NCBI GenBank assembly: GCA_013265495.1
Contig: MU060561.1
Coordinates: 186,001-250,000, forward strand
Origin: Vicugna vicugna
Taxonomy: Eukaryota
Length of the DNA stretch: 64,000 bases
Direction: 5' to 3'
This document shows, piece after piece, positions 1 through 64,000 of the stretch. A program made the position numbers and the translations under genes. Position 1 is the stretch's first letter. Each line of letters starts with the position of its first letter. The notes under the pieces were generated by a model that saw only the letters and a list, made by a program, of their open reading frames with translations, was not told where the DNA came from and did not search any database.

Positions 1-718
1 GAAGGCCTTAGATGCCACTTGGCAGTCAGTGTTCTCAGCATCTTCCAGCAACCCAGAGGGAGAGGAAGAGGATGGATCCTTGGGGAGACCCCTCCCCTCT
101 CTGGACTCTCAGAACCTGGGTGAAGCAGCTGGGATCCCGGGCAAGGCTCCAGTGGACTGGGGTCACCCTATACAGTGTTCCTGCTTCTCGCCTACTGTGG
201 TTCCCCAGCCTACTTCCCTGGCACCAGACGTGGAGAAAAGGCTCACGTGCCTCTGGGGCAGTCTCTTCCCGAGGGCCCAGATGTGTCTGACAATGTGACC
301 TCACATGTGGTCTAGTGCCTTGGGTCAGCCTTCAGCTTTCCCTTCCATTTCTCACCTCCCCTAACCCCAAAACTCCCTATGGCCAAGACACCCAGACAGG
401 GCCCCGCAGAGCTCTGCTCTGAGTGCAATGGAGGGGATGAAATGGGGTGACCCAGCCTGGGGGTTATTTGGCATTTTTAATCCTTTGGGATGGGCCAAGC
501 CTCCCAGTGGCTTTACAGGATTATACCAATTCCTTCCATGAGGCTGCCCTGCTCAGAAAAGAAATGCACCCATTTCATTTAGAGAGGTGGCCTCATTTCT
601 TCGGGTGACACTGGGCCTGATTTCTTCCAGCCCCTCTTTGAAGCGAATGGCTGTTGGAGTCCTGCTCTGTGCCTGATGTTGTGCTAAGACTTAACGTGCA
701 TTGTCTTCCTTACCATTC

Positions 719-810
719 ACATAATAAACATAATAGACATAATAAACGTATTACATAATAAACATAATAGGTGTATATTGTGTATGTTACGTAATAAATG
801 TAATAGGTGA
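719..810. repeat. Degenerate AT-rich tandem repeat (ACATAATAA-based) inside a MIR-like element
   Basis: acataataaacataatagacataataaacgtattacataataaacataatagg...acgtaataaatgtaatagg. Confidence 0.7.
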
Positions 811-1814
811 CAAAGCATTGTGACCATCCCCATTTTCTGAATCTCAGAAAGGAAATGTATCTCATTGAAGGTCATACAGCCAATAAGTGTCACACTTGAG
901 AGCTGACCCCAAGCCTGGCTGTCCTAGAGCTGTGTTCTCCACCAGTACACAAATGGTGGTACCCAGGGCACCCTGAGAAGCTCCATCAGTGGCCCACACA
1001 CCAAAGCCTCCCCAAATAAACATAGCACCTAAATGAAAGCAGTGTGCCCCCTGGCAATTCCGCTGACTCTCCAGAGCACAGCCCCTAAACCCCAAGCCCT
1101 AACCACGAAGAAATTCTGGAGGCACCACTCAGGCCATCAATGTCAGGATGCCCCGCAAGATAGAACTTCCCAGTTCTCTGGATCTCTGAGGCCCAAACGT
1201 TCTCCACTGATCCATTGCCTCCCCAGGCGGGTATATGCCAAGGAGTGAACAAAAGCTCCTTTCATGGTGACCTGCCCCTTGCCCTTACCATGCCCTGCTT
1301 CCCTCCTCAGCAGCCTAGGAGTCCCAACTTGTTCCTGAGTCTGCCTCAAGGACTCGTTTCACCCATCGGCCTCCTCACCCTCCAGGCCTCCCCAGAAGGG
1401 GCAGCTCCACCATTCAGAGCTGGGGAGACACTCAATGGCTCTCTATGCCTTGCAGCCAGAATGTCACGACCTATCTAGCCTCTTGGGCAACCTCCAGCTG
1501 CCAGCTGACCTGGGCATCCCTGAGGGCTGGGGCCTCTTACTCTGGCACCAGCCATGGCCTCCTGAAGGTTGGCACACTGCCCTCAGCAGATAACAATAAC
1601 ACGTTATGGTCTGCAAGACCTCAGACAGAACATGGCTCCAGTGTTCTGAGTCTGGAAAATGATCTCACGTTAACCCTGTGAACCAAGGTTATTGCCAGTC
1701 CCTTGGTGAAGCGTGGCCTTCTTTTGCTCAAGAACATGAAGTAGCTTCTCATTGGCCTTAAACTCACCTATGCGTTCTTCTGAATGCCCTTCCCTCAGCA
1801 TCCCTCCTACCATC

Positions 1815-2285
1815 TGTGGTGGACAGAACAATGGCCCCCAAAGATGTCCCCACCCTGATCCCCAGAACCAGTGAATACATACTCTACAGGAAAAAGGGAA
1901 ATTAAGGCTGCAGAAGGAATGAAGATTGTTAACCAGCTGACCTTAAAATTGGGACATTACCCTAGATTATCTATCTAAGTGGGTTCAATGTAATCCCAAG
2001 GGCCCTTAAATGTGGAAGAGGGGAAGTTAGGGCGATATCACCTAAGAAGAACCTGACTACCATTGCTGATTCTGAAGAAGGGAGGAAAGAGGCTGTGAGC
2101 CAAGGAATGTGGGCACCTCTAGAAAATGGAAAAGACAAAGAAACAGATTCTCCCTTAGAACCTCCAGAAGACACGCAGCCCTGCCCACACTCTGCTGCTC
2201 ATTTCAGTCCTTCATCTCCAGAACTATGAGTTAATAAATTTGTGGTTTTGGTAGTTTGTGAGAACAGCAACAGGAAATAAATACA
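1815..2285 (+). mobile_element. MaLR solo LTR (MLT1E-like)
   Basis: Starts TGTGGTggacagaacaatggcccccaaagatgtcc, has internal attaaggctgcagaaggaatgaagattgttaaccagctgaccttaaaat, ends ...caacaggaaataaatACA. Flanked by a CATC direct repeat. Confidence 0.8.
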
Positions 2286-5200
2286 CATCACTCTCCAGAT
2301 TCTGTTTTGACCAAGGAAGGGAATCTACTCTTTATCCTCTCCATCCAGGTTACCCTTTCCCAACTTTAAGATCTCTTCCCTGCCCTCCCCACCCAGCCCT
2401 GCCTGCCCACTCCTCTTGCTGAATTTTGTTCCTCACAGCTTCCCTCCAAAATCCGTCCACTGCCCAGGCTCTCCTGTTACTTCATTTACTTGTCCAATCC
2501 ACAAGTTGTACCACCAGGCAATGGACTGGGTCTATGGGACAATAGCTAACAGGCTAGTCACCATCTACTGGGGGTCCTTTGCTGGATGCGTGCTTTTCCG
2601 CCCCAGGGTCTGTGTGCATTTTGTCCACTGGTCTCAGTTTGGAGTTCAGTGTGCATTGGGTCCCCAAGCCCACCTTCCTCAGTACCTACTTTCCCTCCAA
2701 CCCCTCCACATCCCCTTGCCCAGGGCTCAGCAGGGGCAGTGCCTGGTGCAGACTGATGCGTGTGGGTCTCACAGCTGAGGGTGGGAAGAACTTGATTGGA
2801 ATAGACCCATCCTTTGCTTGCTATTTGATGAGAGTGAGCCAGTAAGCCATGCCTGCTCCACCGAGGGGCTTGGTGAAGAATACTCCATCTCACCAGGCTC
2901 TGTCCTGTCTTTTTGAGACTATTGGTCTCTCAGCAACTCAAGTGGCCCACTTCCTGGCCAGTTAACCTTCCCCATTGCTGCCTTTGTCCACCTTGGTCTC
3001 TCCCTCCATCCCCTGCCACCTGTAGGTCTCCACACTGGTGAGGCCAAGAAAGGCAAGATAGCAGACTGTCAGGAAGAGTCTCTACCAGCTGATAAAAATG
3101 GATCTGCCCCCGAAGATGACACCACCATCAGTGTCTCCCTGAAGACACTGGCCTGGTGAAAAATGCTGGCCTTTCCCCATGGTCCAGCTGCTTGAGAGGC
3201 AGGCTGTGGACACTCTTTCCCCAGACAGTTCCCAGAGGGCTTTCCCCAGGTGGTATGGGCTCTGTCCATCTGCCCAAAGCCTCACAGCCTTCCTGGTTAG
3301 TGAAGACAGAGAGTGCCTTTGTGTTAGAATTTGGACAGAGATCTAGTCTTGGAGGAGAACGGGGGTTTGCCCGATAGGTCTGTCTCATATGAACTCAGCT
3401 GGGAGCCCAAGTGTAAGACAGCCCTTCCCCTGAAAATAGCTCCAGGCTGCTTGGGAATTCTGCCCTCCCCTTGACCTACACCCTCGTGAGGATTCCCACA
3501 ACCTCTGCCCGCCTCCCCCATCCCTGCGGGGGACTGAGCAGCTGGGTTATGGCTCCTCCCAGGTGAAGGCAGCCCCACTGGAAGTAGAAGGAGCAGAGAA
3601 GGCTCTGTCTTGAGTTGGCTGCGTGTGGAAGCCGACCCAGCACGGACATTCCAACACCCAAGCATCGGGTTCACGTTCCCAAATTGGGCCTCACCTGGTG
3701 AGTCAGCTGGGTAGGCACCTCCGAAAGCCTGCAGCACCATCAATTAGCTGCCTCAGTCTGGTACCCGATTCCAGCTGGGCCTCAGGCTGGATGGCAGATT
3801 GGCCACGTTCTTCAATCTGATGTGCGCAGATCCAGGCTGTGGTTGTTTTCCGTGGACAGGAATCCTGGCGTGGCTGAGGCAGGGTCTGCCTTCAAAAATC
3901 TCCTGAGGGCTGAGGAGGGAACCCCTTCTATCAGGTTTGACAGCAACCAGAACTGGCCTGCAACCGGCCTGTCAAGCATCTCCCCTCAGGCCCCTGGGAA
4001 CAACAGCCAGAAGCTACCTGACCGACTCTGTCCTCCGCCTGCCCCTGAGAACCTTGGTGGTCTCCCTCCCACCTTCCCTTGTTGGAAGGTCACACTGTAC
4101 TTGCCTGGAGGGACCAGAGAGGGCGCCCTTTCCCAGCCCCACTGGGGGTCAGTGAGGGGACACCTGTCCCCAGACCTACAGGCCCATTTCAGACAGGTCT
4201 CATTAGAAGAGAGTTCTTCCTCATCGTGAGCGGAAATCGGCCTCCCTCCAACTTCCGGTTCTGCTCTGTGGAGCTACACAGAAGATCAATTTCACTTTCC
4301 CTTTGGCAAATTTTTTTATTTTGGGGGACATTTCTTAATCACTCTTCCCTCTCTGACTCAGAGGACACTGACTCCCGGGGGGAATAATCTGGTTATATCC
4401 CAAGCTGTCTACACTGCGGTAGCTTGCAGGGCCCTGCACTTCTCACAGCCTTGGGAGCTGACTGTAGCCCCCATGGCCAACCCAACCCTGGGCTAGGATT
4501 TCTGGCCTCTCCAGCCACCTGTTGGCTCCTCTCTAATAATTTATATATGACTTCTTAAACATTTCCCAAACTATAGTCATTCAAGCGACCATCAGGATTT
4601 TGCCCATCTCCAAACCACCTGCATTGTTATTTCCTTTTAATACTTTTTCTTTACTGGTTTGCTTGTTTACCTAGCATATTTATATTATAAGGCAACTTTG
4701 TTAACTACTGAATGACATCTCTTCTAATACATATCAAAATAAGGCCAGGACTACAAAACAGCCTGAAATGATTCTGTGTGCCCGCGACACTAGCTGTCTC
4801 TGCTTTGGAAGCGCAGCCTTAACACATCATGTATTCCAGGGTCCCTCCCCACTCACCTCATCCCCCTCCTCCAGCCTCTGCCCCAGACTCCTCCCTAACA
4901 TGCCTGTGGTTTCCTCCTTCCAAGGGCCTCAGGAGCAGGAATAGACCCTCCCCTCTGTTTCCTGGCTCCCTGAGTCCGTCCTACAGCCATAAAGCTAGGC
5001 CTTGCTCTCTGCTCTTAGGATTCATCTCCTGTCGAGCAGTGAGTGACCCTCCCTCTGTGGCACTTAGGAGAGACGGGGCAGAGGCAATGCCTGGGCCACT
5101 TCACGTTTTCAGAACATCCAGCTGTGATGCCAACAGGTACAGCTGACCCAGAGTCAGGGAGGTGGAGAGTCCATTCTGTAATTACACCATAGAGTGTCTG

Positions 5201-7194
5201 GAAACCACAAATGAGCACTTAGAAAGCCAAATTACAGCCCTTAGAGGGCGAGAAGGTGAGTGTAGCTAGTGGGAGCTTCTGACCAGGCAGTCAAAACAAC
5301 CAAGGCTTGGGCAGTTCGGCCCACATAAGTTTCAGGGAGGTGGAGGGGTGGTGGCTGAGGGGCCCAAGCCCGCCCTACCTGAGACAAGTAACACCCACTA
5401 GAGATGCTGAGAAGCACCCTCGATGGCCTCAGGCAGGACCCAGGAGAAATTCCTGAAAAGTTTCTCACCCCGAGGGATTTGCCCCCTCCCCAGAGCACCA
5501 GGCTCACGACCATAACACTGGCCACCTACTAAGGACAGCCCTGACACCTGGACATTCTGGCCCTTGCGTGGCCTTGACCTTGTCTGGCTGTCCCACCCAG
5601 TCCACAGTGCTGGCTCTAGCCTCACCCTTGGCCCTCCCAGACCTGTATCATTGGTCCCACACAGAGTCTGCAGTTTCTCTGGAACATCTCTCCCAATACC
5701 AATGATTCAGACTTGGTTCCTGAAGACAGAGCCAGATCCTGGAGCAGACACGATGGGGACAGTGAATTTCCTGTCCCCTCTCCCGCACACTGCTCCCCAG
5801 CAGGGTAGGAGAGTGTGGAGGCCGCTTCTGCCTGGTGACCCTAAGCACGTCTCGTAGTCTCTCTGGCCCTAGGCTTCCTCATTCATATAAAATGGGGGTG
5901 CCAGTGGAGTTGCTGAGGATGATTTACTATGGAAACATCCTTAAAGAGCCTCGCCTGTGGCCTGACACCCAGGAAGCCCTCAAAAGACAATAGCTATGAT
6001 CATTTTTCTATCTTCAAAGGTTCTCTCAGTATTAATTTCCCATCTCCTTGACGGGCTCAGCACCGCCCCTTGGCCTTCTTCATCCTCCTGTCCTTTGACA
6101 CCCTGGGCTTAGCCTAGGTGCCTGGTTCGCCTCCAGTCAGTGTCCTGAGTGTGGGTCCTGTGTCCAGGAGCACCTTATACTTGGTCTTTAATGGGCCCTG
6201 CTCCCCACAGAGTAAGGAGTCTGTGGGGCCACAGGGACAAGCTCCGCCATCTGTAGCCAGACTCCCCTTCTAGACCAGCTTAAGTAACTAAGACTCCAGA
6301 ACTCCTGCCCAGTAGCCCCAGCCCACATCCAGGCCTGTGCACGCCTCTTTGCAGGGCATCCTTGTAACACAGACTGCCTTGCAGGTGGGCAATCTTTCAG
6401 GCTGCTTGCGGGTTATGGTTGGAGCTTGGAAGTGTAGACTGGGGCTTATGTGAGGTCTTTGCAGTGAGGACAGTGAGGTCTTTCCAGCCAGGGCTGGAAA
6501 GAGAACAGGGCAGGCGGCAGGTGGGAGCTGGGAGTGCTCTCTGCTGCCACATTCTGACCTGGAACTCTGCGGAGTCAAGAATGTTCCATTTGAGCCTGAC
6601 CTGCTGGTCTGTGTGTTGGGGACTCAAAGCCTGCACATCTCTCAGTAGGAACAAGATCATCTCCACCAGCTCCTGGGCCACCAGCATAGGGACATTTTGG
6701 AAGCGGAAGATTTGGCTCAGTGTGTGGATGGGATCAGGGCTACCTGGGTGCCTGGGAACTACCTGGGGCTCTCAAGAGAACTCCAGACTGTACTCTGCCT
6801 GACACTTCAGGTCCCTGGCTAAGGGTTGGGATGCACAGGGAAGCTGCTGGCGTCTCCGCAGTGGCAACAGCAAAGCCGAGGTGTCCAAATACCCAGTTCC
6901 TCTCAGAGGCTAATATGAGCTAATTATCTTGTCAGATGTTTTCACTGTTTTTCCTTAGGCATTTCCTAGTATTCTCCCCACGTTCCGTGCCCTTTTCTGG
7001 GGATGCCTTTTTGAGAGTCTTGGACCCAAGCATCTTTATATAAAGTGAAAGATTTTAGGTTTATTTTCATCAGTGATTATCCTAGATCCAAACATCTAGA
7101 AATAAGTTGCCAAGTGGGATAATTATATATGTGTGTGAGCTTGGACATGAATGCATAGATTACACATATCCTTATCTATGTCACAGGGATCTGA

Positions 7195-7260
7195 TTTCCC
7201 ACCTGCTAGCTGTGTGACCTTGGGCAAGTTACTTAACCTCTCTAAGCCTCAGGTACCTCT
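7195..7260 (+). mobile_element. MIR SINE core
   Basis: ctagctgtgtgaccttgggcaagttacttaacctctctaagcctcag is a near-consensus MIR core. Confidence 0.8.
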
Positions 7261-7764
7261 AGTATCTTGCTAGATAAAACTAAAACTCTGGTACTTACCT
7301 TCTTTGCTCTCCCTTCCTTATACTGTAGGATAAGGGCACCTAGGAGTCCCTTTTTTCATGTCTTTATGCACTGAGAAAGCCACTTTTTAAAGGCTACTTC
7401 AAATATCACTGCAGCTAGGAAGCTATCACCCCAACTCATCCTGTGAGAAGCACCTGGAGAGCTGGAAGGGGATCTGGCCATTCACTGAGCTCAGCCCTCT
7501 GATTTAAGAGACAAGGAAACTGAGGGCAAAATGAGGAAGGTACCTCAAGAGAGAGACAAATGGCCCTTAACTTCTCCACCTCTGGGTCCACAACCACCAG
7601 GGCACCATTAGAGCTTGCACATATCGTCTCTGTAGGTCTCTGTACCTCCCTTAGGTCACAAGACCTCTGAGGCTGGAATCATACTGTGTTCATTCTAGTC
7701 CCCATCCCCACCCCCGCCCGGCACCAGATCTCCAGCACAGCCCTGTGCCAGATGGGACCTCAAT

Positions 7765-8030
7765 GTATTATACATATATGCACACACACGTGTATTACTA
7801 TAAAGCATTGGCTCATGTGATTAGGGGGACTGAGAAGTTTCAAGATCTGCAGTTGCCAAGCTGGAGACCCAGATGAGCCAGTGGTGTAGTTCCAGTCTGT
7901 GTTTGAAGGCTGGAGAACTAAACGAAGCAATGGTATAAATTCCAGTTCTAGGGAGAAGACCGATGTCCCAGCTCACATAGTCAAGCTGGCAAATTTCCTT
8001 CTTACTCAGCATTTTTGTTCTATTTGCATA
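7765..8030 (+). mobile_element. ERVL LTR fragment (MLT2-like)
   Basis: cattggctcatgtgatt...gactgagaagtttcaagatctgcagttgccaagctggagacccag...gaagaccgatgtcccagctc matches the MLT2 pattern as I recall it. Confidence 0.75.
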
Positions 8031-9234
8031 TTGTACCTGACCTTACATCAATCAATAAAAGAGTATTGTATATTTTATTATTATTTGTAAATTGTGTGCT
8101 ACACAGCTTTTATATCAGTTAAACATGATGTACGTGTGTACATATGCACATACATGCATGTGTGTATCTGGATATTTATGTATACACACTTTTTTCAAAA
8201 AGCTATATAGACATTTACCAGCACACCACTGTCTACGACCCTCCTGCACCAGGTCCTGCCCTTTGTGTCACTCGCTGCCCCTCCCCATCCTTCACTTTGT
8301 AAATAAGTAGTTCTCAGCCATGGGACCCTTCTCCAGACCCCGCTTTGTTCCACTCAGGATGCCTCTTTTCAGCCTACTCTCCTCTGGCCCATCCTGGCTC
8401 ACACCCCAGTTTCCCGACACCAGCTCTGAATAGTTAGTCACGGTGCCACGGAGATTCTGTTCCCGGCCTTGGTGCTTAGCCCAAGCCCTGCCTGCCTGCT
8501 CTTGCCCTGAGACCCTCACAGCTGGAAGTCAGCGTTGGCAGTGACTCCTGACACACCTGGCCCTCGGGGATGAAAGGTGGCAGTTCCCAGACCTGTCTCA
8601 GAAAAAAGAGAAAAAGAAAGGAAAAGAGCAAGGCAGAGGGGTGGCTGAGTCGCAGAGAGGAGCGGTGCGGGTGAGTGGTGTTCGGAGCGCTGGGGACACG
8701 GCTCTGCAGGCGTCTTCTTCCCACCATCATTGACAACGGAGCTCGCCTTGGGACAGTTCTGTCCTGAAATCCGCAGAGGAAAACACTGCACCTCCCAGGC
8801 TGTGCCCACCAGGGATCCCAGAGGAAAAGACATCCACCGAGACTACTAACGAATAGGCCAAGGGGCCCTTGAGGGTAAAGTAGCAACTCCTGCTTAAAGT
8901 AAACCACAAACGCGGCAGCATATACGCGTCAGGAGCCAGGCAGGGTTTTAGGAGGAGATTCCGTGGGTTTGGTTCGGGGAAAAGTCCAGGGGCAAAAGCT
9001 CCATTCTGATGCGGAGAAACTGAGAAGGAAGCCATGGTTTCTGAAGACCTTGGCTAGTTCTCCAGGAGAGGCAGTTTCAGAAACGTGGGCTCAAATACAT
9101 CGGTCTAGGGGACAAGGCCAAGAGAGGAGGGGACAAGCACTCCTGCTGCTAGGAAATCAAATTGGGATCAGAGTCCCAGTGCACCCCTAAAAATTACCCG
9201 TGGTTTCCTGGCTATCACCGTCTCTAATAGAAAC

Positions 9235-9375
9235 AGTAAGAATAATAATAGTTAACAGTTATCATGGGCCCAGCATTTTATGTCTCAGTCACAACAATGT
9301 CAGGAGATGGTTATTATGATTCCGGTTTTTGCTGAAAAGAAAGCAGACACAGGGGATGATGCACTTGCTAAGAGC
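9235..9375 (-). mobile_element. MIR SINE
   Basis: aataataatagttaac...ttattatgattccggtttttgctgaaaagaaagcagacacagggga resembles an antisense MIR. Confidence 0.55.
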
Positions 9376-11987
9376 GAAGCCCCCAGGGCGGAGTCTGGGA
9401 CCAGCGCCCGCGCCCCGGGCCCTGCAGCACCACCTCTGCAGGATCACCATCATCATCTCTCCTTTATCCCTCAGCTCAGGCTGTTTTCCCACAGGCTCCC
9501 CCTTTGTTGTTCCTTTTGATGATTTTCTCAATGTCGTGTAGTTGACAGAGTGGCTTTATTCTCATTGTTTGGATGAGGACCTGAGAAAGGAAGCAGTTGT
9601 GCCACACATGCCGAGGCAGGGCCTGCTCTGGGACCAGCTTTCTTTGGTCTGGAGCTAAGGGAGAAAAGTCAGTGCCATGCTGTATATTTCTCGGGGGGCT
9701 GACTTCATTTAACCTCAAGGACTGGACTTGTTCTGAGAGCGTGTCCTTCCTCCTATTAAATTGGTCCTTTCTTTTATGAAATGATGAAGGCAGGAGATGG
9801 TCACTGTTGTCTGTTTTATGTCCCATTTTGGCAACAGAAGAGGCTGGCAGCCCTAGCATCTGATTTGAAACGCTGCTTGGTCGTGGACCCTGGGCCTGGC
9901 ACATCCTGGCTTGCTCGGCGCTGCCTCACCACACACTTCCTCTGGGCAGGGGTGGGGGAATTAACCAAGTGCACCTAAGCTGCTGAGAAAATACGGGTAG
10001 GGCTCAGCCTCCTTCAGCCCTGACTATGGAGAAAGGGGCGTCAGAGAGATGCCTGGGCCCTCCTGCCAGCTGAGGAAGGAACACCCCAGTCTTTCTGGCT
10101 TCAGAGAATGCACTGTCCCCACCAACTCTCATTTTCAAACCTGCCTCAGCCTGCATGGGCCCCCTTTGCCTGACAGTCTATTTGCTTACTCGAGGTGGGG
10201 AGGTGGGGGACCGAACAGGAATCTTCCCACCATCCATCCTTGTCCCAGCCATCCCTCGGGCCATCAGAGCCATGATTCATCCACCTTTTATTTGTCTTGA
10301 GGATTTTCTACGGCAACATTGAGGCCCCTCTTCCCTGGCTTGACTGGATTCCAAGACTATTCAAACAAGCAAACAAGCAAACAAAAAAAATCAGGACCCA
10401 GTGAGGAGAGTGAGTCTCCAGAGGATAAATATATTTTTTTAATTTCTTGTGATGAAAATAATCCTTGGATCATCTATGCTTCTGAATTAGCTGCTTTGTG
10501 GCCTGGTCTTCACTTTTGGATGACTTTTTCTTCCTCTTCTGCTAGCACTGACAGTGGACAGTGATCGGATTCAGTCTAGAATGGGGAGAACAGAAATAAT
10601 TAAGGCAGAGAAAGGGAAACACCTAGACTTGGAAACATCACCTCTCCTCAAGCTGGTGTTGGTAAACCCACAGCTGAATGAGGGAACCTAGAGATTTGGA
10701 CCAGCAGGGTCAGGCTACAGGACCCGAGAATCTTCAGCCCTGAGAGGCAGCTGGTGGGTGAGGCAGACAAGAAATAGTCCTCATTGCTGGGCAAGGTAAC
10801 GCATACGTGGTAAGGAGTCAGAGTCCAGTGTGGCTGGGGTGGGGGTGGGGGGTCAGACATGAAGCAGAACTTTTCTAAGGACAGGCTGTGAGACATGAGG
10901 ACTCGAGCCTCCGCAGAAGGTGCTCAGTAAAAGTGGAGGTGCCTTTGTCAGGGGTGATTGCAGAGGTGGTGGCCGTCTTCTGCTGGATGGACTGGCCATC
11001 ATGCCGATGTCTGGACAAAGGACAGTGCCCAGAAAAGCCAACTTGCATGGCCGGGCCGTCTCCTTCATGCATCTCCAGATCCTTCTAGCTGGTCTAGGAT
11101 TTCATTTTGATGCTTCTGCTCACAGAGCCCTGCCAGCTTCTCCGGATAAACTGCCCACCCCAGTCTGCTTCAGCCCCATTCCCTCCAAAAGCACCCCCGC
11201 TCCGTTACACTTAGCCCACCTCCTCTCAGCCTCTCTCCTCAACCCCTCCTGCTCCTGCTCCAGGGCCAGCACCACCCCACTGCCCTGGCCCCCTCTAGCG
11301 CGGGAGACCAGGACTTCAAGAGGAGCTTGATAAAGGTACTGCCTTGATGACCTCTACCACTGAGGGGATGGGCTTCTATGATTGACAGGTGACAACAGGG
11401 CCATAGCCTCTGCAGGAAGCCTGCAGTTTGTAAAACTGAGACAGGTTACATGGCAACCAGGAAGTGACAAGGGAACCTAGCCCAGTGCCTAGGAACCCAG
11501 AGACATCAGGCTTCAGATGATGGAATATGATGAAAGTTCCAATAGGGAATGGGCAGGGAGCCCGCGGGATGTCAGGGTAGGGTGGGAACAAACACACAGC
11601 AGCTGGGTGGGCAGAGGCAGGTGGTTCCCACACCAGGAGGCGGGATGGTGATGTGGAAAGAGTGTGGGCTTTGGAGAGACAGTGCTCATGGAATCCTGGC
11701 TCCAAACACTGGCTCTGGCGCCCTGGATTTAGCATGTCTATCTCAGGAATAACAACACCTGCCTCAGAGAGAGGTTCCCAGCCCAGGGAGACTCGTCCAC
11801 AGTAGGAGCTCCAAGAACATCAATTTCCAGTCCCTCCCCTTGGAGCTCCACCTGGTACTCTGGGCCTGAAGTACAGGAAGGGGTCTGGGGGATGAGGCTT
11901 CACAGATGAAAAAAAGGAGCTGAGGTCAAGGTCAGGAGGTTTCAGCCCCTCAGCAGGATCTGCAGGTGCGGTGGGGGACCCGTTTTT

Positions 11988-12180
11988 ACTCTCCTTGCCC
12001 TCTAGAGATGTCCTGAGGGTGCCAACATCCCCGTCTACAGCCAGCCTGACTCCCAACAGCCCCTGATAGTCCGCCAGCTGGGCTGCTGCTGTGTCTGGCC
12101 TTTTTGCTGCAGGGGCTTCCAGCAGGGTGTCCCAAGGACCGGCTCCCATCAGTAGCCACAGTGGCAGCCTGCGGGGGTTG
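11988..12180 (-). pseudogene. Relic of keratin exon 7 (helix 2B and termination motif)
   Basis: Translates ...LLEAPAAKRPDTAAAQLADYQGLLGVRLAVDGDVGTLRTSLEGKES. The last 31 aa are 16/31 identical to [31 protein letters not shown] (KRT8-type consensus, from memory) and 12/31 to KRT71 in this window. The 5' part CAG GCT GCC ACT GTG GCT ACT GA resembles the QAAIADAE codons. About 30 nt shorter than the 221-nt exon and the donor GT is lost. Confidence 0.85.
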
Positions 12181-12916
12181 GGGGATGGGCAGTCCACCAG
12201 ATCTTGCTTAGTGCAAATGACGTGCCAGGTACAGGAGTATAAAGGTGAAGACAATTCAGTCCCCGTCACTCGTTTTGGGAGAGGTGATGAAAGGGATGAG
12301 TAAGGTGGGTAGGGGAGCAGAGACAAGGTCTCAGAAGGCAAGGGACACTTGCCAAGTATCATAGGCCTTCACTATCTGCATTTGAGGAAAGGAATACATT
12401 CCTCTCTCTCCTCTTCTCCCATAATCATGGCCAACCACAGCACCTCTACCCCTGAGATGGCCCCCAGCCCTGTTCTTGCCCCTCATGCCCACTCCAGGCT
12501 CCCTCTTGCACAAGCCATTCTATCCAGTGGAGCTTTCCAGCTGTTTCCAGGGCTGCCTTGGGCCAGTCTCCAGCCCAAGAGATGCTCCAGCATCTCCATC
12601 ACACTTGGTGATTGATCTGATATTTCAGTTCCTCTCTGCAGTCTCAGTGACTGGGTGTCAGGTGGGCCTCCCCTGCTCACCCCCTTCCCACTGTGGGAGC
12701 CCATTTAACGTGTCTTGGGCCCTGATCTGGCCCTTTAGTCAGAATGCGACACAGCTCCGTGCCCTGCAGCTTTCTTGGCTCCCACTCTGGGCTCAGCCTC
12801 TACGAGCGAGTGCATCTCACACTTTATTCCTCTGCACCAGTTATTCCTGTACCTGTACCCTTCCTGAGTGGCTCCTCCTGCCTGTAGGACCAGAAGCTTC
12901 CTGACTGCAGGGACTA

Positions 12917-13050
12917 TGACTTGCTTTCTCTTTCTCCTGCATCCACTCCACAGAGCATCACTTCGATGTGAGGAAGGCAGTAAATTGGGACAGATGTGGA
13001 GGCAGGACTTGAGGCTCATCACAATGCCCTTCCACCCCTGGGATCAGCTC
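12917..13050 (-). pseudogene. Possible relic of keratin exon 6
   Basis: GAG CTG ... GGG CAT TGT GAT GAG CCTC resembles EL...(R)HGDDL, and about 125 nt later AGA AAG CAA GTC resembles KKQ|GT. It sits between the exon 5 and exon 7 relics, but the similarity is weak. Confidence 0.3.
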
Positions 13051-13289
13051 CCTTCCTGCCCCTCACCCTCTGCTTATGCGCATGCCCCACCCCCACACCA
13101 TCGCTCAGCACATGGCCATGCCTTTTATTTGACACACAAAAAACTAGGCTCTTAGGTATGAGCTTTCTCAGCTCTCCATCCCCATGTCCCTTTAAGAGCT
13201 CATCCTGCCCTCTGTGGTCCCTAGATCCCATCGCTACTCCCTTATTCCAAGACCTTCCTATGTTGGCTGGAATTTGAACCTCTTTCTCC

Positions 13290-13960
13290 ACTGATCACGT
13301 TCCTGGAGACTCTAAATAACGCACTGTGTGCACTCATTACTCTCTACCTCCTGCCGCATCTCTCTTTTTCCCTTCATGGTCTAGTTGACTCTGACCCATC
13401 CCACTCCCATTTCAATAGGCCTTCTGCCCAACTCTTGCCGGAGCCCACTTGGGTGAGGTCCCCTCCCACCCTCATCATTAGACCCAAAGCCATCTTTTGG
13501 ATCTTGCCCTTTCTTGGCCTTTCTGCAGATTAGTCCCTCTTGATCCATTTCTTCACCCTAAGAATTTTTCCTTTCTTGATTCCCAAATGCCCTCTCCTGT
13601 TCTCCGACTCTCTCTCTGACTACTCCTCCCCAGTCTCCTTTCCCTTTGCCCCAGGGCTCTGTTCTAGACCCTGTAATGATCTCTCTGGGTGTGCCCTCTG
13701 GCCCCCAATTCTGATTGCCAAATCTGAATCCCAGCCCTGACCTTTCTTTTGAAAAAATCCAATAACTTACTGACCATCTCCCCTTGACAATACTACAGGC
13801 ACCTCCAACTCGGCTTCTCCAAGCCTGAACTCCACATCTTCCTTTCAGAACCCAATCCTCTTCCTATATTCCCTTTCCCTGTAAATGGTGTTACTGCCCA
13901 TCACCTAAGCTAGAAACCCCAGTGTCTTCCTGGACACTTATCCCTCAACTACCCACCGTC
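13290..13960 (+). mobile_element. L2 LINE fragment, inside the relic keratin gene
   Basis: acaggcacctccaactc...cctgaactccacatcttcc...aagctagaaaccccagtgtcttcctggacac resembles the L2 3' region. Confidence 0.6.
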
Positions 13961-14284
13961 ACTATGGTGGGCAGCCTCCAAGGTGGCCCCTGGTGATTCT
14001 TGTCCTCTCTCCTCTCCCTGAGAAGAGTCCCAGCCCCTCGGGGAAATGGCCAACTGCCCAGATGAAACTTACACTGTAGGGAAACTTAACAAATTTCCAG
14101 TGAAGAAGCTGAAGGAAAACAGAGTCCAAATATGGACACTGCTCTGGATATAAATGCCCTTCATCCCTTCCCTCTGGGCTTGGCTCTCTCAGTAAAATCT
14201 CCTGCTGGGACTTAGTAGCCAAGTTGGAGCAGAAATAGTTCAGTTTTCAGAGAATTTAATTCTGTCATGTTAGATGGGACCTTG

Positions 14285-14450
14285 AATGCCACTCAAAGTG
14301 AAGTTCAAGGACCAGCAGCATCAACTTGACCTACAAGCTCGGTTGAAGTGCAGACTCTTAGGCCCCAGCTGGTCCTGCTGAAACATAAGGTGCATTTTAG
14401 CAAGACTCCCAGAAGACTGATACGCCAATGAAAGCGTGAGAAGCATTGGT
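14285..14450 (+). mobile_element. hAT-Charlie MITE (MER5A-like)
   Basis: ctcaaagtg...ggaccagcagcatca...tgcagactcttaggcccca...gcattttagcaagactcccag...tgagaagcattg follows the MER5 layout. Confidence 0.7.
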
Positions 14451-14884
14451 CTGATCAAACTGTCCATCCAACTCTCAAGTGCTCTATAATATCAGAATTT
14501 GTTCTTGAGTATCTCCTGTGATGGCAAACACCCTATCTCTTAACGCAGCCCATCCCATCTTGAGTATGGTTTCCATCAGTCCTCAATGTACAGGTCCCCC
14601 ACTTTGCCCTTGTCCTCGGCTTCCCCACGTCCCATCCCTTACTTTCACCCTCTCATGGCTCCAGGGACTCAATACCTCTATCAATCACTCCAGGAATTCA
14701 CTCCAAGCCCAAACCCATAGAATCCCACTGAGAAGGTCAAGGGGGATCCCGTTTCAGTGAATTTCCTGCCCAATTTTTATTAATCTTCCTGCCTAGTGTC
14801 TTTTAAGCCTGGATTTTAGTACTATTGACCTTTGTCTTGGAGTTCTCAGAAGGCAGAGGGAGCCCAGCCAGAGAACACTGTGGG

Positions 14885-15027
14885 GGCCTCCTGGTCTTCC
14901 AGGGCCTGGGCCTCCCTCCCCCGGACCATGTTCTCCTACTGGGATGACGCAGCCAGGTCCACCAGCTGCTTATTGCCCATGGACAGGAACACGGATGTGT
15001 CTGAGGCCCAGTCCTGCTGGTCCCCTT
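14885..15027 (-). pseudogene. Relic of keratin exon 5 (L12 linker and coil 2A)
   Basis: After acceptor ctttgcag at 15028 it reads TCA GAC ACA TCC GTG TTC CTG TCC ATG GGC AAT AAG CAG CTG GTG GAC CTG (SDTSVFLSMGNKQLVDL versus [17 protein letters not shown]). Then a deletion, then CAG TAG GAG AAC ATG, where the Tyr of QYEE has become a stop, then GAG GCC CAG GCC (EAQA versus EAEA). Confidence 0.85.
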
Positions 15028-15439
15028 CTGCAAAGTGGCGGGAAGCCCAGCCCTAGGCTAACAGGCCAGCTCTCTGCACACAGCAGCACGAGGAACACCC
15101 TGACACTTCACACTCTGGGTGCACATGAGCAGGCCTTTGCCCTGTTGGTGCTCATACCAGCTGGCTTTGGGCATCCAGCAGGAATTGTTATGACAGGTAG
15201 TAATAGCCCAGAAGCAGTGGATTTGGGGTCAGCGGCTTGGGCCAGGCACCGTCACGTACCCCTTCAGTTTCAGCATATATGAGTGGGAAATGGGCGTGAG
15301 GTGTGATCCTTGGGGCAGGGGTGGGGATGGAAGCGGCTCAGCAGCAGAGGAAAATGAAGCCCCTGTTAACCCAAAGGTCACCTACAGGCCCGTGTCGTCC
15401 AGGCAGAGATCAGGACCGGCTCAGTCGAGACTCCCAGGG

Positions 15440-15533
15440 CCAGCCCCAATGCGACCCCTGGAAGCAGGTCTCCTGCACAGCCCTTCCAACTGGGCCTCCA
15501 CTTCCACCCTCCGAGTGAAGGCTCCTCCACACT
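15440..15533 (-). pseudogene. Relic of keratin exon 4 (coil 1B)
   Basis: Polypyrimidine acceptor gtccttcctaccctcag, then AGT GTG GAG GAG -CC TTC ACT CGG AGG GTG GAA GTG GAG GCC CAG TTG GAA GGG CTG TG- CAG GAG ACC TGC TTC. This gives SVEEAFTRRVEVEAQLEGLxQETCF versus [25 protein letters not shown], with two 1-nt deletions. Confidence 0.75.
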
Positions 15534-16152
15534 CTGAGGGTAGGAAGGACCATGGGCCTCATCCCTACAACCACGTGAACCAGCATCTCTTCCTCTGCCT
15601 CGGATGCCTCCAGAGACCCTGTCCCTTCCCTCTGCTCCTCCCGAACAGAGGGAAGGAACTGAATAGAGGGAGCAGAGGCCTGATTGGGGAAGAACTGACT
15701 GGCTATACACAGTATACCTTCTGGCTTCCCCAGACAACTCTACCCTACCTCCTACCACACCTCATGCTGCCTCCTCCCCCCACCCCCCTGATGTGATACA
15801 GGCCCACCTGCACCCCTCCACCCCACTGATGCCATTGAATGCTGCCAAGTGCTCGCCTCTGTCTGACTGTCCAGCAGCCCCTCTGCTCCCGAGACTACAC
15901 AGGTCCCTAATCTGCCCACCGTGGGCAGGACCCCTTGCCAGTATTGGAGACCAGTGCCATCCTGCCATGGGTGTGTTGGAAAGAGCACAGGACTTTGGGG
16001 TCTTAGCCTGGCTCTGCCCCTGACAACCTAGGTGAATTTAGACAAGATCCCTGTTCCTCCCTGGGTCTCAGTTCCTTCACTGGTGAAATAGAGAGGCCCC
16101 TGCTGCAATACAGAGGGCCCCCCACATCAGGATGCAGGAGCTGTGTGAGGAC

Positions 16153-16210
16153 CCAGGGCAGCACTGAGCCCTCTTCCACATTCACCCTGCAGTAGATGTC
16201 CTCCTGGAAC
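16153..16210 (-). pseudogene. Relic of keratin exon 3
   Basis: Acceptor ctcctccttcctggcag, then G TTC CAG GAG GAC ATC TAC TGC AGG GTG AAT GTG GAA GAG GGC TCA GTG CTG (G+FQEDIYCRVNVEEGSVL versus G+[17 protein letters not shown]). Same splice phase as the real 61-nt exon, and a GT follows after 58 nt. Confidence 0.65.
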
Positions 16211-17010
16211 CTGCCAGGAAGGAGGAGCAGGCAGGTGGCAGCACTGCCAAGGGCAAGCTCCTGTCCAGACTCACATGCTGGAGCCAGAGCCCTGCCCCCA
16301 CTCTCCACCTCAGCCCCCTAAAATTAGGCAGGCAAGCCACAGGGCACCTTTGGGGTCTTCTCCAGCCCAGGGTGCTTGTTGATAGATGGGTGACCTGATA
16401 AACAATCTTTTTGTCTGCAAAAGAGCAGCAGCATCCTTCTGTCACTCTCAGCACTGTTTAGACAATGGATGTGAACGTACTTGGCAACTGCAAAGCCACA
16501 TGTGGACACCGACAAGAGAGGGAATCATGTACCGCCACTCCCTCCACCCGTGGCCATGGCAGGCATTACTAATCCATCAGTCCTTCCTCCCCTCTGGATC
16601 CTGGATCCACACCCTAGGCCAGTGGCTCCTTAGAATTCCTTCACTAGCCTTCAAAAGATACCAATGAAACGTGGGCCCCACCCAGTAGCCTGACTTAATC
16701 AGCTTGGAGGAGAGGCTCAGGTATCAGTATGTTTTGAAGTTTCCAGGTTATTTTTCAACTGATGTAAAGAACCACTGCTCTTGGCAACCACAATCCAATG
16801 ACCACGTAGATTCATGTAACATAGTGGCTGCCCCTCCACCTCCATTGCTAGAAACCCCTCGGGCCTCCAAGGACTTCCTGGCTGAGGTTTGCTGGCTCAC
16901 ACTGGTCGCTGGGGAATCTGTCCATCTGTCCTCACACCTCTCCTCACCACAGGGCAGGACTGGCTAACTGCATCATCACTAAATTTCACAGCCCGCCCCA
17001 CCCCCAACTC

Positions 17011-17257
17011 ACTCCTCCTCAGTCTAGCTTCAGGTTCCAAGAAGTTGTTCCCTTAGATTTTCTAGCAGAAGGGTCCAGTGCATGGGGCCCCCCACAGCTC
17101 CACCTGTCCTGGGTGACCCCCCGGGAGGCCAGGTCTCTGAAAGTGAGGAGCAAGTGGAATAAATGCAGACACCTGTCCATCAAGCCCCTACCTTTCCTCT
17201 AGGAAAGATCCAGTTCTTATAAAGAGGCCAGGGTTCCTGTTGGGAGCAGGACCCCTT
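17011..17257 (-). pseudogene. Possible relic of keratin exon 2
   Basis: After an AG at 17259-17258 there are patchy matches in the expected order: GGGTCCTG..CAACAGGAAC ~ CGGTTCCTGGAGCAGCAGAAC, AACTGGATC ~ AAGTGGAGC, CAGGTGGAG-CTGTGGG ~ CAGCTGGAGACTCTGGG, ACTTC..GAAC ~ GACTTCAAGAAC, and a GTGAG near 17010. Length is compatible with exon 2. Confidence 0.4.
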
Positions 17258-17620
17258 CTGCCAGTGGACACAGGTAACACTTCTGTTGAAAGCCACAAAC
17301 CAGACCTCACACACACCTCTCCGTGCTTTTCCGTTCCTCTCTCCCCACCCTTTCTCCATCCCTCTTCTCAAACTCTGCTCCGCACTTCATCTCCCTGCAG
17401 CCCCGATGGTACTCACAGCCCCTCTGCCGTGTGTGCTCTGAAAGCTTCTTTTTCTGCTTTACAGAGAAGATTACCCTTGAAATATGGGGTGTACAGGCGA
17501 CACGCAGCGCTGTTCTGTGTGTGTCCGGGTGGCTGTGTGATACTTGTTCATGTGAGCAGGTGAACTGAGGTACACGTGCACACCTTGATTACTCAGAGAC
17601 CAAGCCATCAGACTCTGCTG

Positions 17621-17626
17621 TTTATT
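17621..17626 (-). terminator. KRT71 polyadenylation signal (AATAAA)
   Basis: TTTATT on the plus strand about 600 nt downstream of the KRT71 stop, followed on the minus strand by a GT-rich tract. Confidence 0.7.
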
Positions 17627-18219
17627 GAGGATGCAGTGGGAGGGCCTTTAAGAAGAAAGGAGAAAGGAACGGGCCTCCTCTTCTCTGCTTGTGGATGCAG
17701 GAGAGGGGAGAAAGAGACCCTGGGTTGCACTTGGTCCACTCAGAATGAGCCGCGAGACAGCCAGGGTGGGGTGTGGATGGCCTCGCCTGGTCATTTACCC
17801 TCCAGCCCTCTTTTTCCTGAACACAGAACCAGCTCCCCTCATGGGGCAGGAGCTGGGACAAAGGCCCCAGTGTGAAAGGGGGTCTCAGTCTGAGATCCAT
17901 GGAGCCAGACAGAGTAATTAGCAACTGAGCCAGAAGCTGTGCAGAGGACAGAAGGCTGGGAACCAGGGGCTGCGCTGGTGGCATGGCTGGGGGACCACAG
18001 CCAAGGAGGCAAACACCAGCTGGTGCAGAGAGGAATTTCACCAAGCTTAGTCGTCCACACCATCCAGGCTGGGGAAGACACAGGTTGGGAGGAGTAGGTG
18101 GCCAAGTCCAGCACCAGAGGTACAAGAGCAGGGCTGGCAGGGTTGGGGTAGGGCTGACAGTGGCTGGGGGAGCCAGATGCGGGACACAGGGACGGCGGAG
18201 GGGCATGGGGCAGCCCTCT

Positions 18220-21200
18220 CTACCGACTGGCCTTCTTGGAGGGGGCGCTCAGGCTGGAGCCCTTCCCCAGGGCATCCTTGGAGTCGCTGGTGCTGCTCCG
18301 GCTCCGGCCCTCCCCACCGCGGACACTGCACACTCCGGAGATGCAGCTGCTGCTGTTGGCCACGTAGCCTCCGCTGACCGAGCTGGGCCGGTAGCCATAG
18401 CCAGCGCTGCCGCTGGTGCTGCTGATGATGGCTGCAGGGGAGAGAGCAGGGTCAGCTCTCCACAGGCAGAGCGGGAGGCAGGGCCAGAGGAGGCCACCTT
18501 GCCCCTTGGAAAGATGGGGCTCTTCTTGGAACAATGGATTGGATGGGGGATCTGGTCATAGCCAAGCCTCTCTGCATTGGGAAAAATATCTCAGAGACAG
18601 CTTCCCCCATGCCCTGCCCTTGTCTTGCCCAGCTTGTACCCAATCTAGCTCATTCTTAACTCGCAGAAGTCCATCTCTTTGGTTTAGGTACCGATAGACC
18701 TGCCTGTCATGCTGGACACTCCTTCCTCTTCTATTAGCCTTTCTTTTCCTAAACTTCCCACCCTCCGACCTCTCCGTCCTGCCAGCCGTTCTACAGATGG
18801 CATCTTTCAGAAGCTCTGATTGAATTCTTAGCCTTGCTGAGATACCCAGAGAGCTAACACTGTCAACTTGACCTCCGAGGTACCCCATTCACTAATTCCC
18901 CAGCCCAGGTCTGATCACAGGTCTGGCTTCCCAAGCCTCACACACACCCATGCTCATTTTCTTGCACCATGTCCTTTGATTTCCCATCCCCATGATAATA
19001 TCCTTGTAGCCGCCATCCCCTGGAAACAGGGAGACCGAGTCATAAGGGGGAAGGAGCCCTGGGTTGAGAATCAGAAGGCCTGATTGCTGGCCATGCCTCT
19101 GCCATCTGGCTGTGTGATCTCAGGCAAAGTTTTTCCCTCTCTGGTCCTTAGATTGCTCATCTACACACGCAAGGTGTAACTAAGGCCCTCTACGGTCCAC
19201 AGATTCTACAGTTTTAGGTCCAAGTGTACAAGTACTTACAGATGCTGACGGGGGAGGGAAATTCTCCTGACATCCTGTTAGGGGAGAAATAAAATAAGAG
19301 CAGTTATCCAACCCACAGTCTATTAACCTCAAAGCGAGTGCCCCCACCAGCCTAATGTGGGTTTCTGAACTCAGTGGGAAGCCATGAAAATTCCAGGGCT
19401 TCTTTGGCACAAGCAGAGCTTGAGAAACTGTGGGGCCCCCTGAACCTTTGGGGTAACCAGGCAATAATTGAAATAAAACAGTTGTTCTCCTAGGAGCACA
19501 TGTGGGGGTGGCATGTACACCTCCCAAGGGTCAGGCCCAGCCACTGAGCCCTTCCTTCTTCCTAGAACATTGGGGAGTTGGAGTGGCTTCTCTGGGACAT
19601 CTCTGACAAGCTCATCTTGTATCCAGACAGGTAAGGAAGGTAGGACAAAAAGGCCTAATATAGTAATGGGTTTTTCTGGGGCGGGGAGAGATGGAGGAGT
19701 GGAGGGTGGGAATGTGCCCAGGTCCACACAGGGAAGTCATGAGGAATAAATGAGCCAATCCACATAGCACACTGCCTGGTATGAAGTAAGCTCTCATGTC
19801 TGGGTAGGTATTATTGATTACTGTTATTATTTCTAGCATCATTACTCATTCTCTTCCCTAAAACTCATCTTTTCTGATGAGTTTTGACCCTTCCCAAACC
19901 CTTGGAGCCTTCCTGCCAGAGCTTCCCCCCTCACCGGCACTCCTCGCTCTCCAGCAGCTTGCGGTAGGTGGCGATCTCCATGTCCAGGGCCAGCTTCAGG
20001 CTCATGAGCTCCTGGTACTCACGCAGCATCCGAGCCAGCTCCTCCTTGCCCTGGTGCAGGGCAGCCTCCAGCTCATCCAGCTTGGCCCGGGCGTCCTTCA
20101 GGGCATTGTCCCCCCGCTGCTCGGCATCAGCAATGGCCGTCTCCAGATTGGAAGCCTAAATGGGGAATTGGAGAAGTTGGAACCTGGAAGGGCTCATTGG
20201 AGTCATGCACATCCAAATCCTACTCATTCTTTGAAATTCTGGGGCAGAGATGCCCACCTCCACCCTTCTGACCCCATGATCCTCTTCTAGATTGGAGCCC
20301 CTTCCTTAGCTTTATCTCCACTCCCTTGGGTTTGGACATTGGTGGTGATGAACAATAGTGCATTCTGCCCTCCTGAGATGATGGCCAGCTTAGCACCACT
20401 TTAGTTCATTACAAATTCATTTACCTGGCCACCTTGTGCTAAGGACACAAAATGAGGAAAAGTAAACTTGACCTTCTGCTCTTGAGCTGTTTAAAGCCCA
20501 GGAGGATCGATCACTGGGATACAGTGTCGCAGGCACAGCAGTGACTGCCCCGATGCATGGGACCATAGACAAGGGCACCGGGAAGGCAATTCTCTAGGAC
20601 CAACTATTATTTCCCAAGTGCTTACCATACACCTGACACTGTGCTCAGCCCTACACATGCCCTTTATATACCTTAGCTCATCCAGTCCTAACAACACCCA
20701 ATGCAGTAGGGACAAGTAACTTGCCCAAGGTCCCAGAGCTATGGAGAGTTAAAACCCATGGGAGAGTGGAAAAAGCACTGGACTGGGAGCTAAGAGACCT
20801 TGGTTCAGGTCACACTCTGCCACTTATTGCTGTGCAACCCACTCAACCTCTCTGAGCCTCAGTTTCCTTCTCTGTAACAATTTAATCAGAAAATGTTTAT
20901 TAAGCAGCTAGTATGTGCTAGGCCCTGTACTAGATGCTGTGAAAACAATGGGAGAAAATCAGCCAGCTCCCTGCCTCCCTCCAGTCCAGCGGAAGAAGGA
21001 AAGACAGGTGCTGGGCAGTTATAGAAGCGTGACAAGTGCAGGGGAGGCATGGGTGCTGGGAGAGCACATTGATCGGGTCAGGAAGGGCAGAGGGATGTGG
21101 TCCTAGCTCACTCTGGGTGATGAGAGAAGGCTTTCTGGGGGAGGGGGCTTCAAAGCAGAGATCCTTGGGGTGAACAGCAGATGAGGTGCCCCAGGGACCT

Positions 21201-24200
21201 TTGCTGTAAGGGTTTGATGCAGTGACCCCTTTGGCTCCTTTCCTCTCATCAGCAGAGATCTGGGAGGCTGGCGTCCTCGGCCCGCTCCTCCCCTCTCCAC
21301 TTGTGCCTGCCTGCCCGAGGCCACAGGCAATTGGTCACCTCACCTGCTTCTTCACATTCTCAATCTCTGAGCGGATCCTCTGGATGAGCCGAGTGAGCTC
21401 CGAGATCTCGTTCTTGGTGTTTTTGAGGTCATCCCCATGCCGGCCGGCCGCCAGCTGCAGCTCCTGGAACTGGAGACCCAAAGCGCAGTCATGGATGGGT
21501 CCCATGTGGTGGGCGTGCATGGTGGCTCGCGGCTGGTGATGCCATGCGGGCAGGCCATGCTGGACATGTAACTGGACACTGCCTCCGCTCTGGGAACGAT
21601 CAGCACCATCCCTCATGCCAGCTGAGGTCGCCACCCTTCCTGGCAGGCCTTTAGTCCAGCTCACCTTGGTCTGGTACAGCGCCTCGGCCTCGGCCTTGCT
21701 CTTGAGGGCGATTTCCTCGTACTGGGCACGGACCTCATCAATGATGCTGTCCAGGTTCAGGTCCCGGTTGTTGTCCATGGACAGGATGACAGACATGTCG
21801 CTGATGTGGGACTGGATCTGAGCGATCTCCTACAGGGGAAACAGGGACGGTCTTGGGACTTGACTGTCAGAGGCCTGCAACCTCCCCCAAGCAAGGTGAG
21901 CAAATCCTGGTGGTGCCAATTTAGAGGCTCCAAACCAAGGCTGTTGCTCCCTGGGCAAAGTCAGTTCCTTCTGGGCCCCAGACAGATTTCCATCACCATG
22001 AAGCCAGGACCTGGGCCATTTCCTTCTCACCCAGAGGGTGGAGATGAAGAGCCTCTCAGGGTCGAAATGGAGATGAAGAGCTGAGCAGGTAAGCCTCCCT
22101 CAGGTCCCGGGTGCCCCTCCCAACCCCAGAATAGAATTTTCCCCACTGACCACCCTCAGAGGGATGGGTGGAGGGACAGACTTACGGCTTCATAGAGACA
22201 CTTGAAGAACTTGATCTCCTGGTCCATGGAGTCCACCTTGGCCTGCAGCTCCACCTTATTGGCATAAGCCGCATCCACATCCTGAAAGATGCCCCAGCCA
22301 TCCCCAGATCAATGCTGGTGCAGCCAAGAAGGCAACATGCACCCCAGCCTGGGTCCCCTGCATGGGAAAATAGCCACCTCTTCTCTTTGGGAAGCTCATG
22401 GAAAAGGGGAGGACAGAGCAAAAGCCCCAGCCCTGCCCCATCCTAAGAATGGGCTCCCTCCACAGCAGGGATGGGTCCTCCTCTAAGGAAGGGAAGCTGT
22501 CAGTCACCCCTGTGACTTCCAAGCAAGGCCCCAAGGCTGCAGAGGGAGCCCGTGTGTCGTCCTCTGTTGTTCCTCACTGCAGTCAACCCCATCCTCATTA
22601 AATTCTCAAGGATGCCTTTATCCTCTCTGCTGTTTTAGTCCCTTCCCTGGATAGTCCTACACTGTGGTTTTCCCCTGCCTTCCTTTTCTATTTCTGGATC
22701 AGGTCACCTTCTTTGAGAGGAGAGCATGCCAGCAGGCTCAGCTCCTCCTGGTCCTGGACCAGCCCCAGACCAGGGCCTGCCCACCCCTCACCTTCTTGAG
22801 CAGCACAAACTCGTTCTCTGCAGCCGTCCGCCTGTTGATTTCTTCCTCGTACCTGTGGGAATATTGGGACTCAATCGGTTAATTCGTCTCACTGGGAACC
22901 CTCGTTTGCCCAGGAAGACCCTGAGCAAGGGCAGTGTGTCTGTCAGAGGGCGCAGGTGCTGAGGGGCTGCAGAGTCCAAGGCCAGTGGGGCCAACCAGGC
23001 AAGGGAGACTTCCAGGAGGAAGGGATGTGATCATCAAATTTGGAAGGAGACTGTGAAAGATCCAGCCTCAAAAATGAGGAAGGAGCATGTGGTGCAAATG
23101 TCCTGTGGGAAATCTCACATTTGTCCCAAGTGCCAGGCTGTAGGAGCAGGAAGCAAGTTCCAGTGTTGGGGGGGTGATGACTCTGCTTGGTATGAGGAAC
23201 ACTGCCCCCACCTCCAAAAACTTTAAACTGGGGGAGCTTCTGGTGCCCCAAGGGGCCCACTCCTGTGGGATGAGCTCAGAGGCATTGGGCAGTCATGCAG
23301 TTACAGGGGGTCCCCGCTCACCTCTTCTTGTAGTCCTCCACCACGTCCCGCACGTTCCTCAGCTCCGAGTCCAGTCTCACCCTGTCCCCGGACAGCGCCT
23401 CCAGCTGCTTCCGCAGGTTGCCGATGTAGCCCTCGAGGATGGGCTCCAGGTGGTTCTTGCAGTTGTTCAGGTCCAGCTGCTGCAGCAGCTCCCACTTGGT
23501 CTCCAGCACCTGGTTCTGCTGCTCCAGGAACCGCACCTGGAACCCAACACCCATCAGTGCTGAGCCCCACGGAAACAGTCACACCTGTCACTCCCTGGGG
23601 GCTGGACAAATAGCTCTCCCCATGTCTTCTCCTTTACCCCTCACAACAACCACCTGAGGTGGGTGAATCATTAATCCTGCTTCATGGGAAGGAAACTGAG
23701 GCAGAGAGTTGAGCCTCTTTCCAAGGTCCAACGGTTTAATAAGTGGTGGAGATCAGAACTAAACCCAGACATGTATCTCCATCACCCATGCAACTGGTCA
23801 CTTGGAACCCACCATGACCAAACCAGCCCAGGTCAGGAGTGGGCCTGAAAATGCCAGGGCAGAGTCGGGCTGGGTCCATCTTTGGAAAGGCTGACCATTC
23901 TGAAGAAGGGAATCTGCTCTTCATTTTATATCATCTCAAGCTCAGCCAGGCTCAACAGTTCACGAGCTTCTGAGTATCCTAAATTCCGGCATCGGGCCCC
24001 AACTCCATCTTTGCTATGGCCTCTTCCTTCTTTCCTAGTCCTGCTCCTCAGAACCATCTTCCCTAGAGCAAGCATATCACACGGAGCAAGATGGACAGAC
24101 AGACCTCCCCATGCTATGTGGCCTCACTGGGCCAGGAAACTCACTAGAGAAGGTAGATCTTTGATTGCAGGGGTGGCAATTTAAAAAATGTGATTTCCCT

Positions 24201-26368
24201 TAATCCTACATGAGCACAGCTACTGGTTAAATAAGGTTGTTTTCCTTAAAGTTAAAACACAGGACATTGGAAAACTGTCTGGGATTCAGTGTTGTGATGG
24301 GATTGGCCACCAAACAGCCTGTCTCCAGGAGACCAACCAGGTTTGGTTTAACCAGTCCTGAGTTTTTCCATGTCTGTCCATGAGACTTAGCACTGACCAC
24401 AGAGAAAACCCTGCACCCAGGACACCGCAGTACACATTCGGACTCCACATCCAGATGCAGACAGGATGCACCCATCTTCTCTGGCTGCCTCGGTTTATGG
24501 GATTGTCCTCCTCTAGAGACTAAAATTATTTGGGAACTCTCCAGGCCTTTGAGCCTGCTTCCTCCCACCCAAGGCAGACCACCGTTTCCACAGAAGTAAC
24601 TGTCTTCTTGTTTGTCTTTCTTTCCATGTCTCCAGACTTTACTTCTTAATGAGATTGGACCAGCCCAGCCAAAGGTCAGTTCTCTCCTATCCTCCCAGAC
24701 TCCAAACCTCAGAACACTGTGCTCCTCTAGATGTGAAAAAGCTTAGAGGTAAGAGGCTACAGAGACCATTCAGGGCCATCAGGGAATCCTCTGAGCAGGA
24801 GTCTGGAGCTGGGGGGGCGGGGGCCTGACCGCCACTGACCATCTCAATAAGCCATGTCCTGGGCTGACCCATTCTTGATGCCTGACTGTCATGTAATCAG
24901 CGTAGCCCTCCAGTCCCCAGTACTGGGTCTGGAAGCAGGAGGCTGAGTGTCCAGCCTCACCTGCCCTTCCCTACGAGATGACCTTGGGCACGGCATTACC
25001 TCCACTCTTTTGCGGACCCGCAAAATGGGAGCAATTATTTTTTATCACCAAAAGTCAAGCGCCTGTGAGACCTCTTCCAGACCTTTGATTCCTCTCCTTC
25101 TCAACACCCCTCCCCTAGCTCTCAGAGATAGAAATGATAATCACAATGACTGCCGTCTGAGGAGTACTTAGCATGTGTCAGGTGTTGTGCCAAGATCTTC
25201 ATACACATTTTCTTTCATGAACCTGACAATGACCCCAAGAGGTAGATTATTATCTCCACTGTAGACATGAGGAAACATGGGCACAGACGGGATGAATGCC
25301 TCTCCCCACAGTCACACAGCTTGGTATGTGGCCAGCTTAGCTACCAGAGTCACACAGCTGATAAGTGATGGGGCCACGGTCAAAGGCAGGTCTGACTTTG
25401 GGGCTCTGTGGAGTCCTCTTCTCCATCACACTGTTCTGCCTCTCGTGGGAGTCCTTAGCTGAACAAAACTAATGCCAGTGGCCAAGCCACCCATGAAGAC
25501 CATACACTGATGCTTCCAATCCAGCAGTCAAATGACAAGTGGACGAGATCAGCCTGCAACATACGGGAGGAGGACAGCGTCCCTGGTCACTCTGGAACAG
25601 ATCCCCGTGGCTGGCTTTTTCTGTAGCCAGCCTGCATGAGCCCCAGCTTAGCTATGGCGGCAAGCCAGCCCTCAAGGGTAAGAAGCAGGGGCCTTCTCTT
25701 TGGAGCTCCTGCCAGTAGAAACTGACCTACCTCTGTCTTCTCACAAGAAAGACTACACAGGGAATCTTGCATAAGTCACTCTGAGGATAGGAAGTAGCTG
25801 CCTTGTCCACCGTAAGTGCCTCCTCATTTCTAACCCAATCCCTTCTGCTGCAACAAAAGTTTGTGTTCAAGAAGAAAAGAGAAGGGCTGTCCACAGTTCC
25901 CCCAGGTCCTAGCAGACCCACCTTATCGATGAAGGAGGCGAACTTGTTGTTCAGAGCCTTGATCTGCTCCCGCTCCTGCGCCCGCACTTTCTGGATCTCG
26001 GGGTCCAGCTCCACGTTGAGCGGGGCTAGGAGGCTCTCGTTGACGGTGACCTGGTGGATGCCTCCAGGCGAGCACACAGTCGGGCACACAGGTCCCAGGG
26101 CCACACTGCCAAACATGCTGCCAGCAAAGCCGCTGGCCCGGCCCCGGCCAAATCCATACCCTCCGCTCTTCCCGCTGCCGCTGGCCAGGTTGAGGGTGAT
26201 GCTCCGGACGCCGCCCAGGTTGTACAGGCTCCGGCTTCCGAAGCCTCCGCTGAGCCCTTTGCCCCCTACCCTGTAGGAGGACGAGCTGCCCCCCGAGAGC
26301 ACAGCCGAGCAGCCACTGAAGCCCCCCTTGGCAGCAGCTCCCGACTTGCAGGTGAATTGGCGGCTCAT
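18220..26368 (-). CDS. KRT71: Keratin, type II cytoskeletal 71 (K6irs1), complete 9-exon gene, about 525 aa
   Basis: Exons read on the minus strand: 26368-25922 (447), 23536-23322 (215), 22852-22792 (61), 22281-22186 (96), 21829-21665 (165), 21469-21344 (126), 20155-19935 (221), 19274-19240 (35), 18431-18220 (212, ends TAG). All junctions are GT-AG and the total of 1578 nt is in frame. Head [27 protein letters not shown], helix-initiation [11 protein letters not shown], helix-termination [14 protein letters not shown] and tail ...[12 protein letters not shown] match KRT71 as I recall it. Confidence 0.96.
20760..20880 (+). mobile_element. MIR SINE (KRT71 intron 6)
   Basis: ctctgccacttattgctgtg...aacctctctgagcctcagtttccttctctgtaa. 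Confidence 0.7.
23640..23790 (-). mobile_element. MIR SINE (KRT71 intron 1)
   Basis: ctcacaacaaccacctgagg...gaaggaaactgaggcagagag...ccaaggtc is an antisense MIR. Confidence 0.65.
25150..25400 (-). mobile_element. MIR SINE (KRT71 intron 1)
   Basis: gtacttagcatgtgtcaggtgttgtgccaag...attattatctccactgtagacatgaggaaacatgggcacag...ccacagtcacacagct. Confidence 0.65.
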
Positions 26369-26462
26369 GCTTCCAGTGGAGACGGAGCTCAGACGCAGGA
26401 GGGACGAAGGCAAACTCCCACACGGTTCTGCAGGTTGCAGTGAGGACTGGCAGGTGCCCTCC

Positions 26463-26468
26463 TTTATA
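26463..26468 (-). promoter_or_regulatory. KRT71 TATA box
   Basis: Minus strand cacaTATAAAgg, 100 nt upstream of the ATG. Confidence 0.8.
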
Positions 26469-26635
26469 TGTGCTGGGCACTGGGGCTCGTGGCTGGCCAG
26501 TCAAGAGCTTAATTCGTGGGTTTGGCTTGCCTGGGAGCAAGAAGTCATTTTCTCTGTGCTGAGCCAGAGATCAAGCCTCCCCACCTCTGAGACAACACGA
26601 AACCTTGAAATTGCTGGCCTTGCAAGCCTTGCTCA

Positions 26636-26664
26636 TGTAATTTGGGTCTTATCTAATTAATTAA
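26636..26664 (-). promoter_or_regulatory. KRT71 proximal GATA and homeodomain (TAATTA) motif cluster
   Basis: TTATCT (AGATAA) at 26649-26654, overlapping TAATTAATTA at 26654-26663. Confidence 0.45.
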
Positions 26665-28859
26665 CCTGCTGTTACAGGGTAATTTGCCCCAGGCCCCAGC
26701 CTCTCCAGGGGGATGTCACTGGCTCGTCACCATCCCTCTTCTGATGAAACTTCTCTCGGTTGTGGGCTTCCTCTTGGGGGTCCAGGAGAGGAAGAACTGC
26801 CCTGGACAGGGCCGGCTGCTGGGTAGAGTATGTGAGGGCTGCAACCACAGCTGTGTCCTCCTGTCTCCTGGAGAAGGGCCGTTCATTCAGCTGCTCACCC
26901 CTCCCCCAGGCCTCCTGGAGACACCCCACTGCTGGCCTCTTCTCCTAACCCACAGAGGACAGCAGCCCTCTCGGGGTGGCTATTAGGGATGGAGTGGCCC
27001 TCTCTCTCCCTGGGTCATGAGCATCCCAGGCCAGAGCCAGCTGAGGACACAGGGAACCTTGGTGCTTCTGCAAGTTCTCCAGGAAGTGGGATTGCCGAAC
27101 TTTACCTCTTCCCAATTCCCATTCTAAGGCAGGCTAGAGGCTATTCAAGGGACACGCGACATCCAGCCTTGCGAGCACTGGACAGAATGAAGAAGAGAAG
27201 AGGAGGACGGAGTTGGACAGGTAGCTGAGAAATTCCCTGAAGTCAACTGGGAGGAGGGGCAGATACAGCAGAGAGGGGCTCATCCAGGGCCTGGGGTTTC
27301 AGGCGAAGCCGCCTAGGGGGTCCATGTCATCCTTTCTGTCTTTCCTCCAAGGTGTGTTTGCTAATAAGACCAGGAGCAACTTGAGGACAGGAATTACCTG
27401 TTTAGAGTTTGAATAAAGCTGTGTCTTTAGAAGGTGAGACTGGACTCATCACATCCCTGTGGACCCAGGCAAGCCAAGAATGCAGGCGGGCTGGGGCCTC
27501 CCCAGGAGTGCAGGTCTGGCTAAGAAGGGTGGCCCGGTGAGCACGGTGCCTCCTGCTCCAAACAGTCCTGCGATCCCTTCCCAGACTTCCTGCCGTCCCC
27601 TCCCTGCTGGGTCACTGGCTCCCGCAGTGGACCCCAGTGCTCTCCGATGATTGTCGCTGCTGCTGTGGCCCCTGTTCTGCCCACGGCCAGCTCTCCTCCT
27701 AGAGACTGCCATTGCCCAGGGATCTCTCCTGGGGCCCTGTGGGTGGGTTGAGTGTGACCACAGGACAGAGGGGAATCTGGGGCCAGGCTGGTGTGTCCTC
27801 TCTCACTTTGTTTAGGGGGTTAACCTGGAATCCCTTCCTCTGCGCTCCTCCCCAGCCTTCCCCCTGCTGTTTTGTCTTCTTGGTTCACCAGCATTTCTTT
27901 CCCTCACTTGTCTCTCTCCCCTCTCCTGTCTCCATCCAGCCTCATCCCTCCTCTCCATCTTCCATCCATCCTCCCTGTCTCCTTCTTGCTCTGCTGCTCC
28001 CCTGTCCTGCTCTCTTCCCGGAGGTCTTCCCAGGTCATCATTTCCCTGATCTTACTCTCCCATCTCCCTCAGCCCCTAGTGTGTTCTTGGCATGTGCCTC
28101 TGTGGGCAGCTCCCACGAGCTTCCTCTGAAGGCTGCGTCACATGTCATCTCAGCTTCCTTTGTGGGGGGAGTGGAAGGGTCCCAGATCAGCCTCCGCCTA
28201 CTGCATGCCTCCCTCCCTCCCCTTCTCCCTCAGTAAACCTCTGGGAGCGCTTACCGTGTGCCAGTCATTGTGCCCAGTGCCGGGGACACAGGAGCTTGTG
28301 CTATAGCACCAAAGGCTGTCACAGCTCGTGCAACCCTGTCCTCACATGGTCCCCTCGATGGCTTTGCTGGCTGTGTGTTTGATGTGCTCCTTACTGCGGC
28401 CAAGGCCAGGTCACCCATGGGCCTCATCTTCAAATACCTCCAAAATTTTGCCAAAATATTATTACTCAGCCTAGAGCACCTTCTCATCCCATCTCTTCTG
28501 ACCCAAATTCTTCTGCTCTTTCAACATCCTGCTTAAACCGTGGACTTAGCCTCATGTCCTCCCGGTGCCCTGAACCCCTCTGTCCGCTGACACCTGTGTG
28601 GAGGCAGCCATGTTCCCTAGGGCCAGGGGCCTAGGTGAGGGTTCCATGTCCCCCACTCGACTCCTCCTTCCATAGCTTCCCTCAGGGCCCATGACCAGCC
28701 TCTGGACATCCCTTCCTAGGTGCGAGAGAACTGACAGTTGTTGGAGCAGCAGCGAAACGGCAGGGCTGGTGCCTTTTGGGGAAACTCCTGGGTTTGCATC
28801 CACCTCGAATGGCGCCAGGCAGGAACCCAGGCTCCAGGAGCTGGTTCTAAGGGCCTGAA

Positions 28860-29020
28860 TTCCACCACCCAGTAGTGCGTAACCTCTTTAAGCCTCAGCT
28901 TCCCAATTCTAACTGGGATAATCTCCATGTGGGGTGGCTGTGACGATTACAGGTGTTAATTCATGTAAAGCCTTGGTAAGTGCCTGGTACATAGTCAGTG
29001 TTCCGTAAATGTTATCAATG
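28860..29020 (+). mobile_element. MIR SINE
   Basis: aacctctttaagcctcagcttccc...ttaattcatgtaaagccttggtaagtgcctggtacatagt. Confidence 0.7.
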
Positions 29021-31199
29021 ACCAAAAGGAGAGCATAAAGTAGAATTTAGGAATCGGCCTGTCCTCTCCTCTCCCTCCTTCCTCTCCTCTGGCAGAGGAT
29101 GTCTAGATCAGTCCCATACAGTGACACCTGCTGTTGGGGGACCAGGAGGGGCTGGTGTTCCCAGAGGTCCCAAGCTCAAGGAATGTCTCCACTCAGACCA
29201 CCTATGATCATGAAAAATTCACCATTTGAAACACTAATAGACACTGTCTAATAAGTACTTTCCACATTACAAGACTCGGTAGGAAGCCCTTTTCAAACAT
29301 GAAGTGGGTTGGAATTGATCCTTTTATCAAAAACTCACTTAATCCCCACCAAGTGCTGAGGGAGGCAAGACAAATTATTCTACCCTCAGAGAGCTTTCTG
29401 GATCCGTCCAAACACAGGTATCCTTGGGAAAAACCTCTCATCAAGCTATGAACAAGTCATTAACACCTTAGCATAAACTAGGTAATTAGACAGTGACCAT
29501 TAAGAATGAAACACCCAATGTTGTTGATGAGGATAATGGTAGCAGAGGAAGGAGAGGCCTTCCGGGCCACCCACAGGAAGGGTGGGCCCAGGTGGGGCTC
29601 CTGGGGTGCTTGTGTTTTTCCTGGAGGAAAAGAGGGAGGGAGGGAGGGATTGAAGAAAACCAGGGCAGGGTGGCAGGTCACCAAGGTTCCAAAGGCCCTG
29701 CCCTCACTTTAACTGAGACCCAGGGAGACTTAGGGGCAGGAGGAAACAGAGCTCTCAGCTTTGGGAGGCCTCTCAGAGGGTGTGATCTACAACGTCCCAC
29801 ATTCCAGCTTCATCTTCCCTGACGCCCTCCGCAGTACCAGGGTCTCCCACCTTTTTGAGGTGGGAATCAGATTCTGAGCGATGCTTGGCCAGGTACGGGC
29901 ATCTCTGAGCTGCAGTTTAACCCACCTGTGAATTGGTGGAAGGAAGTGTGTCAGATCAGAGAATCACATCCTCAAGTTATCAGGAATATCTAGCTTGAAG
30001 ATTCAAGGAAAATTTAAATTCCTTGTCAAATAAATTACATTTGTATGGCCCTTGGTTTTATGGCCAAAATGTTTTATTCCATTTACACAATCTGTCGCTT
30101 TCTTTGTGGTTTTGTGTTTACTTCTGGACAATGATAAGTTTGGCATGTTTGTGTGGTTCCACGGCCTCCAACAGGACCCACTGACTCCCCCTTCTCATTG
30201 TTCTGGGGTCTGATAAGTCTCCAGAGGAGGTCTCAGAGAGGGAAGGGTGAGAAAATCTGGTACAATCCAAGAGAGTGATTGCTGGGTGAGAGGCAAAGGG
30301 AATGCACAAAGGAGAGGCAAGACCGGGGACATTGAATCCACAAGGGCTGTCTGGAGGAGGGGTTTAGATTCCAGTCTTTAAAGTGAAAAAGACTTGGGTA
30401 GACTGGCAGTGAGGAATGGTGAATGCAGCCCAGGCTGGCAGGAGGAAGGGCATCTGTGAGGAAAAAACCCTTCAGTGTGGAGTAATTATGAGTAAAGGGG
30501 TAGAGGGATCCTAGATCCCAAGCTGCACATATGACAGGGAGAGCAATAGGGAGCCATTGAGGACTCTGGAGCCAGGCAGAGCCTGAGTGATACATGTTTG
30601 AGGAAGCAGAATCTAGCTGCCATGTGGGTAGGAGTTGGGAGTGAGGGGTCATGCAGAGAGGCTGCAGGCACGGAGAGAAGGGCAGGTGGTACTCTGAGTA
30701 AGTAATTGTCTCCAAAATTAGAGAGAATGAGCTAGTCTGTTTGGATGACATCAGCTCAGGCCCTGCCAACCCTCCTCAGCAGATGGACCCAGGAAATGAG
30801 CCTGTTGTCTGTGACTCCCTCACAAGCCCCCCTCCTCATCCCCCTACATCCTCCTGTAATTTCGGGCGGGCAGGGCATGTATCCCCAAGCCAGCTGGATG
30901 GTGCGCAGTTCCTGGGGGGACTTGGCCACAATCAAAGCTGCTCATCGGGGGCAGGATAGCTGTCAGCAGGTTTGCAGCTGGCAAGGCCAGAAGTGACCTC
31001 ACCAGAGGAGCTGGGATATAAAGGTGGGAGGAAGGCTGTCTTGCTGGCTACTCAGCTCTGCTCCCATCCTGCCGTTTCGCTGCCAGGGTAGCCCCATCCC
31101 CCTCGTTTTCTCCTCTCTCAGCTCCGTGGCCGCGACCATCCCCTTTGAGCTTTGCTGGCCATCTCCTTCCTCTAGCCCCAGCCAAGCCTCTGGCGAAGT

Positions 31200-31440
31200 A
31201 TGTGGACTTGGGACTCTGAGGACCCAGGTTCCGGTCCTGCCGTGTGACCATGGGCAGTTCTCCCAACTTCCTAAGCCTCTGTTTCCACATCTCTAAGAAA
31301 GAGGGGACTAACATCCACTCCACCTACTCCCTGAGGTGAATGGGAGGCACCTGGTAAATAATAGTGATAATAACAGTAATAATAATAATAATAATAGTAA
31401 TAATAGCTAACATACAGTGCGAGCTCTGCCAGACACTGNN
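31200..31440 (+). mobile_element. MIR SINE(s) with an (AAT)n-rich tract at about 31357-31410
   Basis: gtgtgaccatgggcagttctcccaacttcctaagcctctgtttccacatct, then aataatagtgataataacagtaataataataataataatagtaataatag. Confidence 0.6.
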
Positions 31441-32063
31441 NNNNNNNNNNNNNNNNNNNNNNNNNNNNNNNNNNNNNNNNNNNNNNNNNNNNNNNNNNNN
31501 NNNNNNNNNNNNNNNNNNNNNNNNNNNNNNNNNNNNNNNNNNNNNNNNNNNNNNNNNNNNNNNNNNNNNTTCAGCTAGTGAGCAGCTGAACCAGGATTTG
31601 AACCAGAGTCCAACCCAGGCAGCCTGACTGCAATCTGCATCCTCAGCCTTCACCCGGTCCTGGCTTTCTTGTGTGTGAATATCCAGTGCAGGTGCCTGCC
31701 CTGTTCCAGGTGTACACAGCTGACTCTAGCCTCCCACAGCCCAGTTCCCATTCCCTCTGACACCTGAACCACAGGGTAGAAAACTGAGCTCCCCAGCACA
31801 GACTTACTCTTCCCACACTCTTCTTCCTGCCCCAGGCCCTCCAGCCAGCGGATCTGACCCCAACTCCCCTTCACAGCCTGCTTTGCTCTTTTGAAGACAA
31901 TTGCTCAATTGAAGGCAGTTTCAGGACTTGGGTGAGGAGTGCTCGTAAGACCATTGTGTGTTTCTCACACGCATCATGCTTTTCCCTGATGACATGCTCT
32001 GGGCTGGTGTCCCAGACTCCTGCCCACCAAGGCAGGCTTGTTCTTTTCTTTAAGACAAACCAA

Positions 32064-32812
32064 NNNNNNNNNNNNNNNNNNNNNNNNNNNNNNNNNNNNN
32101 NNNNNNNNNNNNNNNNNNNNNNNNNNNNNNNNNNNNNNNNNNNNNNNNNNNNNNNNNNNNNNNNNNNNNNNNNNNNNNNNNNNNNNNNNNNNNNNNNNNN
32201 NAGAAAACTATAATTCAAAAAGGCACATGCACCCACTGTTCACAGCAGCTCTGTTTACNNNNNNNNNNNNNNNNNNNNNNNNNNNNNNNNNNNNNNNNNN
32301 NNNNNNNNNNNNNNNNNNNNNNNNNNNNNNNNNNNNNNNNNNNNNNNNNNNNNNNNNNNNNNNNNNNNNNNNNNNNNNNNNNNNNNNNNNNNNNNNNNNN
32401 NNNNNNNNNNNNNNGAATGAAGTCTGACCGAGAAAGACAAATATCATATGATCTCATTTATATGTGGAATCTTTAAAAAATGATACAAATTCTGTTTACA
32501 AACCAAAAACAGACTCATGGACATAGAAAACAAACCATGGTTGCCAAAGGGGAAAGGTGGGGAGGGATAAATTAGGCATTGGAGATTAGCAGATACACAT
32601 TACTATATATGAAATAGATAAGCAACAAGGACCTGCTGTATAACACAGGGAACTATATTCAATTTATTGTAATAACATATAATGGAAAAGAATCTTAAAA
32701 AATATGTATGTATGTATAGGTATAACTGAATCACTTTGCTATACACCTGAAACCAACATTGTAAATCAACTACACTTCAATAAAAAAAAATTTCATTAAA
32801 GATATCTTTAAA
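32064..32812 (+). mobile_element. 5'-truncated L1 (3' end, partly in gaps) with target-site duplication
   Basis: L1 3' UTR text (gaaaactataattcaaaa; gaaagacaaatatcatatgatctca; ataactgaatcactttgctatacacctgaaacc...aataaaaaaaaa). AAGACAAACCAA flanks it at 32052-32063 and 32813-32824. Confidence 0.9.
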
Positions 32813-33759
32813 AAGACAAACCAAGACACCCCTCTGCTAAGAGACCTCCCCTCAGCCCTGCCTGGGTCAGCTGCAGCTTTCTGCACACAACCCTATCGCC
32901 CAGGTGCTGTGCACATCCCTCCAGCCTAAAGTTATCTAACAGGTCCCTCTGAGGTTGGGGCTCGTGGTATGAACTGTGAGTTCTGCTGGCCAGCTGACAG
33001 ACGTGCTCCCACACGTGTCAGAGGCCATGTGGGGGTGCACGTCTGTGTGCCAGTGACTGTGAACACAGACGTGAGCAGGATGGTGTCCACCTGGTAGGGA
33101 CTAGTATAGCTGTCCTGGTTGTCTGTAGCTGACACCTACTGTGATGGGTTAGTGCCTGATTGTACCAGTTGTTAAGTATTTTGAGTACCTTCCATAGACT
33201 TGGGCCATCCACTTGAGCGGATGAGCACGTGTCTATGCGAGAGTACCCAGGTTTCTGATGACAGTCCACCTGACGCTGGGCCCCATCTTGATTTAGCTAT
33301 CGCCTTCAGACGTCCATGTCTCTGTTCCTCTCCATTAGGGGCAACTAGCATGAGTCAATTGTCCTGTTTTTATTATATTCTTTTAGAATAATAGCCTTGG
33401 GGGATGTGGTGACTCCCAGCTGGAAACCAATTGACAGAATCAAATTTATTCACTTATTCAATGTCCCTGAGACCATGAAAGCAGGAGAGGTTCTACTTAG
33501 CTGCACCGGAAAGATTATCACTTCCCACGGGCAGGAGGATGGACAAGGTGACTTCTCAAGGTCAGAGCATCCGTTTCAATGTGACTTTCTCTACCAATGA
33601 ACATGGATGAGTCAGTTAAAGCCTTACTCTATACCATGCTTGGAACTAAGCTTGGAATGTTCACAAAGATCAGGAAATGGAAAGGTCAAAGGCGGAAGGA
33701 GAGGTGCAGAGAGGAGGGGCAGGAAAGAGCGGAGGGGGTTCCAGGAGACAGGGCACAGA

Positions 33760-33900
33760 CATTGGGACTGCCAGTTCTCTTTAGCATCCGCCCTCATGAC
33801 ATAAGCGCCTCCCGAAGGCCCCACCTCCTAACACCATCATCTCTGGGGGTGGGATTTTAACACATGAATTCTGGGAAGACACACATGTTCAGACCACAGA
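33760..33900. mobile_element. MaLR LTR fragment (MLT1-like)
   Basis: ccctcatgac...cctcccgaaggccccacctcctaacaccatca...ggattttaacacatgaattctgggaagacaca is typical MaLR LTR text. Confidence 0.6.
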
Positions 33901-33904
33901 GGCT

Positions 33905-34805
33905 ATTTCCACCTTCGGCTATTGTGAACTGTGCTGCTATGGATATGCACATACATACATATGTTTAAGCACCTGTTTTCAACTCTTAGATACAGACCTA
34001 GGAGTGAAATTGCTGTTATATGATATTTCTATGTTTAACTTTAAGAGGAACTGCCCAACCATTTTCCACGGTGGCTGAACCATTTTACATTCCCTCCAGC
34101 CATGTACGAAGGTTCCAGTTTCTCCACACCTCACCAGCACCTTTTATTTTCCATTATTTTTTTATTGCCGCCATCCTAATGGGTGTGAAGCAGCACTGCT
34201 TTGAGGTTTGGATTTGCATTTCCCTGATGACTAATCACGTTGAGCATCTTTTCGTCTGCTTGTCGGCTGTTTGTGTATCTTCTCTGAAGGAAGGGCCCTT
34301 AATTTCCTCTGCTCATTTTAAAATTGGGCTGTCTGTCTTTTTGTTATTGAGCTGTAAGAGTTCTTTCTGTGTTTTAGGTACTAGACCCTAATCAGATATA
34401 TGATTTGCAAATACTTTCTCTCATTCTGTAAGTTACCTTGTCAGCTTTCTTGGCAATGCCCTTTGATGTACAGCGATCTTTAATTTTGATGAAATCTAGT
34501 TTCTCCATTTTCTCTTTTGTTTCCTGGGCTTTTGGTGCCATATCTAAGAATCCACTGCCAAATCCCAGATCATGAGGATTCACCTCTACATTTCCTTTTA
34601 AGAGTTTTATGGTGTTAGCTCCTAGATTTAGGTTGTTAATCAAATTTGAGTTAATTTTTGTATACGGTGTGAAGTAGGAGTCCAACTTCATTCTTCTGTA
34701 TGTGCAAATCCAGTTGTCCCAGGACTATTTATTGAAGAGGTTGTTTGTTCCTGCACTGAATGGTCTTGGTATTCTTGTCAAAATGGCCATAGGTGTATGG
34801 ATTTA
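33905..34805 (-). mobile_element. Old L1 fragment (ORF2 C-terminal region)
   Basis: ORF 34392-34691 reads MKLDSYFTPYTKINS...TIKLL...DLGFGSGFLDMAPKAQETKEKMEKLDFIKIK, which is L1 ORF2p. Flanks carry antisense L1 text (ggctattgtgaactgtgctgctatg; ttgagcatcttttc). Confidence 0.9.
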
Positions 34806-35884
34806 ACCCCCCAAAATCTTTTAAACACATTTGTGCTGGATAGAAAGATTCTAGGAACAACATCCTCTATGTGTGTCTGTTTGATGAAGCTCTTTTATGC
34901 GCCTACAAATTGCTAAGCCCGGCAAAGAATAAGAGCAGTCCTTGCCTTTGGGGCCCCCAAATCTGGTAGTGATGGAATCAGTCACACACAGAGATCATCC
35001 CAATCACCTGTGGAAGTATTATGGTGGAGGTGAACATTGCGCACTGCGAGATCCTAGGAGATAAGCACTCAGCTCAGCCTGGGGGTTCAGGAAATCTTCC
35101 ACGTAGAGTGGGTACCTGAACAGAATCTCAAAGGAAGAGTAAAAGTCCAATAACAAAAGGTGTGAATGGCAACGGAAAAAACAAGAACCGATGTGCATGA
35201 GCATCATTCGGCCAGATGACTCAGATCCCAGAGGGATCTTCACTGGAGGTCTACACAGAGCAAGTGAACCAGATGCTTACCCTTGTAGACAGTGTGGGGC
35301 TCCCTCACTGCCCTGGGCTGCTCTCCTACCAACACTGCCACACGTGCCCATTCCTTCCGGTCTCTTTGCCCTGTGCGCTGGAGTCTGACCCACAGAATTG
35401 AAGTTGATCGCCACTGGTCCCGCCTCCATGATTTCTGTCTTGGGCTTCAAAGGAACCTCCAAGCTGAGTCCTAAAGCAAGAGTACAGGCACCCTGCACAA
35501 TTCTCAGGATCCTAATTAAGCCCCAGATGACAAAGACTCCCCATCTCTCAGGCGGATAAGCTGCATAAAGGGGGCTGCCCTCTGCCCTCCTCAACAGCCC
35601 AGCACAGGACGTGTAACCTCCATTCCCCAAAGCACATCCCGCAGGCTCTGGGCCGCTCACCACGCACCCAGGGCTGGGCGCAGCACTCAGGCCTCAAGCC
35701 CAGCAGTCAAGGGGTGCCTGCACTGGGACCCTGGGGGAGACCATCCACTGATGGGTCACAGAGTCCTCTAAAGATTATTTCAGGGTGTGGGTCCCACTCA
35801 CCCCCTCACCCCAGCCCCTCTTACTGGATCACTAGGAATTTGGTCTTTTGGGAAAGGCAGAGCATCAGTGCTTGGAAGACCTTA

Positions 35885-36058
35885 GGGGTAGCTTGTCCTG
35901 GTGTACGAGACCCAGGGAGTCCACAGATGGACTTCAGGGGTCTGTGAATTTCTGAACGTGCAGACAGACATAATTCTGTACACTTTTCAGGAGGAAAAGT
36001 CCGTAGCTTTCAACAGAACTCAAAAAGGTCCATGACTCACAAGGTTGAGAAGCACTGG
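35885..36058. mobile_element. hAT-Charlie-type MITE (family not assigned)
   Basis: ggagtccacagatggacttcagggggtctgtgaa...aaaaggtccatgactcacaaggttgagaagcactg resembles MER-type terminal sequences. Confidence 0.5.
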
Positions 36059-36882
36059 TTCGCTCTGAGCATGACAGGCGACTGGTTAGTGGTGGAGCAG
36101 CCACCGAACCCCCATGACCCCGAGGCACTATTCCTAGTACCTACAGTGATGACAGCAGTGACATCAGAAGGAGGCATTTGGGCAGGAAGCCCGCCATACT
36201 CCTGGGCTCTTGTGCTTCCCGAGGTTTATTATATCCTGACAGACACAGATTTCACACCTTAATACTTAAAAGGCACAGTGAGGTCAATGGAGGTGGCAGC
36301 TTGGGACCAGAGGCCCTGCCCTTACAAGACCCCACCTCGTGGAGGACTGCAGGGGAAAGTATCTCTGGTCACACCCTTACCATAAGACTGATCAGAAAGC
36401 TGACAAGAGGGCTGAATTCTGCTGGCCAAAGCTCTACTTCCAACTTCAGAAAATCTGAGACCTCCCACCTTCCCTCCACCCCCCAAAACAAGCCCACAAA
36501 ACCTGTGCCCAGACCCATTGTGAGGTATGATTTAAATTCTGTCTCCAGGAGTCTATATGCCCACCTTTCTAGTTATTTGATTAAATGCCTCCCCCTCCAG
36601 GAAGCCTTCCTTGCTTAGCTTCTCCATTACATCATTTCTCAGCACTGCCGCACTGGGCTGCCCTTCCCTGATTTGTATGAGTGTGTGGCTTTGCATACTT
36701 GTCCATTTCTCCTATCAGGCTAAGATCACCTCCAGAGCAGCCTCCATGCTCTGCTCTGCCTCTTGGCTCCCCGAAAGGCTTGTGCACATGTTCTGGGTGG
36801 GGCACATCATAATCAGGGGTTGGGCAATTGGGAGAGATTGACACATTGACAGGATCGCACCTCTGACATTACTCCAAGGCAG

Positions 36883-36888
36883 TTTATT
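36883..36888 (-). terminator. Probable KRT74 polyadenylation signal
   Basis: First TTTATT I found downstream of the KRT74 stop, giving a 3' UTR of about 1 kb. Confidence 0.5.
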
Positions 36889-37199
36889 GAATACACAGCA
36901 GAAATTCAGAGTTCTTCACTCAAGCAAAGGAGGAACTGGGTGTTGCCATTCTTAGAAACATTTACAACAAGAGCTAGGACTTCTGGACTGGGCGGTACCA
37001 CCAGAGACAGATTAAATTCCCTTCACTGAACACAGCTTCTGGCAACAGGAATTGAGAATCAGAAGCTTCTACAGGACACAGTCCCAGAGAGAGGCCCAAA
37101 GAGAAACCACATACCCACTAACAGAAAGGCAACCTAAGTCAGCTACCCTCATCAGAAGAACCATGAATCTGACATTCCCTTTGTTAAAGAGGCGCGAGT

Positions 37200-37420
37200 G
37201 TGCCATGGGAAGCACACAGACCCTGGAGTCGGCCCTACCTGGGCTCAACTCCTGACCCTGGCACACAGTGAGTGATGGGGGCAAGCTCTGCAGCCTCTCA
37301 GAGGCTGGAGCTTCTCATCTGTCCCAAGGATGCTGATTGCATCCACTTTGCAGGATTGGGTGAGAATTAGAGGCAATGGAAACAGGGAGCCTGGCATGTA
37401 ATGGGTGCTTAACATAGAGG
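37200..37420 (+). mobile_element. MIR SINE (in the predicted KRT74 3' UTR)
   Basis: gcacacagaccctggagtcggccctacctgggctcaactcctg...ggcaagctct...cttctcatctgt...agcctggcatgtaatgggtgcttaa. Confidence 0.6.
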
Positions 37421-37867
37421 AGCAGCTATCACCTCTTGGTTGCACATCTCCGGGTTCACCGGAAGTAAGCCTGTGCACCACTGCTGACTCCACCGCAGCA
37501 CAGAACGAAACTACCCCGACCCCCCTGCCCCACCCCTCCTTCTCCCTGTCCTCCCTCCTCTTCTCTCTCTCCAGGGATGATCACAGCTTCCCAGGGCCAA
37601 GGAGGTAATTACAGCCTGTGCCCCAAAGCCTCCTACCAGCTGAAGGCAGCAGGGGAGAGGGGCAGTCACAAAGTCCGCACGGGACCAGAGGAAATGGGGA
37701 GGTGATGGCGCCAATCAGAACTTGACAGGGAGACAAGCCATGGTGTGTGCAGGTGGCCGAGCGGTCCCAGGACTCGGAGGGAGGGTGGGCGTGGCAGACA
37801 TCTTCAGGCAGGGCGGCAGCAGGAGCGTCTCTTCTCCCAGGTGCTGAGGTGAGTGGGGACTTGGGGC

Positions 37868-40800
37868 TTACGGAGCGGCTTTCCTGGCCGGGCCGGTGAC
37901 TGGGGCGCTTTCGCCTTGGGAGTCCTCGGGGTCTCCCGCTCGTGCTCCTTTGGCCCTGGTCTGCCCGCCTCGGGTACTGCCGGAGCTGCCCACCGTGGCG
38001 CTGGCCCCGAGGTTGGCGCTCGCCGAGGAGCCAGGGTGGTAGCCAAAGCCGCTGGTACTGCTGCTGCTGACAGCTGGGGAGGGAGAGCCAAGAACAGGGG
38101 AAGGAGGGGGGCAGTGTCAGTCAGTGAGCCACCCGCCTCATCCCACAGCAGCCCTCAGCAGTCAAGAAACACCACAAAGGTGGACCGAGACCCAGTTACA
38201 TGGTCGGCTCTGTGAGATGAGGACCACACAGGACAGACACGGTCTCTGCCCTATTAGAGATTCTAAAGCCATCTGGCTCCCAAGTCCAAGATGACGATGG
38301 GCCCAGGAGAAAAACAGGAAAGAAATGGTGTGTGCATGACCTCAGGCACTGCTTCCCTGGGACAAAAGGCAAATGGGCTTCCTTTGAAGTCAGAGAACCT
38401 TCACAAGACAGTGCCAGAAGCTTCTGAATGGGTGGAGACAATGAGTGGAGGTGGCATCACCTTTTCCTAGGGTCCCCAGCTTTCCCATCTAGCTGGGATC
38501 CCCAACCCAACCTGCTTCCAGGCATACTCACAGATGCTCACAGAGGAAGGATTCTCACCAGACATCCTGTAATTCCAAAAGTTAGAGAAAGATAAATCCA
38601 CAGGGAAGTGTCTAGATTCTGCTAAATATTATGGGCTTCTGCTTTTATATGCCTATCATTTGAATTCTCCTTCCAACAATCCACAAGATGGAGATTATAA
38701 TCCCCATTTTATGGATGAGCTAATAGAGGCACAGAGACCAGGACCATACAGCTGGCATATGGCAAAGCCAGTCATGAAACTGAGATCCATCTGACCCCAC
38801 TGGCTCTTTTTGCTCCACTACCCAACCTCCTGTGCTTCATGGTTCGTGTCTGACATCCCCTTGTAGGAAGTTGCAACTGAGCTCAACAGTCAAAGCATCC
38901 CTTCCGTGTTCATGTCACCAGCACTGCTGTCTTTCACTTTTTTGCCTCCCAAATGGCCCCTCAGCCCATTGGAGAGCCACCTACAGCCCATTCTCCCTTG
39001 GCACCCAGCATTCCCCTTCCCCTACCCCCTCACCAGCACTCTTCGCCCTCCAGCAGCTTGCGATAGGTGGCGATCTCCATGTCCAGGGCCAGCTTCAGGC
39101 TCATGAGCTCCTGGTACTCCTTCAGCAGCCGGGCCATCTCCTCCTTGCCCTGGAGCAGGGCGGCCTCCAGCTCATCCAGCTTGGCCCGGGCATCCTTCAG
39201 GGCATTGTCCCCCCGCTGCTCGGCGTTGGCGATGGCTGTCTCCAGGTTGGAACACTAAAAAGCAAAGAATGAGGAGATCATCGGAACATAAAATAATTTT
39301 TAGATCTTATAGGTTAGGTAGCAGAATCTCCATGGAGGGCCCCATTGGAGGCCACCAATGACTGTAGGTTCCAAGTCTGCCAGGTCCTGGAGAACCACAC
39401 TGAGATCCCAGCCAGGACGCCTCCAAGGATCAGACAGCACGGTGAGGCACCACTATGGTTGGATTCCTGCCTGTAGGGCATCTTGCAGAGGGGACACCTC
39501 CTAATCATTAGCACCAAGAGTGAGTGGCTCTGGACTGTTCCAGCACTCTGCAGGGACGGTCTGTCTAAATGCTCCTCAGGTCTGGTCTAACGAGTAAGGG
39601 AGGTTTCCCTTAGAGCAGGAGGTTAAGGGTCTGAAATTATACCCACAACCTCAGACAGAGCCTTTGGGTTCTAACGAGCATCTAGCAGCACTGGGATGGC
39701 AAGTACCAACCAGATGGCAAGTAAGACAGGACCCCCTAGGTGGAAAGGCAATGCTCCACAGCGCAGGGCAGGGGACCCAAGACAGCTGCATCTGCGGGCT
39801 TGCTCACTGGCCACCAGGACCAGGAGGGCAGGAACTTAACGTGGTCCCAGACGGACGCCCCACACCCTGCACATATGTTGAGTGTCCAGTGGGAGAAGGA
39901 GGCGTGGGGCCCAACCTCAGAGGGGCACAACTGAAGGGGATGTGGGGCAGGTTGGTTGCACCCAAAGTCTGAGAAAGATGGAAAAAAGAAAGAGGAAGTC
40001 TGAAGCCTAACCCTGGCTCTGTTAATAACCAGCTGGGGACCCTGGGCAAGTCCCTTTCCTTCTCCAGCCCAGTTTCCTAATCTAAACAGTCAGAGTCAGA
40101 TGAAATAAGCTTGAGGCCCCCCCAGTTCTGAGCAGGGTGCCAGCTCCGACCGCAGGGGTGGGGAAGAGGGGCTGTGGGTGGCCCAGGGGTTCCCAAGCCA
40201 GGAGGGGGAGATTTGCTTTTTGCTAAGGGAGGGCTCCAGTTTCTCCATCACAGAGAGTGAAACAGAGCCTCGGTGGTCTCCGCGGGGTGGCTGCGCACCT
40301 GCTTCTTCACATTTGCTATCTCACACCGGATCCTCTGGATGAGCCGGTTCAGCTCCGACATCTCGTTCTTGGTGTGTTTGAGGTCATCACCATGCCAACC
40401 GGCTGCCTGCTGCAGCTGCTGGATCTGGTTTCCCAGAAACAGGAAGTGGGTGAGGAGACAGGTGTTCCTCCCACTCCCACCCACCCAAGGCAGGGGAAGG
40501 GTCCTGATCAAATACTTCCACCAGCGGAACGAGCCGGGGAGGTGGCCCTGGAGCAGGTCATGGAGCCAGGATCTGGGCATCCTTCCAGCTGTTTGGTGCT
40601 GATTCTGCCCAAGAAACCCACCTGTCTCTCTATGTAGAACCTATTTGCTGGGCCTACCCTCCTTTCTCATCTCCCTGCCTACAGTCTTTCCTACAGTGGA
40701 TCAAGGGAAGAAGCAACTCACATTTATTGAACACTTCTGAAAACATTAGAAGAATTCTGACTCGCTCGACTGATTTAACACCTCTTCACAGAGGCATATT

Positions 40801-43800
40801 TTAAAGACCAAGTTCTGCTCTAAGTACTGGAGAGACAGCAGTGGGCAAGATAGATGAGGTCTCTGGGCCCATGAAATTTCCATCCTCCTGTAGCTCTTTC
40901 TTGGAGGGTCCAGGCCAAGGACCTCATGTACCCTAGAGGGATTGTCGGCTCAGAACTTATAGCTCAGATCTTCCCCTCTCCCTGGACCAGTCCTCCAGAG
41001 GAGAAGGGATAACACAGCCATAGACAGGGGACCAAGGAAGCTGTGATCCTTGCCGTTGGTGGGATTTAATGGCCATGTCAAGGAAGGTGTGAGGAGCAGA
41101 GCAGGTGTGAAGAGCAGAGCAGGTGTGAAGCCCTGGGGAGTGCCCACATAAAGGGTCTGCTCAGTGACAGCCCAGAAGTGTTTTACTTCAATGGGTAACT
41201 CCTGTTCCCCAGAAGACTCCTAGAATTCCATTTTTCCCTCTTGGAAGTCCTCCCATGCTGGTCAGAGGAAAGCTCACAGCATCCTTGTCTTCACTCCCTG
41301 CCCCACCCCAGGTCACAGCCTTTCGCCTCCATATTTGGTACTCTCCTTCTGCCCATGGTGACATGACCCATTCCCTATTTTACAGCAGGAACACCTCCCT
41401 TTTTTCCTCCATTGGAAGATTGCCTGTCCCTTCTGTTGGAAATGCCCATCTGTACCAGTTTTATGATTTATCTTTGATACCAGTCTCTGCCAAGAATCCT
41501 TTTTGAGCAGAATGTCGTTAAAGCATTGATTATAACCCTTCTTTCATTCAACACATCTACTTAGGGATCTCTCACACTCACTGGTGGAGGAGTCCTGTCC
41601 CAGGAAAGGAGGGCTGGTGGAGGAGGGAGACCCACCCGGTGCCCACCTTGGTCTGGTACAGCGCCTCGGCCTCGGCCTTGCTCTTCAGGGCGATCTCCTC
41701 GTACTGGGCGCAGACCTCGGCGATGATGCTGTCCAGGTCTAGGTCCCGGTTGTTGTCCATGGACAGGATGACGGAGGTCTCACTGGTGTGAGTCTGGATC
41801 TGGCCCATCTCCTGAGTTGAGAGGTGAGGACAGAGTCAAGGTCTCCCCACCTCCTTTCTCTGCCCCTCAGTCTTCTGGGCCTGTGACCACAGGCAGAATT
41901 GGCCAAAGTGGAGGAAAGAAGTGCCTGCTGGAGATCTGTCTGTCAGAGCTGAGGAAGAGGCTCACACGGCAGGATACACCCCAAATGGGCAGCAGGCCGT
42001 GGGACGCATTGCCTACAATTCACGGAATCAAGAATCTGTGCTTTAGCAGGATGTCATGGTTCATTCTTTCCTGCCTGCGGGCAAGGTCATTAACGTGGCC
42101 CCGAGAGGATTGTCTCCTGTGTGTATGGCCTCTGGGGGCCAGAACCCTACACTCCCATGGTCTCCTAGTGCACAATTTTGCACGCTACCATCAAACCATC
42201 TTTCATTCTCTTTATCCTAAACCCCTCCTGCTGGCATCTCCCTGGAAGAGCCAGGTGAAGCCCTCAGATGGAAAGGGCAGGGTGTGGGAGGGGTAGGAGT
42301 GTCCTCACCGCATCGTACAGGCACTTGAGGAACTTGATATCTTTGTCCAGAGAGTCCACTTTGGCCTGAAGCTCCATCTTGGCTGTGTAGGCTGCATCTG
42401 CATCCTGCCAAGAGGCACCCAGAACCATCAGTCAATACAATCCTCATCCCATCAGCTTGCCTGCCCCTGCTCCCAGAGCTATCTGATTTCCTAATTTTTG
42501 CACACAGAAGGAAGCATGTTGATGAATACAATCCCTCAATACTGCTTTTCTCTTAGATTCACTGCATCTTTGGGAATAGGGAAAGAAGACCAGCTCTTCC
42601 TCTGTTACACCTAGAGAAAACAAAGCTCAGAGAGGTAGAGTGAGTTTCCTCAAGTCACACAGGAAGGTCAAGCTGGACCAGAGTTTCCTGATTCCCAGAC
42701 CAGAATTCTCTCCTGTCTGTCACTATCCATTTCCTGGGTGTGTGTCCTGCCTTTCCAACTTCTAGAGGCCGAAATATGACTCCCTCCCCTTTTACATACC
42801 AGCCCCTCCCCAGGAGACGGGGGCTGGAGTCCTGAGCAGGGCTGGTTAGGATGGGGGTACAAGAGAGACCGAAGCCCATAGGCTCTTTTCTCCCTTACCT
42901 TCTTGAGCACCACAAACTCATTCTCAGCTGCTGTGCGCCGATTAATCTCCACCTCGTACCTGTCGGCAAGGAGAGAAGATAGAAGAGGCCTCTGCCCCTT
43001 CGGCCAAGTGACCACCTCTTCCCCCTGGCCAGGCAAGTGCTCGAGATTCAGGGTCTTGCAGGACCTCCTGGAGGTGAGCACTGCAGAGGCCGTTGATGGC
43101 CATCCTCTGTCCCTGACTTGCCTCATTTCCATCCCACTCTCTGGATCCTAGGACAACATGCAAATGCCTCAAACTGGCCACTGAACCAATCAGTGGATCA
43201 ACAAGCATAGAACTCCCTCCTATCACCCAGATAGGAAGTCCTCTCCAGACAGGTGGGGTCCTTCTCCCGCAGCCAGAGGGGGGCTGTGAGCCCCTGACCC
43301 TGGTGCTCGCTCCCCTCCCAATAAGTGGCACAGAGATTGAGTGAGTGCAGGAGCCCTGGGACCATGACCCATGACCTTTGGTGGTCCCCGCTCACCTCTT
43401 CTTGTAGTCCTCCACCACGTCCCGCACGTTCCCCAGCTCCGAGTCCAGCCTCACCCTGTCCCCAGACAGCGCCTCCAGCTGCTTCCGCAGGTTGCCGATG
43501 TAGCGCTCGAGGATGGGCTCCAGGTGGTTCTTGCAGTTGCTCAGGTCCAGCTGCTGCAGCAGCGCCCACTTGGTCTCCAGCACCTGGTTCTGCTGCTCCA
43601 GGAACCGCACCTGGTACCACAGTGGATGATGCCGTGTCCTGTGGACAAACACCACTACCTCCCCAGGTAATACAGATTTTTCTAAAGTTGTTGGCTCCAG
43701 TCCTGACTCTCTACTCACGAAATTCCAGGCAAACTAGATCCTTTACAAGAGCTCATTCCATAACTTTTTGGACAAAACCAATCACTGAAAACTCACTGAA

Positions 43801-44693
43801 GACTGAGACTCCACACATTCTTCTCTTGCCTGACCCAGAGATACTTCCTAAGTCTCAGCTAGGTGTTTCTTCTGCACCATGAGCCCTTCCCTCTGAATAG
43901 TGCTGATTCTGTCAGCCTTTCATCTTCTTTAAAGAGCTAGAGATGCATGCAGCTGCCCTCCGGAGTTCCATGGCTTCTTTCTCAAGGTAGGGCTACCCTT
44001 TGGCCAATTTCCCATCCTTCACTGTAAAATCCCCAAAGAAAGCAACACATTCACTTCTTCCTCTGTGCTACCCAGCTCACAGTTCTGTTCTTCCTGTTCT
44101 GATCAGGGAGCCCTTCCTGAGGTCCAGCATCAACCTTTCCACCCACAGTGCCCTGGGCACTCCCAGGCAGCAAGGAATCACTCACATCTCACCAGACCGT
44201 NNNNNNNNNNNNNNNNNNNNNNNNNNNNNNNNNNNNNNNNNNNNNNNNNNNNNNNNNNNNNNNNNNNNNNNNNNNNNNNNNNNNNNNNNNNNNNNNNNNN
44301 NNNNNNNNNNNNNNNNNNNNNNNNNNNNAGGAGGCTCTTGTTGACGGTGACCTGGTGGATGCCCCCAGGTGGGCACATGGATGAGCACACAGGCCCCAGG
44401 ACCACACTGCCAAACATGCTGCCAGCAAAGCCCCTGGCCTGGCCCTCTCCGTACCCAGAGCCAAGCCCGAAGCTGTAACCTCCAGTCCAAACACCGCCAC
44501 CAGCCACGCTGAGGGAACTACACGGATTCCCTTTGAGACCATAGAGGCTTCGACTGCCAAAGCCAGCCCCTGCTCCTTTGCCAGCTGCACGGTAAGAAGG
44601 CGCACTGCCCACCGCCTTCCTCAGCACCACTGCCGAGCGCCCACTGAAGCCACCCTTGTCGCCACGAGACTTGATGCTCAGTTGCTGGCTCAT
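37868..44693 (-). CDS. KRT74: Keratin, type II cytoskeletal 74 (K6irs4), 9 exons, end of exon 1 in an assembly gap, about 531 aa
   Basis: Exon 1 starts at 44693 (gccaccATG; [29 protein letters not shown]...[10 protein letters not shown]) and runs into the N gap 44201-44328, with a predicted end near 44223. Other exons: 43610-43396, 42959-42899, 42404-42309, 41811-41647, 40424-40299, 39254-39034, 38566-38532 ([11 protein letters not shown]), 38073-37868 (ends ...PARKAAP TAA). Canonical lengths, GT-AG sites, no stop or frameshift in visible sequence. Head, the [11 protein letters not shown] linker, RIRCEI and the tail fit KRT74. Confidence 0.92.
38650..38800 (-). mobile_element. MIR SINE (KRT74 intron 7)
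   Basis: ccaacaatccacaagatggagattataatccccattttatggatgagctaatagaggcacagaga. Confidence 0.65.
41085..41130. repeat. 18-bp tandem repeat, 2.5 copies (KRT74 intron 5)
   Basis: aggtgtgaggagcagagc aggtgtgaagagcagagc aggtgtgaag. Confidence 0.85.
44201..44328. other. Assembly gap covering the end of KRT74 exon 1 (other gaps: 31439-31569, 32064-32201, 32259-32414, 63842-63976)
   Basis: N runs in the sequence. Confidence 1.
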
Positions 44694-44781
44694 GGTGGCA
44701 AAGATGGAGTTGATGGAATTGGAGAAATACAGTCACCAATGGAGAGAGAACGCTCGATGGGGCGCCCGGAGCGCCGCTTCC

Positions 44782-44788
44782 TTTTATC
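44782..44788 (-). promoter_or_regulatory. KRT74 TATA-position element (GATAAAA variant)
   Basis: Minus strand cgGATAAAAgg, 95 nt upstream of the ATG, matching the position of the KRT71 TATA box. No canonical TATAAA nearby. Confidence 0.55.
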
Positions 44789-44954
44789 CCGTCCATCCCT
44801 GGACGCCGGAAAGGGCGTCCCTCCACTATCTCCTTGCCTCCTGCTGAAGGGCCCGGGGCCGTGGGCCATTTGTGGAATGCAGCTCTCCAAGCCCTATGCA
44901 GCAACAAAGTGCTTTGACGGCGAGCAGGATGTGCTGCCCTTGCAGACCGGAGCG

Positions 44955-45112
44955 GTCTAATCAGGCATTTATCTGCGCTCCTAATTAGGGGCCTGGAGAG
45001 TTATCCCCTTCAGAGATCGCCTACTTTTATTTTTCCAGGGCTGCGTCTTTCTTGCTTATCTATTAGCAAGAAGCAGGGGAAATGCCTGCCTTTGTCCAAA
45101 GAGGGCTTATCA
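44955..45112 (-). promoter_or_regulatory. KRT74 proximal GATA cluster and TAATTA
   Basis: WGATAR matches at 44969-44974, 45056-45061 and 45107-45112; TAATTA at 44982-44987. Confidence 0.45.
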
Positions 45113-46479
45113 GAAAACCCCAGCTCTCCTCCCCGGAGAACCCAGCTCCCTAGTATCTGGTCTGGTTGAGGAACTGGGGTGTTAGCGCTGGAGAAGAGGA
45201 GACTCAGAAAGGACACAATGGCTGTCTTCAAAGATCTAGATCCAAGAAGGAAGTTCCAGGGTTCATTGACTGGGTCTGTAAAGACTACAGCTGCCTAGCA
45301 ATGGAACAGAGCCAAGGGAGAGGGTGGAATGGCCACATGGGGTCTGCATGCCCCCCCAGCAGGGGACCATCGGGGCTTTCTGTACTGGGCAGGATCTGGG
45401 TGGCCGTCACCTTGACATTGCTTTGTCAATGGTGAGAAACTTTTCAGGCAGCCACCACTCTCTGCAGCTGACTTTTTTCTCCTGGACGAGGTTATCTGCC
45501 CCTTCCAAGGAGGTCGGGCCATGCAGCGTTCCCAGGAGCTGGGACGTTGACTCTCCCGGGGGAGAACATCTCCCCCCAGCTCCCTGGGGAAACACTCTAA
45601 GCCCAGGAACCAAGGTACAGGAGCCCCTAAGTCTCACTTCTGGGTTCAGGGTGGCTGTTCTGTCACTTTCTTGACCGCTTTAGGAAGCCACTTAGTTTGG
45701 GGACAGGCAAAACAAGTCCTTTAGCTCAGATCGTCCTGGTGAGGTGAAATGTTAAAAAATCATTTCAAAAACAGACATCTGCTTGTTCTGACCACTCTGG
45801 GTAACTAAATTCGGGAGGTTTGACCCACTGGACTGGCCAATGATAGTAGACAACCGTTCCCCTCCTGGGAGGGGAGGAGGGGGCCATGAGCTGGGCAGAG
45901 GGGATGAGCGTTTGCCTGGAAACTGCATCTGAGGGTTTCCTGTCCAGTGTTCTCCCTACAGCCCCAGAGGCAGCAAGAAAACTCCTCCAGGGGCCATGTC
46001 TCCCAGCCTTCCCAGCAAGGCCTACTGTAGGGCAGGCGAGGGTGTAAACTGAAGTGGTTTCTTACGGTTTTCTAAGCCAGATCACAAGTGCTATTGAATG
46101 AATGTCAGCAAACGATGAAAACCCTTGACGACAGTGACTAACATCAGGTCCCAGCCTCCAAGGAGCCTGCAGAGCAGTGAGCAGAATCTACACAAAGAAC
46201 TCAATCCCAGGTCTAAGCTGTAGACTAACAGATGATTGTTGGGAACAAAGGATCAGAGGTGTGCTGAGGAGGAGAGACTAACTCTGATGGGGTTTTAGGG
46301 ACATCCAGACGGCTTATCCCCCAACGACACTCATGGCAGGGGCTGGCGGGCTAGGCGCTCCCCGGCAGCGGGGGGTGAAGTATGACTTGCAGTCATGGTA
46401 GCAATGGTGGCAGCGCCAGTATCCACTGTGACAGTAGTGACAGTGGCAACAAAGAGTCAGCTTTGATTGCTCATGTCGG

Positions 46480-46680
46480 GTGTGCCAGGCCTTGTGCTGA
46501 GCACTGCCGGGATTTCTAATTTAGTCCTCTTGTCACTAATGTCACTTTACAGTTGAAGAAACTGAGGCTGAGAGGCATTAAGGAGCTTGCCCAAGCTCAC
46601 TCGGCTAGCAAATCAGAGCTGGGACTGGAAAGCCAGTGTGTCTGGCTTCAAAGTCCACATCCCTAACCATCACCATGTCG
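46480..46680 (-). mobile_element. MIR SINE
   Basis: gtgtgccaggccttgtgctgagcactg...acagttgaagaaactgaggctgagaggcattaaggagcttgcccaagctcac. Confidence 0.75.
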
Positions 46681-47360
46681 TTCATTCTGTGATGGAGGTA
46701 AGAGTTACGGCCATGGATGCAAAGACTGTCTGATGCAGGAGGCAGGCGCGGCAGTCACGGGCTGAGTCCCTGTGCTCACGTTTCCATCTGTTGTTGAGAC
46801 GAGCTGATGACAGGAGGAGGAGAGGAAGTTGCCTCTGAACTGGGGACTTATGTAAAGTGGTTGCTCTAGACAAAACAGCAGTCGGGTTCGGAGAGAAAGG
46901 CAGTCAAAACGGGGATGGGCAGAGGGAGAAAAAACTCACTTGGATGGGGGGCTATTTTAGTCTAGAATCCCCAGTAGCTGGGCCTTCACTGAGGGGCCCC
47001 AAAGGGGAAATCCGCATGGTTCTGCTGATCGGAGTCTCCTGGACCAAGTCTGCACCTCGCTGCCTGGCTGAGTGTGAGCCCCAGTCTGCTAGGGGAGACA
47101 GACCCCTTAGCGGGGACATCCGCAGAAGAGCATTTACAGGTAAGGCATGAGGCTGGATCTTCCAGGCTGGAGAAGACTTAGAGTAAATAGAAAGCAGAGT
47201 GTCAGGTGCCCAGGAAAAGCTACAGAAGGAGCTGAGCCCATCCATCCTGGGGAGAGCCAGGGCCAGGGCTGGGGGTCCTGGTGCTCTCTGACCTCAGTCT
47301 GTGAGCACTCAGTGAATGCCTTGGTGTGTCTGGCCCTGCACTGGGCTGGCCAGTAAGGGT

Positions 47361-47406
47361 CTAGTGATGGTGATGATGGTGATGGCTGTGGTGGTGGTGG
47401 CGGTGA
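47361..47406. repeat. Degenerate (GGT/GAT)n trinucleotide repeat
   Basis: gtgatggtgatgatggtgatggctgtggtggtggtggcggtg. Confidence 0.7.
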
Positions 47407-48926
47407 CACTGAAGCAAGAAGAGGAGACTGAGGGGGATTTCCAGACAGCAGTGTGACCATGACCAACACAGATGCCCCTCCTAGAGCATTTAATTGCAGA
47501 AAATTGCCTTTGGCCTGCACAGTAGGATCTCTGACAGTTCCAGTCTTCACGGTGTTAGCTACCCTTTAATTAGTCATCACACTCCACACCCCGGTCATTG
47601 AGTTCATTGGACTAATGAGTGTTCCAAGGCTTGAAGAGATAGGTTCACTCAATAAGTAGAAAATTGAGCGCTACTACGTGAATTGCTCTATGCTAGACAT
47701 GGAGAGAGAAACATCTAAGACACTCCCCTTCTTCCTAAAATGTTGAAATCGAACCAGAGGAGGCAAAATATAAGTATGTGAAAGTTGTTTTGCTGTTGTT
47801 ATTGCTACGATTTAACTCTATGTGCTTAAATGAATGACTCAGACAAGCCGTTACTGAAATTCTGATTTTATTTAAAAATCAGAATAAAATACACTGGGCT
47901 CTCTGAGGTAGGGGTTGGGAAGTGGAGGGTGGGCCAGATTGGACAGGTGCACAGAGCATCCCAGAGGTGGTGAGCAGCCCAGGTGGACTGGAGGGGAAGA
48001 TTTGACTTGGAGAGCAGAGGTTGACGGGAGAAAGATGGTGGAGTGGGCCAAGACAGTGGCCTCCCTGCAGACACTGCGGAATCACGTGAGGGTCCTCCAG
48101 GGAAGAAACTTCACAGAGCCTGTGCTCTAGATGAAAGAGCAGGCTCTGTGTTGCATGAGGAGAACTGTGGGGGAGGCAGGTACCTGAGGGAGCCCCGAGC
48201 TACCTGAGCCCCTGTGCACCATAATCTCCCGCCATCTTGGTTAAGGATATCCATGGAGGCAAAGAGTCCCACTCTGCACACCACACTGGAGGTAAATAAA
48301 AAGCAGTACCATGGATAATGCCAAATGAACATAACTGACGTCACGTCTGCTTAGTTTGAGAACGGATACCAAAGTCTTTTCTCTCTAGTCCATTGGTCTT
48401 CTGACTCTTCCTGGACACAGTCAAGGGAACCAGCATTCTGTAGATCAAGGTCATTAATGGACAGAAGTTTGAAGGATTCTTGAAGGAAGCTTGAAGGGTA
48501 CTAAGACTTGGGGGTAAATCATGGCACTTTAGAAAGGGAAAGGACCCGAAACCTGAGTTCTCTGATTTCCCTTTGACAATGAGCTCAGAGCAGAAACCTC
48601 ATACTCTCAGCCTGTCTGAACCAGTTTGAAAGGAGCCTGTTTTTCCATCCTTGTCAAAAGTTAGCTAGCCTAAACAAGAGATTTCACCTGCTCTTCCCCC
48701 CTCTCTCTATGAAATTCTCTGAGTCCTGGGTTATCCAGTTCAACAGCAGGTGGGACATGCACCTGAAATCTGAGGCCAAGACACATGGCTGGGGGCACAG
48801 CGGGTGGGAGAGGATGTGCAGAGACTGAAGCAGAAAGTTCAGTGTTTGTAAGAAGGGAGAGGGGCAGCCTGGGCACAGAAGATGAGGGCAAGCACCCCAG
48901 ACCAAGAGCAGCTAAAGACTGTTTTG

Positions 48927-49038
48927 TAGGGTGACCAACTAGCCTACTTTGCCTGGGACTGAGGGGTTTTCCAAGATATGAGACTTTCCAGGCTACAAGC
49001 TGGACAGTTCTGGAGAACCTGAATGGCTGATCACGTTA
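48927..49038 (+). mobile_element. hAT-Blackjack MITE (MER81-like)
   Basis: TAGGGTGACCAACT...tttgcctgggactgaggggttttcc...gactttc...gatcacgtta matches the roughly 114-bp MER81 layout. Confidence 0.75.
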
Positions 49039-52000
49039 ACATCACCCACCATACTGCAGAGTAGAAAGTCCCAAATTCTCCAGTAGCTTATGGGCGTCGC
49101 TGAAGTAACATCGCTCCAAGTAAAACTTAAATACTCAAGCCATTCCCTGGTCTCTCTCCATCCCTACTAGTCATTTCCTCCCATCCCCAACACACGTGTG
49201 AACACGAACTCTCCAGATTATTAAGAAAACAGGGAGCCGGATGCCATCCATCAGATTCACTTCCACTCTCATTTATTCAAGTCCCGCTCTGTTACAAGGC
49301 GCCACACTGGGTGAAAACGCAGAAGGGCAGTCAGCATGGTCAAAATTTCCACTTCTTGGTGCCACGTCAGTGTAGAAGACATTGTGTAATAAGCCTCTAT
49401 TTATTAAAACTTAGCAGGGGATATTTAGTGACTGGAAACCTAACGATGGTTCCCTTATCACCACTGGCCTCAAAGAACTTTCTACTGGCCCTTCACGGCA
49501 CTTGTCCGCAATCCCCATCTCTGAGTCTCGGGCCTTCCCCACGTCCTCCCCTCAGCATCAGCATCTCTTCCTTTCTCCCTGCTGCGGTCCAGCTCCTGAA
49601 GGGCCTGACCAGCCTGCCCTCCTCAAGAGACAAACGTCAGCACAGTTTAGCCAAGTGGCTGCAGGGCCCTTACACAGCGCCTTTGTGCCAGTTACAAAAA
49701 GGCGCCTCTTCTGGGCAGATGCAGCCCTTTGCCGGGGTGTACAGCTGGATTTCAGCACCCACCTGCCCCCTTGCCAGGCCCTGGTGCTGCTCACAACCTT
49801 GCCTGAATCATGACATAGAGGTGAACTGGAGCCGGTAACCAGATTCCCCCTCCTCCCAAGGCGAGGGTCATCAGAGTCCTGGCTCCCTGCATCCCCACCC
49901 CGCCACCCAGCTCTCGCTGCTTCTCCAGGCCTGAGCTCTGTCTTCCAGTCCCAAGTCTTTTCCTCTCTGAGCCCCTGGGGGAAAGTGATGGTCCCTGGCT
50001 CCCACCGCTGCCCACTGCAGGCTCTGTCCTCTGGGAGCTCGGCCCAGCCCAGCTTCCCTCTGCCTTTGGGATCTGCAGACTAGCTTTCCACATCCCCAGC
50101 CTACGTGTCTTTTGCCTTCAGCACCCCTGGGTGTACCTCACTAAGCTTCTCATTCTCAGTTCTCACCCTGTCTTCCTACTCTGGTTCCTAAGCCTTTGAG
50201 GACCAGACAGACCCCCAGCCCTTCCGTACTCTAGTTCTCTTTCTCTCCTCTTTGAGAGAGAAAAGCTCTCTGGAGTCTTTACAACTCCACCCCACCCCCT
50301 GCTTAGTCATCGGCGGGAGCTTCCTCAGCTCAAAGGCACAGAGGTATGTGGAGGCAAGCCCCGTCTTGCTCTGGGAAGGACACGTTTGCTTCAATTTGCT
50401 CTTTTCAAAATACCACCAACCCCTATGCCCTTATTATGTCCGCCATCTCCTAACCTCAGACCCCCACCCCTACCCCAGCCGCTTCTGGAAGAAGTTTGTA
50501 AGGCATTTTCTGATCCCCAAACCCCTTTATCAAGTGACTCTTTTTTTGGAAGGAGAACAAGGAGGCTGAGGGAAATGCCTTAATCTTTTGATCATGGCTA
50601 TGAAGTCTCATGCTTGATCTGCCTCTTCCTTTGCCCATTTCCAAAGCAAACAAGAGGGCTGCGCAGCGGGCGGTAATTAAGCCAGTCATCACTAATGGCA
50701 TGCCCTGCATCTCCCACTCGAGCACCACGCAGCCCTGTCCAAGCAGGAGGGAGCGGCCCACCCTCACCCCATCCTGCAGGGAGAAGCCAGAGGGGGCTGG
50801 GGCTGGGGGGCATCTGCCTCTGGTGTCGGGGGGACAGGAGTTAGGAGAGGGACAGGAGAAAGCAAGGAACACGCAGGCAGGGCAGAAGCACCAAGGGGCC
50901 TGGATGGCCACAGGCAAGGTAGGAACTGGGAGGGAATCTGAAAGTAGGATGTGCAGAAAGAAGCATAAGAAATAAGAAGTGGTGTTTTAGGAAAAGGAAG
51001 CTAGAAAAAACTGGGCAGTGGGGAGGGAGGGGTTGGTCCTGAGGGGAGGAGCCAAAGGGTGGAGCGGGTGGAGGATGAGCCCCAAGGCTGGAGGCAGAAG
51101 CTTAGTCAGAGCCCTCCATGGACCCACGACAGGCATTTCCATCCAGCGCCAGCCTGGGTGGAAGGGATGAGTTACCTGCTGGCTACAAGGAACCTCCTCC
51201 CTGCTCTGCGGAAGCACCACCCTCCAGGATGTAAGCCTGCCCCAGATTTAGGGGCTCCAGCATGTGATAACACTGGCGCCTGAGGTCCTGACTTCTGAGC
51301 TCCCCCATCTGGAGCCCCTTTGAAAAGTTTCATCCATCTTCCCTTGCGGAGAAGGAGGCCCAGGGACCAAGCCCCCATCTCCCCAGAGTCATGGGCCCCC
51401 TACTGAAGCAAGTAGGATGTTATGTCTCAGCTACAAGGTGTGACACACAGCTGTGGATTCAGGAGTCTGGTTGTGAAAAGATCCTGCAGATCAGAGATGG
51501 GGGAGGGTGAGAGCCACCAGGAACAGTGTGAAGTCTGAGCCAGCGAGCACAGAGGACCGGGGCACACAGGCTCCCAGTTAAGGGGAAGGAAAGAGAGGGG
51601 TAGCATGGAGCAAGGTGGGGGGCTGCATGCCAAAGCAGAGAGCCAAGGAGAGGGCCGAGAGGGACCAGCAGCCATGGGAGAGAACCTTCTGGAAATGGAT
51701 GTGGGGTGGGAGAAAGCAGGAAGAGTTGCTGGCCTGGGATCGGAATTGAGCTGGAAGCTAGCCTGACGCAGGTGTAGACATGGTAGATCATTGGTTGAGG
51801 GCTTGCTCTGTACATTTCATCCTCACACCAATCCTGCAAAATAAATACTCTTATTTTCCCACTTTATACACAAGGAGACAGAGGAGCAGGGAGACTGATT
51901 TGCCCGCGTTATAAATGGAGAAAGGAACAAACTCTTGCTGCCCGCAAAGTGTATGTCCCTACAGACTGGATGAATTCCTACTCAGAGGTCCCTTCCAGCC

Positions 52001-52626
52001 TGGATCCACTGAGCCATGGTTCTTTCAGGTCTGCTGAGTTGGGAACAGCTTTAACCTGGAACTTAGTGCTGCAACTGGAGTTCCAGCAGAAAGGATCTGG
52101 ACTCCCCGACAGCCCTCCTAGAGATGGATGGATGTGCAGTAAGAAGGAGGGGTTATAGCAATGAGCCTCTGAGAGGGACCAGATCTACCAGGGGTGTAAT
52201 GTGGATGGATACCCACCAGGGAGGGAGGGGTGGCCGGGGCAGTGGAAATGGGTCTGCCGGAGAGGAGAGACCCTCAGCGTCTCTGCTAGTCCATGAAGCA
52301 CCTGCCGAGCGTGAGTGCAAGGGCTGAGGGATGGTGCCAGAGACAGACTGATCATCCTACCAGCAGCTGTAGACCTGAGGTGGCAGAAGAGGTGGAGGCC
52401 CTGGAAGGGAAACTGGAGGCAGCCGGTAAAGGGCAGCTCAAACCTCAGAGCAGCTGCCAAATGTGACCTAAAACATCTTTAAGACTCTCCCAGTCTCCAA
52501 CAAGTCATGACCCCTGCACCTCCTCCAGGAAGCCTTCCCAGACCATATGCAGTTCTGATCCTTTCCTTCTGTAGCCCCTTGGCTGTGCCTCGCCAGTGCC
52601 TCCATACCTGGACCATCCACTGCATT

Positions 52627-52646
52627 AGAGAGAGAGAGAGAGAGAG
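52627..52646. repeat. (AG)10 microsatellite
   Basis: Perfect dinucleotide run. Confidence 0.95.
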
Positions 52647-54970
52647 ACACCTCAGAGGCTCTCCCCCCACCCCACCCCTGCAGCCAGGACAGGAGTTTGC
52701 ACACAGTGCAGGTGGGGCTGGGGGGCAGTATTGCTGAAGGATGGGGGCTCTCATTCCCAGGACCTCTGAATCAGCACCAAGATTCTCAGGTGTCCAGTGT
52801 GGAAGAGCTATCTGAAAGCCCTGAATTCTCTGACTAGCGCTGAGGAGGTTCAGGCAGCAGCAACACCAGCGCCAGCCCCCACGGCAATTCTGTGAGAGAG
52901 AGGTGGGGGAGACAGGAGTCAGGACCAGGGCAACATGGCTGCTGAGACCAGCCTGAGCATGCCAGGGAGGGAAACAGCATCCCCTCCAGCTGGCAGCTCT
53001 GCTGGTGGGCACAAATCCTTTCCAAGTTCATCCCACACCCTCTCCGTTTTAGGGAAAAATCTTTCCTCCAGAGCCAGAGATGGAAGGTGCAGTACCTGGG
53101 GCTGACAGCAGAGGGCAGTGGATGCACAAAATACAGGCACCGGGGAGTCACTCTTTCTGCTTGGAAATCAGCAGTTGGTGGCTGAATGGGAATGTGTGTC
53201 AATGAACAGACCCAGTGCTGGTCCTGGCCCTGCACTTAGTCCATCGAGCCAAGTTTCCACAGCAGGACTGTGCCCGACCCAGAGCACAGCGGGCAAACAC
53301 AAAAGTCCCCATGAACACGCATTAATAGTAATTATTATAATAACAACTAACATCTATCGGCTGCAAACTATATTCTAGGCATTTCCGTTATCCATTTTCA
53401 TATTTTCAGCTCTCCTCTACAGCGAAAACTTTGACAGGCAATGAGGCATCGTGCCTAGAAGAGTGGACTCTATGCCTTCCTGCGGCAAACCGAGTGCAGC
53501 CTGTGAGCCAGACAGAGGGCCCTGGAATAGAGGGAGGGGCTGTGAGGGGTGAGAGGAGGGGACAGACATGTGCACAGCTAATGTGACACCAGGAAAATAA
53601 AGCACCAACTGTAATCCAGGTTCGGGAACAGTGCTGTGGATGTGCAGGGCCCCAATCCCCACCCTGCTGCTCACCAGCGCTGTGAACTTGGGGCAGAGCA
53701 CTTAGCCATCCGGGCCGCCCTTTGCTCGCCTATGAAGTGGAGGCCTTGGGGGAGTGGTTGGGCCACTAGCTCTAATGTTCCTTCCCATTTAATGCTGGAT
53801 AACTTGAAGGAGTCCACCTGGGGGGAACAGAAAATGCATGCCCATGGGAGGCGGCATTTCAGCAGGGCCACAAAGGAGGTGTGGCTGTCAGTAAATGGAA
53901 AGTGGGCATCTGAGGTTGAAAAGTCATCTTTGCCAAGGTCCTGGGCTGTGAAAAGCCCTGGCCTGCAGGAAGGAAGACTGGAGTGTGAGGCTGGAGAATG
54001 ATGGGGCGGAGAAGGGGCCATGGGCCTTGAATGCCACCCTCATATGAGGCTTATCCTTGGAAGGTGAGCTCGCCCTCAACTCTCCTGTTTTGCACCTTGC
54101 TCAAGGCAATGGTGCTAAATGCTCCTGAGAAAACAGTCTTACAGAAACACGCATGCGCTTCAAAGAGCACCCTTCTTACTCCACTTAATCTTTCTTACAG
54201 CCGCCATCACTACCTGACAGTGTGTCGTGTGTCTCTTTGCTGGTTGCTTAGTTTTATTGTCTAACGTAGAGACTGGGAGCTCTGTGAGGACAGGCTGTGT
54301 GCACCTGCTTGCTTGCTCCAGTCTTCCCAGGGCCAGAGCCGTGGCCCGCTCGCTAAAGCCTGGTCCAGTGAGCCACTGCTCTGCAGACATAACAGACACA
54401 GACCCACAAGGTGAACGTGCAGGCCTCCAACTTATAGTGGAAAGGAATTGGCTGGAAAAAGAGGAAAGCAGGGCCAGTGTAGGGGAACAGGACCAGGTGG
54501 TGGGTAGGCAGGAGAGTCAGGAGGAAAGGAAAAGAAAGGAGTGATCGCTCTGGCAACAGGAGGCAGGTGGGGTGGGACACTGTGGGAGCTTTTGAGAAGG
54601 GGAACAGGAGGCCACTCCGAAGCTCGAACGCCTGACAGTCCTGGGTGATGGCTCCTTGATCTCAGCGGCCTGAGCCTCTTGGTGTCGGGGATGATAGCTC
54701 CTGTCTTGCAGGCCGTTGTGGAGAGGCGCCCCGGTGTGCTGGGAACCCCAAGCCTGCCCGGAGGCGCGTCAGTAACAAATCTTAGCTGTTTACAAGGAGC
54801 AGCTGTCACCCAATGCCTACCTGGCCAGGAGCAGACGGCAAAGATCCGTGTCAGGCCAGGGACCCTGAAGGAAGCAAGAGCTGGGCCAAGAAAAGTTGGA
54901 CAGGGCAGCTCAGATGTCGACATCCCTGGCAACAGATTCGACAGCACACAGAATCCACTGGCATTGACCA

Positions 54971-54976
54971 TTTATT
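54971..54976 (-). terminator. KRT72 polyadenylation signal
   Basis: TTTATT about 400 nt downstream of the KRT72 stop codon. Confidence 0.65.
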
Positions 54977-55368
54977 GTGGGGGAAGCAGGACCTAGACAT
55001 GACCCCAGTCAGAGGACAATGAGAGCCCCTTGGCTGTGAAGACGCAGAAAGGCACAGGGACAGAGGGGCTGGCCCCTGGCTGCAGGGAAGCATCCTGGGT
55101 ATGTGTGTTATACCTGCATTGGAGGCAGGGACCCAGTGAAAGGTGATCGAGGAGGAGAGCTCACCAAGAGAGCCCACAGCTGGACCTCCTGCACCAGGGC
55201 ACCGCCCTGCTGAGGGCAACAGGAAGAGGGGATGGGACTGGGATTGTGGTTACAGAAGAAGCGCTTTCCTGACTTGGGAAGGGGACCCAGGGGAGGAGAT
55301 GAGGACAGCGGGAGGAGACAGATGGAGTCTGCAGCTCTGTGCTCGCAGAGCCAGCCGTCGCCTGCCCT

Positions 55369-58300
55369 TCATCTCGAAGCCTTTTTGGTTGCACAGCTGC
55401 CACCTGAGGTTTTAGCAGGGAGAGCCTTGAACTCGCTGCCGCAGCTGCCTTTGGTTTTGACATCCACCGCCGAGGCTTTGTAGCTGTAACCAGTTGAGGT
55501 GCCAAAGCCCACGCTGAAGCCAGGCCCTCCTGCCCCGGGGCTGGTGTTGCTGATGACGGCTGCAACGGACGAGAGAAGACCCAGCCCGGTCAGCCTCTTG
55601 GGGCATCCTGACTTCTCCCTTAGTTCTCCCTTGGGGTGGCTTCACATGGCAACACAGTCTCCATTGGGTATTTTTAGTTTAGTAAGAAATCTGCATCAGC
55701 ACCAGCACGAGTCATTTTTCATGTACTTGGTCCCATGTGTTTGACCTTTCCGTAATTCGTCTGTGTCAATCTGTCAATATCGGGCTGTATGCATTAGCAA
55801 GCTCTGTCAGTGACGTTTCCCCCGGGGCAGGGCCAGATGAAGAAAGGCACTTCACAGAGGCCTTCTGATGCTGCTGCTGAAGAATGGGCTGCTGGGAGTA
55901 TCCCTGCCTCTCACAGTAGAGCACCTCCCCTGCACTGACTCTAGCTTTTCACTCTGGAGGAGGTTATTTCTGCCTTTTCATCATTCACCCTTTCAGGCGC
56001 CCCTCAATCCCTCTTACTGCAATCGAGCGCCTTTTCTATGGACTGGCCTCAACAGAAATAGCTTGGAGTCATTAGGCATCATTCTCACAACAGAACTTTG
56101 GATTATATCCTGTTGGGTGTCACTTGATCTTTCTATAGGTTACACTTTTATATTTCATGATATTATTTTCCTCCTTGGTTACTAAAGCCAGCCCTCTCTG
56201 TGTCCCTAAGGCTCCCCTGAACCCACTCTGTTATTCTGTTATTCTGACTTCTCTTTGGTGTCGTGGAATTAGAGAGACAGACTTCTGGTCGGGGACAAGG
56301 GTAGAACCAGCATCCTGCAGATACTCACAGATGCTCACGGAATTTGGATATTCACCAGACATCCTGAAGAGGGAGAAGAAAAGCAGATAAACCCTCCATA
56401 AACCATCACCCCATTGATCCAGGGAATCACCTCTGTGAATCAGCCTCTCTTCTCAGACGTACCACCTCCCACCCCAGCCCAGCCTCCTTTCTTCCCAAAC
56501 ACCCCAGGGGGACCTCTCAAGAAACCTCTCAAGAATATGGGCTACAAGGAGGCAGCTCTCCTTCAAAGTGGCTTTGGGAGTATCTGATACGTGGGACAGT
56601 TGTGCCTCTGCTTCTGGCCAGTGATGTCATTGGTCTTAGACGATCAAGAGGAATGAGCTCACATCGTCACTGGGACTTAGGCTTTTCGAGAGTAACCTTG
56701 AACTTGGGTGACTCTTGGAGGCCATTTTGCCCTGTCCCCCCTTAAGAATGCATCATGAAGGGTCAGGAATGTTCTATTTACTAATTTCTCTAATTCCTCT
56801 CCTACCACTTTGGGATTTTTACAATCCAGTCCCTCTTGCAGTCTAACTTTGCTCTTTCTTACTGTACCATTTCAAGACCATTCTCTATAAGATTTTATCT
56901 CAGTAGTACCTGAACAAAACCAAACTGTTTGCCTTCAACCTCCCTACTAAAGCACAGAGAGGATGCTCCAGACAATAGATACCCTCCGACCCTCACCGGC
57001 ACTCCTCGCCCTCCAGCAGCTTGCGGTAGGTGGCGATCTCCACGTCCAGGGCCAGCTTGGTGCTCATCAGCTCTTGGTATTCCCGCAGCATCCGAGCCAG
57101 CTCCTCCTTGGACTGATGCAGGGCAGCCTCTAGCTCGTCGAGCTTGGCCCGGGCGTCCTTCAGGGCACAGTTGCCCCGCTGCTCGGCGTCGGCGATGGCC
57201 ATCTCCAGGTTGGAACACTGAGGAGCAAATGGATTCAGTGCTTTGGGTCAGAGCACAATGCTGAGAATCTGCTCAGAAGACCTCATTAGGTCCTGACTGA
57301 CAGTAAATGCTTTGAGGTCCTCCTGGTTTCTCCATCTTTGGACATCACTAGAGGTGAATTCTGCATGTGAAGGTGGAGTGTCCTTCCTCGGGAGAGAGGA
57401 GGGACGGAGGGACGGAGAAGGTGACGACCTGGGAGCCTGGCCCCACCCTCCCTCCTGGTCTATAACCTCGACTGTAAGATTCTAACGCCTACCCTGTAAA
57501 GTCTCTGGGTCACTAGCTTTAATTTTGCCCCACAGTGTGAAGGTTGTCTTGGGAGATACAATAAGTTGTGGGGGAAAAAAAAAACCTGGGGACCAAAAAG
57601 TGCCTATTAATAAAAGGTCTGTCCAATAAAGCTACCACACTGAGAATCTGGCCTCTAAAATCCCCAGAGGATCATGCCACCGGGCACAGCCTTAAAAGAT
57701 ACTTTTGCATAACTGACACGTTCTACAAGTTTACAAACATCACTGTTAGGTGTTGCTTACAGAAGAAAACTGCAGGTGAGGTGCAGCGATGCGTCCACCT
57801 GAAATCTGGGGGGAGGAAGGTGCTTCTGGAGTCTTTCAGTCTTCGGTGTGTGTTCTGGTCACTGGACTAAAGTTTTAGTGGGATCAAAGTCTTCTTTTTC
57901 CAGTGTGTCCCCTTCTTCTGAAGTCAAATTTGCTTCACCCCAAAGAGCGCAGCTGATCCCAAGGCCAGATGGAATTTTTGACTGTTATCTGGCCAATGCC
58001 ACCCTCCTCTTCCAGGCAGGCCCCCAGCCGTGCAAGCACCCATAGTGGTTTGGGGGAGTGGCTCACAGCCTCAGCAGAAATGCCTAAAACCCAGCTTCCT
58101 AACCATCAAAAAGCAAGTTTCATCCTCAGGGCTGCGGGGATCTAAGTATTCAAGGCGGCGGCAGTAAGCTCTACGACCTGAGTTCAGCCAACCTGTCCTT
58201 TGCCCTGCACTGCCCCAGACCCTGCAGGTGAACCTGGGGGACTCCGGAAGCTTGGGTCTTGTGAGCCCCCAAGAGGAGCTGCCCTGGGGACCGAGCATCG

Positions 58301-61300
58301 AGAGTGATTCCCAATGGCTCCCCCATGGAGGACATCTCCCCTGACCTCCAAAGCACAGTGGCATTCTCATCGCAAAAAGTCACTTGCTGCTCATAAGCTC
58401 ACCCAGCCGTGACCATGTAGCATTTTAGCAGAAAAATATGGTGAAATATGGTGATTGGGTACCAAAGGTAGCTTCAAACATCTGGTGATTTTCTTTCACT
58501 TATGCAGAATTTGATTAAATAAAAACACCAGAGGTTCTTATTTAATCTGCTCTTATTTCTCTGCACTGCCTTGAGCCTACTGCACTGAGGAGGGAGATGT
58601 GTGCGTATGTGTGTGTGGCGCACAGAGAGGGAGGAAGTGGTACAGGGGAAGGGCAAGGAGATGGATGACTTGATTGCCCAAGAAGCTGAGACCCTAAATC
58701 CTTGCACCGGCCTCCACAAACTCTGGGAAACTCATGGGTTCGCTTGCTTCGGAATCACAGGTACGGCCCCAATAATGTGCCCCTGTGGGTGGCACGCGGT
58801 GTGGGCGCCCCCACAGCACGACCACCAGGAGAGGCAAACCCAGAGCATAGCCCCTGGGCCACGTCTAGCCTGAGAGGCTCTTCCTTCCCAGCTTTTTCCT
58901 AAAATTCACCCTGGTGTAACCCCACCTGCTCGAGGAGGCCCCACTCCGGTCCTCACTCAGCCAGAGCCCCCTGGAGCCCTGCAGCACTCACAGCGCGAGC
59001 TGTCCAGAGCGGGGGGCTTCATCCTTCCCTAGGAGTCCCGACTGCTCCCTCATCCCGAACTGTAAACTCCTGAAGGAGGACCCTTGTCTGCCTTTTCTCC
59101 ATAGTTGGTCTCATACTGATTGGTGCTCAACAAACCCTAGGAGTGAACTCATTTCATCCAACCCACCTGCTTCTTCACATTCCCGATCTCCGAGCGGAGC
59201 CTCTGGATCAGCCGGTTGAGATCTGAGATCTCAGCCTTGGTGAGTTTGAGGTCATCCCCATGCTGGCCGGCCGTGACCTGCAGCTCCTGAATCTGAGGTT
59301 GGGGGGTCAGAGACAAGGAGCACAGGACGGTTGAGAATTCACCCACTAAGGGTTTTCCAGGAGGGGGAGGGGGACCGCATGCAGTTCTCTTTATCCAAGC
59401 TGCACAGGCGCAAGAGAAGGAGGGAGGGTGGGGGAAAGGGGGAAGACAGCCCTTTCCTTCTGGGTAGGCAGGCCCTGCCCCAGGTCAGCAGGTACCCCAA
59501 TTGTCAAATGTGCGAGCCTTGGTGGAGTCTGAATTTCCTGTCCTCACTTCAACAAAACTGGAAACAGAAGAAAAGCTGAGACAGGTGGATTAGCCACAAA
59601 AACAGCGCCAGAATCTTATCAGGGTTGTGGCTTGTGTGGCCTCAGCTGTCATCAAGGGCCATGGCAGGGGAAGGGCTAAACCCCTATATGTCCTCAACAC
59701 ATGCCAAGACTATGGTTGATCTCTCAGGATCACAGGAAGGCATTTCCACAAGGCCCAGCTCCAAGAGGAAGGAAGTCCCTGCCCAGCCCAAAGATGCACG
59801 CACACACAGAAGCACCTGCATGCGAGCATGCACACACGACAGCAGGGGGCAGCTGTGGTCACTGGGCCTTGGCACACCTGGCACTCGGCCCACCTTGGTC
59901 TGGTACAGCGCCTCGGCCTCGGCCTTGCTCTTCAGCGCGATCTCCTCGTACTGGGCGCGGACCTCGGCGATGATGCTGTCCAGGTCCAGGTCCCGGTTGT
60001 TGTCCATAGACAGGACGACAGATGTGTCGCTGATGTGGGACTGGATCTGAGCGATCTCCTGGGGGACAGTTAGGGGAGCAGAGCCAGTTCAAGGGCTCCC
60101 ATGAGGGAGGATCTTCTCTGGATCCTTCTTGGCAAATTCACTCCCACCTCCCCGCCCCTTCCTGCCCTTCCTTGGCATTTGAACTCTGCCTTCAGCAGAT
60201 CCTCGGAGTGCCAGTGCCCACGGGTGTGAGATGAACGCATGCAGCTCCCGGCCCTAGCGTGGGACCGCCCTCTCCATCGTGCACTCAGGGCTGCTCCCAC
60301 CCTAGTCCACTCCCTCTGCAGCAATGGCCACCCTTCACCTGTGGAATCAGTCTGAACTCCTTACGTGGCACTCAGCATCCTCTACGAAGTCGCCAACAAC
60401 CTCCCCTTCTCTGGGCCTCTCATGCTGCAGCGCAGCTCTGGCCTCCAGATCTCCCCTTGCTCTGCTCCTTCAGGCCAGGGCATCGTGCCCTTCCCAGCAC
60501 CTCGGACACCTTGCACAGCTTTCTCCAGGACCCTTCTCTGACAGCTCGGGCAGAGCTCACCATTCCTTCCACTGCTCTGCTAAAGCTCCCTACATGCTGT
60601 TTCCCTGCCAGGCTGCAGATTTCTGGAGATAGGAATCGTTTCTTCTCCATCACATTCTCCTCTGAGCCTACCCCACTGCTCAGCACATAGTAGGGCCTCA
60701 GCAAATGGCAGCTGTACTGAGTCCAAAGGTCCCTCTGCCAACCTTTGGTCCACACAACCGTCCAAGCCAAGGGCCAGAAGCTACTTATAAGAGGAGCAGG
60801 GCACCCCAGAGAGGTCAGGGATGACCTTACCCCTTCATAGAGGCACTTGAAGAATTTGATCTCCTCTGTCAAGGCGTCCACCTTGGCCTGGAGCTCAGCC
60901 TTGTTCATGTAGGCCGCATCCACGTCCTGGGGAAGACAGAGAGGGGCCAGCTGCCTCCCTGTATCCTCCCTCCTGCCACCAGGAGCCCTAGGTTCCCTGC
61001 TCTCTCCACTCCCCCACCCCATGCTTCAATGGGAGGCCCAATCCCTGAGAGCAAACGCAACCAATGAGCAGGGCAATGGCCGCACCAGAAGTATGGCCAG
61101 TGCCTGGGTCTAGAAGGATCTGGGAGCAGCTCCATCCCAGGCAAGAGACTTGGAGAGGAGTGGGCAATTACAATCCTAGTCGCCCCTGCCTGAGGGACTA
61201 AGTGACCCATAAGGTCCCTTCCCTCAGCCGACGAACAGCACTGTCCTGGGCGCTGAGGGAGCCTCTGGGCTGCTTCCAGCCCTTCCTGCTCCACTCTTAC

Positions 61301-61361
61301 CTTCTTGAGCACCACAAACTCGTTCTCAGCAGCTGTGCGTCTGTTAATCTCCACCTCGTAC
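55369..61361 (-). CDS. KRT72: Keratin, type II cytoskeletal 72 (K6irs2), exons 3-9 (5' part outside the window)
   Basis: Exons 61361-61301 (61), 60926-60831 (96), 60058-59894 (165), 59292-59167 (126; [23 protein letters not shown]), 57217-56997 (221), 56363-56329 (35; [11 protein letters not shown]), 55559-55369 (tail ...[11 protein letters not shown]...[12 protein letters not shown]). All GT-AG and in frame. Peptides fit KRT72. Confidence 0.93.
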
Positions 61362-62069
61362 CTGTGTGGGGTGAGAGAAAGGAGACAGCGTTGCCGCTGG
61401 GATAGGTCAGTTCCGCAGACGCTGCCTGAGCAGTCAGTGAACGCCTCTGTGCCCGCAGCTGTGGGACAGTGGTCTGCAAATTGGGCACGATGTATCCCCG
61501 GGGCACGCAGAGCCTTCCCAAAGGGGATGGGAAGAACAGGCTTCAGGGAATCAACGTCCAGCTCCTTTGCTGACAGGCAGCCTGCCCTGCAGTGCATCTG
61601 CCTGGGCCTCACCATGTGCCTTAGCCCAGGGGGCAAAGCCTCCCAGGCACCAACAGAACACTATCCCCACCTTCAAGCTGTACGTTCTACTTGTTTCTGA
61701 CAGAGTTCTGTGCCAGGTAAAGCAGGGTCTTAGAAATACATCCAGACAGATGGGAATGGGATGGTCTTAATCCACAGATATTCCAGCTTGGGGAGAGGTA
61801 AGAGTATTGATCATTGCCCTTACAGACCTCACTATTCCATCCCTCACTATTGTCAAAAAGCATATTACAGGACATTTGTGAGAACAAACAGAAGAGAGCA
61901 TTGGAAAGAAGTAAGTCATGCTAGAAAAGAGCTTTTTGCATGTACTTTGACATGAGCGATTCTTTCCAGCTTTTACTCCTTCCTAAGGCACTGGTTGCCA
62001 AGAAAGAATTTGTTGAATGGTTGAAGTAGTACACTTTCGTGAAGTGGGTTATTTCAAATGTGACTGGAA

Positions 62070-62180
62070 TGAAAACGAATGTATGCATGTATATGCATGA
62101 CTGGGACACTGTGCTGTACACCAGAAATTGACACATTGCAACTGACCGTATTTCAATTTAAAAAATAAATAAATAAAATA
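62070..62180 (+). mobile_element. 111-bp 5'-truncated L1 3' end with perfect 14-bp target-site duplication (KRT72 intron 2)
   Basis: gcatgactgggacactgtgctgtacaccagaaattgacacattgcaactgac plus an A-rich tail, flanked by AAATGTGACTGGAA at 62056-62069 and 62181-62194. Confidence 0.9.
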
Positions 62181-63976
62181 AAATGTGACTGGAACATTTT
62201 CTGAGACTGTCAGATTTTTCTAGGTTCCCTGGATAAAACACTCAGAACATAGTTTACAGGATTTATCTCAGGCGCTTTGTGTGTTATTCAAAAGATAATT
62301 GAAAACTTCTTTTTATCAAATTATACTAGGAAATAGTTTTTTCTATTACAGTCACTCTTTATCTCATATTATCTTCCATCATCCCATTATCTTACTTTAT
62401 CATATTATATTCCTGTTAACAGAAATAAAAGTATATATGCTACTTGCAGACCAATTAGCTTTTAGCAATTTATATCTTTCTATTTCATAAAATACGTAGA
62501 AAAGGTTTGATCATTTGAGATGGCTCTCAAAATTAATGACCTTCATATGCTATAAATAACTTTTCATTATTTACTCTAGAAACCAAATATCAGAGTTCAA
62601 TACACACATACAGCATTTACAAAGAAAAGCGATGCATTTTTATTACTATCAACTTTATAAGTAGCTTCTAATTTTAAAAATACATTACAAAGCTAACTAA
62701 AAGTTAAACCCTGACAAAGTACATATTGATTTATCTTGTTTTAGAACATAAGTAGATGTATTAATTATATTAAGTCTACATCATTTTAATCTTTAATGTT
62801 TTCAATAACCTACTGTACAAGAGGTCATCCTAAGTTTATTGCTGACGGATTTTAAAATAGTCCCCAGAAGTACATGTTTATATTTTTCTTTGTATTTAGA
62901 AGTGAAGCCAAACTTTTTCTGATAGAAAGCAGCTCTTAACCTCTCTGGTCTGACAATGAAAGCTGGCTTTTTCAATTAAGCAAATGTTTTCTATAAATTG
63001 TATGAGCTAAGGTTTTGGAAACTGTGTTTGAGTGTGTACACACAAGTAAAAAGTGGGGGCTCTCTGGAGGTGTTCTTTAAGCCTGTCCCCACAATCTGTG
63101 TGCTTTCAGAGCTCTGGGCCCATGTCTCCTCCTCCCTCAGGCTCTCCATGTAGGGCTCAGGCTAGAGTCCAGGTTTAAGGGGACTTCAGCATAGGGCTGG
63201 ACAAGCTGATTGAACGTGGACCAAGACAAAGAGCTCAGTTCTGACCATCTCTACTCCCTCATGGAAGAAGTCATCTATCCCTAGAAATCCTGGCACCTGG
63301 AAGCAAACCCCCAAAATAGCAGATCACACTGAGCCTAGATACACCACTCGCACCTCACTAGCTCAACTTGGAGGGAGAAACCATCTCTAGTTCCAAGTAT
63401 AACCTCAATTGTTCTCTTTAATGGTGGGATTCAGCAGCACAGATATGCCTCATCATGAAAAAAAAGTTTTACAAACTCGTTTTTGCTTAGCTTGAAGATT
63501 TCTTCTAGGATTGGAAGGATGTCTCACATTCCAGGAATTCCCATGGAACACCTCATTTAAGAAGAGGTGTAAAGCCATTTGGGTTACCCATCTGGTTTTG
63601 AGACAATTCTCTTCCCCTCCATTCCTCCATTTACAATGTTAAAAATTGAGCACATTTCCTAGGCAACTTGGAGCACCATTTTGGGTAGATCTTTTCTCTT
63701 CCTAAGTCTCATTCTGTCCATATCTCTCTCCCTCCCCTACAGGAAAGGAAGTAGCAATGGTATCAGCAAAAGATCCAAGAAGGCAAAAATGCTGGCTCCA
63801 AATCATAACCTCATCTGTACTCAAGACCCCCCAGTGGTGTTNNNNNNNNNNNNNNNNNNNNNNNNNNNNNNNNNNNNNNNNNNNNNNNNNNNNNNNNNNN
63901 NNNNNNNNNNNNNNNNNNNNNNNNNNNNNNNNNNNNNNNNNNNNNNNNNNNNNNNNNNNNNNNNNNNNNNNNNNNN

Positions 63977-64000
63977 GACGTGCTCCAAGTGGTTCTTACA
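63977..64000 (-). CDS. KRT72: Fragment of KRT72 exon 2 (CKNHLEHV) between an N gap and the window end
   Basis: The reverse complement TGT AAG AAC CAC TTG GAG CAC GTC aligns with TGC AAG AAC CAC CTG GAG CCC ATC in KRT71/KRT74 exon 2. The expected exon 2 donor (about 63861) falls inside the gap 63842-63976. Confidence 0.7.

Follow-up and report, generated by a model that had tools for sequence, protein, structure and literature searches.

The minus-strand segment 11988-16210 very probably contains a decayed, unprocessed pseudogene of a type II keratin; this pseudogene lies directly 3' of KRT71 and is referred to as relic 1 in the following. Positions are given in coordinates of the window, i.e. 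the whole analysed stretch of 64,000 nucleotides from Vicugna vicugna (assembly GCA_013265495.1, contig MU060561.1, 186,001-250,000 of the forward strand). The remnants are homologous to and collinear with type II keratin exons, they have orthologues in placental mammals with a common frame-shifting lesion, and they change at a neutral rate. Three intact keratin genes are present in the window (KRT71, KRT74 and a KRT72/73-like gene), and KRT71, the upstream neighbour of relic 1, shares 96% identity with sheep and warthog KRT71 over its spliced exons 1-7. In eight therian assemblies no coding genes are called within the 10 kb 3' flank of KRT71. KRT71 and the features of relic 1 are located as follows:

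18194 to 26368, minus strand: intact KRT71, from the exon 1 ATG to the aligned exon 9 end, the true stop lying slightly beyond
16828 to 16832, no strand assigned: deletion scar, at which a 772-nt sheep segment with the exon 1 end and the exon 2 start is missing
16153 to 16210, minus strand: exon 3 remnant, FQEDIYCRVNVEEGSVLPW; AG acceptor and pyrimidine tract retained
15440 to 15533, minus strand: exon 4 remnant, ..AFTRRVEVEAQLEGL..; acceptor AG at 15535-15534
14885 to 15028, minus strand: exon 5 remnant, SDTSVFLSMGNKQLVDL; deletions of 7, 1 and 14 nt
11988 to 12180, minus strand: exon 7 remnant, ..LEAPAAKRPDTAAAQLADYQGLLGVRLAVDGDVGTLRTSLEGKES; end of coil 2B

Exon remnants and homology of relic 1

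DNA profile models for exons 2-7 were built solely from the three intact genes of the window and scanned against positions 1-17700 on both strands. The collinear chain of exons 3-4-5-7 scored 57.4 bits, compared to a mean of 10.8 and a maximum of 23.4 for 100 dinucleotide shuffles and 6.3 for the reversed sequence, and the two other intergenic spacers of the window gave no comparable exon-model matches. Exon 5 (nhmmer 15001-14902, E 1e-8; protein HMM E 1.1e-3) and exon 7 (nhmmer 12078-11990, E 5e-5; protein HMM 3.9e-6) were significant individually. With the window's own keratin ORFs as queries, tblastn detected exon 7 with E 1e-6 and exon 5 with E 0.02, the latter as SDTSVFLSMGNK, in which the type II motif SDTSV.LSM.N is present; 23 of 26 full-length type II keratins matched exon 7 (best E 6e-8). 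Furthermore, exon 7 corresponds to positions 274-312/313 of the Pfam Filament profile PF00038 with E 0.001; the match stays under the gathering score, which is normal for a fragment. No Pfam match was obtained for the pieces of exons 3, 4 and 5, the intermediate filament profile being too broad for short decayed pieces. The best exon 3 match in the 17.7 kb was 16224-16190 (nhmmer, E 0.05) and the best exon 4 match 15544-15468 (E 0.17 with the DNA model; the top match of the protein model had E 0.44). As these two values are individually weak, the calls of exons 3 and 4 rest on position, phase and cross-species support.

The exon-intron layout points in the same direction. Type II keratin exons 3, 4, 5 and 7 comprise 61, 96, 165 and 221 nt, and the order and spacing of the remnants, with intron-like spacers of 0.4-2.7 kb, are compatible with them. 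The phase of exon 3 is that of KRT71 exon 3, and the KRT71 acceptors are matched nucleotide for nucleotide by those of exons 3, 4 and 5. At exon 7, 14 nt are missing from the 5' end, a loss specific to this species, so 12183-12181 was rejected as the ancestral exon 7 acceptor. The best-kept exon retains about 35-40% amino-acid identity. Relic 1 thus shows the rod homology, the exon-intron layout and the motifs of a type II keratin, and since introns and type II splice phases are retained it is an unprocessed pseudogene rather than a retrocopy. An intact open reading frame for head, rod and tail is absent. Exon 5 carries a TAG stop at 14938-14936 in place of the TAC of ...AQYEE..., and this stop, the frame-shifting deletions, the deleted exons 1-2 and the undetectable exon 6 define relic 1 as a pseudogene and not a gene.

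For exons 1, 2 and 6, DNA and protein exon models returned noise only in the window, and exon 6 was not found in any species. The fate of exons 1 and 2 can be followed in the orthologous DNA. The blastn alignment with sheep breaks between window positions 16832 and 16828, which correspond to sheep 19003 and 19775. Within the missing interval, sheep 19101-19241 reads ..QEVTIGQ..FASLVDK followed by GTGAGG (the end of H1/coil 1A and then a GT donor), and sheep 19544-19610 reads VRFLEQQ.., the start of exon 2. Relic 1 of orangutan likewise retains the exon 1 end (LNDMFASLVDK) and the exon 2 start, and both orangutan and armadillo have exon 2-like sequence at the point of the scar. Evidently, the exon 1-2 relics were deleted in this camelid lineage at about 16830.

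A preliminary description of this DNA had proposed four minus-strand type II keratin pieces (exons 3, 4, 5 and 7) in the correct order, and the exon models agree with it on their coordinates. The TBLASTN and Pfam Filament searches and the shuffled or reversed controls suggested there bear it out, exon 7 being significant and the chain lying far above the controls. It counted three surviving AG acceptors; those of exons 3, 4 and 5 lie exactly at functional acceptor positions. Its statement that the gene is dead here through frameshifts and a TAG holds with the TAG in exon 5 and frame-shifting deletions in exons 5 and 7. The weak exon 2 and exon 6 candidates that it also listed have to be dropped: neither rises above noise in the DNA or protein exon models, and the exon 2 candidate is unsupported in view of the deletion.

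Orthologous copies and time of loss

Copies of relic 1 occur 3' of KRT71 in sheep, orangutan, rabbit, manatee and armadillo; it is orthologous in all four placental superorders sampled. The downstream flank of KRT71 in the window aligns collinearly with its counterparts in sheep, armadillo, manatee and orangutan, the rabbit matches being shorter, and the relic exons occur at matching places. Orthologous copies of exon 3 are present in sheep, orangutan, manatee and armadillo, with the terminal ...AAGAAG (KK) retained in manatee and ...CTGCTG..AAAG followed by GT in armadillo; for exon 4 such copies were identified in sheep, manatee, armadillo and rabbit. In exon 5, the window and sheep have the deletions and the TAG in common.

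The decisive lesion lies in exon 7. From the AIAD to the LEAAL codons, five of the six placental relics span 30-31 nt versus 54 nt in functional genes, which corresponds to a frame-shifting deficit of 23-24 nt (23 nt in the window) at one and the same spot; the sixth copy, that of rabbit, is unaligned across this stretch. Consequently, the gene was dead before crown Placentalia. The placental orthology and the shared lesion, which emerged from the cross-species alignment proposed in the preliminary description, substantiate the idea put forward there that a cluster member was lost long ago and is overlooked by ORF-based annotation.

The relic 1 exons are 61-83% identical with sheep and the flanking DNA is 75% identical, with similar values against orangutan, manatee and armadillo. 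The exons thus evolve as fast as their flanks, i.e. neutrally. Introns, location within the cluster, inherited lesions and a flank-like rate together characterise relic 1 as an unprocessed neutral pseudogene. Different pieces were removed in different lineages, namely exons 1-2 in this camelid, exons 4-6 in orangutan and most of the gene in rabbit. Relic 1 very probably began as an ordinary gene with introns in the tandem array of type II keratins, ceased to function before the most recent common ancestor of extant placentals and has drifted neutrally ever since, with separate losses in each lineage.

In the marsupials wombat and Dromiciops, exon 3 and exon 4 relics with their own shared lesions are present at the position of relic 1. 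We infer that they are its orthologue. They hold the same place, as the first keratin-like sequence 3' of KRT71, and exon 3 position 10 is an unusual Asn codon (AAT) in marsupial and placental relics alike, Asn at this position occurring in 0 of the ~290 type II keratins with a recognisable exon 3 pattern. If the marsupial pieces were instead a separate, marsupial-specific dead duplicate, the gene need not reach back to the therian ancestor. Such a duplicate would fit the fact that marsupials and placentals have no common lesions in the two available exons, as well as the far better preservation of the marsupial exon 4 (27.7 bits versus 5.3); given the shared position and the shared Asn codon we judge it unlikely, while still according it some weight. 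In the opossum flank downstream of KRT71, a convincing relic was not found. In platypus, the gene next to the one annotated as KRT71 (P0235) is another IRS-type gene of 553 aa.

Parent subfamily, rival readings and catalogue status

Overall similarity hardly discriminates between possible parents: when tblastn scores of 182 type II keratins were summed over all relic pieces of all species, the top 30 lay within 4% and all type II classes differed by <3%. Single sites are more telling. As IRS states (KRT71-74) we used the HQVT-type H1 motif, the C/A-S/A/T-NLE start of exon 7 and its EGEECR end. Relic 1 resembles KRT71 (K6irs1) and KRT72-74 in the sizes and phases of exons 3, 4, 5 and 7, in strand and in its adjacent position, and it is detected by IRS models. 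It differs from them in having no open frame, in the QEVT of its sheep copy versus HQVT in H1, and in ending exon 7 with EGEES(K/R) versus EGEECR; the lack of IRS states in relic 1 rests on two or three sites only. These hints suggest that the parent may have been a non-IRS epithelial keratin. Human K1 presumably has QEVT in H1, an exon 3 motif with Asn (..KRTNAENEF..) and a rod that ends in EGEESR, i.e. the three states of relic 1. The likeness to the epidermal type II keratins KRT1/KRT2/KRT77 is a lead only, the reference set being without mammalian K1/K2.

With these data at hand the rival readings can be weighed. GC-rich intergenic DNA might translate into a few keratin-like peptides by chance, and it is true that the matches to exons 3 and 4 are short and, taken one by one, lack significance, and that many spurious tblastn matches (E 0.001-0.02) occur in the same region. 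This reading is refuted by the shuffle and cross-species tests and has practically no probability left: neither the 100 shuffles nor the reversed sequence come near the chain score, DNA and protein profiles both give significant values for exon 5 and for exon 7 taken singly, and the orthologous DNA of other mammals holds the further exons 1 and 2, which are absent from the window. Equally improbable is a recent duplication of an IRS keratin, KRT71 or another, confined to this lineage and followed by rapid decay of the copy in camelids. Such an origin would agree with the adjoining position and with detection by IRS exon models; against it, the relic is orthologous in five other placentals with one lesion common to five of six copies, the H1 site of the IRS-named keratins in the reference set is HQVT or a close variant of it and never QE, and the IRS genes of the window end exon 7 in ECR/ECW. 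The dead coding unit might also have been reused in the KRT71/KRT5 neighbourhood, either for regulation or as an exon of a lncRNA, given that keratin clusters are densely regulated and that one RNA-labelled metagenomic run, the sole indexed RNA run to cover the region, contains low-depth contigs over parts of it. These contigs are scattered over exon and non-exon parts alike and show zero splice joints; three transcriptome runs, without trace of the organism, carry no weight either way. Rfam reports zero families over relic 1, its exons show no more conservation than the DNA around them, and whole exons were deleted independently in camelid, orangutan and rabbit. Reuse is therefore very improbable, and no present function of relic 1 is detectable. 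We consequently retain the ancient, neutrally decaying pseudogene, whose value is historical and not mechanistic since it is without evident present function.

Relic 1 is apparently uncatalogued, judged by one 2017 catalogue, as far as its supplement is readable, and by full-text searches. The human KRT5 end lies at 52.520 Mb and the KRT71 start at 52.544 Mb, and the displayed part of the supplement has no entry between them (PMC5573215). Of the named human pseudogenes KRT87P-90P and KRT125P-128P, those with readable coordinates there (KRT125P, KRT126P and KRT128P) map to 52.63-52.74 Mb between KRT73 and KRT3 and hence outside the KRT5-KRT71 gap, which gives a partial answer to the question, left by the preliminary description, of whether a named pseudogene already maps here. 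KRT125P-KRT128P (12q13.13; Schweizer et al. 2006, PMC2064177; Balmer et al. 2017, PMC5573215) resemble relic 1 as intron-containing dead type II copies within the cluster, in the orientation of their neighbours and originating from tandem birth and death. Several of these named pseudogenes died recently, as KRT126, KRT127 and KRT128 are still intact in dog or horse, whereas relic 1 was broken before the placental divergence and is far more eroded.

A second relic and the ancestral type II array

Relic 1 was not the only fossil in the interval between KRT5 and KRT71. The preliminary description had counted a single one; relic 1 stands, the count does not, because two further remnants were located nearer to KRT5:

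3818 to 3911, minus strand: relic 2 exon 5 remnant, nhmmer E 7e-6; S..LS.ENN.SLDL with frame shifts
1371 to 1579, minus strand: relic 2 exon 7 remnant, near full length, starting with cag and CANLQEAMAGA and ending with LEGEE

The exon 7 remnant covers model positions 13-231/242 (nhmmer E 1e-7), and the chain of exons 5 and 7 together with a weak exon 2 match at 5633-5590 reaches 48.6 bits versus the shuffle maximum of 23.4. In this window, 1371-3911 is thus a second, independent, K5-like dead keratin gene, possibly reaching 5633. At 6346-6420, a possible third piece resembling exon 7 (tblastn E 0.77) is supported by neither profile and is not claimed.

From the two relics it follows that two additional keratin genes were formerly present in the KRT5-KRT71 interval. 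Keratin clusters are a standard example of how genes are born and die in connection with skin and hair evolution; to our knowledge, keratin catalogues hold solely intact genes and fairly young pseudogenes. Here, the interval from the basal-epidermal KRT5 to the hair IRS block KRT71-74 was once richer, with at least one gene dead before the placental radiation and a trace in marsupials. The relics provide a physical marker for rebuilding the type II array of the mammalian ancestor and a starting point for the question of which losses accompanied the rise of the IRS genes, and exon-model scans combined with synteny recover gene fossils about 100 million years old that ORF-based annotation misses.

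Tentatively, and with more doubt than confidence, the therian ancestor might have had two extra functional type II genes between KRT71 and KRT5, one of epidermal type (QEVT / Asn-exon 3 / EGEESR) and one K5-like (CANLQ / EGEECR). The former would have disappeared twice independently, once before crown Placentalia and once, later, before crown Australidelphia, and monotremes or sauropsids may still possess intact orthologues. In that case, the origin of the IRS block by insertion into an older epidermal keratin array would become datable and testable.

Dead keratin exons downstream of KRT71

The window is part of the mammalian type II keratin cluster and contains three intact type II keratin genes, all on the minus strand and all of the inner-root-sheath (IRS) subfamily KRT71-74. 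Relic 1, a dead type II keratin gene at window 11988-16210 (minus strand), is situated within the 18 kb that follow KRT71 in the direction of KRT5.

Intact type II keratin genes of the window
Exon 1 ATG at 26368, exon 9 to about 18194, minus strand: gene A, KRT71; exons 1-7, spliced, 96% identical to sheep and warthog KRT71
About 44696-37842, minus strand: gene B, KRT74; exon 5 100% identical to annotated Vicugna pacos KRT74
From about 61400 to beyond the window, minus strand: gene C, KRT72/73-like

The rod end of KRT74 (39034-39056) reads EGEECW, the near-invariant form being EGEECR, and the same W is found in the annotated Vicugna pacos KRT74 protein (P0197).

Exons 2-7 of the window's own three genes, with short flanks, were made into DNA profile models, and these were searched against 1-17700 on both strands. 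The preliminary description had proposed minus-strand exons 3, 4, 5 and 7 in this order together with weaker exon 2 and exon 6 candidates. For exons 3, 4, 5 and 7 the best match of each model fell on the proposed segment, on the minus strand and in collinear order, and the protein-level tests agreed; the exon 2 and exon 6 candidates did not hold, with nothing above noise in the window from either DNA or protein exon models.

Relic 1 exons in the DNA profile search
16224-16190, minus strand: exon 3, E 0.05
15544-15468, minus strand: exon 4, E 0.17
15001-14902, minus strand: exon 5, E 1e-8
12078-11990, minus strand: exon 7, E 5e-5

With the window's keratin ORFs as tblastn queries, exon 7 was recovered at E 1e-6 by each of the three paralogues and exon 5 at E 0.02. 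Furthermore, 26 full-length type II keratins were taken from a library of 1.8 billion proteins, 23 of which matched exon 7 (best E 6e-8) and nine exon 5. The Pfam Filament profile matched relic 1 over its final 39 of 313 positions (E 0.001), and protein HMMs for the single exons gave 3.9e-6 for exon 7, 1.1e-3 for exon 5 and 0.44, top-ranked, for exon 4. The best collinear chain scored 57.4 bits, compared with a mean of 10.8 (sd 3.4, maximum 23.4) for 100 dinucleotide-preserving shuffles and 6.3 for the reversed sequence. With the same exon models, zero relic matches were obtained at E up to 1 in the KRT71-KRT74 and KRT74-gene C spacers.

The surviving AG acceptors noticed earlier stood for exons 3, 4 and 5, where they coincide base for base with functional acceptors, and the stop seen in exon 5 is real, a TAC>TAG change within the ..AQYEE.. 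codons. The profile and protein-level matches, the chain score against the controls, the acceptors and the TAG therefore confirm that dead keratin exons 3-4-5-7 are present downstream of KRT71. The apparent exon 7 acceptor at 12183-12181 was rejected, since it results from a loss of 14 nt in the vicuña only; in other mammals a proper CAG precedes exon 7, whose start lies 14 nt upstream of the one seen here.

Age and erosion of relic 1 in placentals

KRT71 loci with 10 kb flanks, located through KRT71 proteins from homologue searches, were compared for placentals (sheep L002, armadillo L005, manatee L006, orangutan L010, rabbit L011) and non-placentals (opossum L008, wombat L009, Dromiciops L012, platypus L004), together with one echidna locus (L007) carrying an IRS-type keratin gene. 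Window 18200-8000 aligned collinearly, at 65-76% identity, with the DNA downstream of KRT71 in sheep, armadillo, manatee and orangutan, and the rabbit flank gave shorter collinear matches. No coding gene calls were present in the fetched therian KRT71 downstream flanks.

Orthologues of relic 1 exons at matching places
Exon 3: sheep, orangutan, manatee, armadillo
Exon 4: sheep, manatee, armadillo, rabbit
Exon 5: sheep
Exon 7: sheep, orangutan, manatee, armadillo, rabbit

In exon 7 the spacing from AIAD to LEAAL is 54 nt in functional genes, 31 nt in the relics of the window, sheep, orangutan and manatee, and 30 nt in armadillo; the deficit is a common 23-column alignment gap, over which the rabbit copy was unaligned. 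Because this frame-shifting 23-nt loss is common to Laurasiatheria, Euarchontoglires (orangutan), Afrotheria and Xenarthra, the gene of relic 1 was dead already in the placental ancestor, in line with the ancient loss proposed in the preliminary description. In exon 5, deletions of 7, 1 and 14 nt and the TAG are common to the window and sheep. The relic 1 exons are 61-83% identical to those of sheep, the flanks 75%, and a similar pattern was obtained against orangutan, manatee and armadillo. Exon conservation is thus no better than that of the surrounding DNA, and the evolution of relic 1 since its death has been neutral.

When the placentals are pooled, a single gene can be recognised by its exons 1, 2, 3, 4, 5 and 7. 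In sheep the end of exon 1 (..TTQEVTIGQGFQAALNQEVNATFQQVWVEEGQADQDSEASFASLVDK then GTGAGG) survives, with a protein HMM E of 9e-4, as does the start of exon 2 (VRFLEQQ..); both lie within a 772-nt segment (L002 19003-19775) which maps between window 16832 and 16828. As this segment is missing at window 16828-16832, the exon 1-2 pieces were deleted in this camelid. Orangutan retains ..LNDMFASLVDK plus the exon 2 start (nhmmer E 2e-4) and armadillo a weaker exon 2; exon 2-like sequence at the point equivalent to window 16828-16832 was also seen in both. About 3.5 kb matching window 16109-12615, which hold relic exons 4-6, are absent from orangutan (L010 21664-21721), leaving exons 1, 2, 3 and 7 only.

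Nothing suggests a present function for relic 1, given its neutral rate, the independent deletion of its exons in several lineages, the lack of an Rfam family at this site and the lack of spliced reads over it; one metagenomic RNA library gave scattered unspliced contigs of a close relative, and three transcriptome runs contained nothing from the organism.

Marsupials, monotremes and the parent gene

In wombat and Dromiciops an exon 3 relic was found about 4 kb downstream of KRT71 (RYEVEIHRKANAENGFL and SYEARINRRANVENDFL, respectively), and the second half of exon 4 lies 5 kb beyond it across SINE-rich DNA (LDLDTLANEIKIL[RK]ALYEV/GTAA; nhmmer E 1e-8 and 2e-10, respectively).

Marsupial relics
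L009 26889-26931 and 31595-31651: wombat exon 3 and exon 4
L012 25825-25871 and 30862-30918: Dromiciops exon 3 and exon 4

The two species have the same lesions, namely an exon 3 cut short at its end and an exon 4 whose first half contains stop codons, so that both carry a pseudogene. At position 10 of exon 3, marsupial and placental relics alike have an Asn codon (AAT); Asn at this position occurred in 0 of roughly 290 type II keratins in which the exon 3 pattern could be identified. This Asn and the matching location downstream of KRT71 suggest that the marsupial and placental relics are orthologous. They have no lesion in common, and exon 4 is far better preserved in marsupials than in placentals, so that independent loss from a functional therian gene in the two groups is a reasonable inference.

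Summed similarity to the type II classes did not separate the subfamilies for relic 1. A few sites point away from an IRS parent: QEVT stands in the sheep orthologue at a site that reads HQVT or a close variant, never QE, in the IRS-named keratins of the reference set, and exon 7 of relic 1 ends in EGEES(K/R), where the window's IRS genes end in ECR or ECW. QEVT, the exon 3 Asn and EGEESR are combined in K1-type epidermal keratins, a possible lead to the parent of relic 1.

In the monotremes (platypus L004, echidna L007) four or more IRS-type keratin genes stand side by side, with one further keratin gene before them (products of 549, 550, 526, 535/539 and 553 aa). In platypus, another IRS-type gene lies 5 kb beyond the one annotated as KRT71 (P0235). 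Its 553-aa product begins MSRQFNCKS.., and the gene (L004 24775-29660) had no Pfam record and was missing from the protein set searched. By position, the 553-aa gene is the better KRT71 counterpart and P0235 the counterpart of KRT74. A stretch of 61 nt at window 7199-7259, probably an old interspersed repeat, matches platypus DNA downstream of the IRS gene at 84% identity and has four counterparts in the wombat flank.

Catalogue status and a second relic nearer KRT5

Eight human type II keratin pseudogenes are recorded in the 2006 nomenclature and the 2017 dog/horse/human catalogue (PMC2064177, PMC5573215), and KRT125P, 126P and 128P lie at chr12 52.63-52.74 Mb (PMC5573215). Human KRT5 extends to 52.520 Mb and KRT71 starts from 52.544 Mb, with no pseudogene recorded between them (PMC5573215; KRT127P coordinates not given); full-text literature searches likewise returned nothing on a pseudogene between these genes. 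As an unprocessed pseudogene in a tandem cluster, relic 1 is an ordinary kind of object, of moderate interest for its age, for lying at the margin of the IRS block and for its pairing with relic 2, a second dead keratin gene at window 1371-3911 (possibly to 5633). The latter was found by the same exon models as a second minus-strand chain nearer KRT5.

Relic 2 exons
5633-5590, minus strand: perhaps exon 2, E 0.15
3911-3818, minus strand: exon 5, E 7e-6
1579-1371, minus strand: nearly full-length exon 7, E 1e-7, reading cag/CANLQEAMAGA....LEGEE

Including the possible exon 2, this chain scored 48.6 bits, above all shuffles (maximum 23.4); owing to frame shifts, tblastn failed to detect it. In the reference set CANLQ is present in seven proteins, three of them from birds (two annotated as K5-like) and none IRS-named, and exon 7 of relic 2 looks K5/K6-like from its sequence. 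A further minus-strand piece at window 6346-6420 gives a weak translation resembling an exon 7 start (NHNPQAA*KIAHLQGSLCYKDALQR against NANLQAAIAEAEERGELALKDARQK; tblastn E 0.77), supported by neither the DNA nor the protein profile; it may be a chance match or a third relic.
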